From Candidatus Thorarchaeota archaeon (GTDB lineage: Archaea; Asgardarchaeota; Thorarchaeia; Thorarchaeales; Thorarchaeaceae): a DNA stretch of 64,000 nucleotides. Location of the stretch: NCBI GenBank assembly GCA_048884965.1, contig JBHLQH010000012.1:1-64000 (forward strand). The letters run 5' to 3'. The notes under the pieces were generated by a model. It searched no databases. It was not told the origin of the DNA and was given only the letters and a program-made list of their open reading frames with translations. Both the position numbers and the translations under genes were made by a program. Below, piece after piece: positions 1 through 64,000 of this stretch. Position 1 is the stretch's first letter. Every line of letters begins with the position of its first letter.

Positions 1-2
1 TT

Positions 3-968
3 CGAGATTGTAAGATTTACGCCAATCTGGCTTATGGTATATCTGATAGTGGCTCAGGTGTCTACTATGATAATATAGTCGCTTGGAACTATCAATATAA
101 TGCATATTGCGATATCTGGGCAATTCCCAGTGCGTTTGACGACGGCATTAGCCGAGGTAATCTCTGGAGTGATTACGATGGCTCAGGTAACTACTATATC
201 GAAGAGTCTTGTGTTGATCACTATCCTCAGCTCATAACCGATGACATCGCTCCAACCATCAATCAACCAGTTGATGCATCATATATCATTGGACGAAACA
301 CTACAACCCTTACTTGGTTACCTGATGACGAGTGGCAGGGATGGTATGATATCTATGTGGACGGGTCATGGAATTGTAACGGATCGTGGTTCACCTCATC
401 GATCGAGTATACTCCTGATTTCTCTGTTTCTGGTATCTACAATGTAACAGTTGTCGCGAGAGACGCCGCTGGCAACTCGGTCTCGGACACGGTCTTCGTA
501 ACTGCAATACTTGATGATACTACACCTCCTACGATAGATCATCCTGCAGATATCCAATATGAAGAAGGGACTGGAGGACACTCTGTCACTTGGGTAGCTA
601 ATGATGTGAATCCATCCAACTGGACACTATTGCATAACGGAACACCTGCCCTAACAGATGAATGGAATGGAGGTTCGATAACCGTCAGTGTTGATGGTCT
701 CCCAGCAGGAGTACACAACATGACCATCATTGTTTCAGATGTCAATGGTAATACTGTGTCAGATACTGTCATGGTTTTTGTCACTGATTCTGGAATCTCT
801 ACACCAACTACGACAACGACTACTATCACAACAACACCGACAACACCACCAATATGGATTCCAGATACAATGACACTGACCATCATGATTTCATTTGGAC
901 TTCTTATCGTCGTCCTAGCAGTGGTACTGAATCGCAGAAGAGGAAGATCCGCTACATTCACACCTTGA
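3..968 (+). CDS. Surface protein, 5'-truncated by window edge: NosD/parallel beta-helix end, Ig-like repeats, Thr-rich linker, C-terminal TM anchor
   Basis: The frame of the 357..968 ORF is open from position 3 (RDCKIYANLAYGI...GNLWSDYDGSGNYYI...VDHYP, a NosD-type C-terminal motif). It continues into Ig-like repeats (YNVTVVARDAAGN, HNMTIIVSDVNGN), a poly-Thr stretch, a hydrophobic helix and basic tail RRRGR. Confidence 0.85.
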   Translation, partial: RDCKIYANLAYGISDSGSGVYYDNIVAWNYQYNAYCDIWAIPSAFDDGISRGNLWSDYDGSGNYYIEESCVDHYPQLITDDIAPTINQPVDASYIIGRNTTTLTWLPDDEWQGWYDIYVDGSWNCNGSWFTSSIEYTPDFSVSGIYNVTVVARDAAGNSVSDTVFVTAILDDTTPPTIDHPADIQYEEGTGGHSVTWVANDVNPSNWTLLHNGTPALTDEWNGGSITVSVDGLPAGVHNMTIIVSDVNGNTVSDTVMVFVTDSGISTPTTTTTTITTTPTTPPIWIPDTMTLTIMISFGLLIVVLAVVLNRRRGRSATFTP

Positions 969-1019
969 ACTTTGATCGAATCCACCGGATATCTTCAATA
1001 GCCCAGATTATGGAAGTGC

Positions 1020-2843
1020 TCATTTCTTCGTCTTCTTCTTGGCTTTCTCTCGGGCTTCCCTAGCCTCGTCGCTTTGCCCTTCACTGTCAAGGATATCTCC
1101 TAGTGCTTCCCAACCCTCAGAGATATCTGGATTCGATTTCATGATTTGCCGAATTGACTGTGCAGCATCCATCTTCTCTCTTTCAGTCTCAATAGCTTGA
1201 GTATAGATGTGCTGGGCATCCTCCTTTCGTCCCATCTTCTCCAGAGTCACTCCGTACCAAATCCAAGACTGTGCCAAATAGGGGAACTTAGTTCGCATCT
1301 CATTGTAGAGAGCTTCAGCTTTTTCTGGCTGGTCCGTTTCCAAATATAGATCACTCAATGCACGATATGCCTCACTGAAATCAGGTTTCAGTTCGACAGC
1401 CCTTTTCAGCGAAACTTCAGAAGACTCGTATTCCTTTTGATCCATCAACGATAGCCCGTAGAGATATCGAGCATTCGCAGCCTCTGATTCCAAGACGCAT
1501 AACCGTTCAGCAAATCCATAATCGTATAGGAGGTACTCAGTTTCATCCCTGAAGGTTAGGAAGAAATCGCTTCGTAGATGAAAGGGATTCTGCATCTTGG
1601 AGATGATCACAAATCTGGCCTGCTTCTCACGCAGATTCCATAGCCAACGTAATTTCTCAGAGCTTAGATGATGCTGTTTAAAGACTCTTGACTTTTCTGG
1701 ATCTTCTCCTTCTTGAGGTATATAGTCATCCCAAGATTTGACCAATCTGAATGGAAGGCGAGCAATAGTCCATCCAGACAGAACGGATAGGAAGCTGAGA
1801 ATGACCAACCACCAAACTGAAACTGGATACAAAGCCCCAAAGGCATCCGAGAATGCAAACAGTATCCCTACAAGAATCAAAGCAGGAAAGAGAAAGACAC
1901 TGACCAAGAACAAACTTCGAATCTTTGAACCAAGAAAGAATGAGTGCCATGAGTTGTCCATTAGAAGTCGTATCTTCTTTCCGTGTCGCAGATACTGAGA
2001 AATATAACGCCCCCACCGGCCCTTCAGCTCCTTCACGGTTTTCATTACACCAAAATAATGATAGTAGTCCCAGCATGCCTTATCGAACTGCCATTTAGTC
2101 GATCCTTCAGCTCTTCGTATCCAAACGAATACAGGTGCATAATCCATGTCATGAGCGGATTTCATGATTCTGCGCCACTCAAGAATAGCTACAAGGAAAC
2201 AGATAGCTGCAATCAACACTAGCAGGATATATACAAAATTGAAGAAGGGGACTAGCCACATCAAGATTCCATAGGGTATGAGTAGTGTAGTACTTCGAAC
2301 ATAGAACTTCTGACCCTTCGGCATGTTCAAGATATCACCCAGATGAGGCGCTATCCCTCCCAGCAACATAGGAATCCATACAGCTCCTGTGATAAGCCAA
2401 GGAATCGATTCCACGTGAGGAGGAAGAAGCAATGAGAAATTACCATCTGAAATTGCCTGCAACATCAATGAACTCTCAGACTGAAAGATAGTGGATGCCA
2501 GGTACGCCCAAAGACCCATGATGAGGGGTATGATGACCATCCAGAGGATGTTGATAGCTCCAAACTGCCGCGTATAGACATAGATGTATTGTAGGCAACG
2601 TTCTGTGTCATCTGTATTCCTTACAGCACGATAGAGAACTCCACCGAAATATCTTCGCTCGAAGCGTTGCTGGAATCCTATCACATTCACATCAGGAGCG
2701 AAATCACGTAATTCTTGAATTGAATCAGACGTGGCATCGACAACGGTCCCCACGGGAAGGTCGATGCCTATTGTCGTTCCAAGTGATTTCAGTGACCTTA
2801 TCTTCTCATAGATCTTCTTGGACCAAATGCCTCTCTCTCGCAC
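1020..2843 (-). CDS. Multi-pass membrane protein with C-terminal TPR repeats
   Basis: 607 aa ORF with about 6 hydrophobic segments. The C-terminus has TPR consensus (ARYLYGLSL..AVELKPDFSEAYRALSDLY; SWIWYGVTLEKMGRKEDA). Confidence 0.8.
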   Translation of the reverse strand: MRERGIWSKKIYEKIRSLKSLGTTIGIDLPVGTVVDATSDSIQELRDFAPDVNVIGFQQRFERRYFGGVLYRAVRNTDDTERCLQYIYVYTRQFGAINILWMVIIPLIMGLWAYLASTIFQSESSLMLQAISDGNFSLLLPPHVESIPWLITGAVWIPMLLGGIAPHLGDILNMPKGQKFYVRSTTLLIPYGILMWLVPFFNFVYILLVLIAAICFLVAILEWRRIMKSAHDMDYAPVFVWIRRAEGSTKWQFDKACWDYYHYFGVMKTVKELKGRWGRYISQYLRHGKKIRLLMDNSWHSFFLGSKIRSLFLVSVFLFPALILVGILFAFSDAFGALYPVSVWWLVILSFLSVLSGWTIARLPFRLVKSWDDYIPQEGEDPEKSRVFKQHHLSSEKLRWLWNLREKQARFVIISKMQNPFHLRSDFFLTFRDETEYLLYDYGFAERLCVLESEAANARYLYGLSLMDQKEYESSEVSLKRAVELKPDFSEAYRALSDLYLETDQPEKAEALYNEMRTKFPYLAQSWIWYGVTLEKMGRKEDAQHIYTQAIETEREKMDAAQSIRQIMKSNPDISEGWEALGDILDSEGQSDEAREAREKAKKKTKK

Positions 2844-3049
2844 ACCTACACCTCCATCTCAAAGAATAAGCAATCACATCCAGGAATATGCCAAGAATCA
2901 AGAAATATCTTTGATATTAATCTATGCCCAAACTACACCTCTCATCAATCGTTTCATTGGATGAGTAATGATTTCAAAAGAGAATACGAATCTCTCCGAG
3001 TTTTATTATCTTGAGACTAACTGATACCATTTCCTGACTGAGCGTTGGG

Positions 3050-3720
3050 GTGAAATCGTGTCAGGATTACTATCTCGTTACTCCTCAGAGAATATGCAAT
3101 TCTATTGGTTCAAAGAATCTACAGATGTCAGCTATGGTGTTTAGATTCGAGGAGTATGATCCTGATAAGGCACTACTTGATTTGATGAACGAGATTCTAT
3201 TTGTTAGAGTGGATGCCGCGCAGTATAGAATTGAATCTCAAATCCCTCTAACATCATACGAATTTCATATTCAGGAAAACTATCGAGAGTTCTTCAAGGA
3301 ATTCGCCATCTATGCGAACTCTAGGTGGAAGGACATACAAGCAATGAATGGGACTTTATCAGATTCCCTTTTAGAGAATCAGCTCACACCCTCATGGGAC
3401 TTTTCAGAATTCTCAAGACAGGAAGTGCGTATACCTCTGCTGAAGGAGAGCCATATACAGAAGAAGAGGCCGCCATAATAGAGGAGAAGCACAGAAAAGC
3501 ACTCCAAAGAGATGCTGATTCATTGCTTATCTTTTGCTATGTTCTGGATGATACACGGGGAGAGGATGTAAGTTCAGGATTTGGGATTCCTAAAGAGATG
3601 CTTGAGATACGAGATAGAATCTCACCATGGTTCGAGGCTGTCGCATGGGATGACCTCATGTTCATCATCAACCCAAAACATAACATGCTATATATCATTG
3701 CATACACTGATTCTGATTAG
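3050..3720 (+). pseudogene. Hypothetical protein apparently split by a frameshift near 3325-3340 (pseudogene or sequencing error)
   Basis: Two overlapping + ORFs in different frames (3050..3478 and 3325..3720). The first half of ORF1 and the body of ORF2 look protein-like, while the tail of ORF1 does not. Confidence 0.5.
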
Positions 3721-3788
3721 GATTTATAAAAATGAAAGTGGTCGATGGATTTCAATCTCACATCGACCATGTTCTCGGATCTTTCTTC

Positions 3789-6700
3789 TTAGCTTTTTCG
3801 TACCTTCCTCCAGAAGACAAAAATCAGCACAATCGCGATGCCGCCAATCCCACCGATTACAAGCATCATAACCAAGGGATCTATTCCCTGAGTCGAACCC
3901 GGATAGCTGAGCGGGTCGAGGGGATCTGAACCAGCGATGACCTCAATACCGTCAAGGTAGGTATCAGCGTCGCTATCATCATCTAGAGGATCTGTTCCAA
4001 GCTTGATCTCGAAAGCATCGTTGAGATTGTCATTATCGGTATCGATGCAGAGGGGATCCGTGCCATAGTACAGCTCATCCAGATCGTCGAGACCATCATA
4101 GTCTGTGTCCCCAACTGAGATACCTAGCTCATCAACAAGTCCTCTGAGCTCATCAAAGTCCTCGATATGAGTCGCATTGATGGAATTCAACAGAATGATA
4201 TTTCCAGATATGAGAGCCGCTAGTACGTCCATTTCCGCAGAATTGGCATTGACGGATGCTATCACACTTAGTAGTAGCGTTGCATTACCTTCAACGTAGG
4301 TGAACAGGGTCTCTATAGCAGTATGATTGCCATCCAGCCATGCTAGTATCTGAGTGAGGTCTGTAGGTTCGAGTGCATTCACCTGATCGATGACATTTAG
4401 GAGCAGGGTCTCATTACCAGCAGACCAGCTCAAGAGATTCTCGATGAGCGAACTGTTCTCATTCAACGCATTCACTGTGTTCAGGAGGAGGGTCGCGTTT
4501 CCATCGAGTTGCGTGAAGAGAGTTTCTATAGCTGAATGATTGCCATCAAGCCATGCAATGACCTGTATCAAGAGCGTCGCATTATCATCCAGTTGCTGCA
4601 TCACAGCTACGAGAAGACTATAGTTACTATTCGACCAATCGATGAGGTTCTGAATGAGGCTAGCGTTTCCATCAAGGTCTGCGTAGATCGCATCGTACCA
4701 TGCCTGCGGAATCGCAGGGTAGTCCAGCGCATCATTAGGATCTGAACCATAGGCAACCTCGTATGCATCCAAGAAGTTGTCATTGTCACTGTCGATAGCA
4801 AGACTATCTGTGCCTAAAATACTCTCGGAGAAATCGGGTAATGAATCACCATCAGAATCTATATCATAGACAGCCAAGAATCCATCATCAGCTCCAGCCG
4901 CTGTAACACTGTACGCGAGCTGGCAGGGGAAATCAGCCGATTGAGTATATCCAGCAATATACAGCCGTCCAGAGATGTAGTCAATACTCCAGACCTTGTC
5001 GATTCCTGTGCCTCCGATACATGTACTGAAGAGGAGTGATTGACCGTCAGGAGCAAACTTGGTCACAAACACATCGATTGACGATGGATCGCATGGCATA
5101 GTGTGTCCAGCTGTAATTGGAAAATCAGTTGAATCGGTATATCCAGAAATGCACACAGTGCTATCCTCGACAGATATAGCCCAAGGACTAACCTGACCTG
5201 ATCCAGTGAGATATGTGCAGTATACAACTCGAGAAACATTTGTATTGACCTTGGCCAGAAATCCGGAATTCATTCCACTGCCCATATACGCAGGATACAG
5301 AGCATTGACCACCGGGAAGTCTGTGGACGATGTTCCACCCGTCAGGAAGGCGATTCCTCTCTCAACACACATGCCCTGCACATTTTCCAAGTTCGAGCCT
5401 CCGATGTAGCTGCTAAGGACGATACTCTTACCATCTGGCGCGAACTTCGTTAGGAACCCTTCCGAGCCGCCAGCAAAAGTACCATCGAACTCCTGAACCA
5501 ACGGAAAATCAGAAGACCCAGTCATGCCGCTAATATACACTACTCCATTCTCAACTGCAATCTGGATGCCCTGATCCTGTCCATTTCCACCCAAATAGGT
5601 ACTATAGACAAGTGATTGACCGTCAGGAGTGAACTTCGAGAGGAACGCATCTGTGGATGCGCCTCTGGTACTGTCATACGCATTCATAGTAGGGAAGTTG
5701 GTGCTGTAGGTTTCTCCAGTCACGTATATGTATCCATTTTCAACGCGCAGGTCATAGATTCGATCGATATACGAGCTTCCTCCTAGGAGCGTACTGAACT
5801 CAGGTGAAGAGCCGTCAGAAGCCAGCTTCATTAGGAAGGCATCCTGGGTTCCGTTGAACGTAGCATCATATGCAAGATAGGTCGGGAAATTTGGAGAGTT
5901 CGTATAGCCACCGATGAACACACACCCCTCATGTACAGACAACGTTTCGAGCGTGTCATCATTTATACCTCCAATGTAGGTGCTGTAGACTATCGATTGC
6001 CCGTCTGGAGTTAGCTTGATGATGAACGCATCACATGTCAAGCTGTAGGTGGAGTTCCATGCATTCACCATTGGAAAGTTCGCAGAGGTCGTGTAGCCTG
6101 CGAGGTAGATGTAGTCATCAACAACTTGGACAACTTGGACTTGCTCGGATCCGGATCCACCTATATACGAGCTGTAGGCGATATCATAGTCGGAGGGGGA
6201 TGTCGCACCGGGGTATGAATGAGCATCAAGGGGGTCACTATGATGTGCGATCTCGTATCCATCGTTGTAGTTGTCATTATCAGTATCGATGCAGAAGGGA
6301 TTGGTTCCATAACTGATTTCGTCCTCATTAGATAAACCATCCATGTCGCTATCATCTATAAAAACTGCAACCAGGCAATCCGGATTAGAGAAGCCACCAA
6401 AGGTAATGTCATAGGAATTGACCAGAGGCAGGTCAGATGAGGTAGTTTGACCTGTTACATACACGCGACTGTTCTCTACTGCAACTGCTTCTGTCCAATC
6501 AGCACCTGCGCCGCCAAGGTACGTACTGTAGACCAAATCCTGACCGTCCACCGCGAATTTGGCCACAAAGCAGTCACCTGCGCCATTATAGGATGAGTCA
6601 TACGCATTTTTCATAGGGAAGGATGATGTTGTGGAACCTGTTATGTACGCATAGCCGTTTTCTACCGCGAGCCCATGTGGATACTCATTACTCGAACCTC

Positions 6701-8423
6701 CATAATAAGTACTGTAAACAAGCGTTTGACCATCTGAAGAGAGTTTGGTCAAGAAGGCATCTGCCCCTCCACCGATGTTTTGCTGATACGCATAGGCAAC
6801 TGGAAATCCGCTCGAGCCTGTCCATCCAGTGATATAGGCAATCCCATTCTCAGCCGCGATTTCATAGGCAGTATCACTACTGGTGCCTCCGAGAAAGGTG
6901 CTGTACTCCAGAGATTGACCATCTGCTGCGAACTTGGTCACGAAGCAATCGGATGTTCCTCCACTAAAGACGTCATATAATGCGCTTTCTCTAGGGAAAT
7001 TGGAGGACTCTGTGCCTCCAGTAACGAATATAACTCCTTCTTCCAAGTCAACTCCATACCCAATATCTGTGCCTATTCCACCAAGGTAGGTGCAATAGAT
7101 CACGGACGAACCGTTTGGTGCGAAGAGGCTTACGAAGCAGTCGTAGCTAGAACCACCAGCAAAAGTTGCGTTGTAGGCATTATATGTTGGAAGGTCAGGG
7201 GAATTAGTATAGCCCGTTATAGCTACATACCCATTTTCCACAGCAATACCATTTGCCAATTCCGAATTTGACCCACCTAAGAATGTGCTATAGACAAGGG
7301 TTTGTCCATCTGTTGCAAGCTTTGTGACAAAAGCTTCATTGCTGCCAGCAAATGATGAATCATATGCATTGACAAGAGGGAAGGTAGCGGTCATTGTATA
7401 TCCAGTGACATATACATAGCCATCCTCGACTGCGATGCCAAGAGCCTGCTCATCATACGTGCTCCCAAGATAGGTGCTATAGATAAGGGATTGACCATCA
7501 GGTGAGATCTTTGTCACAAAGCAATCATATCCACCACCCCAAGTGGAATCATTTGCATTCTGCATTGGAAATGTAGAAGATTCAGTATAGCCAGTTACGT
7601 AGATGAATCCATTCTCCACAGCGATATCCGTTCCTACATCGTCGCCGATCCCACCCAAATACGTGCTATATACGAGAAGTGGATCTATGAATAGTTCCTT
7701 TGAATTGTCATAGCCTCCAACATCAAACCCAATTGTGTGAGTGTCCACGAGGTAAAATGAGCTTGGCACTTCAGACCTCTCAACTTCTTGGAATGTGGAA
7801 AGTCCTGTATCACTAACGGAGAACTCAGCCAACGACACAGAGAGTGAGTCTGTTTGAACATCAAGGTTGTCTGCATCTGGATAGCTCATTCGAATGATGC
7901 TTGCATCTGCATAAGGCTTGACCACGAACTCGTACTTCAAGTTTCCATCCTGAATCCTGTAGACTAAATCTATTCCGGGATATATCTCGGAGTAGCGTAG
8001 AATCGAGCAGTCCACAATATTTCTCTTCCAACTCGTTTCGTTATTGCCTAGCAGGTAGTTGGTCACAGAGCCAGCGGGTTCCTCACCCTCAGGTATGACC
8101 ATTTGACTGCCAGGAAACTCCAAGTTGACTACTGCACCTTCAGAGAAGTACAGTACCGATGATGCCCCAAAGTAGGCAACTGCATCAGTCCCTCGTCTAC
8201 AGACAAAGTAAAATCCATTGTCAGAGGAAGGTGTTTCAGTAAAGAACATCATTGCAAGATCAATGGCGTCGCTACTGCTGGCATCTATAACTACATCATC
8301 CTGAATTACTGTCCCTCCCTCTAAATCTGAAGCCTCATTATTGAAGGTGAAGCTCAGTCCAATAGAAAGAGAAGGTGCAAGAATTAGAATATAGACTAAT
8401 AAAACCACATACGCGTGCTTCAC
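3789..8423 (-). CDS. Large cell-surface protein: signal peptide, SBBP beta-propeller repeats (two blocks), DxDxDG Ca-binding (TSP3-like) repeats, helical stalk, C-terminal TM anchor
   Basis: Many 'YSTYLGG..D...IAVE.G.iYvTGyT.S..FP' repeats; DSDMDGLS/DTDNDN motifs; C-terminal hydrophobic helix followed by RKVRKS. The ORF is open to 8510, but a GTG at 8423 precedes the signal peptide, so the start is uncertain. Confidence 0.9.
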   Translation of the reverse strand: MKHAYVVLLVYILILAPSLSIGLSFTFNNEASDLEGGTVIQDDVVIDASSSDAIDLAMMFFTETPSSDNGFYFVCRRGTDAVAYFGASSVLYFSEGAVVNLEFPGSQMVIPEGEEPAGSVTNYLLGNNETSWKRNIVDCSILRYSEIYPGIDLVYRIQDGNLKYEFVVKPYADASIIRMSYPDADNLDVQTDSLSVSLAEFSVSDTGLSTFQEVERSEVPSSFYLVDTHTIGFDVGGYDNSKELFIDPLLVYSTYLGGIGDDVGTDIAVENGFIYVTGYTESSTFPMQNANDSTWGGGYDCFVTKISPDGQSLIYSTYLGSTYDEQALGIAVEDGYVYVTGYTMTATFPLVNAYDSSFAGSNEAFVTKLATDGQTLVYSTFLGGSNSELANGIAVENGYVAITGYTNSPDLPTYNAYNATFAGGSSYDCFVSLFAPNGSSVIYCTYLGGIGTDIGYGVDLEEGVIFVTGGTESSNFPRESALYDVFSGGTSDCFVTKFAADGQSLEYSTFLGGTSSDTAYEIAAENGIAYITGWTGSSGFPVAYAYQQNIGGGADAFLTKLSSDGQTLVYSTYYGGSSNEYPHGLAVENGYAYITGSTTSSFPMKNAYDSSYNGAGDCFVAKFAVDGQDLVYSTYLGGAGADWTEAVAVENSRVYVTGQTTSSDLPLVNSYDITFGGFSNPDCLVAVFIDDSDMDGLSNEDEISYGTNPFCIDTDNDNYNDGYEIAHHSDPLDAHSYPGATSPSDYDIAYSSYIGGSGSEQVQVVQVVDDYIYLAGYTTSANFPMVNAWNSTYSLTCDAFIIKLTPDGQSIVYSTYIGGINDDTLETLSVHEGCVFIGGYTNSPNFPTYLAYDATFNGTQDAFLMKLASDGSSPEFSTLLGGSSYIDRIYDLRVENGYIYVTGETYSTNFPTMNAYDSTRGASTDAFLSKFTPDGQSLVYSTYLGGNGQDQGIQIAVENGVVYISGMTGSSDFPLVQEFDGTFAGGSEGFLTKFAPDGKSIVLSSYIGGSNLENVQGMCVERGIAFLTGGTSSTDFPVVNALYPAYMGSGMNSGFLAKVNTNVSRVVYCTYLTGSGQVSPWAISVEDSTVCISGYTDSTDFPITAGHTMPCDPSSIDVFVTKFAPDGQSLLFSTCIGGTGIDKVWSIDYISGRLYIAGYTQSADFPCQLAYSVTAAGADDGFLAVYDIDSDGDSLPDFSESILGTDSLAIDSDNDNFLDAYEVAYGSDPNDALDYPAIPQAWYDAIYADLDGNASLIQNLIDWSNSNYSLLVAVMQQLDDNATLLIQVIAWLDGNHSAIETLFTQLDGNATLLLNTVNALNENSSLIENLLSWSAGNETLLLNVIDQVNALEPTDLTQILAWLDGNHTAIETLFTYVEGNATLLLSVIASVNANSAEMDVLAALISGNIILLNSINATHIEDFDELRGLVDELGISVGDTDYDGLDDLDELYYGTDPLCIDTDNDNLNDAFEIKLGTDPLDDDSDADTYLDGIEVIAGSDPLDPLSYPGSTQGIDPLVMMLVIGGIGGIAIVLIFVFWRKVRKS

Positions 8424-9185
8424 TAGCGTTTCCACCCAAATATGAGAATTATGAGCCGATGAATCTCTGCTTATTATATTACTATGGAAATCAAGTTCAT
8501 ATTGAATCAAAACATAAGCTATCTTTTAGAATAGTTGAATTGCTAACCTATTAGCTACATGGAAATTACCGTTGAATTACTACAAATGGCGATGAGTTTC
8601 ATAGACCAGCTAGCCATTCTTGATGATGAGAAGAGACGTCACTGAGGAGTCTTCCTCAAGCCGCTCAGTTAAGCAATCAATTCGCTGGACATTCATATCC
8701 GGCTCTTCTAGTGAGGAAACTCTCCATGAATCTTTAGGCCAATAATCAATGTATGCCTGAAACGCTTTGTACAGAGGTGTTTGAAATGGAACTTGACCAA
8801 ATATCAGGAGGAGAACGAAGAGTCTTGCATCCACTTATTGCACCCATTTCAAGGGATGACATAGCCTCAATATCATTCCTTTGACTGACGCCTTCCATAC
8901 TCTCGAGGATGTTACTACCTCTTGAAATGTGCTTCGAATTTGACAATCTCCTTGGCAGCTACCTTGAAAAACTCGGTTTGTTATGAATTATTATTTTGAT
9001 GTAATTTTCCTTTGAATAGAAAAAATTGACAACAAATAATGGTTTTTCTAAACTTTTGGCCATTAAAATATTCCTTTGCTTAATGAATACAATAGAATTG
9101 ACCACTTTCTATACCGAAGTCCAATATTCTTTTACAAATCAGACGTAATTTCATCAAAAAAGGACTATTTGTAAACCAAGATTTT

Positions 9186-9203
9186 ACGAATCCTTATATT
9201 ATA
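9186..9203 (+). promoter_or_regulatory. Candidate archaeal promoter (TATA box TTATATTA at 9194-9201) of the CIS operon
   Basis: TATA-like element in an AT-rich intergenic region about 120 bp upstream of the sheath ATG; purine-rich ACGAA just upstream. Confidence 0.4.
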
Positions 9204-9233
9204 CCTAAGAAATACATTCTATCTAATTATTCG

Positions 9234-9291
9234 TCGTTATGGTTGAGGGAACTATATGGGGTTATCCATTGCAGTTCTGAATCCATAACGA
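9234..9291 (+). promoter_or_regulatory. 58-nt imperfect stem-loop in the putative 5' leader of the CIS operon
   Basis: Nested complementary pairs TCGTTATGG(9234-42)/CCATAACGA(9283-91), GAACT(9249-53)/AGTTC(9273-77) and ATGG(9256-59)/CCAT(9266-69), with loop GTTA. Confidence 0.6.
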
Positions 9292-9319
9292 TACCAGATG
9301 TAGTGAGGCAAAGAAGAGC

Positions 9320-11212
9320 ATGACTCCAGTGCAGACTAGTTATCCTGGTGTATACATTCAGGAAGTTCCAACGGTTGCGAGGACAATTGCAGGTGTTTCA
9401 ACCTCAATTACTGTATTCATCGGACTGGCATCCGCTGAAACGAGTAATCCTCTGAAACCAAAAAGAATTGTATCATATCAGGAATACGAACGGGAATTTG
9501 GTCCGCCACATCCAAACTCGGATTTGGCATCTTCTGTAAGAATGTTCTTTCAGAATGGCGGATCTGTATGTTACATCATCAATATTATTGATGACGCAGT
9601 GTTTGCATCAAACACTGTCAAGAGTGCTGGCGGTTCTGAAATATTGGAATTCAAAACTGTAGCACGAGGAAGAATTGGAAATCTATTTTCAGTTAAACTC
9701 TCAAAGAAGAATGGTACCTATGATGTTGATGTGTTTCTTGACAACCTTAAAGTAGAAACAATAAAAGATTGTGAACTACTAGGATCGGATAATGCAGCAT
9801 CTTTCACAAAGAAATGTGAAAAGTCAGAGTACATTCGTTGCGAAACTAAGGACGCTACAAAGGTCATTGATACTTTTGCTAGTAATCTAGTAAATTCGGA
9901 AAAGCTGTATGCGAAATTGGTCGACGGAAGAGATAACTCTCTACCAACAGTGGATGTTTGCGCGCAGAAGTACAAAGATGCAATCGATAATCTAAGCGAT
10001 ATTGACATTTTCAACTTAATGATTATCACAAGATTGGATGAAGTAGCACCTGAAGATGCAACGGCCCCCGTGATTTCATTCAGACAACCACTGAATAACG
10101 CCATAGTTGACGAGGACCAAACGGGTGATGGAGTATCTGACCTCCCGATCGATATTGATGTTGTATGGACCTGTGATGATCCAAACGCGAAGTTTGAATT
10201 GTATCTAAATGATGCAAATAGGGTGGATCTTATCGCTGGTAGTGTCACGCATACATATCAAGTTGCAGCTGTTGGGGGGTACACAATAAAACTCATTGCA
10301 ATAGACACCAAAGGTAACACAAGTACCGCATCAGTTACATTTACCGTTAGCGATCAGCCCGACTTTGTTGGAGCTGGCTGGGATTCTCTTCCACCTGCGA
10401 TAGTCCCATCAGTTGGAATGACTGATCAAGCATATAGAGATATTCTGGAAAAGGCTAGCCCCTATTGCAAGCAACGAAGAGCATTCTTACTCATAGATCC
10501 ATTATCCACATGGACTACAAAAGACATTACGACAGCTCAATTACTTGAGATACGGGATAAGGTTGAAGATGAGTACTGTGCTTTGTATTTTCCCCACATA
10601 GTAATTAGAGAGTATAATCCAGTAGAGAAAAAGAGCTCTGATAAGAAGATTGGTCCAGCGGCAGCAGTTGCGGGGATCATCTCAGATGTTGATGCAAGTA
10701 GAGGTGTTTGGAAGGCGCCAGCTGGGATAAACACAGATATCACAGGAGTAGAAAGCGTTTCTGTCACCCTTATCGATGAACACAACGGAGTACTAAACTT
10801 GCAGGCTGTGAACTGTCTCCGTACATTTCCTGCGGGTACCGTTGTTTGGGGTGCTCGTACGGTTGCAGGTTTTCAAGAAGGTGAGTGGAAATACATACCA
10901 ATTCGCAGACTTGCACTTTACATTGAAGAATCCCTTTATCGAGGAACACAATGGGTTGTATTTGAGCCAAATGATGAGCCAACTTGGGCGGCAGTAAGGG
11001 CTACGGTCACAGATTTTATGATGGACCTCTTCAGAAAGGGAGCCTTTCAAGGATCAAGCCCCAAAGAAGCTTTCTTTGTAAAATGCGACAAAGATACCAC
11101 GACTGAACGTGACCGTAATTTGGGAGTTCTGAATATCATAATTGGATTTGCACCACTCAAACCTGCAGAGTTTGTAGTTATCCAGATACAGCAAATTTCT
11201 CAATTTTCATAA
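9320..11212 (+). CDS. Contractile tail sheath protein (Afp2/3/4-like) with inserted Ig-like domain
   Basis: N-terminal 'YPGVYIQEV...IAGVSTS'; 'FFQNGG..CYI'; C-terminal 'RGVWKAPAG', 'VWGART', 'WKYIPIRRL', 'VFEPND', 'GFAPLKPAEFVVI'. Confidence 0.97.
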   Translation: MTPVQTSYPGVYIQEVPTVARTIAGVSTSITVFIGLASAETSNPLKPKRIVSYQEYEREFGPPHPNSDLASSVRMFFQNGGSVCYIINIIDDAVFASNTVKSAGGSEILEFKTVARGRIGNLFSVKLSKKNGTYDVDVFLDNLKVETIKDCELLGSDNAASFTKKCEKSEYIRCETKDATKVIDTFASNLVNSEKLYAKLVDGRDNSLPTVDVCAQKYKDAIDNLSDIDIFNLMIITRLDEVAPEDATAPVISFRQPLNNAIVDEDQTGDGVSDLPIDIDVVWTCDDPNAKFELYLNDANRVDLIAGSVTHTYQVAAVGGYTIKLIAIDTKGNTSTASVTFTVSDQPDFVGAGWDSLPPAIVPSVGMTDQAYRDILEKASPYCKQRRAFLLIDPLSTWTTKDITTAQLLEIRDKVEDEYCALYFPHIVIREYNPVEKKSSDKKIGPAAAVAGIISDVDASRGVWKAPAGINTDITGVESVSVTLIDEHNGVLNLQAVNCLRTFPAGTVVWGARTVAGFQEGEWKYIPIRRLALYIEESLYRGTQWVVFEPNDEPTWAAVRATVTDFMMDLFRKGAFQGSSPKEAFFVKCDKDTTTERDRNLGVLNIIIGFAPLKPAEFVVIQIQQISQFS

Positions 11213-11226
11213 TGAGGTGATAAGAG

Positions 11227-11745
11227 ATGTCAACACAACCAGTTTTTCCAGCAAACCCACACAGAATCGATCCATACAAGAACTATCTCTTCCGTGTAAA
11301 GATGGAGGTTGATGGCGAGTGGAAGACAGTCCTTGGAGTGACAAAAGTGAGTGGTCTAAAAAGAGCAACGGAAGTCATATCCCATAGATCTGGCGGAGAG
11401 AATGACAAGGACCATAAAACTCCAGGTCGAACAAAGTATGAACCGATAACCTTGGAGCGCGGGATAACACATGATCCAGATTTTCAAGATTGGGCCATGA
11501 GGATTCATCCACTTGAAGATTCTAGTAGAGATCTTGTTAATTATCGACGAACCTTGCAACTTGAGATACTCAACGAGAGAATGAAACCAGTAATTCGGTA
11601 CAGACTATACAAATGCTGGGTAAGCGAATTCAATCTGCCTGAACTTGACTCCAGCGCGAATGCTCTAGCAATTGAAAGTATCAAGATCGAGCTCGAAGGA
11701 TGGGATAGAGATGCTGATCTTGTAGAGGAGTTTGAGGGAGGTTAG
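11227..11745 (+). CDS. Tail tube protein (T4 gp19-like, Afp1/5)
   Basis: 'DPYKNYLFRV', 'VSGL...EVISHRSGG', 'PGRTKYEPITLERG', 'LDSSANALAIESIKI'; SD GAGGTGA upstream. Confidence 0.95.
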   Translation: MSTQPVFPANPHRIDPYKNYLFRVKMEVDGEWKTVLGVTKVSGLKRATEVISHRSGGENDKDHKTPGRTKYEPITLERGITHDPDFQDWAMRIHPLEDSSRDLVNYRRTLQLEILNERMKPVIRYRLYKCWVSEFNLPELDSSANALAIESIKIELEGWDRDADLVEEFEGG

Positions 11746-11781
11746 CAAATAGACTGATGAAAGAAACAACCTGACTGAGGC

Positions 11782-12621
11782 TTGGAGTATTTGCATGGGA
11801 GAGATTTTGAGTACGGATTCCCAAGAATACCTGCTAGTCTACGGAATCAATACGAAATCAATGGAATCCAATTCAGAAGATATGGAACCTGCATAGAGGA
11901 CTTGAGCATAGACTTTGATATTTTTCCAAGACCTGCTCTGATAACTGAAATCCTTTATCGGTGCATGAATGACAACAGCGGTTCAACTTTGAATGAAGAA
12001 TTCATCTGGAAACTTCCAATTACTACGAGAATTGAAGGCTTATTACACCTAGCATTTCTGAATAGAAATAGCTCTCTCGAGTGTTCTTTTCAATGCTCTA
12101 ATGATGAATGTAATGAGAAACTTGGACTTAATTTGAACTATGAACAGATCCAAAACTACCTGAATCAAATAGCAAATGATGAAACCGTCAATATAGAAAC
12201 TGATGATCGGAGTATAGAATTACGAAAACCCAATGGAATGGATCAATGCAAGTGGCTGCAATCAGAATTCAAGGACATTGATTCTGCCAAGCTCGAGATA
12301 ATCAGAACTTTGGCTAAGGAGAATATCGATGACTTACCAAAATCTATGCTGGCTACAATTTCAAAGCAGTTAGAAAACATTGACCCTTTGATGAACCTGA
12401 ATCTGAAATTGATTTGTCCAGCATGCGGAGAAGAGGGCGTTTACTTCTTGGATCTGGAAACGATTTCACTGGAAATACTGCGAGAAACACAGAGAGAATT
12501 ATTCGAAGGCATTCACATCCTCGCACGCGAATATGGTTGGAATGAAAGTGAGATTCTCTCCTTACCTAGTTGGAGAAGAAAACAGTATATCTCGATGATT
12601 GAGAGGGGGGCTAGCAGATGA
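11782..12621 (+). CDS. T4 gp26/gp51-like baseplate/tail assembly protein with Cys pairs and DUF6760-like C-terminus
   Basis: 'IELRKPNGMDQ', 'DPLMNLNLKLICPACG', C-terminal 'IHILAREYGWNESEILSLPSWRRKQY'; lies directly after the tube gene. Start codon uncertain. Confidence 0.75.
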   Translation: MEYLHGRDFEYGFPRIPASLRNQYEINGIQFRRYGTCIEDLSIDFDIFPRPALITEILYRCMNDNSGSTLNEEFIWKLPITTRIEGLLHLAFLNRNSSLECSFQCSNDECNEKLGLNLNYEQIQNYLNQIANDETVNIETDDRSIELRKPNGMDQCKWLQSEFKDIDSAKLEIIRTLAKENIDDLPKSMLATISKQLENIDPLMNLNLKLICPACGEEGVYFLDLETISLEILRETQRELFEGIHILAREYGWNESEILSLPSWRRKQYISMIERGASR

Positions 12622-13550
12622 GTGATTATCTCTCCAAAGTGATTGAGAGAACTGGGATTGTAGCAAAACAAGAGAAGTTAGAAGATGAAGTGGTAAAAAC
12701 AAGAGAAGTAGATATACAAGAAGAAAGTGATTTCAAAGGAGAAGAACCAGAGATCCCCGTTGATTTAGATTCTGAAGATATCGCAATATCAGATGTATTG
12801 ATAGACTACAAAGAAGAAGAACACAAGCCTGAAGAAATAGAAGACACTTTCAAAGAAGAGTCGGAATTCATCGATTCAATTGAAACGAAGGGAGAGATAG
12901 AAAGTGAAACTGAGCATACTGAACATATTATTGAATCCCCTGATAAAACAGAGAATCCTAAAAAGCTTGAAGTTACTGATTTGAACCAAATAGATGCTAT
13001 AGAAATTCTTGATGACCAGATAGATTCGGAAATGGAATCAGATAGTGAAATCCGAGAATCACCTCATACTATCAGCAAAGTCACACGGCCAATTATGCCT
13101 TCTACACCAAAGGAGATTCAACCTCAATATACAGTTGACGAATCGGATCAACCTGCTCCACAAATGAAAGACCAAGAAAACGATGAATTACATAGTATCA
13201 CCCACAAAGAGATGACAATAAATCAAGTCTTGAGATGGATTGAAACTGATGAAGAAATTTCAGATATTCATGCACACTCAATCAAGCAAATGGAGGAAAA
13301 AAGAGGACCACCTGAAACATTGTTGCAACCAGAAATTCGTGTAGATAAGAGTGAAGCAAAACTGAGAACTGCAGATGAGCCTACTTTCGAGAAAGATGAT
13401 TCCCTTAGGATTTCTATCGGTTCTATCAATCTGACTATTGAAGAACCTCGTCCAGAAGATCAATTTACGAAAATATCTGATGTTCCTATTCGAAAGAAAC
13501 GTGAAACTAGACCATTATCACGACTCAGTAGATTCTATCTGAGGAGGTAA
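12618..13550 (+). CDS. Acidic, low-complexity CIS-associated protein (possible ruler/tape-measure analogue)
   Basis: Very Glu/Asp-rich 310 aa protein. N-terminal 'MSDYLSKVIER' and C-terminal 'LRISIGSINLTI...LSRFYLRR' resemble unstructured proteins encoded upstream of Pvc16 in eCIS loci. ATGA overlap with the previous gene. Confidence 0.6.
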   Translation: MSDYLSKVIERTGIVAKQEKLEDEVVKTREVDIQEESDFKGEEPEIPVDLDSEDIAISDVLIDYKEEEHKPEEIEDTFKEESEFIDSIETKGEIESETEHTEHIIESPDKTENPKKLEVTDLNQIDAIEILDDQIDSEMESDSEIRESPHTISKVTRPIMPSTPKEIQPQYTVDESDQPAPQMKDQENDELHSITHKEMTINQVLRWIETDEEISDIHAHSIKQMEEKRGPPETLLQPEIRVDKSEAKLRTADEPTFEKDDSLRISIGSINLTIEEPRPEDQFTKISDVPIRKKRETRPLSRLSRFYLRR

Positions 13551-13551
13551 A

Positions 13552-15033
13552 ATGAGAATGAGTCTAAAAGAATCGAGTAAAGCCATTGGCGCAATAACCA
13601 AGTTTCTTGTTGGAATATTGGATGGCGTTACTGAGCTCGACGTAGTTTTGGGATTTCCAAGAACTGAACCAGAAAGCAACTTGTATCTATTACTCTATGA
13701 AATTGTATTTGATTCAGGTCTAAAGAATGTCCCATTGGACAAAAATCAATCACCACCAATATGGTTAGTTCTGAAATATGTTCTGACAGCTTATGATGGG
13801 AGGGCGGACTATAAAGCATATTATGACTTAGGCAATGCAATCCGGACACTGCAAAACATCAACTATATTGACCCCTCTCGAATACGGGATACAGAAATAG
13901 CCGATGCCCTGAGAAACAATCCTGAACCACTAAAAATCACATTTGATGAAGCATCTTTAGAAGTTATTTCCAAGATGCTTGGAAGTGTAGATGAGAAATA
14001 TCAATGTTCCATTTGTTTCCAAGTCAGACCAGTATTAATCACACAGGAAGAGCCTCCATCCTTTTCATTACTTGTAGGCATCAATTATGAAGATGAAAAG
14101 ATAATCGGAATCGAGGGAATAAAAATAGGCGCGGCACAAATGAGAGTGCCAAGTATTGATTCCATTACTGAAATCATTCCTCCGCCAGTGGCAGATTCCA
14201 TTCGTCTAGAAATCCTCGGTTCGAATCTAGATTTGGAAAATCTAGTACCAAAGATTGGCTCCAGTCTAATGCCTGAGATTTTGATTGCTAGTAATGCTAA
14301 TAGAATGCAAATCGAGCTCTCCCACCAGACTATCATTGAGAAGTTTTCAGCTGGAAGTTTTCCTTTCACTATTGTCCAAAACATAGGAACTGCCGAGAGT
14401 CCAAGAATACGATGTATGAGTAATGTACGAATTCTCCACATTCTACCAATTGTAATAGATGCCTCAGATAATGAACTGACAATACCAAACAACCTCTCGA
14501 TATCAGGTAGATTACTAGGCAAACCAGATGATTCAGTTCTGGTTTCATTCTATGCCACTGAAGGACGAAGGTCCGGAGAGGTAGTGGCTATGTATGACAA
14601 CTTTCAGGAAGGTGACTACAGCTCAACACAAGAGACCATTCTTCTCAAATTGAATAGAGATACTGGACTTTCTGCAGGCACATACAGGATACTTGTTAGA
14701 ATCAATAGCGAACAGGCACACACGAGTCCGAAGATAATCTTCAAGCCTAAGGTTACAGATGTGCAATTCAAGATAGATGATGAGATCAAATTATTGGAAC
14801 TGAAAGGCTCCCTCCTAGGCTGTCACAGAGATGAAATTGAAGTAACCCTAACCAAAGGAGCTTCAAAGCATGTCTGTTCAGATATACCACCAATTGCCTA
14901 CATCAAAGATCAAACATCTCTTAGTATTCCAATTGCGTCCTTTGAGTCTATAGTTAGTCCGGGCAGGTATCATGTCAGTTTGATTGTAAATTCGCAGACT
15001 ATTGAAGATGATTGGGAGGTGACAATTGAATAA
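13552..15033 (+). CDS. Pvc16/Afp16 (DUF4255) tail terminator-cap protein with C-terminal IPT/Ig-like domains
   Basis: 'NLYLLLYEI..D..LKN', 'LVLKYVLTAY', 'LGNAIRTL', 'SICFQVRPVLI' match the Pvc16 N-terminal pattern. Followed by about 290 aa of beta-rich repeats. Confidence 0.85.
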   Translation: MRMSLKESSKAIGAITKFLVGILDGVTELDVVLGFPRTEPESNLYLLLYEIVFDSGLKNVPLDKNQSPPIWLVLKYVLTAYDGRADYKAYYDLGNAIRTLQNINYIDPSRIRDTEIADALRNNPEPLKITFDEASLEVISKMLGSVDEKYQCSICFQVRPVLITQEEPPSFSLLVGINYEDEKIIGIEGIKIGAAQMRVPSIDSITEIIPPPVADSIRLEILGSNLDLENLVPKIGSSLMPEILIASNANRMQIELSHQTIIEKFSAGSFPFTIVQNIGTAESPRIRCMSNVRILHILPIVIDASDNELTIPNNLSISGRLLGKPDDSVLVSFYATEGRRSGEVVAMYDNFQEGDYSSTQETILLKLNRDTGLSAGTYRILVRINSEQAHTSPKIIFKPKVTDVQFKIDDEIKLLELKGSLLGCHRDEIEVTLTKGASKHVCSDIPPIAYIKDQTSLSIPIASFESIVSPGRYHVSLIVNSQTIEDDWEVTIE

Positions 15034-17216
15034 TGGTTGAAGTTAAGTATCCCAATCAGCTTCTGACTTTCACACCAGGACTATTCTTTGTTGATGAATT
15101 GGGAAGATATTGGATTCAGCAAGTGACAATCAGATTGAGAAGGGAATTATGCTGGGTAAGGGTTGAACGAGGAGTTTCAACCGCAGAAGTTGTGAGTTAC
15201 CTCCCACCCTACATAGATAGTGAATCTGAGGCACTCTCACTTCAGAGATTCTCAGCTCAAAAGCAAGATTTCTTTGAATCCGACTCCACAGCCAGCCATC
15301 TTACTGGTTTACTAGAGATGAGAAAACCGCAGATACCTGAAAATCCAATTCAGGGATCGTTCAGCTGGTTAGTTCAAGAATTACAATTGAATAACGTCTC
15401 ATCATTCTTACTCGCACTAGCTCTTTTGCGTACCTTTGATGCAGCTAGTGGAGCTATAATAGCATCTTGTCAGAATAATCAACAAAAAACATTCCCAACT
15501 TTTGCGCTTCTACAGAGACTGTGGGATTATCCAGAAGAAGTCACAGACTTAATGCTCAATAGCCATCCATTAGCGAGATATGGCATAATAAGAATAGGAA
15601 AACCTGCATCTGATGATAATTCCTCATTGTATGAAAGTACAATAACCATACCTTTTATCATCGCCAATCAATTGTTATATCCAAAGGGCGAACCCGCTCC
15701 TGAATTCATTCCTATTGGCAAACTTAGAGGTGATTCTAAAGGAAGGAGCTTGCTTGAGAATGTATCTTCTAGAATCCTTACAACTGCAAATGAAAGCTTG
15801 AGAGTTGTACCAATCATCAAACCTTTGGGCGAATCATTTCAGCAATTCCTATCAGAAATTTCTGATTTCACAAATAAAACCATAGTGGCATACAATGGAA
15901 ATCCAACAGACCTTCTCGAAAATGGAAAATTAAATTCTTTACTTACATATTGCTGGATGAAATCATTTGATCTGTTTCTGGATTCAAATATGACGTGGGT
16001 ACTAACGAAGGAAGGTAGCATCCCCTATAGATTACTATTCTCAAGCCAGAGCTTACCTCTCTCGCTCTATCTGGGGCTGGATTCAAAAGATCTATTGAAA
16101 GAAATTCCGAAAACGCTATCATCTCCAGTTGCTGAGATTCCTGTAAGTAGTTATACAGAACGATATGATTGTTGGAAGGATTATCTAAGTGACCTGAATT
16201 TCTCGGATGAAGTTCTTCAGGAATTAGCGCAGAAATTCCGATTTGGTAAAGAGAAAATAGAATCAATTTGTAACAGCGTTAAGAATTGGAAAGGCAGCTT
16301 ACATCCTAGCAAATTAATTTCATCGTGTCGAGCAGAGGTCAGACTTGATGACATCGAATTCGCAAAGAAGATTGAACCAAGATTCAAGCAAGAGGAGTTG
16401 ATACTTCCCAAAAAGCAGAGTCGCCAATTCCATGAAATCCTCACAGGAATGAAGAACTTAGGAAAAGTGTACTACAACTGGGGTCTAGAAAATGGGTGGA
16501 ATGAGGTAGGGTTATCATGCCTATTTGCAGGTCCTTCAGGAACTGGCAAAACAATGGCTGCTGAAATCCTAGCCCGAGAATTAGGACTTCCTTTGTATAT
16601 AATAGATCTATCACAGGTCATAAACAAATATGTTGGAGAAACTGAAAAGAATCTAAAGAAACTCTTTGATGAAGCTGAGATTTCGGATACAATTCTCTTC
16701 TTTGATGAAGCAGACTCTCTTTTCGGAAAGAGGACCGCAATTAAAGATGCACATGATCGATATGCGAATATTACCGTCAGTTACCTCTTGGATAGAATGG
16801 AGAAATTCAAAGGTCTACTGATTCTCGCGACAAACAAAAAGAAAAATTTGGATGATGCCTTTACTAGACGGATTCGATATATAATCGATTTTCCAATACC
16901 AAGTGAAGAAGAGAGATTAAGAATTTGGAAACAACTTATTCCGATCACTGTTGACAAATCAGATATTGACATAGATTTCCTTGCTAAGCAATTTCCGATG
17001 AATGGGGGGAATATCAAATCTGCAGTATTCAATGCATGCTTACAATCTGCAGATTCGACAAAGTATCCGTTGATATCTGAAAATTATGCAATCAGCATGA
17101 AAGAGCTGATCATAGCGATCAAGAGAGAATTTGACAAAATGAACCGACCGATAAGTCTAGAGAAATTCGGTCAATATTCAAAGATAATCTCAAAGATGGA
17201 GGATGTGCGGCATTGA
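15033..17216 (+). CDS. AAA+ ATPase (Afp15/Pvc15 type)
   Basis: Walker A GPSGTGKT, 'IDLSQVINKYVGETEKNL', Walker B ILFFDEADSLFGKR, 'DAHDRYAN', 'LDDAFTRRI'. Confidence 0.95.
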   Translation: MVEVKYPNQLLTFTPGLFFVDELGRYWIQQVTIRLRRELCWVRVERGVSTAEVVSYLPPYIDSESEALSLQRFSAQKQDFFESDSTASHLTGLLEMRKPQIPENPIQGSFSWLVQELQLNNVSSFLLALALLRTFDAASGAIIASCQNNQQKTFPTFALLQRLWDYPEEVTDLMLNSHPLARYGIIRIGKPASDDNSSLYESTITIPFIIANQLLYPKGEPAPEFIPIGKLRGDSKGRSLLENVSSRILTTANESLRVVPIIKPLGESFQQFLSEISDFTNKTIVAYNGNPTDLLENGKLNSLLTYCWMKSFDLFLDSNMTWVLTKEGSIPYRLLFSSQSLPLSLYLGLDSKDLLKEIPKTLSSPVAEIPVSSYTERYDCWKDYLSDLNFSDEVLQELAQKFRFGKEKIESICNSVKNWKGSLHPSKLISSCRAEVRLDDIEFAKKIEPRFKQEELILPKKQSRQFHEILTGMKNLGKVYYNWGLENGWNEVGLSCLFAGPSGTGKTMAAEILARELGLPLYIIDLSQVINKYVGETEKNLKKLFDEAEISDTILFFDEADSLFGKRTAIKDAHDRYANITVSYLLDRMEKFKGLLILATNKKKNLDDAFTRRIRYIIDFPIPSEEERLRIWKQLIPITVDKSDIDIDFLAKQFPMNGGNIKSAVFNACLQSADSTKYPLISENYAISMKELIIAIKREFDKMNRPISLEKFGQYSKIISKMEDVRH

Positions 17217-17503
17217 ACGGTATCAAGATAGAAAATCTAACTATCAGGTCTATTGGTCTCTCGAGGGACAAAGTCGAATTGCTACAAGCCAATCTTCGAT
17301 CAAAATTACTAGAAGAGCTATCTAAATTGACACTCCACGAACTGGATAATTCCTCCAATGTAGTTGACGAATTGGACTTTGGCTCTATCAAGATATCAAG
17401 TGATACTAGTGTATCTGATCTATCTCGTTTGATTTCAACACGAATCTCAGATTGGTTATTTGTAAAGATTAGATCAGAGAATAAGGAGGCCAAAGAAGAA
17501 TGA
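17213..17503 (+). CDS. Small CIS-associated hypothetical protein
   Basis: 96 aa, overlaps both neighbours; N-terminal 'IKIENLTIRSIG' resembles small eCIS proteins found after the ATPase. Confidence 0.7.
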   Translation: MNGIKIENLTIRSIGLSRDKVELLQANLRSKLLEELSKLTLHELDNSSNVVDELDFGSIKISSDTSVSDLSRLISTRISDWLFVKIRSENKEAKEE

Positions 17504-18195
17504 CTTTAGTGAAAGGAGCATTAATCGAATATTCTGGAGATTTCATGGGTCCACTTCCAAACGTGGTTCTATTTCAGTTCAATCCAGAGAGTCTCTCAAG
17601 AGAGATCAAAATCCCACCAAGAGATTTGAATGAAGAAGTATCACAAGCAGGAGATGCACCTGTAGAAACAATTGCGCTCACTGCCATATTCAATGCAGCC
17701 TCTCAGCTAGATCAAAATAACCCTCTGGCAAAAGAATTCGGAATTGGACCTCAACTTGCTGCGTTAGAGAAAATGGTATACCCAGAAGGGAAAATCGGCG
17801 AATTGATTCTTGATTTAATGGAAGATGTTGATTCTTTCGGGGGAGAGGTTTCCGGACCAATGGCGGAAGATGAGAGAGGAGAACCAATTCCCAGATTGAA
17901 GTTTCCTAGAATCCTTTTCATTTGGGGAAAGACTCGAATCCTTCCAGTTGCGATTCAGAGCATGAGAATCACAGAGGACCAATTTGATGCAGCATTGAAT
18001 CCCATCAGTGCGAAAGTCGACCTGTCATTGGGGGTCTTATCAGGAAGAGGTGTTGAAGGTGACCCGATAGCAACAGGGGCTATGAAATACACTGCCATGC
18101 TTAAGGATGCACAAGCTCTTGCTAACCTAACTAACACTTTAGCAGAGCTACCCAACTTCATTGCGGCGGAGGTTGAATCAATCATACAGTTTTAG
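17500..18195 (+). CDS. CIS tube initiator (Afp7 N-terminal / CIS_tube domain)
   Basis: 'VVLFQFNPESLSR', 'LAALEKMVYP', 'ILFIWG', 'ITEDQFDAALNPISAKVDLSL'. Confidence 0.9.
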   Translation: MTLVKGALIEYSGDFMGPLPNVVLFQFNPESLSREIKIPPRDLNEEVSQAGDAPVETIALTAIFNAASQLDQNNPLAKEFGIGPQLAALEKMVYPEGKIGELILDLMEDVDSFGGEVSGPMAEDERGEPIPRLKFPRILFIWGKTRILPVAIQSMRITEDQFDAALNPISAKVDLSLGVLSGRGVEGDPIATGAMKYTAMLKDAQALANLTNTLAELPNFIAAEVESIIQF

Positions 18196-18201
18196 GAGAT
18201 A

Positions 18202-18489
18202 ATGAAAATGAGTCAGAATATCAATCCATCTTCAAGATACTACCGAATTCCTCTTGCGGAAGTGCAAACTGAAGATGGTAGAAATGTGAATGCACTGAAG
18301 TTGAGAATTATACCAAAAGTAACAGGGCAACGAATTCCCCTAAGACCATTAGATCGTCTGGATACAATATCCTACAGAGTATATGGCATCTCTACTAGAT
18401 ATTGGCGGATTGCAGATGCACATTCAGAGCTTGATTCTAAGCGTTTAATCAAAGAAGATACACGGAAATTGGAGGTGCCAGAAATTTGA
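18202..18489 (+). CDS. LysM-like baseplate protein (gp53/gpX-like)
   Basis: 'SSRY' start and 'DRLDTISYRVYG....YWRIADA' LysM-type motif. Confidence 0.85.
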   Translation: MKMSQNINPSSRYYRIPLAEVQTEDGRNVNALKLRIIPKVTGQRIPLRPLDRLDTISYRVYGISTRYWRIADAHSELDSKRLIKEDTRKLEVPEI

Positions 18490-19610
18490 TGGACCAGAGA
18501 TTCTATCGTTTCTTATTTCAGAAATCAGCCAATGGTTCTTACAATCAGGTATCATCTGAGATAATTCGAAGCATCGTAGAAATCCATGTAGAGCAAGAGA
18601 TGGATATGGCATGGCAGTGCAGGATAAAGCTACGAATTAAGGCAGATGAGAAGGGAAATTGGACAGATGAACACAGAGAACTAATGAAGCCATTTATCAG
18701 AATAAGAATTGAGATAGGATATGGAATCCCTCCTTACATTCCTCTAATTGATGGCCCTGTTGTTGGGCACGACATATCAATGAGTTCAGAACCAGGAAAC
18801 AGCTTTGCTACGATCACAGTCCAAGATGATAGTATCTTCTTAAATCAGGATCAAAGTTTTGAGATGTTTGAAGGAAAGAAAGTACAGGAGATTGTTGATG
18901 CCTGTTTCAAGATAGCAAAGGATAAAATTACCCCTCAATTCATCGATAGGAAGAATTTCAAAATCCCCGAAATAACTATGCAGCGTGGTTCACCTATCGA
19001 GCTTCTACGCGAAATCGGGATGAAGCAAGGAATCCACACTTACGTTCTACCAGGACATGAAAAGGGAAAAAGCATTGGTTGTTTTCAAACCTTAAAATCA
19101 CACTCAACGAATCAAGGATCTCTTTTGAACGCAGGAAACTACCAACCTCTTATTCTCTTAGGAAAGGAGCGAAATATTGACTCATTCGACGCAAGGACAG
19201 ATGCACAAGCGCCTACAAATGTAATGGTAGTTTCATTTTCGCCCAATGGAAAAGATACCTCCGCAAGAACAACAAGTCCTAGTTCATTGGATTTGGTAGG
19301 AAATAAGATAGGTTATGAGAGTTCTATAAATACGCCAACAAGATTACCGCCTGCATATTCAGTAGGACCGATAGAGGAGAATCAGTCCGACTCGGCGATA
19401 GCAGAACGAAATAACTATTCAATCGAAGCTACAGGGACAATAAACACCACTATCTATCCGGATATTCTTCAACCGTATTCGACAATTCAAGTGAAGGGTG
19501 TAGGACCCGAATATACAGGTGAGTATCTAATTACTGCGGTTACTCATACAATTACACCTGCGAAGTACACACAATCATTCAAGCTAAAGGGGAGTGCATT
19601 AGCAGGATAG
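18486..19610 (+). CDS. Baseplate hub protein (gp27/VgrG N-terminal, late control D-like; Afp8-N)
   Basis: 'VEIHVEQEMD', 'LIDGPVVG', 'ITMQRGS...LLREI', C-terminal 'VKGVGPEYTGEYLITAVTHTI...YTQSFKL'. Confidence 0.85.
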   Translation: MMDQRFYRFLFQKSANGSYNQVSSEIIRSIVEIHVEQEMDMAWQCRIKLRIKADEKGNWTDEHRELMKPFIRIRIEIGYGIPPYIPLIDGPVVGHDISMSSEPGNSFATITVQDDSIFLNQDQSFEMFEGKKVQEIVDACFKIAKDKITPQFIDRKNFKIPEITMQRGSPIELLREIGMKQGIHTYVLPGHEKGKSIGCFQTLKSHSTNQGSLLNAGNYQPLILLGKERNIDSFDARTDAQAPTNVMVVSFSPNGKDTSARTTSPSSLDLVGNKIGYESSINTPTRLPPAYSVGPIEENQSDSAIAERNNYSIEATGTINTTIYPDILQPYSTIQVKGVGPEYTGEYLITAVTHTITPAKYTQSFKLKGSALAG

Positions 19611-19625
19611 CAATAAAGGAGAAAA

Positions 19626-20216
19626 TTGAAGATGACTACTGAAGATTTTGAATCTCTTGTAATCGAGCTCTCTCAAATTCTTAGAACACGTTTCTTTGGA
19701 AAATATAGAGGAACAGTTGATGAGATTGGCACAGGAGACAAATTAGGTTACATAAGAGCAATTGTTCCAGAGGTATATGGAGAAACAAATCCCTCACCTT
19801 GGGCAAAACCTGTTGTTCCGATGGCAGGTTCAGGCTATGGATGGTTGGTTCTGCCAAAGAGAGGGGATGGCGTGTGGATGGAATTTGAAACTGGTGATAT
19901 TTCAAGACCAATTTGGACTGGTTTTTGGTGGGATGATAAAGATGAGCTACCTAATCCAAGCGGTGTTGATACACGAGTAGCTATCACCCCAAGGGGACAC
20001 AAATTCATTCTAGATGATGAAAAAGACGAGATTCGATTAGTTCATTCCAATAGCTCTGAATTCAAAATTTCTGGAACGGAGATTCAACTTTCTCATTCTG
20101 GAGGTTCCGAGATAAAAATGACTTCTACTGAAATCCTACTCAAGATCGGAGCATGTCAGATTTCTATAACACCTGCAGCGGTCAACATAAACATGGGGTC
20201 AATGGTGGTGAACTAA
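19626..20216 (+). CDS. Central spike, phage baseplate assembly protein V (gp5 OB-fold plus beta-helix; Afp8-C)
   Basis: 'FFGKYRGTV', 'LGYIRAIVPEV', 'WAKPVVP', 'LP..GDGVWMEFETGD.SRPIWTG', followed by short beta repeats. Confidence 0.93.
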   Translation: MKMTTEDFESLVIELSQILRTRFFGKYRGTVDEIGTGDKLGYIRAIVPEVYGETNPSPWAKPVVPMAGSGYGWLVLPKRGDGVWMEFETGDISRPIWTGFWWDDKDELPNPSGVDTRVAITPRGHKFILDDEKDEIRLVHSNSSEFKISGTEIQLSHSGGSEIKMTSTEILLKIGACQISITPAAVNINMGSMVVN

Positions 20217-20218
20217 GA

Positions 20219-20548
20219 ATGCCGCATGCTTTGACAACTATGTCCAATATCATATGCCCACACGGTGGAAAAGCAATCCTTGTTACAAGGCAAACGAAGG
20301 CTCATGATGATAGTGCATACTATCTATTGGAAACTGATGTTCATGCTGTTGTTGGCTGCCCGTTCATGTTGCCATTTTTCTATGAACCTTGTGTTCGAAT
20401 TGAATGGTCGAATGGAAGTACGAAAACAAAGATTGAGGACACACCAATTCTGACTCGTATAAGTCAAGGTTCGTGTTATAACAGCTCCGATGGATTTCAG
20501 GGATATGCTATCGTTGTTTACACGCAGTGGAGGTTTGATGTATATTGA
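20219..20548 (+). CDS. PAAR-like spike tip protein (DUF4280/Afp10-like)
   Basis: ATG at 20219, 2 nt after the gpV stop; 'ICPHGG', 'VGCPF', 'PCVRIEW', 'SCYN' metal-binding Cys/His pattern. Confidence 0.85.
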   Translation: MPHALTTMSNIICPHGGKAILVTRQTKAHDDSAYYLLETDVHAVVGCPFMLPFFYEPCVRIEWSNGSTKTKIEDTPILTRISQGSCYNSSDGFQGYAIVVYTQWRFDVY

Positions 20549-20916
20549 GATATCCACATCTAGACTTCCCATTCCACATCGATGCTGATGGACGTTCAGC
20601 TCAATCACCTGACCTTAACGGGCATATTCGTGATGAGATTATTCAGCTCTTACTAACAGATCCAAGCGAGAGATTATTCCTACCGGAATTTGGGGCAGGT
20701 GTCAAGCTCTATGTATTTGCCAACTTCGATGACCATCAAGTGACAATGGCAAAAACAGCACTCATGCAATGTATCTCCAGATGGTTAGGAGAAAGAATAA
20801 GCTTAGAATCATTGGAAATGACTCTCGAGGATGGAACACTCAATATCAAGATTGTATACAAAGTAAAGGAATCAGATGAATTGAAAGTAGTGACATTTCA
20901 AAGAATGGGAGACTGA
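20545..20916 (+). CDS. GPW/gp25 baseplate wedge / sheath initiator (Afp9)
   Basis: 'FPFHID..GRSA', 'HIRDEIIQLLLTDPSERLFLPEFGAG'. Confidence 0.95.
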   Translation: MRYPHLDFPFHIDADGRSAQSPDLNGHIRDEIIQLLLTDPSERLFLPEFGAGVKLYVFANFDDHQVTMAKTALMQCISRWLGERISLESLEMTLEDGTLNIKIVYKVKESDELKVVTFQRMGD

Positions 20917-20924
20917 TAAGAAGA

Positions 20925-23396
20925 ATGAAAGATATGGAAAAATTGAGAGACCGAATCTCTGAATTGGAGAATCGCGGTTTAAATGGTCTTGACTTTTTAG
21001 TAGTATCAATAGATGATAGAGATCATGCTCAATTGGAAATTCACTTCTTCAATTCTATCGGGATGGATGTTGTATCAAATCACAGAGATGATCCTGAATC
21101 GGTATTTGTACTGGAAGGAGGAGTTCGGAGGCTTGCCAACAAGGATTTCTATATCAAGTCTATTAGTGAACCAGTTGAAAACACAGTAACCATAGTACTT
21201 GAGGTTAGAAATGGAGTTAGTGTACTAGGTGATTATACCACTTACAGAATAGTTGCTGGACCTCTATTGAATCCGGAAGGCACAAACCAAAATCGAATTG
21301 TTGACAAATTATTTGATACACTTTCCTTCAAGTTTAGACCCGGCTGCTTCAACACCCAATGTGATCCAAAGCCAGTGTATGTTGAAAGACAAAAAGAGCC
21401 CATCATCAATTATCTTGCAAAGGATTTCGAGACATTCAAACATACGATGATTGCTGCAATGGGTGAAAGAATACCGGGTTGGAAGCCAACAACAGAAGCA
21501 GACCTCGATATGGTTCTAATAGAGTTGATTAGTGCGACTGCTGATGAGTTGAGTGATTTCCAAGATAGAGTTATGAATGAAGCATACTTGAATACTGCGA
21601 GAAAACGAGTTTCCCTTGCTAGGCACGCTAGATTGATGGATTATTATATTTATGAAGGGCATCAAGCGACATCATGGCTTGCAGTTCAAGTCAAGGATGA
21701 TTGTACTCTTGATTCACCTTTCTCAGTAAGTACAATGTCGTCCTATTCCTCTATCGTGTATTCTACCATTCACATTCCTAATTTCTACAAATATGGAAAC
21801 AGAATTGGACTATACACTTGGAATGCGGTAGTGCCGACTCTCGACAAGGGATCTACAACTGCTGATGTACAGATATTGGACATAGGTGCTGGCGAGGATG
21901 TCTTTGAAGTTCATGAAACTTTCAAAGAGTTGATACTTTCCGGAAAAATCAAACATCTTCTTATTCAAGAGTGGAAGGACCCAGCAACTGGACTGGAATA
22001 TGAAGGCACAGGTATTATTGGAAAGAGACAAATTCTCAGATTGGTACCCAATAAAGATCTAACTAAGACAGAGATTGATCCTGTTACAGAAGAAGTCTAT
22101 TTGAGAATTGTTTGGGAAGAAGAAGATAAACTCCTAGATATTTACACATTTACAACATATACCAATGGAAGCAGAGTGAATCACGTTTCAATGTTTCATG
22201 CTAACCTGCTTTCAGTTTCAAATGGAGAATGGATCAAAGAAACCTTCATTCCACCTACAGAGAAACTCGATGCACCTCCGCTTGAAACAAATCAATACTA
22301 CTACATTGACACTAGAAAATGGGGAGCAATTTGTGAGCTCAGGAATCCGTTATTGTATACGGATGTCTATAATGGTGAAAGGCCGACAGGAAGAAAACCC
22401 CCAATTAGTACTCTAAGAGTCACTGTGAATGGTGATGATTGGGATGAAAGAATCTCTTTGATAAATAGCGAATCTACACATACACATTTCATAGTAGAAA
22501 CAGATGAAGAGCGAATCAGTCGAGTTCGGTTTGGTAATGGAATAAATGGAATGATGATACCTGAGGATGCAATCATTGAATGCGAGTATCAAACGGGATT
22601 ACCTCTCGATGGGAATATTGGTGCTGACACTTTGGTCATCCCAGATCCAATCAATCAAGTTCGGATTCGAAAATGTTGGAATCCATTGGATATCAGTAGT
22701 GGGAGAGATCGGGAAACGAGAAATGAGATCATGAGAAATGTGCCAGAAGCATTCAGAGAGATGCAACTTCGAGCTATAACCGTCAATAACCTTGTAGATG
22801 ATTATGAGAGTCAGACTCAGATACTTCCTGAAGTACATCAAGCAAAAGCATCCTATACATGGATGGGAAGTTGGAGACAAGTACAGATAGCTGTCGATCC
22901 GGTAGGTGGAGGGGAAATAACTTCGGATTTGCACAGGGAAATTTTGACACATCTAGATTCAGTTCGATTGATAGGGGACCAAATTATCATCAGAAATCCC
23001 AAGTATGTTCCATTGGAAATTCATGTTCCAGTTTGTATACATGAGGATTATTGGCAAACTGAAGTTCTTTACTTCCTGAAAAGCGAATTCTCAGATGGCA
23101 TAACATGGGATGGTAGAAAGGCATTCTTCCACCCGGATAGATGGACATTTGGTCAAAGTATCAAGAAAAGTCAGATAGTAGGCGCGGTTCAATCGATAGA
23201 AGGAGTGGATCATGTGATTGACAATCCCTCAGCGCCGAGTGGATCGCTCTCTCGACTATCGATTGAGAAGTGGAATAGATCGAATCAAAATGGTCAGCTT
23301 GAGATTGGGAGCAATGAAATCATTCAGGTTAGAAGTAATCCTAATGAGATTGAATCAGGTTTCATATATTTCCATCTAAGGGGGGGTAGAGGATGA
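20925..23396 (+). CDS. Baseplate J/gp6-like wedge protein 1 (Afp11-like)
   Basis: 'INYLAKDFETF', 'ADLDMVLIEL...ADELSDFQDRVMNEAYLNTARKRVSL', 'VRFGNGING..P', 'SGRDRE', 'LRAIT'. Confidence 0.92.
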   Translation: MKDMEKLRDRISELENRGLNGLDFLVVSIDDRDHAQLEIHFFNSIGMDVVSNHRDDPESVFVLEGGVRRLANKDFYIKSISEPVENTVTIVLEVRNGVSVLGDYTTYRIVAGPLLNPEGTNQNRIVDKLFDTLSFKFRPGCFNTQCDPKPVYVERQKEPIINYLAKDFETFKHTMIAAMGERIPGWKPTTEADLDMVLIELISATADELSDFQDRVMNEAYLNTARKRVSLARHARLMDYYIYEGHQATSWLAVQVKDDCTLDSPFSVSTMSSYSSIVYSTIHIPNFYKYGNRIGLYTWNAVVPTLDKGSTTADVQILDIGAGEDVFEVHETFKELILSGKIKHLLIQEWKDPATGLEYEGTGIIGKRQILRLVPNKDLTKTEIDPVTEEVYLRIVWEEEDKLLDIYTFTTYTNGSRVNHVSMFHANLLSVSNGEWIKETFIPPTEKLDAPPLETNQYYYIDTRKWGAICELRNPLLYTDVYNGERPTGRKPPISTLRVTVNGDDWDERISLINSESTHTHFIVETDEERISRVRFGNGINGMMIPEDAIIECEYQTGLPLDGNIGADTLVIPDPINQVRIRKCWNPLDISSGRDRETRNEIMRNVPEAFREMQLRAITVNNLVDDYESQTQILPEVHQAKASYTWMGSWRQVQIAVDPVGGGEITSDLHREILTHLDSVRLIGDQIIIRNPKYVPLEIHVPVCIHEDYWQTEVLYFLKSEFSDGITWDGRKAFFHPDRWTFGQSIKKSQIVGAVQSIEGVDHVIDNPSAPSGSLSRLSIEKWNRSNQNGQLEIGSNEIIQVRSNPNEIESGFIYFHLRGGRG

Positions 23397-26098
23397 ATTC
23401 ACCATATGATTCAGATAACAGATCTATTGAAGAAATAATGGCAGACAAGCAATCAAAGGGATTGATATTCAATAGACAAGGTCTTTCCAGAATCAACTAC
23501 AGGATAGGTACCTATTCAGCATTTAGAGATTTATTCTTCGACCTACTTGATAAAGAAAGATTGACAAAAGGTATGGAAGGAAAGGTTTCTCCACTTTCAA
23601 GGTGGACATATCGTCTGCCAGATGATCCTGCAATAGCTCTGATAGAGAGTACTTCGATAATTTGCGATATCCTCACTTTCTATCAGAATCTTTATGCGAA
23701 TGAGGCATACCTCAGAACATCTCAATGGCGAGAAAGTATCAGTCGATTGGTTGCACTCACAGGATATTATCTGAGTCCAGGTTTTTCAGGACAAGGGTGG
23801 TTCGCATTTGAAGTAAAGGGTGATAGTAGCTTAGCAATTCCTGAAGGATTTCCCATTAAAGCTACATTAAGTGAAATTGATGAAACAGTAGAATTCGAAA
23901 CAAGTAACACAATCACTGCGTACCCGGAATTAAATGAGATCAAGCTCTTCTACAATATCGAATCGGAGCAGTTCAATCTCGGTATGCGTGAATTTCATAT
24001 CAAGGATGGCAAGAAACTTGACCTTCAACCAAGAGATAGACTATTTCTATCTTACAACAAAGTGGAGATGAATACTGCAAATGAGTCAGCTGAGATTGTC
24101 ATTGTTGAAGATGTGTGGTCTGTATTTGACTATGAATTCTTCTCCATTAGAGGTAGCTTACAGGTTGATATATCATCAATAACAAATATTTCTGCGAGAA
24201 AACTAGGGAGAACATTTCGTCATTTTGGATATAACGCTCCCTCTACCGCATATCCAGTTTCCACATTAGTTCAAGGTGCTCCAGGAACCTACGTTTCAAC
24301 TGTAAAAACAATAACATATGCAAGAAAGCTAGAGGAAATCACAAAAGATGATCAAGAGTGGCCACGTACTTCACTCAATAAAAACGAGTTTCCACTTGAT
24401 GTTACAGTAAAGGATCTGGTTCCAGGGAGAACTATGGTATTTCAGATTCATGATGATATTAAGTCATCAAAGCCCAAAGCATTCATTATTCCGCTTATCC
24501 AAGCAATTAGAAAATCAAACTATACTTGGGGCTCGATATCAGGAAACTGCAGCTCACTGTTCCTTGCTCCAATATTCGAAAATCCAAATAAAGAAATTCC
24601 AAATAGCTTAGCATATGGTTCCAAAGAAGTTGATATTGATAGAATTGAGATGCATGAGATAATCAGTGAATGTGTGGATCTGGGTCCGGGATTATCAATC
24701 AACTCAAAACCAGAACGGTTCCTATATTTTGGCTCTGACGAAGATTTCAAGAAAATAAAGGATAGAGATATTCTAATCTCACACTCAGAAGGGGTAAGAA
24801 AGAAGGCCAAACTGCTTCTCATTGATGAATTACCTGCACAATTTCCGTTCACTCTTAAATGTAGATTGGTATGTTTGGATCCACAATTGGAGGAGTATCT
24901 AGAATTTCCAGCAAATTGCAAGGAGGGGAAATATGATACGCCAATTTCCTATAATGGTGAAGAATACATCATCTATGGGAATACAGGATTTGCAACACAA
25001 GGAAAGACTGATGAGAGCATTCCGATTGGAAGTGGTGATAGTCGGGAAACATTCCAAGAAATGCCTCTACCAAAGTCACCACTTTCCTATTTGTTCTCAG
25101 CGGATGGCAGGCCTGAGCTATCAATTAGGGTAAATGGCCAGTTGTGGGATTATGTGCCATCGTTATTTAACAAAGAAGACACAGATGAAGTATACACAGT
25201 AAGAAGTGATGAAGAAGGAACAAGTTGGATAAAGTTTGGAGATGGCATAAATGGATCTAAACTTCCATCGGGGATTGATAACATCTCCGCAACATATAGA
25301 ACTGGAATAGGAGCTTATGGTGAACTAAAGCCAGGTACAAAGGCTAATGCAGCTGATACCTTATTTAATTTAGGCAAGATATTCCTCGTCACATCGATTT
25401 ATGGTGGCATAGAGCCCGAGTTAGGAGATTCAGCAAGAATCTCGGCTCCAGGAAAAGTACAAGCACTTGACCGTCTAGTCAGTCTAAAGGATTACGAAAC
25501 TGCAACGCAAACAATTCCAGGTGTTCTCAAAGCAAAGAGCTCTTTCTCACTATCAAGCAATCTAATTCCAACCATCAACCTAACAATTCTAACCAATGCA
25601 AATACGATGGAAGAAAAAGAGAGTATTCAAAGTCTGGTCATTGAATATGATAGATTGCATGGATCACAACGCTATCCTTTGGATGTCATAATTGGTAGTT
25701 TCAGGTATGTTGCAATAGCTGGATCATATGGAGTAGATTCCAAGTATCTTGCTGAAAATGTTGAACAGGATATTCTGGAAGCTTTAGGAGTATACTATCC
25801 ATCCACTGACGAATACTCAAGTCAAAATGGTCTATTCAGCTTGCAACGGAGGAGTTTCAATCAATCTGAATATCTGTCGAGGATAGAAGCTACCATTCAA
25901 AATGTCAAGGGAGTTACATGGGTCGATATTTCTTTACTAAGTTCCATAGTTACAGATGGGGATCCAGCACTAATACTGATTGATGAATTTCCGAGTGCAA
26001 GGGAGTATGTAATATCCAGCTCAGATTCTGAAGTTCTTAGATTATGTTCTCAAAATTTGTCGCTCACACCAATCGTAGGTAAAGGGGAAGGTGAATAG
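23393..26098 (+). CDS. Baseplate J/gp6-like wedge protein 2 (Afp11/12-like)
   Basis: 'NRQGLSRINYRIGTY', 'DDPAIALIE...DILTFYQ..YANEAYLRT', 'IKFGDGING..LPSG..NISATYRTGIG', 'DRLVSLKDYE'. Confidence 0.92.
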   Translation: MNSPYDSDNRSIEEIMADKQSKGLIFNRQGLSRINYRIGTYSAFRDLFFDLLDKERLTKGMEGKVSPLSRWTYRLPDDPAIALIESTSIICDILTFYQNLYANEAYLRTSQWRESISRLVALTGYYLSPGFSGQGWFAFEVKGDSSLAIPEGFPIKATLSEIDETVEFETSNTITAYPELNEIKLFYNIESEQFNLGMREFHIKDGKKLDLQPRDRLFLSYNKVEMNTANESAEIVIVEDVWSVFDYEFFSIRGSLQVDISSITNISARKLGRTFRHFGYNAPSTAYPVSTLVQGAPGTYVSTVKTITYARKLEEITKDDQEWPRTSLNKNEFPLDVTVKDLVPGRTMVFQIHDDIKSSKPKAFIIPLIQAIRKSNYTWGSISGNCSSLFLAPIFENPNKEIPNSLAYGSKEVDIDRIEMHEIISECVDLGPGLSINSKPERFLYFGSDEDFKKIKDRDILISHSEGVRKKAKLLLIDELPAQFPFTLKCRLVCLDPQLEEYLEFPANCKEGKYDTPISYNGEEYIIYGNTGFATQGKTDESIPIGSGDSRETFQEMPLPKSPLSYLFSADGRPELSIRVNGQLWDYVPSLFNKEDTDEVYTVRSDEEGTSWIKFGDGINGSKLPSGIDNISATYRTGIGAYGELKPGTKANAADTLFNLGKIFLVTSIYGGIEPELGDSARISAPGKVQALDRLVSLKDYETATQTIPGVLKAKSSFSLSSNLIPTINLTILTNANTMEEKESIQSLVIEYDRLHGSQRYPLDVIIGSFRYVAIAGSYGVDSKYLAENVEQDILEALGVYYPSTDEYSSQNGLFSLQRRSFNQSEYLSRIEATIQNVKGVTWVDISLLSSIVTDGDPALILIDEFPSAREYVISSSDSEVLRLCSQNLSLTPIVGKGEGE

Positions 26099-26101
26099 AA
26101 A

Positions 26102-28501
26102 TTGAAAAGGGTGTCACTCTACGATAGACTTCCACGAATATATCAAGATAAAGATGCGGAGCAATTGCCGCCATATCAACTGAAGAGGTACTTGGAAATC
26201 TTTGAAACGATCTTAGGAAGGATACATGAGAATATCGAAGATTTGTATCATGATATATTCATAGAAACGTGCGATGAGTGGGTTATCCCATATATCGGAG
26301 ATCTATTAGGAGTTACACACCTCAAGACAGATTCATGGCACAACAGAGCAGATGTAGCAGATACAATCGCATTGAGAAGGAGAAAGGGAACACTAAGTGC
26401 AATTGAATTACTTACTTACGATTTGACTGGATGGGGCGTACATTGTTCGGAGCTACGTGATAGATTACTCTTCAATCAGAATATCAACTTATATAACGAT
26501 TTTAAGAAAATGTACAAACTCTCAATACTATCAGGTAATGAGTATGGCGAACCTGAAAGAAATAGGACTGCAGATATTCGCAAACGAGGTGTACTATCAC
26601 TGCAAAGAACTCCTTTTGATTCGTTACACTACACTGCTGATGTTAAGCCGCTCGTTATTGATAATCTTAGATATAACATCCCCAATTTGGCGATATACCT
26701 CTGGAGATTAGAACCATATCAAATTCCACTCTCAAAGGCAGTTCGAGCAGAGGGGTATCCAAAAGCTCAAGCACCTGTAGATGGTATTGATGATGTAGCT
26801 GAGCATATCTCCGCATTCTATGTACAACCACTTGGTAGAAGTAAAGTTCTCTTCAACAAATGCTCAGACATTATCTGCGTTACATGTGGATTTGAAAATT
26901 CGATAGATGATGATATCTGTCAGAACTGTGGAGCTCCAATGCCAAGGAAGAATTTCAAAGCTGATTACGTTAGAGTTTCTGATTTAGATGAAGCACCAGG
27001 GCCAATTCTGAGAACGCGCTTGAATGAAATATCCTCGGTTGGACGACCAGTGAAATATGTAACATTATCCAACTTTGAAGATTACGACCAATTAGCCGTA
27101 TTTGCACACACCAAGATACCTAATGTTGGACTCAGAATATTCCTTGTAGGTGGTGATTTCAAGGAGGAGGAATGGCCAAGCAGTATACCAGAAAAGAAAT
27201 GGAGGATTAGAGGTTCAAAATTAGAAGCCTGGGAACATTCTCTCAGCTCACCACTTCGCAACAGAGAAATTGCCATTGATCCTCAACTAGGTAGAATACT
27301 AATTGGCCTTGATGATCGCTTAGATACCGAAGACGATATCCTATATCTTACATATACATATGGCTCAATAAAAGACGTAGGAGCGAATCCTCGCGAAAGA
27401 AATGTACCTAATGAATGGTCTGATGCTAAGAAGATTGAAGTTGAGGGAGGTGGGACTAGTCTCAATGATAAACTAAGGAATGGACTTAAAGACGAAAAGA
27501 AGGTTATCATTGAGATTCGAGATAGTTTAATTTATGATGTACAAAGCCATATCGAATCTGATGGGCTAATATACATCAGAACAAGAGATGGATGTCGTCC
27601 TATTATCAGGCTAACTCGCCCATTGCAAATCTATCCAGCAAAACGATTCAGTGAATTTGGCTCAGCGGATGAGTATCACGAGTATATCTATAGTCTAAAG
27701 GTAACATTTGAAGGACTATTCATTACTGGTTCTGATGAACGTGATTATCCTCTTTTTGATAGAATTGCTATTAACGAACTTACTTTCAATCAATGTACTC
27801 TTGATCCAACTAGATATCTGGGAGATGCCATAGAAGAACGCAAACCGCGGATAGCTATGCATCTGAGAAGACACTATGGCTTTCCTGAAGGCTCGGATGA
27901 AATCCTAAATTTCCCAGAAATTCCCAGAATAAGTTTCTACAATTCAATAACCGGATCACTATTCGTGGATCGTTTCTACCAACTCGCATTCGTGAATTCA
28001 ATTATTGATGCATCCACCTCTGTGAAAGAGCAAGAGTCAGCCCGATTTGCGATACGTGATGATGGTGGTGCCGATTGGGGACCTCCTACCAAAATGAAAG
28101 GTACGACAGTATTTGGCAAGTCTAAGGTAGAAAGGATTTCAGGTAGTAGCAACATCTTTGGTCACAGATTGCAGGTTCAAAGAACTCTTGAGGGTTGTAT
28201 GAAGCAGAGCTATATTGTGGCAAAGAGAGGGGAGATACCACAAATCGAAGGGTGCATAGTCGTAGGTCCTGGGGCAAAGGATAGACCTACACTTAGTTTT
28301 GAGTCTGAAGTATTCGGAGACCCCGGATTTGCTCAATTGACACATTCTACGGATTATAGAATCCGTGAAGGAGGTTTGAACTTTAATGCGATGGGGGCGA
28401 CTGGCTTCTTACGTGAATCGGACAAATGGAGGAATTTGCAGATCAGACTGAGGGAGTTTATGCCTGTCGGTATCAGATCTGTTTTCATGACGGTGACATA
28501 G
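26102..28501 (+). CDS. P2 gpI/gp7-like baseplate-tail protein with zinc-ribbon insertion
   Basis: 'LYDRLPRIY..KD', 'FIETCDEWVIPYIGDLLG', 'RADVADTIALRRRKGT', 'AIDPQLGRI', C-terminal 'RLREFMPVG'; internal CxxC..CxxC. Confidence 0.85.
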   Translation: MKRVSLYDRLPRIYQDKDAEQLPPYQLKRYLEIFETILGRIHENIEDLYHDIFIETCDEWVIPYIGDLLGVTHLKTDSWHNRADVADTIALRRRKGTLSAIELLTYDLTGWGVHCSELRDRLLFNQNINLYNDFKKMYKLSILSGNEYGEPERNRTADIRKRGVLSLQRTPFDSLHYTADVKPLVIDNLRYNIPNLAIYLWRLEPYQIPLSKAVRAEGYPKAQAPVDGIDDVAEHISAFYVQPLGRSKVLFNKCSDIICVTCGFENSIDDDICQNCGAPMPRKNFKADYVRVSDLDEAPGPILRTRLNEISSVGRPVKYVTLSNFEDYDQLAVFAHTKIPNVGLRIFLVGGDFKEEEWPSSIPEKKWRIRGSKLEAWEHSLSSPLRNREIAIDPQLGRILIGLDDRLDTEDDILYLTYTYGSIKDVGANPRERNVPNEWSDAKKIEVEGGGTSLNDKLRNGLKDEKKVIIEIRDSLIYDVQSHIESDGLIYIRTRDGCRPIIRLTRPLQIYPAKRFSEFGSADEYHEYIYSLKVTFEGLFITGSDERDYPLFDRIAINELTFNQCTLDPTRYLGDAIEERKPRIAMHLRRHYGFPEGSDEILNFPEIPRISFYNSITGSLFVDRFYQLAFVNSIIDASTSVKEQESARFAIRDDGGADWGPPTKMKGTTVFGKSKVERISGSSNIFGHRLQVQRTLEGCMKQSYIVAKRGEIPQIEGCIVVGPGAKDRPTLSFESEVFGDPGFAQLTHSTDYRIREGGLNFNAMGATGFLRESDKWRNLQIRLREFMPVGIRSVFMTVT

Positions 28502-28513
28502 GAGAGTGAAAGA

Positions 28514-31500
28514 ATGAAGGGTAATTTTTCAAGAATTCGTTTTGAAAGGAAGAAAAACTTTGCTGGTGTTATGCATCAGCAAGGTAAGGTCTTACTTGAT
28601 AGAGATTGGAATGAGCAAGTCGATATTCAAAACGAATGGCAAAGATGGTCAGGCCGAGATGTGGTAGGTGCAGGTCTTGCAGCTGTACCATATTCAAATC
28701 AAGAAGGTTTCAAAGTAATTGACGCCAAGATCTATAGAGGTTCTCTGGATTTACACTTGCACATATCACATGGAAGAATTTGGGCAGATGGACAGATACT
28801 CCATCATTCAATGGCATCAGAATATGTCAAGGCGACTCCACTAGATGAAAATCAACGCCTTGAAAACCAAATGTTAAGAGGAAATGAATTCGCCGTTATT
28901 CTTGAAACGTGGAAGGATACAATAAATGGATTTCAAGATCTTGATTTGTTGGAGCCAGCTTTAGGTGGGGCGGATACAACTGAGCGAATTCAAAATGCAT
29001 ATCGATTTAGATATCAGGAATTACCCTTTCAGAAACCAAGCTGTTCTGATGTCCGGAAGCTGATTCAGAGCTATCTATCAACCCCTAAAGGAAGGCTAAC
29101 TGTTACCATCAAGTCTTCCGGAGGAGGGACTGAAGAATGTCCTATGGATATATGGAGGGACTATACTGGTCTGGAGCACAGATTATATCGTATTGAAATT
29201 ACTGATACTCCACTGAAACCGGGTCTTTATTTCAAAATGTCACGATACAATGGAGAACTAGTTGGTAGAGGCCAAGTATCATCAACTACTGATTCCACAA
29301 TTGAAATCAAAGGTAATCTCATGGAAATCAAAGCTTCAAAGTTAGAGAAATTTTACATTGATGTCATTGGTGTTGATTCTGACATTCATTCGTCTGATAC
29401 CTATTGGAAGCCTCTAGTGAGTGGAAAAGCAGAGTTATCAAACAACAATGTTGTGATTACAGATTATTACTTGGGTAGTAAGGAAAAGCTCAAGGAAATT
29501 AATACGGAAAATGGAGTTTACTTCAGGATATGGGAAAAGATACATGATGTGAAAGATTTCATTCCTTCAGGAATTCGTAGACGACCTGGCGAAGCGGTAG
29601 AACTAGAAGAGGGAATCTGTCTTTCATTTGATATTGATGGGAAGTCACTTCTACCTGGTGATTATTGGCTGATACCAGTGAGATCATCTGATATGATAGA
29701 AAGTGCTGAAGGTGAATGGGTCTCTGCTTTTGGTTCATTGCCAACTGAGGAGGAACCTCATGGAATAAAATACACTCAAGTCCCTCTAGCAATTGTATCC
29801 TTTGACAAAAACAGCCTTGCAGATCCAAAAGAATCATCCAGTGTCTTTGATTGTAGAGTTTCATTTCCGCCCCTTGCAATGAGAACTGACTGTACAACAT
29901 ATTTCATTGGGGGTGATGATCCCTGCTACCCTGGATTCGGATTAACTGTAGAGGAAGCATATCAGCAAATCAAACAAGAAGGAAGGGGAGGAGAAATCAA
30001 ACTACTTCCGGGCAGGCATTATTTCAACCTTCGAATTGACTCTCCAGGAATCAAGATTTCAGGATGTGGACCTAGAACTCTCGTATTTCCAAGATCTGAT
30101 AAATATCCCATTTTTGATATTCGAAATACAGAACTTGTTAGAATTCAGGATATGAGTCTAAAGCATACACGTGAATGTGCGATTACCGTTAATGGAGAAA
30201 CGACAAGTAACATAGACATTCTTCGTAACTACATCAGCTCAAGTGGATTTTCCACTGAAAGCACATCAAAAATCATTCGTCATTTGGATGAGAAAAAGAC
30301 ACCACGTGACATTCTTGAAGAGATAAGGAAACTATTAGATAGGACAGAGTTAACCTTTGACACAAAGGAAAGAATCCTTAGGTGTTTGAGAGCTACAGGA
30401 GCTGGTCAGGATACAGTAGATGTGGTTACTGAAGAGGTAGAAGTTGAAAATGTGCAAACCGCTATCTGTATTCGTGCAAGAGATGTTGTTATTCAAGATA
30501 ACGAAATCAGAGGGGGCATCTTAGTTGCAGGAGGTTCAGAGGAAATCAGGATAATTGATAACATCATACATGATTGTACTGGAAATGGTATAATCTTAGG
30601 AGACTTGGTACATAGTAGTGATCTTATTGCAAAGAGCCAAGAGAAAGGAAAAGAGTATCTGCTTGGAGAGAATCTATTCGGATTCCTGTATGATATACTT
30701 ATAGATGGCAATGAAATAACTCAAACTGCAAAATCAGGGATAGGTGTAGGAGGTATCATTGAAGATGCTGACTATCCCATAGATGGAATTGATGACCCAT
30801 ACATCAAGAGTTTCTTGCAGCTAGGTAATACAGTCGTGAATCTTCAAATATCTAACAATCACATTCATCACTGTCTCACTGATTATTCAGAAATCAATGA
30901 AACAGTTGATTCGGATGAGCTAAGAAGAGGTATTGTACCCGGCGGGATTTCAATACTTTCATGTGATAGAGTGCTTATTAGGAATAATCTAATTGAAGAA
31001 AATGGATTATGGCCAGTGTGCGGTATATATATTCGATATGTCGAAGATCTCGAAATTCTTGAGAACAAAATCTCAAACTCTCACACGATTGGTAATGCGG
31101 TAAAAACCATTGAAATTCCTAGGTTATTATCACATAATGCTGGAGGCATTATCATTGATTTTGCTGTAGCTGGTCTTGATGCATCTGAGGCTCCATCACC
31201 AAATGATGACATGAAGATAGGAATTGTAATTGATAAACCAGCACTTAGGATTCATTGTAATACTGTAAGGGTCGGGTATGGCTATTCGCTTTTTGCAGGA
31301 GCATATGGTCCTGTATCAATAACCAACAATTGCTTTAGTACAAAAGCCACTTTGATACCAAGTTTCAATACTAACTGGCTTTTGGAACTTGCATCATTGA
31401 CTGATTCACCATACAGCATTCTGAGAGCTCTTGGCGGATCAGTTCTCGTTTTCAATCTTGGGGGCTTGTTAAGTCTAATAAACAGTATATTGTGGTTAAG

Positions 31501-39008: not shown

Positions 39009-39671
39009 TCAAGAAGATTTCTCCCTTTTCCCATATTTCCTTAGATAATATTGCCGCATGAAATGTGCCTCGAATTTATTGATTTCCTTCGCTCCTCCGA
39101 GGAACTCTGATTCGATGAAAGCCTTGCAGGCCTTCTCTAGGACGAAGGTGCAGGTGAATGCCTCTTCCATATCTCGACCGATGCAGACAGCACCATGATT
39201 TGCCATAAGCGCAGCATTTCGCCCCTTCAATGCTTTCATGGTCTTCTTCACAATCTTCTTTGTAGACGGAAGGGCATACTCGGCTACTCGAATGGTAGGA
39301 CCAATGATCTGCACCATGTCATCGAGAATAGGAGGAACCTCCCTTCGAGCCACAGCTACAGTGGATGCGTTCATTGAATGAGAGTGGATGACTGCACCAA
39401 TATCCTTTCTATCCTTGTAGATAGCGACATGCAACTTCATCTCAGCAGATGGCTTATGCTTGCCTTCCCAGTTGATATCATCCGAGCTGAAGTCTACGAT
39501 CGCTATATCTTCGGGAGTAAGGGTTTCATAGCCCATTCCTGATGGAGTTATGGCCATTCGTTGTAGATCGACTCGACAGGAGATATTACCCCAAGTCCCA
39601 CCAACGAGTCCATTAGCAATGAGTTTCTTTCCAGCCTCACAAACGATGCTTTTTGCCTCATCTGCATTCAT
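39009..39671 (-). CDS. Class II aldolase/adducin family protein (L-fuculose-phosphate aldolase-like)
   Basis: 'GTWGNIS', 'ITPSG', 'PSAE..LH', 'VIHSHS', 'LMANHG'; ATG at 39671 with GGTGA SD. Confidence 0.92.
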   Translation of the reverse strand: MNADEAKSIVCEAGKKLIANGLVGGTWGNISCRVDLQRMAITPSGMGYETLTPEDIAIVDFSSDDINWEGKHKPSAEMKLHVAIYKDRKDIGAVIHSHSMNASTVAVARREVPPILDDMVQIIGPTIRVAEYALPSTKKIVKKTMKALKGRNAALMANHGAVCIGRDMEEAFTCTFVLEKACKAFIESEFLGGAKEINKFEAHFMRQYYLRKYGKREKSS

Positions 39672-39672
39672 T

Positions 39673-41223
39673 TCAATCACCTGAAGGGATAGCGAATCTC
39701 GCCTCATTTGCCTTCTTATAGACTTCTCTTAACGATGAATAGATTTCCTTGTAAGTTTCAAAGAGTGAATCATACACTCCAAAGTTCTCCTTATGAGGAG
39801 TGAATATTCCGGTTTCCTTGACGATCTCTTTCGCGAATCTGAAATCAGAGAATATCCCAGCTCCTACGAAGCCAATCATCGCAGCACCAATAGCACCAAC
39901 GTACATAGGTTGCTCGAATGTCCGGATGTTCCGTTTTGTCACATCTGCAAGAATCTGCATCCATTCTTTGCTAAGAGACCCTCCCCCAACGACGTTCACA
40001 TCTGTGATGGTAAACCCAAAGTCCTTCTCAAAATTCTCAATGATCCACCGCAGGTTATAGGCGATACCTTCGTCGATAGCACGGATGACGTGAGCGCGTG
40101 TGTGCTCTAGACCCAGATTGAAGATGGTTCCTCGGGTGGTAGTAGTACTTACAGGACAGCGTTCTCCCAAGACCCATGGGGTGATGATGAGATGATCAGA
40201 ACCAATTGGCACCGATGATATCTCTTGGTCCATGAGGTGGAAGACCTCGACATCATTCGGATCGAGTGATATTCCCTTGTAGAGCTCCTTGGATGCCCAT
40301 TCAAGCAGGATGCCTGCTGACTCAGTCACACCGACAACGATGTTCTTCTCAGGGTCAGCACTTTGGAGAGTTACTGCTCCGTTCCTGAACTTCGGAGCTT
40401 GCTCAGTTGCGATACCAAACCATGCGGAGGTTCCGAGATAGATGTGTGACTCCCCCTCTTCGACTGCTGTCGAGCCAACTAATGCGGATTGCGTATCATC
40501 ACATCCTCCGAAGACAGGAATGCCTTCAGGAAGTCCCATGGACTCTGCAGCAACCGCAGTAAGCCCAGTACCAACTGGATCAATAGAACGAACAAGTGGT
40601 GGCAGCTTCTCCTTGTCAATCCCAATCAGCTTGAAGATGAGATAGTCCCAATCCTTCTTTTTTAAGTCAAAAGAATAGGAACATGCCCCTGACCATTCAG
40701 CTACCTTCTCACCTGTGGCTTTGAATTTCAAGAAACCATTAACATCCAAGAAGAGATCAGCTTTCTCATAGATATCTTGTCGTTCTTGCTTGAGCCAGAG
40801 CAACTTGCAGACAACATCCTTCCCAGTTATCTCAATCCCAATTATAGACTTGAAGACCTTCGTCCCACCAATCTTGCGCATAATCTGCCGGGCTTGCTTC
40901 TCAGCCCTACCATCTACCCAAGAGATATTCGGATGCAGTACAACACCGTTCTTGTCAATAGGGATAACTCCCATGGCTTGAGTGGTGAAGACGATTCCTG
41001 CTAGATTATCTTTGGAAAGCTTATAATTCGACGATATCTGACGAGTAGTCTTCACAATAGCATTCCAGTAGTCTTCAGGATCCTGCTCCACCCATCCTGG
41101 ACGGGGAGTATGAAGAGGATAGTCCTCTATGGCATGTGCGACAACATGTCCATTTGAATCAACTAAGGCAGTCTTCACACTACTTGTTCCTACATCGTGC
41201 GCAATCACATATATTGGCATCAT
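39673..41223 (-). CDS. FGGY-family carbohydrate kinase (xylulokinase-like)
   Basis: 'HDVGTSSVK', 'EQDPEDYW', 'SWVDGR', 'GCDD', 'YLGTS', 'GERCP', 'GGGS.S..WMQILADV'. Confidence 0.95.
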   Translation of the reverse strand: MMPIYVIAHDVGTSSVKTALVDSNGHVVAHAIEDYPLHTPRPGWVEQDPEDYWNAIVKTTRQISSNYKLSKDNLAGIVFTTQAMGVIPIDKNGVVLHPNISWVDGRAEKQARQIMRKIGGTKVFKSIIGIEITGKDVVCKLLWLKQERQDIYEKADLFLDVNGFLKFKATGEKVAEWSGACSYSFDLKKKDWDYLIFKLIGIDKEKLPPLVRSIDPVGTGLTAVAAESMGLPEGIPVFGGCDDTQSALVGSTAVEEGESHIYLGTSAWFGIATEQAPKFRNGAVTLQSADPEKNIVVGVTESAGILLEWASKELYKGISLDPNDVEVFHLMDQEISSVPIGSDHLIITPWVLGERCPVSTTTTRGTIFNLGLEHTRAHVIRAIDEGIAYNLRWIIENFEKDFGFTITDVNVVGGGSLSKEWMQILADVTKRNIRTFEQPMYVGAIGAAMIGFVGAGIFSDFRFAKEIVKETGIFTPHKENFGVYDSLFETYKEIYSSLREVYKKANEARFAIPSGD

Positions 41224-41351
41224 TTCAATGGCCTCAGAATATTCTCTGGAGGGTGTCTACTGAATGCTGCCTATAATTCAATCCAAGTGAAATAGGTTTC
41301 TTCTCAGGTGTTATTTAGAAGAAGACCATGTTCTGTGAAAAATAAGATAGA

Positions 41352-41376
41352 TAGGCAATCCGAATCGGACTGCCTA
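41352..41376 (-). terminator. Stem-loop followed by T-rich tract downstream of SSB
   Basis: Minus strand TAGGCAGTCCG-ATT-CGGATTGCCTA (11-bp stem with one G.U), then TCTATCTTATTTTT. Confidence 0.65.
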
Positions 41377-41402
41377 ATTATATTCTGTGTACCTAGTGTT
41401 GA

Positions 41403-41945
41403 CTAGTACCTTCGACCGCCGCTGCGTCGGTCTCTGCCGCCGCCACCACCGCCGCCATAGCCTCGATCACGATCTCGTCCGCCGCCGCCGTATCCGCCAC
41501 CGCCACCGCCACCGCCGTAGCTACTACGACCGCCGCCACCACCGCCACCACCGTAGCTTCGGCGTCTGGTGTCTTCGTGCTCAACAGCTGACATGTCATT
41601 ATCGGTCTTTACATCTTCAATGGCTGTTTCAGCTGCACTGAGTTCACCGTATTTTCCAACGTTAAGTCTCAAATTACCTCTAAACAATCCAGTGTATCCA
41701 TTCTTGAGTAAGTAGCTCTCGCCAACCTCAACACTATCGATGTGGTCATCCCATAGTGGTACAGCAACTGTACCAGTTGAATCACCAACTACTGCATCTA
41801 GTACTCTATGTGAAGCTCCGTCATTTCTTGAAGATACTTCACGCTCTTCACCTAGTTCGATCACCTTGAAGGAAATGACCAGGTTTTTCATCTGTGGCTT
41901 CAATTCAGCCACTGTAGCCTCAATAGGCTCTCTGTCGTAACTCAT
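41403..41945 (-). CDS. ssb: Single OB-fold single-stranded DNA-binding protein (crenarchaeal SSB/RPA-like) with Gly/Arg/Tyr-rich tail
   Basis: 'TVAELKP..KNL...FKVIELGEEREV', 'VGDSTGTVAVPLWD', 'NGYTGLFRGNLRLNVGKYG'; tail of (S/G)YGGGG and RDR repeats. Confidence 0.88.
   Translation of the reverse strand: MSYDREPIEATVAELKPQMKNLVISFKVIELGEEREVSSRNDGASHRVLDAVVGDSTGTVAVPLWDDHIDSVEVGESYLLKNGYTGLFRGNLRLNVGKYGELSAAETAIEDVKTDNDMSAVEHEDTRRRSYGGGGGGGGRSSYGGGGGGGGYGGGGRDRDRGYGGGGGGGRDRRSGGRRY
41415..41562 (-). repeat. GC-rich GGC/GGT trinucleotide low-complexity tract encoding the poly-Gly tail of SSB
   Basis: Runs of ccg/cca on the + strand, strongly GC-rich relative to the rest of the window. Confidence 0.8.
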
Positions 41946-42233
41946 TTGTATCACTCACTTATGCCAAAGCATAATTGATTACAGGGCGTCAAAAAATAAG
42001 CGGGTTCATCTGGGGAGGTGCGAAACGGTGCGTAACCAATCACGAACTCTTTCTGAGAAAACGCGTCTTGCTTGTGTTTCCTGTAGCCTATTCTCCAAAT
42101 CATACCCTTATAGTACTGTGCATTGAGCTTTTTTCTGAAGATTGAGAAGGCATGCCCCTCCTCCATGAAATGCTAGCGAACCTTGATCTCCTTGAGGAGG
42201 GACTTGTCTCTTATGACATCCTATGCCTATCTC

Positions 42234-44840
42234 TCATCCAGTCTTCTTCTTAGTGACAATGATGGCGATTACGACAACCACAATAGCACCACCAAAACCT
42301 ACAGATAGAACCAGAGGCAAAAGTGGATCGGGTGGCAACTCAGTATCAGTGCCTGTGGTTGTATCAGTAGAAGTTGTTGTGCTCGTTGTCGTAGTCGTTG
42401 TAGATTCTGTAACGGTTACCCAAACTGTATCTTTTTCAAAATTGAGGTAGTCATCATATACTAGTACAGTCACATTATAGACTGCAGGGCTGAGATCATC
42501 CACTGATAATGTGATTGAGAATGATACTGCAGATATGGTTTGATTAGCGATTTCAGTTCCATTCACATATATCCTATATCCTCCAAGGTTATAGTCAGAC
42601 ACAACCCATACTAATTCATTTCCAGTGGTACTCTCCTCAAATTCAAGATCATCGGGAGTTTCTGAAAATGATGGTGAAACAGTATCACTTACTGTTATGG
42701 TTATCATCTTCAGGATATAGTTCGAATAGATATCTTCCGCGTAGACACCAAACTCGTAGGCATCGGCTGTATCAAGATTCGTTGTATTAGTGATCAGGCC
42801 ACTACTATCAATTGCGAAAAGATCGTTTGCGCCAACGCTAAGCCAGTAGCTCTGGATTCCAGAGGGATCCGTTGCACTAATCTGGTAGCTGAAGGACTCT
42901 CCAAACTCAGCATGTTGGTCCACTGGTTCAGTGATCCATGCTGGACCAACTGTGTCCTCAACCTCCACAATGGACTGATTCCAGATGAAGTGTCCAGACA
43001 CATGATATAGAATTACTGTGACATTATGAACACCCACCGGAAAGCCATCTATTGGTACATCAAACAGTGTTCCAGGCCAATCTCCTGCTGCATACTGAGT
43101 TCCATTTCTCAGTGCCTCATACTTCCATGGATTAAGTGCTTGGGACCACCAGGGCATGAGGTGACCAGTTGACGTGAACTCATAACCAGTTGAATCAGCT
43201 GGAGTCATGTTAAGACTAACAGTAGGATAGTAATCGACTCCAGAACCTGCTCCAGGAATTACATAAGAACCAGTTCCAACATAGTCACTCCACCAATTTC
43301 CTATTGTACTCTTGTTCCAATAGTTAGTATCTATCGCGGTATCTAAGGCATTTCCAGCGACATTCCAACCTATATCGTTATAGTACAACTCGCAATCATC
43401 CGTATTTATCAGGAATATCCCGTATTCTTGATTGTCATAGAGTACATTCCACGTGACGGTCCAGTTGTCTGACATATAATTGTAAATTCCAGAATCCAGG
43501 TTATCATGAATGGAGTTGTTGTAGACGGTCAGATTGTGTGCGAAAACGCCATGTAAGCCGAATCTGAAATTCTCATACACATTGTTGTCCTTAACTTCGC
43601 AGAACAGTGAAGAGCCAATGAAGATACCATCCTGTGTGTTGTTGTAAACCTCATTTTCAAGAATCTTGATGAAATTAGTATTTGCCAGTGAGATTCCGCA
43701 ACCTTCATCTGATTCGCCTCTGTTGCCATGTATCTCATTGCTTAGTATTGTGCAATTGTCTGAGAATTCAACAGATATGCCATGCTGGGTATTGTTGTAT
43801 AGATGATTGTCCACCACAAGGATGAAATCGGACCCATCCACATAGATTCCATTCCATGTGTTATTGTAGATCTCATTATTCCTTATTTCACAATCTTGAG
43901 AGGCGCTCACAGAGATGCCGCAACGGACACCGCCATCACCCCTGTTCTGATACACCTCATTATCTGTAACAGTGCAGTTTCGGGAGCCTACCAAAGTAAT
44001 ACCATGAATAGTGTTGTTGTGGATTTCATTATCATGGATATCTACAAAATCGCTGTTCCCAATCTGAATGCCAGCATATGTATTCTCAAATATGTGATTA
44101 TCAAAAATCTCCCAGAAATCGACTTCCCAGAGGTTTATTCCACATTCAGGACTCAGATCGTTGTCGTAGATCGTATTATTCTCGATGGTTGAGTTGTAGG
44201 CATAGGATGCATATACTCCTATATTGTTATTACTGTAAATGAAATTATCAGAGATAGTTGTGTAATTGGAATCTCCGGAGATGTAGATACCACTATTCTG
44301 ATGAAAGTATATCTCACACCCATTGATTTCAACATAGTTTGAGGATGTAGATGATATTCCTCTCCAGTTATCAAAGATGGTACAATTATCGATAACAAGA
44401 TTGGGGGTATCATCTGCATAAATACCATAGAACTTTCTTGTTATCGTAGTATCCTCAATCCTCGCATGAGAAACATTGACAAGAAGAATCCCATTTTCAT
44501 TGCGGTACGTTGTCTCATTCAGCAAACATCCTCTGATTATGAAATACAAGGATACATCTTGAATCTGAATGCATGCAGTACTAGACGTGATATTATAATT
44601 CTCAATGATGTATGGGAAGTCGATGCTACCCTCTCCGTCCCATTCGTAGTTACTAGCGGCATTTTCAAAGGCAGTATCCCCTACTATATCGATTGGACCG
44701 AACTCATCATACGCATTGATGAATTCTATCCTTGGGGGATTATTCATCATTTCATTGTTGCTGATTGCAGTATCGGAAACAGCAGTCATCAACACTATTG
44801 TCAATAGAATACCAAATAGAAAAGCCTGTGCGTGCTTCAT
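42234..44840 (-). CDS. Surface glycoprotein: signal peptide, right-handed beta-helix (NosD/PbH1), Ig-like domains, Thr-rich linker, TM anchor
   Basis: 'GEGSIDFPYIIEN', many 'N.I..N.IY.N...GI' rungs, 'GNWWSDY.G', poly-Thr, C-terminal TM followed by KKK. Confidence 0.9.
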   Translation of the reverse strand: MKHAQAFLFGILLTIVLMTAVSDTAISNNEMMNNPPRIEFINAYDEFGPIDIVGDTAFENAASNYEWDGEGSIDFPYIIENYNITSSTACIQIQDVSLYFIIRGCLLNETTYRNENGILLVNVSHARIEDTTITRKFYGIYADDTPNLVIDNCTIFDNWRGISSTSSNYVEINGCEIYFHQNSGIYISGDSNYTTISDNFIYSNNNIGVYASYAYNSTIENNTIYDNDLSPECGINLWEVDFWEIFDNHIFENTYAGIQIGNSDFVDIHDNEIHNNTIHGITLVGSRNCTVTDNEVYQNRGDGGVRCGISVSASQDCEIRNNEIYNNTWNGIYVDGSDFILVVDNHLYNNTQHGISVEFSDNCTILSNEIHGNRGESDEGCGISLANTNFIKILENEVYNNTQDGIFIGSSLFCEVKDNNVYENFRFGLHGVFAHNLTVYNNSIHDNLDSGIYNYMSDNWTVTWNVLYDNQEYGIFLINTDDCELYYNDIGWNVAGNALDTAIDTNYWNKSTIGNWWSDYVGTGSYVIPGAGSGVDYYPTVSLNMTPADSTGYEFTSTGHLMPWWSQALNPWKYEALRNGTQYAAGDWPGTLFDVPIDGFPVGVHNVTVILYHVSGHFIWNQSIVEVEDTVGPAWITEPVDQHAEFGESFSYQISATDPSGIQSYWLSVGANDLFAIDSSGLITNTTNLDTADAYEFGVYAEDIYSNYILKMITITVSDTVSPSFSETPDDLEFEESTTGNELVWVVSDYNLGGYRIYVNGTEIANQTISAVSFSITLSVDDLSPAVYNVTVLVYDDYLNFEKDTVWVTVTESTTTTTTSTTTSTDTTTGTDTELPPDPLLPLVLSVGFGGAIVVVVIAIIVTKKKTG

Positions 44841-44956
44841 CCATCTCCCTCTTTTGCAGAATGCGAACGGAGTATGTGTCTATATGGTTCCTGATATGCT
44901 TTTCGACATTTGGAGAAGACATTTCCCATAGCATGGAATTATGTAGTTCTATTCAT

Positions 44957-46423
44957 CTAGGTGCATGATTCGACGCTAGTAAGTACACGTCTGAATCGTT
45001 CTATTGCATCATCAATCACTTCATCAGTATCTGCCAGGCTAGTGTACATACGAGAGCCAGCCAATGTCACGATACCCTCAGCCATATAGGCAGCACCAAT
45101 TTCCTCCATAAAATGCTGACGAACTTTGATCTCCTTGAGGATGGACTTGATTCTGATGACATCCTTGGGAAGACTGATCCTTATGAACATCGTACCTGAG
45201 GTCTCTAGATGACAGATTGCTCCTTGATTATAGGCAACAAATGGAAGCTTCATGTCATCAATGATCTCCTCAAGACCTTTTGTCAGACGGTCTCCTGCCT
45301 TGCCTGCAATTTCACAGGCATTGGTTCTTTCGATTTCTTGGATTGTATAATAGCCCGCAGCTGAGCTAAGTGGATTTGCAGCAAGGGTTCCACCAACATA
45401 GGCTCTTTTCTTGCCACCTCCGACACCAGCTGCCAAATGCTCCATTAGATCCTTCTGTCCACCTAGTCCTCCTGCAGCAGGATAACCTCCTGCTACTATC
45501 TTCCCAAACGTTGTTAGATCAGGAGTGACTCCAAAGTAGCCTTGAGCTCCTGCGAGTCCGATCCTTCCGAAAGTAACGACTTCATCGAATATTAGAAGAG
45601 TATCATACTGATCACAAAGCTCTCTAATCTGCTTGTTGTGGTCCTTGTCTACTGGACGTGTGCCAGACTCTGGTCCAACGGGTTCGACGATTACTGCTGC
45701 AGTCCCGCCAAGTAGTCTATTTCTGGAGAGCTTCTTCCGAAGCTTGTCAATGTCATTGGGATACACCTCATGAGTGTGCTTCCTGCAGCCACCGGGAATA
45801 CCATGAGCCTCAAAACCTCCTGTTCCAGGGATGTGTAGTCCGTACACCATCTGGTCACTCCAACCATGATAGGCTCCACCCATCTTGATGACTTTCTTTT
45901 TCCCTGTTGCCAATCGTGCGACTCGAATCGCGGCCATTACAGATTCTGTGCCGCTTCCAAGCATACGAAACATCTCGACAGCAGGTAGGTGCTTGTTGAT
46001 CTCTTTGGCTAATTTGAGCTCAAATTCAGAGAAGAGACCAGTGACTGGGCCTCTCTCGTTAATGAGCTCTATGATCTTCTCTCTAACAGGAGCATAATTA
46101 TTGCCAAGAATGATAGGTCCTCCGGCTTGCAAGAAATCAATATAGCGGTTCCCATCGATATCCCATAGATACGCACCTTCAGCTCTATCAATGACTATTG
46201 GGAATGGATAGTTAAATGCAAGATTATGTTGCACGCCGCCAGGGATGTACTGCTGGGCTTCAGAGATCATTTCCTTTGATTTCGCACATCTCTGTTCGAA
46301 ATACTCAAGATATTTCTTCAAAGCATCTTCCTGAATCTTCTGCACTGGTAATTCCATCAGATGAGACAATTTTCGATAGATCTCTGCAGTATCATGATAG
46401 TTTGAAATGCTATAACCCGTCAT
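44957..46423 (-). CDS. Class III PLP aminotransferase (glutamate-1-semialdehyde aminomutase-like)
   Basis: 'IPGGVQH', 'GAYLWDIDGNRYIDF', 'SGTES..AAIRVAR', 'YHG', 'LIFDEV', PLP lysine in 'TTFGKIVAGG'. Confidence 0.9.
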   Translation of the reverse strand: MTGYSISNYHDTAEIYRKLSHLMELPVQKIQEDALKKYLEYFEQRCAKSKEMISEAQQYIPGGVQHNLAFNYPFPIVIDRAEGAYLWDIDGNRYIDFLQAGGPIILGNNYAPVREKIIELINERGPVTGLFSEFELKLAKEINKHLPAVEMFRMLGSGTESVMAAIRVARLATGKKKVIKMGGAYHGWSDQMVYGLHIPGTGGFEAHGIPGGCRKHTHEVYPNDIDKLRKKLSRNRLLGGTAAVIVEPVGPESGTRPVDKDHNKQIRELCDQYDTLLIFDEVVTFGRIGLAGAQGYFGVTPDLTTFGKIVAGGYPAAGGLGGQKDLMEHLAAGVGGGKKRAYVGGTLAANPLSSAAGYYTIQEIERTNACEIAGKAGDRLTKGLEEIIDDMKLPFVAYNQGAICHLETSGTMFIRISLPKDVIRIKSILKEIKVRQHFMEEIGAAYMAEGIVTLAGSRMYTSLADTDEVIDDAIERFRRVLTSVESCT

Positions 46424-46608
46424 TCTACCTTCACAGTACCTAGCAGAGTACTAACATCAATGAATAGTTTGTGGCTGGCTGAGTAAACCGGAAGAGTATT
46501 GATCGCATCCTACATACTCGCGCATATTTATAGGTTAGATTGCACAATGTAGCCTACCATTGATTCATAGTTCTTATCCAATTATTTGGATTCTATTTCT
46601 TTTATGTC

Positions 46609-49600
46609 GTGGTAATTCGCGTGGGATGTGATGTAGTGAGAAAGAGATTTGGTTTTCTCGTGGCGTTGTTCATTGTAACTCTGTTTCTTGGATCAGAAAT
46701 GTATGTGATTTCAAATAATGCAAGGGGAGTTTCAGGAGAAAGAGCTATGAGTAGCGCTCAAGGAATGATTCCTGAAATTCAAAGAACCTTGAGCAGTACA
46801 CCGCCACCAAGAACACCGGTTGACCTAAAGGAACTTGTGACCGAATTGTTATCAGTCACGCCTGTGAGCCATCAAAGTGACTATGATGGCGACCTACTGT
46901 ATGACGCTGTTGAAGCAGTAATTGGGACAGACCCAACAGAAAATGATACGGATCATGATCAGTTAACTGACTACAACGAGATTATGTTCTTCGGAACAGA
47001 CCCAAAGCTTCCTGATTCCAATGATGATGGACTCTTTGACTATGATGAAGTGAGTGTGACACTCGATCTTGACAATGACGCTATGCCAAACGCTTGGGAT
47101 TTTGATAATGACAACGACGGAGTGAATGATGCATCTGATCTTTCACCAATGGCAAAATCACAGACACGCGCCTCAATCCCAATATCAATTCATACGGATG
47201 GACAACCTACCTATATCACCTTTCAACTTGTACCTGCAGATATTGAGTATCTGAGATTTATCTACCAGACATGGGATTGGAAAGACGATGATCACGAAGG
47301 ACAAATGCAGGACTTGGATGGTTCAAAAGATGACATCTCTCTAGTACCATACTTACGCCTTGAAGGAAACACATTTCCAGCTCAAGCTGATATGGATGAA
47401 TTTGGAGTCTTAGGACCAGAAGATGTGGGAGGAATGTGGCATACGGTAAATGCCATATCAGTACCACTATCGCCGGTTTATGAGTTTGAGAACATTGTCG
47501 CATTCAATGGCCGAATTCTATATGCAATCTCAACACCGGCTGATATCAGTTTTCAAGCAAAACTTGAGTGGAAAGTCATAGGAGAAACAGATGTTACATC
47601 TTCAAATATGAAAATTGGCGATGACTACATCTCTTATGGACAAGACATGATCGCTACAGCTAATGTCAGTGATGAGTACAACGCGGCATATGTGGAATGG
47701 ATTACTCTAAGTGAAACAGCGAGTATATCGACTATCGCGATAAAAATCATCGATGGACCGTATCTGGCGGTTGCTCCGGATGACAAGACGCTGGTTTTCA
47801 ACTCCACAAACCTTGGGGTTCGCGAAACATTCCGATACTACAAGAATCAGAAATGGTTAGAAGATTTTAATGGTAATTTCACTTCTGTGAAGCCAGATGG
47901 TACTTGGGGACTGATTCCGTATGCTGGTGCAGGCTCCCTTCTATCTGTCATAGATAGGATTGACACTGTCTACGCACGCAGTACACCCTTAGTCAAGTAT
48001 ACAGAACCCTTCAAGCTAACTGGTTTGACAGTGCAGGAGTTCTATGGCACAGATGTTGGGATATTCTACAATGTCACAGACAAGAACCAAACCATAGCAG
48101 GACATTGGTTGATGGATTACAAATTTGTGAACAATGCTACAACAACCCTTACAGACATGCCAAGTCTACTTCAGGATAACGATGTAGCAGTAGCACATCT
48201 TACGAGTACTGTACGAGACAAGTACCAATCTCTTGTTGAACTTAGAGAGAATCTAGTACCAGTGGCACTGGGTTCAGCAGCCATTGGAGAAGTGATTCCA
48301 ATCACTATCGCAATCGAGGATAATAGCAAAATTGTGGAGCTATCTGAAACTCTGACTGCAACATACATTCTCAGCGGGACCTGTTCAGTGAATCTTGCAT
48401 CAGCTGACTTGGTCACGAGCAAGTCATTGAAGATGAATTGGTATAATTCTTCAACCTATACCGGTCTCAGCCAAGTCGAGATATCCACCGAGCTGTTATC
48501 ATGGGGTCTTGATGGCAATGCAACATTCAATCTCCAACTCGCACTCATGCGATGGCATTCTGGAGAAAACAAGATCACCAAAGTAAATGCAGTAGAGCAA
48601 ATTATGGACGAATTCAATCCGACGGAACTCGATACAATATCCTATATCGGTCTAGCGGGGCTCGAATCCTTTGCATTTGCTGGCAAGGTTATTACATTCT
48701 TTAAGAACTGGAATTACTTGAAAGAACTCGCCGATCCGCAATTCTACGATTTCATGCTAGATTGCTTATACAAAATGGCAGGAGGGGTTATGTCTAAGAC
48801 ATCCATGACAACATATCTTTTCAAGAACAGCAAGTTCATTGCAACTCTTAGGTTCGGAGACCAACTCACTGACTGCGTCAAGTCGTCAAAATATGCTATG
48901 TCTTTCAAAGACTTTGAGTCAGCCCTTTTCATTATCGGGATTATTGTTGAGATTGGCCTCGGTATCGCCGCAGGCTGCATGATCGCAGATCAAATTGGTG
49001 GATCAGCAGGTAGAGAGTTCGGAACTGCGTATGGAATCCTAGCAGTAATTGTGGGAGTATGGCTTGCAGGAGTCTATGCACTCATAGGTACTATACCGTT
49101 CATAGGATGGTTGATTTCCTTAGGATGCGCTATCTATGATGCCACCACAAACTTCTCACAGAACATGATAGTAAAGTGGGTTCAAGGACTGTATGGAAAT
49201 ATCTGTCGTCTAGGACAAACGATTCCTAATGTCTTTGTTGAGAATGTGCCAACTATATCTACGTATGATGTTGATGACAATGGTAATGATCTTGGGGATT
49301 TTATCGTAGTGAATGGAACACTGTGGAATGAAATCGATGTAGCTATCAAATATATACCTACATTCTGGGATATGTGGGACATAGAGAATACTTTCCAGTT
49401 TGAGCTCGTACGGCTTGGGTTGACATCTCCCGACTTCTTTCCGGAGAATTCGGAATACCTCACCTGGATCCTACCTTATGTTGATATTATTGCACCTGAA
49501 GGCTCAAACTCACTTACACCGCAGCCCTATTCTACATTTCAGCAGTATATGTGGGAAATGACTCAGGACTACCTCCTAGGACGTCTTGACGCCCTTGATT

Positions 49601-52600
49601 ACCGGGAGAACTACTATATTGACTCTCACAGGGTCAAGCATTATACCTACCAAAGAGAATATGCTTACAATTCATGGATCATTCCAGGAACTGCAATGGC
49701 AGACTTCCCGATAACAACTAGAGTAACTGCTGCATATAATCTGGCCACATGGTGGTGGCATTGTCCAGTGTGGTACTTCGGAGCAAGATGCTACCACACC
49801 GACTGGTTTGTAGACTCTACTCAATTCAGTGTGACTACACAGTACTACGACATATTTCCTAGCACTCTGAACGATTTTCTTTCGTGGAAAGAAATCAAAA
49901 TCAATGATCAAGATGGAGATGGTTTGAATGCGACACAAGAGATAGCACTTGGAACATCACCTGTTGATTTTGATACAGATGCAGATGGACTCGATGATAA
50001 ATATGAGACTGATCATGGATATGATCCTACGTGGTATGATACTGATTCAGATATGGTCACAGACTGGTACGAGCACGCATATGGAACGAACGTAACTGAC
50101 AGTGATACAGATCAGGATGGACTAAGCGATTTCGAAGAGTTGTCCGGATGGGTCATCAATTTCAAGTACCTAGGGAATTCATCACTTCCTTTCCAAATGG
50201 TTGTTACTTCAGATCCAAAGACGAACGATTCGGATAGGGACGGTATTGATGACCTATCTGAGTACCAGGGCAATACCAATCCTAGATCAAACGATACGAA
50301 TGGAGACGGTAGTCCAGACTCAGCATATATCTGGATCAAATCAGAGGCTGTCTACGAAACAGCCATTGATATCACACTGCAAGGCGAGTACAATCGGCTG
50401 ACAGACATTTGCGTCGATGCGTATGGAGATGTATATGTAGGGCATTCCGGAGAGAGTTACCCTTCGAACGCCACGATCAAGAAATTCGACAGTTCGTTGA
50501 ATCCAGCTATACTTCCTGTGAATTCAATCTTCCCCAACATGATGATGTATCCTAGTGAGGTGCCATACATTATGGAGGTGGATAGAGGCAACGATTACCT
50601 CTATACATACATGTCCGGTATCGATAGATTCAATCTTTCAGGAACAGTCATTAATCCTGACTCGTGGAGTACACTTAACCCTATGCAGGTTCAGGATTTT
50701 GATTTTGATAGTGAAGGAAATATCTACGTGCTAAGGCATTCGACCGGTAACTACGCAAACGTCCAGAAATACAGCTCGAGTGGCAGTCTTTTGGCGACAT
50801 ACGGTAGTCTTGGTTCTGCACAAGATCAATTCGATTGGCCCATATCATTAGCAGTCGATGATTACTACGGATTCATCTATGTATGTGACAATCAATATAG
50901 TTACTCCAAACCCGACAGGGTGGTAAAGCTACGTCTATCGGATGGCACATTCCTAGGAGTTGTATCTGGGAATTACCAAGATATCATGGATGTTGACGTT
51001 GATGATGAGGGATACATCTATGTCCTTGGAACGAACTCAAGTGAGACAACTGTTCAGAAGTTCTATCCACACGGTGAAGAGGATGTGGACTTTAGATTCA
51101 GTGGTAATAGTACACACGATTTCTATGCCTCAGGCGGTGACTGGAGACATTTGGCAATCGGGCCAGACAAGAGCATCTATGTTGTGGACTGGGTCGTGTA
51201 TGGCACTCCATTTACTTCTCGCATTTGGAAGTTCTCACAGAACATAGAATTGACATCAGACCAGATACCTGATTCGAATTCGGATTGGGATAATGATGGT
51301 CTAACGAATGTACAGGAAATCATGGGATGGGAAATCTCTGTCAATTTCACATCTGGCGAGTTGACATTCAATGTGACAAGTAATCCCTTGATGAATGATA
51401 CTGATCTAGATGGACTAGGAGACTCCTTGGAGTATGTGCTTGGTTCCAATCCAAATTCGCCAGACACTGATTTGGATGGTATTAGAGATCATCAGGAATG
51501 GTGGGCATCAACTTATCCTGACGTTCCGTATGTACCGCCCATGTTCTCTCCAGTCATGCAACCACCTAGTCAGCATAGCAGCTCAATGAGTATGGCTCTT
51601 ACAGGCCCTTCACTAACCAATTGGGATACAGATGGTGACCTTTTGCGAGACGGCATAGAGTATACCTTCGGGAGTTCACCTATTAATCCAGACATGGATG
51701 GAGATGGTCTCTCAGATCTGACCGAATTCCTGTACAACTCCAATCCTAATAGTACAGATACTGATCTAGACGGCGCAAGTGATGCAGAGGAACTTGCTGG
51801 GAACTCTAGCTTGCTCTCACCAGACTCTGATAGTGACCTTATCTTTGATGGAACAGAATACGATATGGGTACCAATGCAACAGATATAGACTTCGATGGC
51901 GATGGCATTCCAGATGGCTACGAGTTACTCTACGTGATTGACCCCAAGAGCGCAGACTCAGATGGCGATGGCGTTTCTGATGACATTGAGCTTTCTCTAT
52001 ATCTAGATCCTCGGAGTAACGACACTGATAAAGACGGTGTACCAGATGGGACTGAACTAGCAATTGGAAGCAATCCATTAAATATGGATTCAGATTTCGA
52101 TGGTATTCCAGATGGCGAGGATCCTGACACATTTGCGGCATGGGAAGGGCCTATAATTCTGGTACTGAATTCAGACCCATCAAATGAGACGCTAGAGTTT
52201 GCAGATGCACTTGCATACTATGCAGAAGTCATCATCATTTCCGTGGATGAGCTTCTCAGTGATTATAGTGAATCGCAGTATGTTGTTCTCGTAGGACAGC
52301 CAGATCCGGATAGCTACTCCGTTGAGGGATTGATGTACGACCTATTGGAGGACACTGGCGCGATATTGGATGAAATGATGGAAGATGAATCCCGCTCCGT
52401 TACTACTCGACTTGGAATTTGGACGGAAACCCAGACAGTCGTGATGCTGGCATCTGCACTACAAGAGGATTCCTTTATGGTTCTGCAAATCCTGAGGGGA
52501 AGAAATGTGACTGTTCTTCCAGATTCAATCCGTTTGGAGTATCAGATGCAGTATCCAGAAACCTCTGGCTCAATTGAATATGCTATCATTCTCAACGAGG

Positions 52601-53232
52601 TTGATATCACGAGAAACACGGATGCAATCGTTACCATCTATCTAAGTGGAGCTTCACAGCCCATGATCACGATAACAAGATACAACATGACAACAACACC
52701 GTATGTACTAGAGGCCAGTTCAGGACTAGGCTCTGACGATATTTCCCTCAATATCTATCTCGATGTCTCGCTGGAAATCTATGGCATGTCAGCTGATGTC
52801 TTCTCAGGAGCACTGATTCAGATATACTATCGCGAGTCAGACCTTGACCTCACACAAAACGGCCAGCTAGGAGACCTAGGGGATATCAATGAAACAAGTC
52901 TCTCGGTATACTTCTATGATGAGATTTCAGAACAATGGACTAAGCTATCCGAGGAACTATCTTGGGTACTATCTATTGGACAGAATACGACCAATGTGGA
53001 GATCTATGGGAACGAGTATGGTGGATTTGTATGGATTCAAGTTAATGAGTTACATCTATTCGCTTTAGCAGGACAAGTACTTCGAATGGAGCTCTTCGAT
53101 CCATGGATGACCGTTATGGCATTCGCGATAGCAGGATTTGCTATAGTTGGTTCCATTGTAGTTTTCAGAAGATATAGAAGCAGGGAAAGATCAGTCAAGT
53201 ATGATAGCTTATTGAACGAGTTGATAGATTAG
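46609..53232 (+). CDS. Giant (2207 aa) membrane-anchored surface protein: TSP3-like DxDxDG repeats, internal hydrophobic hairpin region, NHL-like propeller, C-terminal TM
   Basis: Signal peptide (start probably GTG 46636); many 'DTDxDGLxDxxE...GTDP' repeats; 'QFDWPISLAVD' NHL motif; hydrophobic block at about aa 770-845; C-terminal TM followed by RRYR. Confidence 0.88.
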   Translation: MVIRVGCDVVRKRFGFLVALFIVTLFLGSEMYVISNNARGVSGERAMSSAQGMIPEIQRTLSSTPPPRTPVDLKELVTELLSVTPVSHQSDYDGDLLYDAVEAVIGTDPTENDTDHDQLTDYNEIMFFGTDPKLPDSNDDGLFDYDEVSVTLDLDNDAMPNAWDFDNDNDGVNDASDLSPMAKSQTRASIPISIHTDGQPTYITFQLVPADIEYLRFIYQTWDWKDDDHEGQMQDLDGSKDDISLVPYLRLEGNTFPAQADMDEFGVLGPEDVGGMWHTVNAISVPLSPVYEFENIVAFNGRILYAISTPADISFQAKLEWKVIGETDVTSSNMKIGDDYISYGQDMIATANVSDEYNAAYVEWITLSETASISTIAIKIIDGPYLAVAPDDKTLVFNSTNLGVRETFRYYKNQKWLEDFNGNFTSVKPDGTWGLIPYAGAGSLLSVIDRIDTVYARSTPLVKYTEPFKLTGLTVQEFYGTDVGIFYNVTDKNQTIAGHWLMDYKFVNNATTTLTDMPSLLQDNDVAVAHLTSTVRDKYQSLVELRENLVPVALGSAAIGEVIPITIAIEDNSKIVELSETLTATYILSGTCSVNLASADLVTSKSLKMNWYNSSTYTGLSQVEISTELLSWGLDGNATFNLQLALMRWHSGENKITKVNAVEQIMDEFNPTELDTISYIGLAGLESFAFAGKVITFFKNWNYLKELADPQFYDFMLDCLYKMAGGVMSKTSMTTYLFKNSKFIATLRFGDQLTDCVKSSKYAMSFKDFESALFIIGIIVEIGLGIAAGCMIADQIGGSAGREFGTAYGILAVIVGVWLAGVYALIGTIPFIGWLISLGCAIYDATTNFSQNMIVKWVQGLYGNICRLGQTIPNVFVENVPTISTYDVDDNGNDLGDFIVVNGTLWNEIDVAIKYIPTFWDMWDIENTFQFELVRLGLTSPDFFPENSEYLTWILPYVDIIAPEGSNSLTPQPYSTFQQYMWEMTQDYLLGRLDALDYRENYYIDSHRVKHYTYQREYAYNSWIIPGTAMADFPITTRVTAAYNLATWWWHCPVWYFGARCYHTDWFVDSTQFSVTTQYYDIFPSTLNDFLSWKEIKINDQDGDGLNATQEIALGTSPVDFDTDADGLDDKYETDHGYDPTWYDTDSDMVTDWYEHAYGTNVTDSDTDQDGLSDFEELSGWVINFKYLGNSSLPFQMVVTSDPKTNDSDRDGIDDLSEYQGNTNPRSNDTNGDGSPDSAYIWIKSEAVYETAIDITLQGEYNRLTDICVDAYGDVYVGHSGESYPSNATIKKFDSSLNPAILPVNSIFPNMMMYPSEVPYIMEVDRGNDYLYTYMSGIDRFNLSGTVINPDSWSTLNPMQVQDFDFDSEGNIYVLRHSTGNYANVQKYSSSGSLLATYGSLGSAQDQFDWPISLAVDDYYGFIYVCDNQYSYSKPDRVVKLRLSDGTFLGVVSGNYQDIMDVDVDDEGYIYVLGTNSSETTVQKFYPHGEEDVDFRFSGNSTHDFYASGGDWRHLAIGPDKSIYVVDWVVYGTPFTSRIWKFSQNIELTSDQIPDSNSDWDNDGLTNVQEIMGWEISVNFTSGELTFNVTSNPLMNDTDLDGLGDSLEYVLGSNPNSPDTDLDGIRDHQEWWASTYPDVPYVPPMFSPVMQPPSQHSSSMSMALTGPSLTNWDTDGDLLRDGIEYTFGSSPINPDMDGDGLSDLTEFLYNSNPNSTDTDLDGASDAEELAGNSSLLSPDSDSDLIFDGTEYDMGTNATDIDFDGDGIPDGYELLYVIDPKSADSDGDGVSDDIELSLYLDPRSNDTDKDGVPDGTELAIGSNPLNMDSDFDGIPDGEDPDTFAAWEGPIILVLNSDPSNETLEFADALAYYAEVIIISVDELLSDYSESQYVVLVGQPDPDSYSVEGLMYDLLEDTGAILDEMMEDESRSVTTRLGIWTETQTVVMLASALQEDSFMVLQILRGRNVTVLPDSIRLEYQMQYPETSGSIEYAIILNEVDITRNTDAIVTIYLSGASQPMITITRYNMTTTPYVLEASSGLGSDDISLNIYLDVSLEIYGMSADVFSGALIQIYYRESDLDLTQNGQLGDLGDINETSLSVYFYDEISEQWTKLSEELSWVLSIGQNTTNVEIYGNEYGGFVWIQVNELHLFALAGQVLRMELFDPWMTVMAFAIAGFAIVGSIVVFRRYRSRERSVKYDSLLNELID

Positions 53233-53236
53233 CGAC

Positions 53237-53257
53237 TGGGGAGAGCTACTCTCCCCA
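53237..53257 (+). terminator. Perfect 9-bp hairpin just after the stop of the 2207 aa gene
   Basis: TGGGGAGAG-CTA-CTCTCCCCA. Confidence 0.55.
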
Positions 53258-53348
53258 CCTGAGTTGATAAACTTGGAAATTCCAAGACATGAACAGGATA
53301 TTTTGTACTTATGCCCAATTTACAGGTATTTAATAAAATAGATGATTC

Positions 53349-56300
53349 ATGTCTATGACTGTGTTGGGAAATAAATATGCTAGATCAACCATAGTAGTAT
53401 TCTTGGCATTCGTACTAGTGGCAACTCAGGGGGTCATCACTGACATACCTCCTAAAGAGCCAATGATTCCTTATCTTCCCGGTAACATCAAAGACCTTTC
53501 AGAAGACCAAGATCATGATTCAATCATCATTAGTTCTAACGCAGACTTCGAATTACAAAGATGGCCTGGAGAGGGTACGGAAGCTAGTCCATATATCATA
53601 AGTGGACTAGAAATTTCTGACCATATCGCCGGTATCAGAATTGAAAGCACCTCTGCTCATTTTATAGTCGAAGACTGCCACTTTCAACCAGATGATTATG
53701 GGGCACTTGATGGACTATACATTTCAGATGCTACCAATGGAGTAATCAGAAATAACACACTGGATGGCTGTGGAATCCGAATCGTTTATTCAAATCTAAT
53801 AGAAGTATCAAGCAATCGCATCAGAAATTCAGGTCAATATGGAATCTCCATTCAACATTGCTTTGATACAAAGGTCAATCATAATTTCATTGAACAGTCA
53901 GACGTCGATGGAATTCGAATGACTTCTTCATCTCAATGTACATTCTCAGGAAACATGATTTCAGATTGCTCTATTGGAATTTCAGTTCTCAATGGACAAT
54001 CCTCAGAATTTTCATGCAACTCTATTAGAAATGCTGAAAGTTATGGAATTGAGATTACATCTGGTGACAACAATCAACTGTACGCAAATCTTTTGGATTC
54101 GGAAAAAGAGGCAATTGATAATGGTCTATCTAATCAATGGGATGATGGTCAATGCATAGGGAATTACTGGCGGAATCAACCCGAATCGGATCATGTATCA
54201 ATTCCTGGCATAAGTGGGAGTGAAGATCGTTATCCTCTGGAAATTGATTGGAGTGTTGATTGGTATTGGGTTTTTCCTATATACCATTTACCTGCATTCT
54301 ATCAATTTCCCCTTCCTTACGGAGAAACAGCGAATCAGAATCGATTTTCTTGGATTATCTGGAGTTATCCGGGCTCGCTGCTGATATATCGAAATGAAAC
54401 AGTACTAGTGAATAGGACGTTAGAAGGTTCAGGAATTTTCTCCTTAGATGCAGCAGTATTAGCTGATGGCAATTACAATTATCACATATCAATATCAAGT
54501 GAGGTTGAGTATGGTGGGGGAGGATTTGAATATGCAGTTAGTGTCATAAACGATGTGTTTGTCACCTATCCGGACCAACCTGAGAATCTCGCTGTTTCGG
54601 TGATTGGCCATCAGTTGAACCTGACATGGAATCCTCCCTCAGATGATGGAGGAAATCCAATTGTCGAATACATTGTATATAGAGGATATAAGCCAGAAGA
54701 AATGAGTCATAGAGCTATGATACAAGTAGGAGAAATATTCAGTGAGGACATATCGAACATTAGTTCGTTCGTATTCTATGCTGTAAGTGCAGTGAATTGG
54801 CTAGGTGAAGGAGAGAGGTCTAGATGCATTTCCAATTATGGAGAACATGACAGAATCATGATAAATGGAAATGCTGACTTTCTGAATCAAGGTTGGCCAG
54901 GAGATGGAACTGAATCAAATCCGTATAATATCTCATGTGTCTTCATTCAATCGAATACTACAGGCATCAGCATATGCGATGTTGACTCCTATTTTGTAAT
55001 TAGCCAATGCTGGATTACGTTTGATGAGGATTGGGGAGAATCCACTTATGGAATAGAATTAGAAGATGTCACGAATGGTCATATTGAATCAACTACTATT
55101 GCAAATATTAAAGAAGGTATCAGGATTTTCGGCTCCCAGAATTGCACAGTTGTGAATTGTACAACCTATGGTAGCCAAGTACAGATCTACATTGAGTTTT
55201 CAGAGTATTGCACGATAGCGGACTCTCATTTCGATATTCCATGGTCTGCGATAGGTGTATACCTGAATGAATCTAGATTCATCGATATTGTGGGAATCAA
55301 TTTCTCAACAACATCCTATAGTCCCTATGGTATTGTTGCATATTCGTCTGACAACTGTTCCATCACCAATTGCACTATTGATAATCTGAATAATGCACTC
55401 CAGGTGGAAAGATGTCATAATCTATTGATATCGCATAGTAAAATCACTAATTGCCGGAACGGAATTAGTATCATTGAATCAGTTGGAATTACAGCAGCTG
55501 ATTGTGAGATACTCTGGCCTGCTCCAGCTGCCACTGGCATTAGATTTCAAGAATCGTCAATATGCAACTTTCAGAATCTAATACTCGGCAATGTCAGCGT
55601 CGATATTGATGGATATAACTACACACATTGGGATCACAATTTTAGCAATGTCTCTATTGATGGGCTGCAGGTTGGATACTTCTTTGGTGAGGAAGACATC
55701 TCGATAGAATGCACCAACCTCTCTCAATGTTTCATATCATATTGTAATGGAGTTAATCTGACTGGGTGTGAAATAACCTATTGGGACTACGGAATTCGAA
55801 TCATGAATTCCAGTTCAGTGAGGATTCAGAATCTGATGAGAGAAAGATTAGAAATCCGGAATTCGAGTTCGATAGAAGTACAAAACATGTCTGTAGATTA
55901 CTTCACTCTACAATATTCCAATTCAATTAATTTGTCTAGTCTGACGATAAATGACTTATTCATGAGGTACTCAGATAACTGTGAGATATCAATGCTTGAA
56001 GTATCTGGGGAAACTTCTAATTTTGATCTATCCTTCTGCAATAACATAAGAATCGTTCAATTTGAGATTGAGAATGAACCCTCGTGGATAGGAGGAGCTG
56101 CCAATTTATATCGTTGTTTCAATGTGACACTTCAGGGGGGAATCTACAACTCCACATATTATAATTTCCATATCTATTCATCTACCAACTGTGAAATCAT
56201 TGATGTTCATCTGACATATCCGATTCGAATCAGCCAATCAAATGACTCTAGTGTAATCAATTGTCTATTATCCTATGATAAAGGTACCAATATGCATCTT

Positions 56301-57824
56301 GATCATTCAATCAATGCGACCATTGAAGATTGTGTGTTTAGAGGAGGCGGTCTGGAGATTGCTGGACAGGAACGGCACCATTGGTATCATCGAATTGTGC
56401 AGAACACACTCAATGACCGACCAGTTGTCTATATTACTAATGAGTCGAATCTTGAATTCATAAATCCACAATTTGGACAGCTAATACTGGTTAACTGTCA
56501 ACAAGTATTCCTGCAAAACAATCACTTTTTGAATACAAGTTATGGATTTCAGCTAGCATATTGCAGAGAAGTTGAAATTCAAGATATTAATATGGACAAG
56601 GAATATGCAAGTTCTAGTTTCTCATCGCCTCATCTTTATAGGTGTGACCAAATTCGAATCTCTAATATCCTATTCCACTGTCTTCAAACAACTTTTCGAT
56701 TTGATTGGTGTACACAAGTAGAAGTTGATAACTGTGGAATCACGCAATGTGACGGAATTCGTTTTGAAGGAAACCCAATCAACTGTGTCATCAGAAACTG
56801 CCTCTTCTCTCGTACAGACGGAGTATGGATTTCAGATGGAACGATGTGTGCAATAATTGGCAACCTCTTTGACCTTGGTGACATCGGAATCCGAGTGTAC
56901 AATAGTGATTCTATCCTAATTGCTAATAATAATCTCCATTCCCATGAAGGGATATACTTGTCTAATTTGCAAAACTCGTCAATCTCGAACAACACCATTA
57001 GCTCAAGTAGTTCCAGAGGGTTGGAGCTTTCTGATTGCTACAATAATCTCTATTCAGGAAATAGAATTATGGGATGCATTGCACCAGGAATCGGCATATC
57101 TCGAGAATCCAATTCGACTTTTATTCATAATGCGATTACGGATAATACTGGCTTCGGGATTGAGTGCGATTCAAGTTCTCTAAACTTGCTCTATGGTAAT
57201 CTCCTTGCAAGAAATGGAGAAGGTGGAGCAGTGGATAACGGAATCAATAACCAATGGGATGATGGACAGAATCTTGGGAATTGCTGGGGATTTTCAGCAT
57301 CTATTAGTCCAATGTCAATCCCAGGTTCAGCTCATTCTATCGATCACTATCCTGTAATAGTCGATGATGAGGAACTTACATCCCCTGTAATCGCTCATCG
57401 TCTTGTCTTCAATTCTACAATGGAGCCAGGAAAGAATGTTACAGAAATCATTTGGTGTTTCTGGGGAGCACCTGGAAGAGCTACGTTATTTGTGGATGGA
57501 ATTTCTGTTACTGAGAGAACCTGTTCAGGCTGCGGTTTACTCACCATCTCAGTTCTTGAATACGGATATGCAAACTACACGCTCATGCTCATTGATTCAG
57601 GTGGAAACATCGAAATGTACACGGTTGATTTGGGTGCGGAAGTAAGAGCACTTCAAAGATTAATGGTTTCAGCGCTTGGCTCAATAGCAGGGTGTAGCAT
57701 TATCGCACTTGTAATATTGTGGGACTGGAGAATACGCCGGACGAAAGTCATTGAGGAGAAGAAAAGAGAGGAAAAGGAAAGGGAGGAATTACAGCAAGCA
57801 CTTGATGATCTGAGAGTCTCGTGA
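53349..57824 (+). CDS. Surface protein with two NosD/beta-helix blocks, FN3 domain and C-terminal TM plus charged tail
   Basis: Duplicated 'H..I.I..NADF..Q.WPG.GTE..PY.IS' and 'DNG..NQWDDG...GN.W' motifs; FN3 'PDQPENL...LTWNPPSDDGG.PI..Y.VYRG...YAVSAVN..GEG'. Confidence 0.9.
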   Translation: MSMTVLGNKYARSTIVVFLAFVLVATQGVITDIPPKEPMIPYLPGNIKDLSEDQDHDSIIISSNADFELQRWPGEGTEASPYIISGLEISDHIAGIRIESTSAHFIVEDCHFQPDDYGALDGLYISDATNGVIRNNTLDGCGIRIVYSNLIEVSSNRIRNSGQYGISIQHCFDTKVNHNFIEQSDVDGIRMTSSSQCTFSGNMISDCSIGISVLNGQSSEFSCNSIRNAESYGIEITSGDNNQLYANLLDSEKEAIDNGLSNQWDDGQCIGNYWRNQPESDHVSIPGISGSEDRYPLEIDWSVDWYWVFPIYHLPAFYQFPLPYGETANQNRFSWIIWSYPGSLLIYRNETVLVNRTLEGSGIFSLDAAVLADGNYNYHISISSEVEYGGGGFEYAVSVINDVFVTYPDQPENLAVSVIGHQLNLTWNPPSDDGGNPIVEYIVYRGYKPEEMSHRAMIQVGEIFSEDISNISSFVFYAVSAVNWLGEGERSRCISNYGEHDRIMINGNADFLNQGWPGDGTESNPYNISCVFIQSNTTGISICDVDSYFVISQCWITFDEDWGESTYGIELEDVTNGHIESTTIANIKEGIRIFGSQNCTVVNCTTYGSQVQIYIEFSEYCTIADSHFDIPWSAIGVYLNESRFIDIVGINFSTTSYSPYGIVAYSSDNCSITNCTIDNLNNALQVERCHNLLISHSKITNCRNGISIIESVGITAADCEILWPAPAATGIRFQESSICNFQNLILGNVSVDIDGYNYTHWDHNFSNVSIDGLQVGYFFGEEDISIECTNLSQCFISYCNGVNLTGCEITYWDYGIRIMNSSSVRIQNLMRERLEIRNSSSIEVQNMSVDYFTLQYSNSINLSSLTINDLFMRYSDNCEISMLEVSGETSNFDLSFCNNIRIVQFEIENEPSWIGGAANLYRCFNVTLQGGIYNSTYYNFHIYSSTNCEIIDVHLTYPIRISQSNDSSVINCLLSYDKGTNMHLDHSINATIEDCVFRGGGLEIAGQERHHWYHRIVQNTLNDRPVVYITNESNLEFINPQFGQLILVNCQQVFLQNNHFLNTSYGFQLAYCREVEIQDINMDKEYASSSFSSPHLYRCDQIRISNILFHCLQTTFRFDWCTQVEVDNCGITQCDGIRFEGNPINCVIRNCLFSRTDGVWISDGTMCAIIGNLFDLGDIGIRVYNSDSILIANNNLHSHEGIYLSNLQNSSISNNTISSSSSRGLELSDCYNNLYSGNRIMGCIAPGIGISRESNSTFIHNAITDNTGFGIECDSSSLNLLYGNLLARNGEGGAVDNGINNQWDDGQNLGNCWGFSASISPMSIPGSAHSIDHYPVIVDDEELTSPVIAHRLVFNSTMEPGKNVTEIIWCFWGAPGRATLFVDGISVTERTCSGCGLLTISVLEYGYANYTLMLIDSGGNIEMYTVDLGAEVRALQRLMVSALGSIAGCSIIALVILWDWRIRRTKVIEEKKREEKEREELQQALDDLRVS

Positions 57825-57926
57825 TGCTTGCACGGAAATCGCGTTTCAAGATTTGTTTAGGTTTCTAGCTAATTATAATTCCTCCACTCTAAAACAGTAT
57901 GAGGAAATAGGGGAACTGTATGAATC

Positions 57927-58826
57927 TTACATTATCAATAGGAAGTAGAAGATGAACACATCTGGAAGAAAATGTATCAACCACGCCCAGAAGAAACCTT
58001 TCGTTTCCAACATACTCTTTCCCAGAAAGTAGCCAAGAAACGCTGAAAGCGCTACACCAATGATACCGTTCGGATATCCAAAATAGTGTCCCAAACCAAA
58101 ATACAATGAAGTGATTTGCAAACTTTCCGCTTTGCCAACACTTGGTTCTAGCTCACTCAGTGGAGCTGCACGTAGAGTGAATTCCTCATTGAACGCGTTC
58201 ATGGATGCAATCAACAGAGCAGCTGGTAGGAGGGGTAGTCCATTCACTAGCTGTTCTAGTGATAGCTCAAATCCTGCAACTAGAAAGATAATAGTAAAGA
58301 CAACGAAGATAATTATGAATGGTCTTGCCAATTTTGTCCAAGGTTCCGGACCCTTCATTCCTAGAAGACGAGAAGGCTCCGCTTCTGCATCAATCTGTCC
58401 TTTTCTAAGATAGAAGTCATTGGGTCTACGTCCAGTTACCAATAGGAAGATAAGAACCACAAAGGCAGGAACAAGTCTGAGTAGATGTACTGCGAACGAG
58501 TCGTAGGGGATAGGCAATGTGGATATCCATGCGATCCATTCTACGCTTTCGCGAATCATCGGGACGAGTCCGAATTCCCAACCTCCTCCAAAACCAAAGA
58601 AGAAGATGATTACAAGAATCGAATAGTATCGCCACATATGACGCGTTGGCTTGTGAGAAAGTGCTACACCAAGTAGTATAATCAGGATGGCACCATGAAT
58701 CAATGCATACCATATGGGCACGGAACCAGCAATCTCTCGAAAGGGAATGATTGCCAAGGCGCTTGCGAATAGCATCATTGTCCACGCGAGGGTAACAGGT
58801 ATATCATAGGAACTTTTGTGAACCAT
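57927..58826 (-). CDS. CPBP (CAAX protease/Abi) family intramembrane glutamic endopeptidase
   Basis: 'NAFNEEFTLR', 'FGLGHY', 'WAWLIHF..D'; multiple TMs; ATG at 58826 avoids the overlap with the upstream gene. Confidence 0.88.
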   Translation of the reverse strand: MVHKSSYDIPVTLAWTMMLFASALAIIPFREIAGSVPIWYALIHGAILIILLGVALSHKPTRHMWRYYSILVIIFFFGFGGGWEFGLVPMIRESVEWIAWISTLPIPYDSFAVHLLRLVPAFVVLIFLLVTGRRPNDFYLRKGQIDAEAEPSRLLGMKGPEPWTKLARPFIIIFVVFTIIFLVAGFELSLEQLVNGLPLLPAALLIASMNAFNEEFTLRAAPLSELEPSVGKAESLQITSLYFGLGHYFGYPNGIIGVALSAFLGYFLGKSMLETKGFFWAWLIHFLPDVFIFYFLLIM

Positions 58827-58854
58827 TGACTCATCTTCATTTCCGGACAAATGA

Positions 58855-59679
58855 TTACTCCTCCATAATCTGCGGCGGTTCAGTTTGACCTGATGATACC
58901 TGTCCTCGTTTCGATTCAGCAATCCTCAATACAATAACGAATATCCAGACAATTGCCGTTAGAACCCAGTTCCTGTTGGAATTGTAGAAGAATGTGAAAG
59001 TTGTCCCCAGAGCCTGATGGGCAAACATCGCAGTCAAGATATTTCGTCTGGACAGATTGAATAGAGAGTCAATCATGAAAGATTGAGCAATCATCGTGAC
59101 ATAGCCAAGAATTGAAGGCTCAATTCCAAAGGAGATGTTCATCATCTGATGCCACAGCCACCAATATGAGCCTATAATCAGACTACCAATCTCCCGACCA
59201 TACTTTCCCTGCAAATTGACTAGTGCGAATCCTCTCCAAGCAGGTTCCTCAAAGAGAGGACTTGTAATCAGACTTGCAGAGAAATGAATAGGAATCACGA
59301 ATAGCAAGATGACTCCAATCTCTTCAACAATTGATGGAACCAAGATAATGAACTCAGATTCTAATCCAGCTGCAAACGAAAGTGCGTTGGCAATGACTGA
59401 CATAATGGGGAATGAGACGGCTGCAAGGATGAGCCAAGGTATGCATCCTTTCCAATTACGTGCTGTAGCCATTATACTTTCAAATTTCACATCACCGTCA
59501 GTTAGCTTCTCAAGTATCTTGAGAGTTATGAGTGGGCTCAGACCTCCAAGAGTAGAGGGAATGATGATCAGCTCCATTGGCCAGAGACCTAAGAACATCT
59601 GGATCCAGAAGAACCAGCCAATTGGTAGAGTTATGGCAAAGAACAGGACAAGTCTATGTTTGTCAGCGAATTCATTCAC
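58855..59679 (-). CDS. CPBP (CAAX protease/Abi) family intramembrane endopeptidase
   Basis: 'FEEPAWRGF', 'WWLWH', 'AMFAHQ'; multiple TMs. Confidence 0.9.
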   Translation of the reverse strand: MNEFADKHRLVLFFAITLPIGWFFWIQMFLGLWPMELIIIPSTLGGLSPLITLKILEKLTDGDVKFESIMATARNWKGCIPWLILAAVSFPIMSVIANALSFAAGLESEFIILVPSIVEEIGVILLFVIPIHFSASLITSPLFEEPAWRGFALVNLQGKYGREIGSLIIGSYWWLWHQMMNISFGIEPSILGYVTMIAQSFMIDSLFNLSRRNILTAMFAHQALGTTFTFFYNSNRNWVLTAIVWIFVIVLRIAESKRGQVSSGQTEPPQIMEE

Positions 59680-59819
59680 GACCTAGCTTCACCTTTTTCG
59701 TTTTCTCAGAACGAATCGCCAATTGACATCAATAATCAAGGATAAATCAGTTACGAAAGATACTAAGGATACGAAACGCATTTACCATACATCCTGAATA
59801 TTTAGATGGTGATAACCAG

Positions 59820-60086
59820 TTGTCAGAGGAATACAAGAAGACAGTCTTCTTTGAAGAATGGCATGAGAATAGGAATCGATACTTTACCATGTTGGCAGTG
59901 ATTGTGATCGCATTCTATTTCGTTGCCACTATGATAGTCCTCTCGATGAATTTCGAAATGAACATTACACTTTTTGGAGTTCCTCTTCTTATCATAGGTA
60001 TATGTATTGTAATTTTACTGATTGTACTGCAAATTTGGACAGATAGACCTCCAGTGCTTACAGAACCTGAAAGTATAATTGAATAA
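59820..60086 (+). CDS. Small two-TM membrane protein
   Basis: 88 aa with two hydrophobic helices; GGTGA SD upstream of the TTG. Confidence 0.65.
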   Translation: MSEEYKKTVFFEEWHENRNRYFTMLAVIVIAFYFVATMIVLSMNFEMNITLFGVPLLIIGICIVILLIVLQIWTDRPPVLTEPESIIE

Positions 60087-60289
60087 AACAGATGTATCTG
60101 AAACTAATTTGAGATGATTTTGGCCAGATTTGTAACGCAAATCTCACTTTTGTATATTCATTATATTTGTGATAATGATTGAAAAAGCTAAAAAGTGAAA
60201 AGATACATACTATTTTCGAGCTTTATTACGAAAAAAATGTATATTTTCGAACATAAGCTCGTTTCACAATGTAAGGGAGATATGCAAAC

Positions 60290-60745
60290 TTGGAGAACTC
60301 GTTTTTAGAGACCAGCGAACCTGCTATTACAGAAGAGATCACATTGGACAAGATCTACGTGATCTGTTGTGATCAGAGCAAATCATCAATGGGATTGGGC
60401 CATATCAGAACAGCCGTGGATGGTGTTGAGGAGTCGGAACTATCACTGGATTGGAGCCACGTACGGGCGGTACCAATCATCACTCTTGAAGACGCGTCCT
60501 TTGAAGCAGGACAAACCCTGATCGTAAGAATCAAGCCGTTAGTTGTACCACCAAAGGCTGCTTTGATTAGATCCTTTTATGGTTCCAATGGGATGGGAAA
60601 CTTGACCTGCATTGGTTCAACTGAATTTAGAGGATTTGATGAAGAGCGACTAGCTGATAGGGCCATGTTTCATTCGAGAATCAAGGCCAATATGGTCAAA
60701 GGGGACCTATTAGGACACGTATTTGTCATCCCACCGATGAAATAG
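60290..60745 (+). CDS. DUF22-like archaeal protein
   Basis: 'VRIKPLVVPP', 'EER.ADRAMF', 'VKGDLLGHVFV' resemble the archaeal DUF22 pattern. Confidence 0.6.
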   Translation: MENSFLETSEPAITEEITLDKIYVICCDQSKSSMGLGHIRTAVDGVEESELSLDWSHVRAVPIITLEDASFEAGQTLIVRIKPLVVPPKAALIRSFYGSNGMGNLTCIGSTEFRGFDEERLADRAMFHSRIKANMVKGDLLGHVFVIPPMK

Positions 60746-60851
60746 AACTCCCTAGTTCTCCCCCTAATGCACATCCACTGATCAAGTGTTATTTGTAGGG
60801 TGATTGCGCCAAGTACGTAGCTTATATTGCACTATCGCTCAATGTGAAAGC

Positions 60852-61634
60852 ATGACGCTCTCTCGCACCATGAAAATAGGGATTATAGTTATCGTCCTTG
60901 TAGGGGTGACCACACCAATCGCACTCATGGCGATGCTCAACCAACCAGCAACAGGTATCGAAATTACTCTGCTACACAATGCAGGAGTGATGATCGAAAC
61001 GGGTGATGTGCGTATCTACATTGACCCATACAATCTTCCTGATAACTACACAGAATTGCCAGCTGACATCATTTTAGTGACACATCCACATGGAGACCAC
61101 TATCACTATGGCTCGATAGTAGATATAGAAACTCCCGATACGGTGTTCATCTTTCCAGAAAACATGTCCACTGAGATTGCTCGACATGATGCAACAGGTG
61201 TAAACCCAGGGGATAGTGTTCAGGTTGGCGATATCAATATCACAGCCTTCTATATGTATACCACAGCTCCTGAAGGCTACGAACCTAGTCATCCACCAGA
61301 GGCGAACTGGACCAGTTATATCATCGATATAAATGGATTCACAATCTTCCATGCTGGGGATTCTAAGTGTATCCCAGAATATGAACAGCTAGAAGGTAAG
61401 ATCGATGTAGCATTATTGCCCTTAGGACCAGGATGCCAAACCATGTATAGGTCAGAGGTTGTAGATGCAATTGAGGTTATACAACCAGATTATTTCATTC
61501 CGATACATTATACAGAGGATGAATTCGACGCGTTCTGCACACTTTACGATGTTCAGATTGAGAATTTAGAGTGCACCATGCTGGCATTGACTGAATACAG
61601 CTCACATCTCTTCACCAATATAAACGAAGAGTAA
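60852..61634 (+). CDS. MBL-fold metallo-hydrolase with N-terminal membrane anchor/signal
   Basis: 'IYIDPY', 'LVTHPHGDH', 'FHAGDS', 'IPIHY'; ATG at 60852. Confidence 0.92.
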   Translation: MTLSRTMKIGIIVIVLVGVTTPIALMAMLNQPATGIEITLLHNAGVMIETGDVRIYIDPYNLPDNYTELPADIILVTHPHGDHYHYGSIVDIETPDTVFIFPENMSTEIARHDATGVNPGDSVQVGDINITAFYMYTTAPEGYEPSHPPEANWTSYIIDINGFTIFHAGDSKCIPEYEQLEGKIDVALLPLGPGCQTMYRSEVVDAIEVIQPDYFIPIHYTEDEFDAFCTLYDVQIENLECTMLALTEYSSHLFTNINEE

Positions 61635-61666
61635 TTCCATTCCTACCTTCATCTCGAAAGCGGGCT

Positions 61667-61694
61667 GCTGAGGACTGCATTGCCAGTTCTCAGC
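61667..61694 (+). terminator. Intergenic stem-loop between MBL and GNAT genes
   Basis: GCTGAGGACTG-CATTGC-CAGTTCTCAGC (11 bp, one G.U). Confidence 0.5.
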
Positions 61695-61771
61695 TTCCCA
61701 AAAAATAGTCAATTTGCTTTAACCATTCCTTTTTCTTCTCATCAAGACATGAGTTCACAGGAGACAACAGG

Positions 61772-62575
61772 ATGAATCAAGACATTAGTCTTAGGAAAAT
61801 GACCACTAAGGACTGGGATGCGTTTCATAGATTCGATGTTCTTGCATTTCCAGATGATACCATGTCAGAGGAATTCTTCTTTAAGCGACTTGATCGAGAT
61901 GGATTCTTCTCTCTAGATTTGAAAGGTGAGATGATAGGGCAGCTCATTATATCTCCATTCGGTGAAAATGAGGGTCATCTTGGAAGGATAGCAATCGCAC
62001 CAACACATCAAGGGCAAGGCTATGGGAATGTGCTTTTACAGGAAGCAATGAAGTGGTTCAAGGATCACAGTCTCACCAAGGTCCATCTTTACACTCAAGA
62101 CCATAACAAGGTAGCCCAAAGTTTGTATCGAAAGTTCGGGTTTGAAAAGAGCGGTACAACATGGCACTACTTTGTACCACTAGAAACCTTGCGACAACGA
62201 AAGCAATTCAAATGCCAACCTATTGAATTGGACGAGATCGAAGTTGTGGGAATGAGATATGCATCACTCCCTGCGGCACAAATCCGAAGGTTTCTAGAAT
62301 TCTCGGAGCATCCTGTCTTTACCCTGAAGGATGATGATGGTTCTTTGAAAGGTGCATGTAGATTCACACCATCGTTTCCAGGTTGCTTCCCATTTGAGCT
62401 TGATGAGATAGATGGACTTGATGATTTCCTTCTTGGCTTGAAACCCTACTCACTTCCAGAATATGATTACATTCGCATTACATTTGTTGACAATGAGAAG
62501 CTATCTGTATTGTGCAAGGAAAGAGGATATAGATTGCATCACAGACTCTTCAAGATGACAGCAAGTATCACCTAG
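61772..62575 (+). CDS. GNAT N-acetyltransferase (RimI-like N-terminal domain plus second domain)
   Basis: 'RIAIAPTHQGQGYG..LL', 'N..AQSLYRKFGF'. Confidence 0.92.
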   Translation: MNQDISLRKMTTKDWDAFHRFDVLAFPDDTMSEEFFFKRLDRDGFFSLDLKGEMIGQLIISPFGENEGHLGRIAIAPTHQGQGYGNVLLQEAMKWFKDHSLTKVHLYTQDHNKVAQSLYRKFGFEKSGTTWHYFVPLETLRQRKQFKCQPIELDEIEVVGMRYASLPAAQIRRFLEFSEHPVFTLKDDDGSLKGACRFTPSFPGCFPFELDEIDGLDDFLLGLKPYSLPEYDYIRITFVDNEKLSVLCKERGYRLHHRLFKMTASIT

Positions 62576-62585
62576 GTAGATGATT

Positions 62586-63218
62586 CTAGGGGGGAACTGC
62601 TAGGAACTTCACTCTGAGATTGCGAATCAAGTCATTGAGTGGTGGGGGATTTGAAGGACCCACTCGTTTGAGGAGGCTTGATGTTATCTTCAGGCTGAAA
62701 TCAACCTTGAAGTTCTTGAGGGAGCTGCATGTGAATAACGAGCTGATTTCCAACTTGACCAGTCTATTATCAGAAATATCAATGTCCTCCAAATTCATAT
62801 GACCTGATAATGGCTCAAGCTCTAGCTGAAGAAGACGATTAGAATCTAGCGAGAGCGTGCGTAAGTTGCTGCACTTCCTCAAAGGCTCTAGATTCAAGCG
62901 AATCAGATTGTTTTCTCCCAAGTCCAATTCCTCAAGCACATTACATTCCTGCAATGGTTCCAAGTCAATCGCACCAAGCTTGTTGGAACGAAGTATAAGC
63001 CTGCGAAGATTCTTGCAGGATTTCAGAGGGCTCAAATCAATAGCCATCAGATAGTTCCCATCCAACAGAATCTCCTCTACATTTGTACAGTCCCCAAGAT
63101 CGCTCAGGTCAACCGCAATGAGCGAATTTCTCGCCAAAGTAATAGAAGTATCATCAGCCTGGAGAGGATGGTCTCTTTGTATACCTCCTACAAGCTTCAC
63201 CTTTACCTTTGGCAGCAT
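62586..63218 (-). CDS. Leucine-rich repeat protein
   Basis: 22-aa repeats 'L..L.L..N.L..IDL.PL..C.N'; ATG at 63218 (ORF open to 63236). Confidence 0.92.
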   Translation of the reverse strand: MLPKVKVKLVGGIQRDHPLQADDTSITLARNSLIAVDLSDLGDCTNVEEILLDGNYLMAIDLSPLKSCKNLRRLILRSNKLGAIDLEPLQECNVLEELDLGENNLIRLNLEPLRKCSNLRTLSLDSNRLLQLELEPLSGHMNLEDIDISDNRLVKLEISSLFTCSSLKNFKVDFSLKITSSLLKRVGPSNPPPLNDLIRNLRVKFLAVPP

Positions 63219-63345
63219 CACCACTCCCTTCTTCAATCGAATTCTTCTTTTGGTTGTCGAAGAATCTACCCTATAATATTATATGTTGATTATATGTATT
63301 ATTATATAATATATTCTATGCTGTGTGAGGCAGGGGAAAACACAG

Positions 63346-64000
63346 ATGAACATCCCAGGGAGTAATGTGGAAATCGAGATGGAATTCGATCGAGTCGTGT
63401 TGAAGGATGGCTCTACTTCAAAGATGATCGAGTACAAGGGCAGATCATTCGATGATGTGTTGACAGATGTTCAAAGCTTCATATACATTCGAGGTTTTGA
63501 CACTGCCAGACGACTGTTGAAATTCATCCTGCTAAGGATAGGTCTTCCAAACGTTGAAACTTTTCCACGAGATGATGAACTAACTGAAGAGGATATGGAT
63601 GAACTAAGTGGAATTCTGGAGGATATCGATCAGTTGTCAGACAGATTCCTTTCAGCCAAACATAGGGAAGATACAGCAGGGATAGAGGAAATCGCAAAGG
63701 TCAGAAAGACTGTACAAGACGATGAACCATTACCGGATCCATCAATCTGGGAATCAGACGAGCCTGTTGAACTTGTATTCAGATTCAACCCTGAGAACCT
63801 GCCTGGAAGAGCGGACTCGAAAGCGGCAATTAAGGAAGTCGACTGGGAGTCAGTTAGATTTCCAATATTTGAGAGTAACTACGAAACTGAGCTTGAGAAT
63901 CTGAAAGTCATTCTATTAGGATCGTCACAGGTCGGGAAGAGGGCATTTCTCGCTTCGGCAGGATTTGGTATTCAGTTCCTATCTATCAACGATGGTGATG
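63346..64000 (+). CDS. Partial CDS (runs off window): acidic N-terminal domain fused to a Ras-like small-GTPase domain
   Basis: Open frame from ATG 63346 (MNIPGSNVEIEMEFDRVVLKDG...) to the window end; 'LKVILLGSSQVGKRAFL' at 63901-63951 is a G1-like motif. Absent from the ORF track because there is no stop in the window. Confidence 0.7.
   Translation, partial: MNIPGSNVEIEMEFDRVVLKDGSTSKMIEYKGRSFDDVLTDVQSFIYIRGFDTARRLLKFILLRIGLPNVETFPRDDELTEEDMDELSGILEDIDQLSDRFLSAKHREDTAGIEEIAKVRKTVQDDEPLPDPSIWESDEPVELVFRFNPENLPGRADSKAAIKEVDWESVRFPIFESNYETELENLKVILLGSSQVGKRAFLASAGFGIQFLSINDGD

Follow-up and report, generated by a model that had tools for sequence, protein, structure and literature searches.

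The window analysed here, a stretch of 64,000 nucleotides from a Candidatus Thorarchaeota archaeon, carries on its forward strand what, from the domains predicted in its products, is a complete Afp/PVC-like contractile injection locus of the eCIS type. Among the predicted proteins the core set is present, comprising sheath, tube, cap (Pvc16), AAA ATPase, spike, PAAR-like protein, gp25 and baseplate proteins. The sheath gene (positions 9320..11212, +) encodes a protein of 630 amino acids, designated P0001, and it is the only sheath gene of the organism, as a tblastn search of the 4.09-Mb genome gave this single match and no second sheath gene. A tube gene of the gp19 type (11227..11745, +; PF06841, E 3.2e-36) begins 15 nt 3' of the sheath gene, and the rest of the injection-system operon, recognized from its Pfam gene content, extends over positions 11782..33250 of the same strand. 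The proteins encoded after the tube include a T4_baseplate/DUF6760 protein, a Pvc16_N cap, an AAA ATPase, a GPD protein and Phage_base_V (the OB-fold part of the spike), along with a PAAR-like DUF4280 protein, gp25 (GPW_gp25), a gpI-like protein and a DUF6519/beta-helix protein. Two large ORFs of the operon (20925 and 23393) gave no match in Pfam, and a search of the window against Rfam also gave no match. The closest named relatives of a xylulokinase encoded in the window, at 79% identity, belong to Candidatus Thorarchaeota. The locus is patchy among relatives of this archaeon and is probably horizontally mobile.

The sheath protein

Residues 522-625 of P0001 match PF17482 (Phage_sheath_1C) with 43.6 bits (cut-off 26.9), while the subtilisin-like/Rossmann-like domain PF04984 (Phage_sheath_1) scores 30.9 bits against a cut-off of 31.4, a value that is reached by the homologues P0002 and P0003. 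When the full-length model was searched with Foldseek, the top match among solved sheaths was the Halogeometricum borinquense sheath 9ezm_A (E 1.4e-25), followed among the matches by 8bky_A (E 4.5e-18), and phmmer aligned the 630-aa sequence with 9ezm at E 1.6e-65.

The protein opens with a conserved core, residues 1-93 (9320..9598, +), which contains the YPGVYI motif, is alignable over its full length with all homologues and is 68% identical to the corresponding part of P0002, a metagenomic orthologue. It is followed by a first outer module ('domain 3'), residues 94-228 (9599..10003, +), a beta-sandwich with helices that lies at the family's usual variable site; this module is modelled with pLDDT values of 85-94 in the full-length protein and shares 31% identity with that of P0002. 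The equivalent region of P0003 gives a weak match to PF17481 in Pfam, and archaeal relatives of 397-424 aa lack the module altogether. The strand motif DIFNLMIIT, residues 229-237 (10004..10030, +), comes next; it includes a model strand at residues 233-236, its residues F231 and N232 are invariant in the sheath alignment (A6), and it forms the upstream anchor of the loop with which this report is mainly concerned. The C-terminal core, residues 367-630 (10418..11209, +), has many invariant columns and includes ASPYCKQRRAFLLID as well as ILEKASPYCKQRRAFLLID, which corresponds to residues 375-393 (nt 10442-10498). It is 65% identical to that of P0002.

Position and rarity of the insert

An earlier note on this DNA, made from the sequence and its reading frames, had claimed that about 130 amino acids stand here between two sheath motifs that are normally close together, and the peptide strings quoted in it are present in the sheath ORF. 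Alignment with the closest short homologues (P0003, P0005 and P0006), in which 4-15 residues link the DIFNLxxIT strand to the 'GMxDxxY...ASxYC' helix, delimits an extra segment of approximately 126 residues, from about residue 240 to 365 (nt 10037-10414), which is nearly equal to the range flagged at the outset. The unusual spacing was borne out in a set of 189 sheath sequences in which both motifs could be found, drawn from the protein database, GTDB genomes and JGI metagenomes and containing P0001 twice (as P0001 and as L001). The distance from D[LIVM]F[NS]x to [YFW]Cxx[RK][RK] in this set is 17-36 residues with a mode of 23, and the sole exceptions are P0001, with 148 residues, and its orthologue P0002, with 143. 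A single-protein locus query of the GTDB genomes had given no matches, and it was alignment-based queries that retrieved the sheaths.

The insertion loop joins the strand carrying DIFNLMIIT to the next helix (ASPYC...) of the conserved Rossmann-like sheath domain. The phmmer alignments of P0001 to solved sheaths do not span this loop. We considered whether the insert might simply occupy the family's usual variable site, but this was rejected, since the extra domain follows the strand motif, whereas in family members of 500-900 aa the additional sequence precedes the motif and the insertion loop stays short. P0001 therefore has modules at both sites, with residues 94-228 at the canonical one and the insert at a second, downstream one. 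Direct or inverted repeats flanking the insert amounted to 10-nt chance matches.

Two carriers of the insert are known, P0001 and P0002. A profile of the inserted domain found no match in approximately 160 other sheath ORFs, and when 46 sheaths of varied length were compared with the Ig families of Pfam the one that matched was P0002. Seven of 300 other genomes of the phylum contain a sheath match at E <= 1e-10, and none of these matches covers the insert. The genomes G003, of the same genus, and G020, of a sister genus, encode minimal sheaths of 397 and 417 aa respectively, whose cores are 57-59% identical to the C-terminal core of P0001. Among the Rhodobacterales sheaths of the analysed set, none has a long loop at the insertion site.

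The genome is a metagenome-assembled draft of 99 contigs with 7% contamination, in which a chimeric contig or a fused ORF might give rise to a protein of this kind. Such an artefact of assembly or gene calling is scarcely credible here, as the frame runs without a break between conserved sheath sequence on either side, an independent sample contains the same architecture, and a 92-kb contig on record encodes the identical protein.

Fold and domain family of the insert

Residues 238-365 were modelled with AlphaFold2 on an alignment of 70 Ig domains, giving a mean pLDDT of 86.9 and eight strands between residues 252 and 344. The core of this model, residues 246-346 (10055..10357, +), is an Ig-like beta-sandwich in which most residues reach pLDDT values of 95-98, and Foldseek superimposed the model on Big, Fn3-like and PKD sandwiches with target-normalized TM scores of 0.74-0.79 and an rmsd of 2.4-3.3 A. 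The suggestion of the earlier note that the insert is Ig-like thus holds: the segment models as a beta-sandwich, and the close sheath homologues are without it.

The sandwich is held between two linkers. The N-terminal one, residues 238-245 (10031..10054, +), has low pLDDT in the full-length model, and its columns 240-245 are occupied in fewer than 20% of the Ig-domain rows. The return linker, residues 347-366 (10358..10417, +), is rich in proline and glycine, has pLDDT values of 55-60 and is 15% identical to that of P0002; most of its columns (348-362) have residues in few or none of the other Ig domains of the alignment, and residues 347-365 appear in the insert model as a poorly ordered tail. 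The two ends of an Ig domain sit at opposite poles, which would explain why a long Pro/Gly-rich return linker is needed and why one is also found in P0002. In the full-length model the insert as a whole has pLDDT values of just 50-62. A prediction of a complex between two copies of the Ig core scored 0.13 against a mark of 0.42, which weighs neither for nor against self-association.

Within the domain there is an acidic loop, VDEDQTGDGVS, residues 263-273 (10106..10138, +), that is rare in other Ig domains: no more than 6% of the 70 others have residues in its columns, except at V263 (16%). The DxDxTG pattern in this loop could be a candidate Ca2+ site, although this is only a guess from the motif.

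Compared on its own with Pfam, the insert of P0001 stayed below the gathering score of every Ig family. The best matches were PKD_4 with 16.6 bits (cut-off 27) and He_PIG with 14.3 bits, PKD was likewise below threshold, and Big_7 was absent from the match list. Residues 255-329 of P0002 do match Big_7, with 27.8 bits (cut-off 24.1), and Big_13 with 23.2 bits. A phmmer search of 1.84 billion representative proteins with the insert of P0001 gave 370 matches at E <= 1e-3, of which 44 were at E <= 1e-10. Each of the 370 aligns with the insert in 2 to 44 stretches, and they are mostly large proteins; those examined by Pfam contain 3-8 Big_7, Big_13 or PKD repeats each, and the named ones, from Ca. 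Freyarchaeum, Aenigmatarchaeota and Thermoplasmatota, are called 'Ig-like domain-containing proteins'. Judged by these similarities, the insert of P0001 is a Big_7 (PF17957)/Big_13 (PF19077)-like domain, with no formal membership in either family.

The repeats of surface proteins such as WXG41878.1 of Ca. Freyarchaeum deiterrae, P0122 and P0123 show the same signature as the insert in the alignment, namely a DTTPP-like start, a core Trp, an 'A.D.AGN' turn and an 'F.V' end. Whole-protein HMMER E-values between the insert and these repeat proteins go down to 5e-30, with a per-domain identity of approximately 30%. Unlike the surface repeats, the insert is present as a single copy, has the extra acidic loop and is not part of a stalk.

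Origin and age of the insert

It had also been proposed in the earlier note that the insert resembles the Ig modules of the host's own surface proteins and was grafted from them. The resemblance stands at the level of the family, as at least 34 other ORFs of the host genome, with 84 domains, match the Ig profile of the insert. One of these is the 5'-open ORF 3-965 of the window, in which the motif YNVTVVARDAAGN that had been pointed out is indeed found at approximately nt 440-500. It does not extend to any close host domain. Against the Ig domains of the host, per-domain phmmer scores reach at most 11 bits, whereas the best domains elsewhere score 20-30 bits; tblastn of the insert against its own genome gives E >= 0.16, and the identity to ORF 3-965 is 22-25% (E ~0.02). 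There is no compositional anomaly in the insert, whose GC and GC3 are like those of the rest of the sheath gene.

P0002, which comes from a different sample, SRR31155649, and an unrelated sequencing run, contains an insert at the same boundaries with the reading frame intact, and on its contig the sheath is followed by the tube (172 aa) as in the locus described here. While the N- and C-terminal cores of P0001 and P0002 share 68% and 65% identity, the first outer module and the Ig domain are both 31% identical, and this equal divergence of the two outer modules fits their inheritance from a common ancestor. As the insert of P0002 is at the same place and has diverged as the outer domain has, we regard the insert of P0001, on the strength of these comparisons, as a module acquired long ago that has since stayed with its sheath lineage. 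A recent graft from a host surface-protein gene as a sign of domestication is very improbable: many host domains of the same broad family exist, one of them within the window, but they are distant, the composition is ordinary, an orthologue from another sample has the insert and another genome of the genus encodes a different sheath of minimal size. Nor is domestication as such implied by the insert: true phage sheaths commonly carry Ig-like add-ons (PMC9230969), and a locus that is patchy among relatives, and probably moving horizontally, argues against the insert as a mark of domestication.

Separate trees were built for the insert and for the sheath body. A quick tree of 71 Ig domains does not bring the two sheath inserts together, but its branching is poorly supported throughout and it leaves room for a single origin. 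The tree of sheath cores contains an archaeal clade of seven with 98% support, within which the placement of P0001 and P0002 is poorly supported.

Probable display on the particle and possible roles

Because the sheath gene is single, every sheath subunit would carry the Ig domain, giving six domains per ring. The contractile system of Anabaena has 23 hexameric layers (PMC8894136), from which a particle would be expected to bear on the order of a hundred copies. The conserved middle domain, as seen in the full-length model, alternates strands and helices in the manner of a parallel sheet. Each add-on module comes directly after a strand, at its C-terminal end, the first after residues 83-88 and the second after residues 233-236, so that both exit at the same edge of the sheet. 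Domains 1 and 2 of known sheaths are inner domains that face inwards and domain 3 is the most variable (PMC11566945), and extra sheath domains are often Ig-like and located away from the tube, with adhesion or stabilization proposed as their role (PMC9230969). Six 14-kDa domains per ring would not fit between sheath and tube; this, together with the exit at a common edge, would place the Ig domain outside the sheath wall. From the topology and the lack of space, outward display is very likely, and a domain in this position would leave contraction unhindered.

We think it rather probable, by analogy with other decorated particles, that P0001 forms a sheath with an Ig-like decoration on the outside of its wall, which provides weak, multivalent adhesion and is dispensable for assembly and firing. 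As an accessory decoration the domains would bind glycans or surface layers weakly and in many copies at once, and would hold the particle at its target or in a matrix, as has been proposed for Hoc, for the C-terminal Ig domain of gpV of phage lambda and for further Ig add-ons of phages. Haloarchaeal relatives of the system work as a T6SS from within the cell (PMC11566945); if the present machine is likewise confined to the cytoplasm, a role in adhesion toward outside surfaces fails. For the insert, neither a ligand nor a binding pocket or conserved surface patch was identified. There is a small likelihood of a more specific role, in which the Ig array is a working targeting or anchoring surface, for instance through Ca2+-dependent side-on binding by way of the lineage-specific acidic loop. 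Its partner would be the glycosylated surface layer of a partner cell, or neighbouring particles. If so, the sheath itself, in addition to the tail fibres, would decide where the machine acts.

The common exit of the two outer modules in the model also bears on a possible structural role, in which the Ig domain binds to a neighbouring subunit, at its outer module or core, and stabilizes the extended, metastable sheath like a cement. For phage 812, contacts between outer domains have been put forward as stabilizing the sheath discs, a possibility also considered for extra sheath domains generally (PMC9230969), and an extra loop of SalCis2 stabilizes the extended state (PMC13266070). The two flexible and poorly conserved linkers and the low confidence with which the domain is placed suggest a loose tether rather than a docked brace, and the closest relatives presumably assemble without any outer module. 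We therefore regard such a brace as unlikely, if still credible.

It is more doubtful that the domains join particles laterally into arrays or tie the sheath to a host structure such as the envelope or cytoskeleton. Arrays and bundles of injection systems occur in other lineages, according to work cited in PMC13266070, and the acidic loop could conceivably bridge domains through Ca2+, a guess made from the motif. No positive evidence points this way, however; a crude hydropathy scan saw no membrane-spanning segment in the structural genes and no partner was identified.

The Ig domain might also be a tolerated passenger, that is, a promiscuous module that entered a loop tolerant of insertions and has stayed there with no specific function. 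Ig modules are widely exchanged between the structural proteins of phages (Fraser et al. 2006, as cited in PMC9230969), the carriers found are two, and sequence conservation between them is low. We consider this quite unlikely, as the signature of the fold and the exact boundaries have been kept and the frames are intact while the cores diverged to 65-68% identity, and approximately 380 nt of useless sequence would be expensive to maintain in the gene of the most abundant structural protein. The interpretation that we favour for P0001 remains that of a sheath bearing an outer, weakly adhesive decoration, the domain being probably dispensable both for assembly of the particle and for its firing.

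Comparison with known systems

Extra outer domains are well known on contractile sheaths. They include domains I and II of T4 gp18 and those of the 'type 2/3' sheaths (Evseev et al. 2022, PMC9230969), as well as the domain 3 outer modules of Pvc3/4, Afp3/4 and H. borinquense Cis2 (PDB 9ezm). Like the insert of P0001, these are often Ig-like beta-sandwiches that branch off the core as an add-on, on the side remote from the tube. They differ from one close relative to the next, and contraction is thought not to require them. Two differences set the P0001 domain apart. The known outer domains are nested at a site before the DLFNL-type strand, whereas the Ig domain of P0001 is found one strand-helix unit downstream, and unlike them it belongs to a family of surface-protein repeats that is recognizable by sequence.

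A second comparison is with the Ig-like decorations of phages, such as T4 Hoc, the C-terminal Big_2 domain of lambda gpV and T5 pb6 (Fraser et al. 2006, as cited in PMC9230969). Like the P0001 domain as we picture it, these are single, loosely tethered Ig domains displayed in many copies on a helical or icosahedral assembly, for which weak binding to surface carbohydrates has been proposed. Hoc, gpV and pb6 are terminal fusions or separate proteins on capsids or non-contractile tubes, while the domain of P0001 is internal and is found in the contractile sheath of a non-viral archaeal injection machine.

The principle is not new, as Ig-like outer sheath domains and proposals of adhesion or stabilization for them are already known (PMC9230969). 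What is new is the insertion site, a loop of otherwise near-fixed length, the kinship of the insert with a surface-protein repeat family recognizable by sequence, and the occurrence in an Asgard host of the Thorarchaeia type. A second loop of the sheath, normally of fixed length, is able to tolerate a whole folded domain in every subunit, and such a tolerant loop may be useful for displaying binders on engineered injection particles. We found nothing in the literature on the sheaths of Asgard injection systems beyond their listing in PMC9230969, and the feature described here is one of few in injection systems of Asgard archaea to have been worked out. The interactions of these archaea with other cells bear on ideas about the origin of eukaryotes.

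A search of the ESM Atlas gave, as a separate lead, a cluster of Chloroflexota sheaths that carry a CarboxypepD_reg sandwich.

Acidic loop of the sheath Ig-like domain

The Ig-like domain of the sheath contains an acidic loop of 11 residues, VDEDQTGDGVS (window 10106–10138, sheath residues 263–273), which shows a DxDxTG-like pattern and, judging from its sequence, may be a candidate Ca2+ site. This loop is missing from approximately 95% of the related Ig domains with which it was compared (n = 70), and P0002, a metagenomic orthologue of the sheath with an insert at the same position, likewise lacks it. The loop pattern resembles DxDxDG-type repeats found in the adjacent surface protein (window 3789–8510). 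At the contig start, an ORF on the + strand that is open at its 5' end (window 3–965) encodes two Ig-like domains, matching Big_13 and Big_3_3, both below threshold. Genome-wide, at least 34 further ORFs contain 84 such domains, indicating that this archaeon has a large set of Ig-repeat surface proteins.

Sheaths of other organisms

Minimal sheaths without either the first outer module or the Ig-like insert are encoded by relatives of the host in the same genus (G003:C104, loci L003/L009, 397 aa) and the same family (G020:C31, of a sister genus, loci L002/L008, 417 aa), while most genomes of the family lack a sheath altogether; the injection loci are thus different and patchily distributed among closely related Thorarchaeia. 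The nearest named sheath relative is P0004 (core identity 66%), from a Ca. Bathyarchaeum sp. chromosome (L007:2986–4986, CP070820.1). P0004 is annotated as one 662-aa chain in which a minimal sheath (PF04984 and PF17482) is joined to an AAA ATPase domain, which could represent either a genuine sheath-ATPase fusion or a collapsed locus. In the ESM Atlas, 56 Chloroflexota sheath proteins of approximately 704 aa form one cluster, half of which is annotated with CarboxypepD_reg (PF13620); going by this annotation, the domain would be another Pfam-recognisable beta-sandwich within a sheath.

Other genes of the injection machine

The gpI-like baseplate protein (window 26102–28501) has a weak match to the zinc ribbon Zn_Ribbon_1 at about residues 259–279 (E 0.003); the matching stretch may represent another small insertion, the second after that of the sheath, in a structural protein of this machine. 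The T4_baseplate/DUF6760 gene is separated from the cap gene by an ORF encoding a very acidic, low-complexity protein of 310 aa (window 12618–13550), for which Pfam gives no match.
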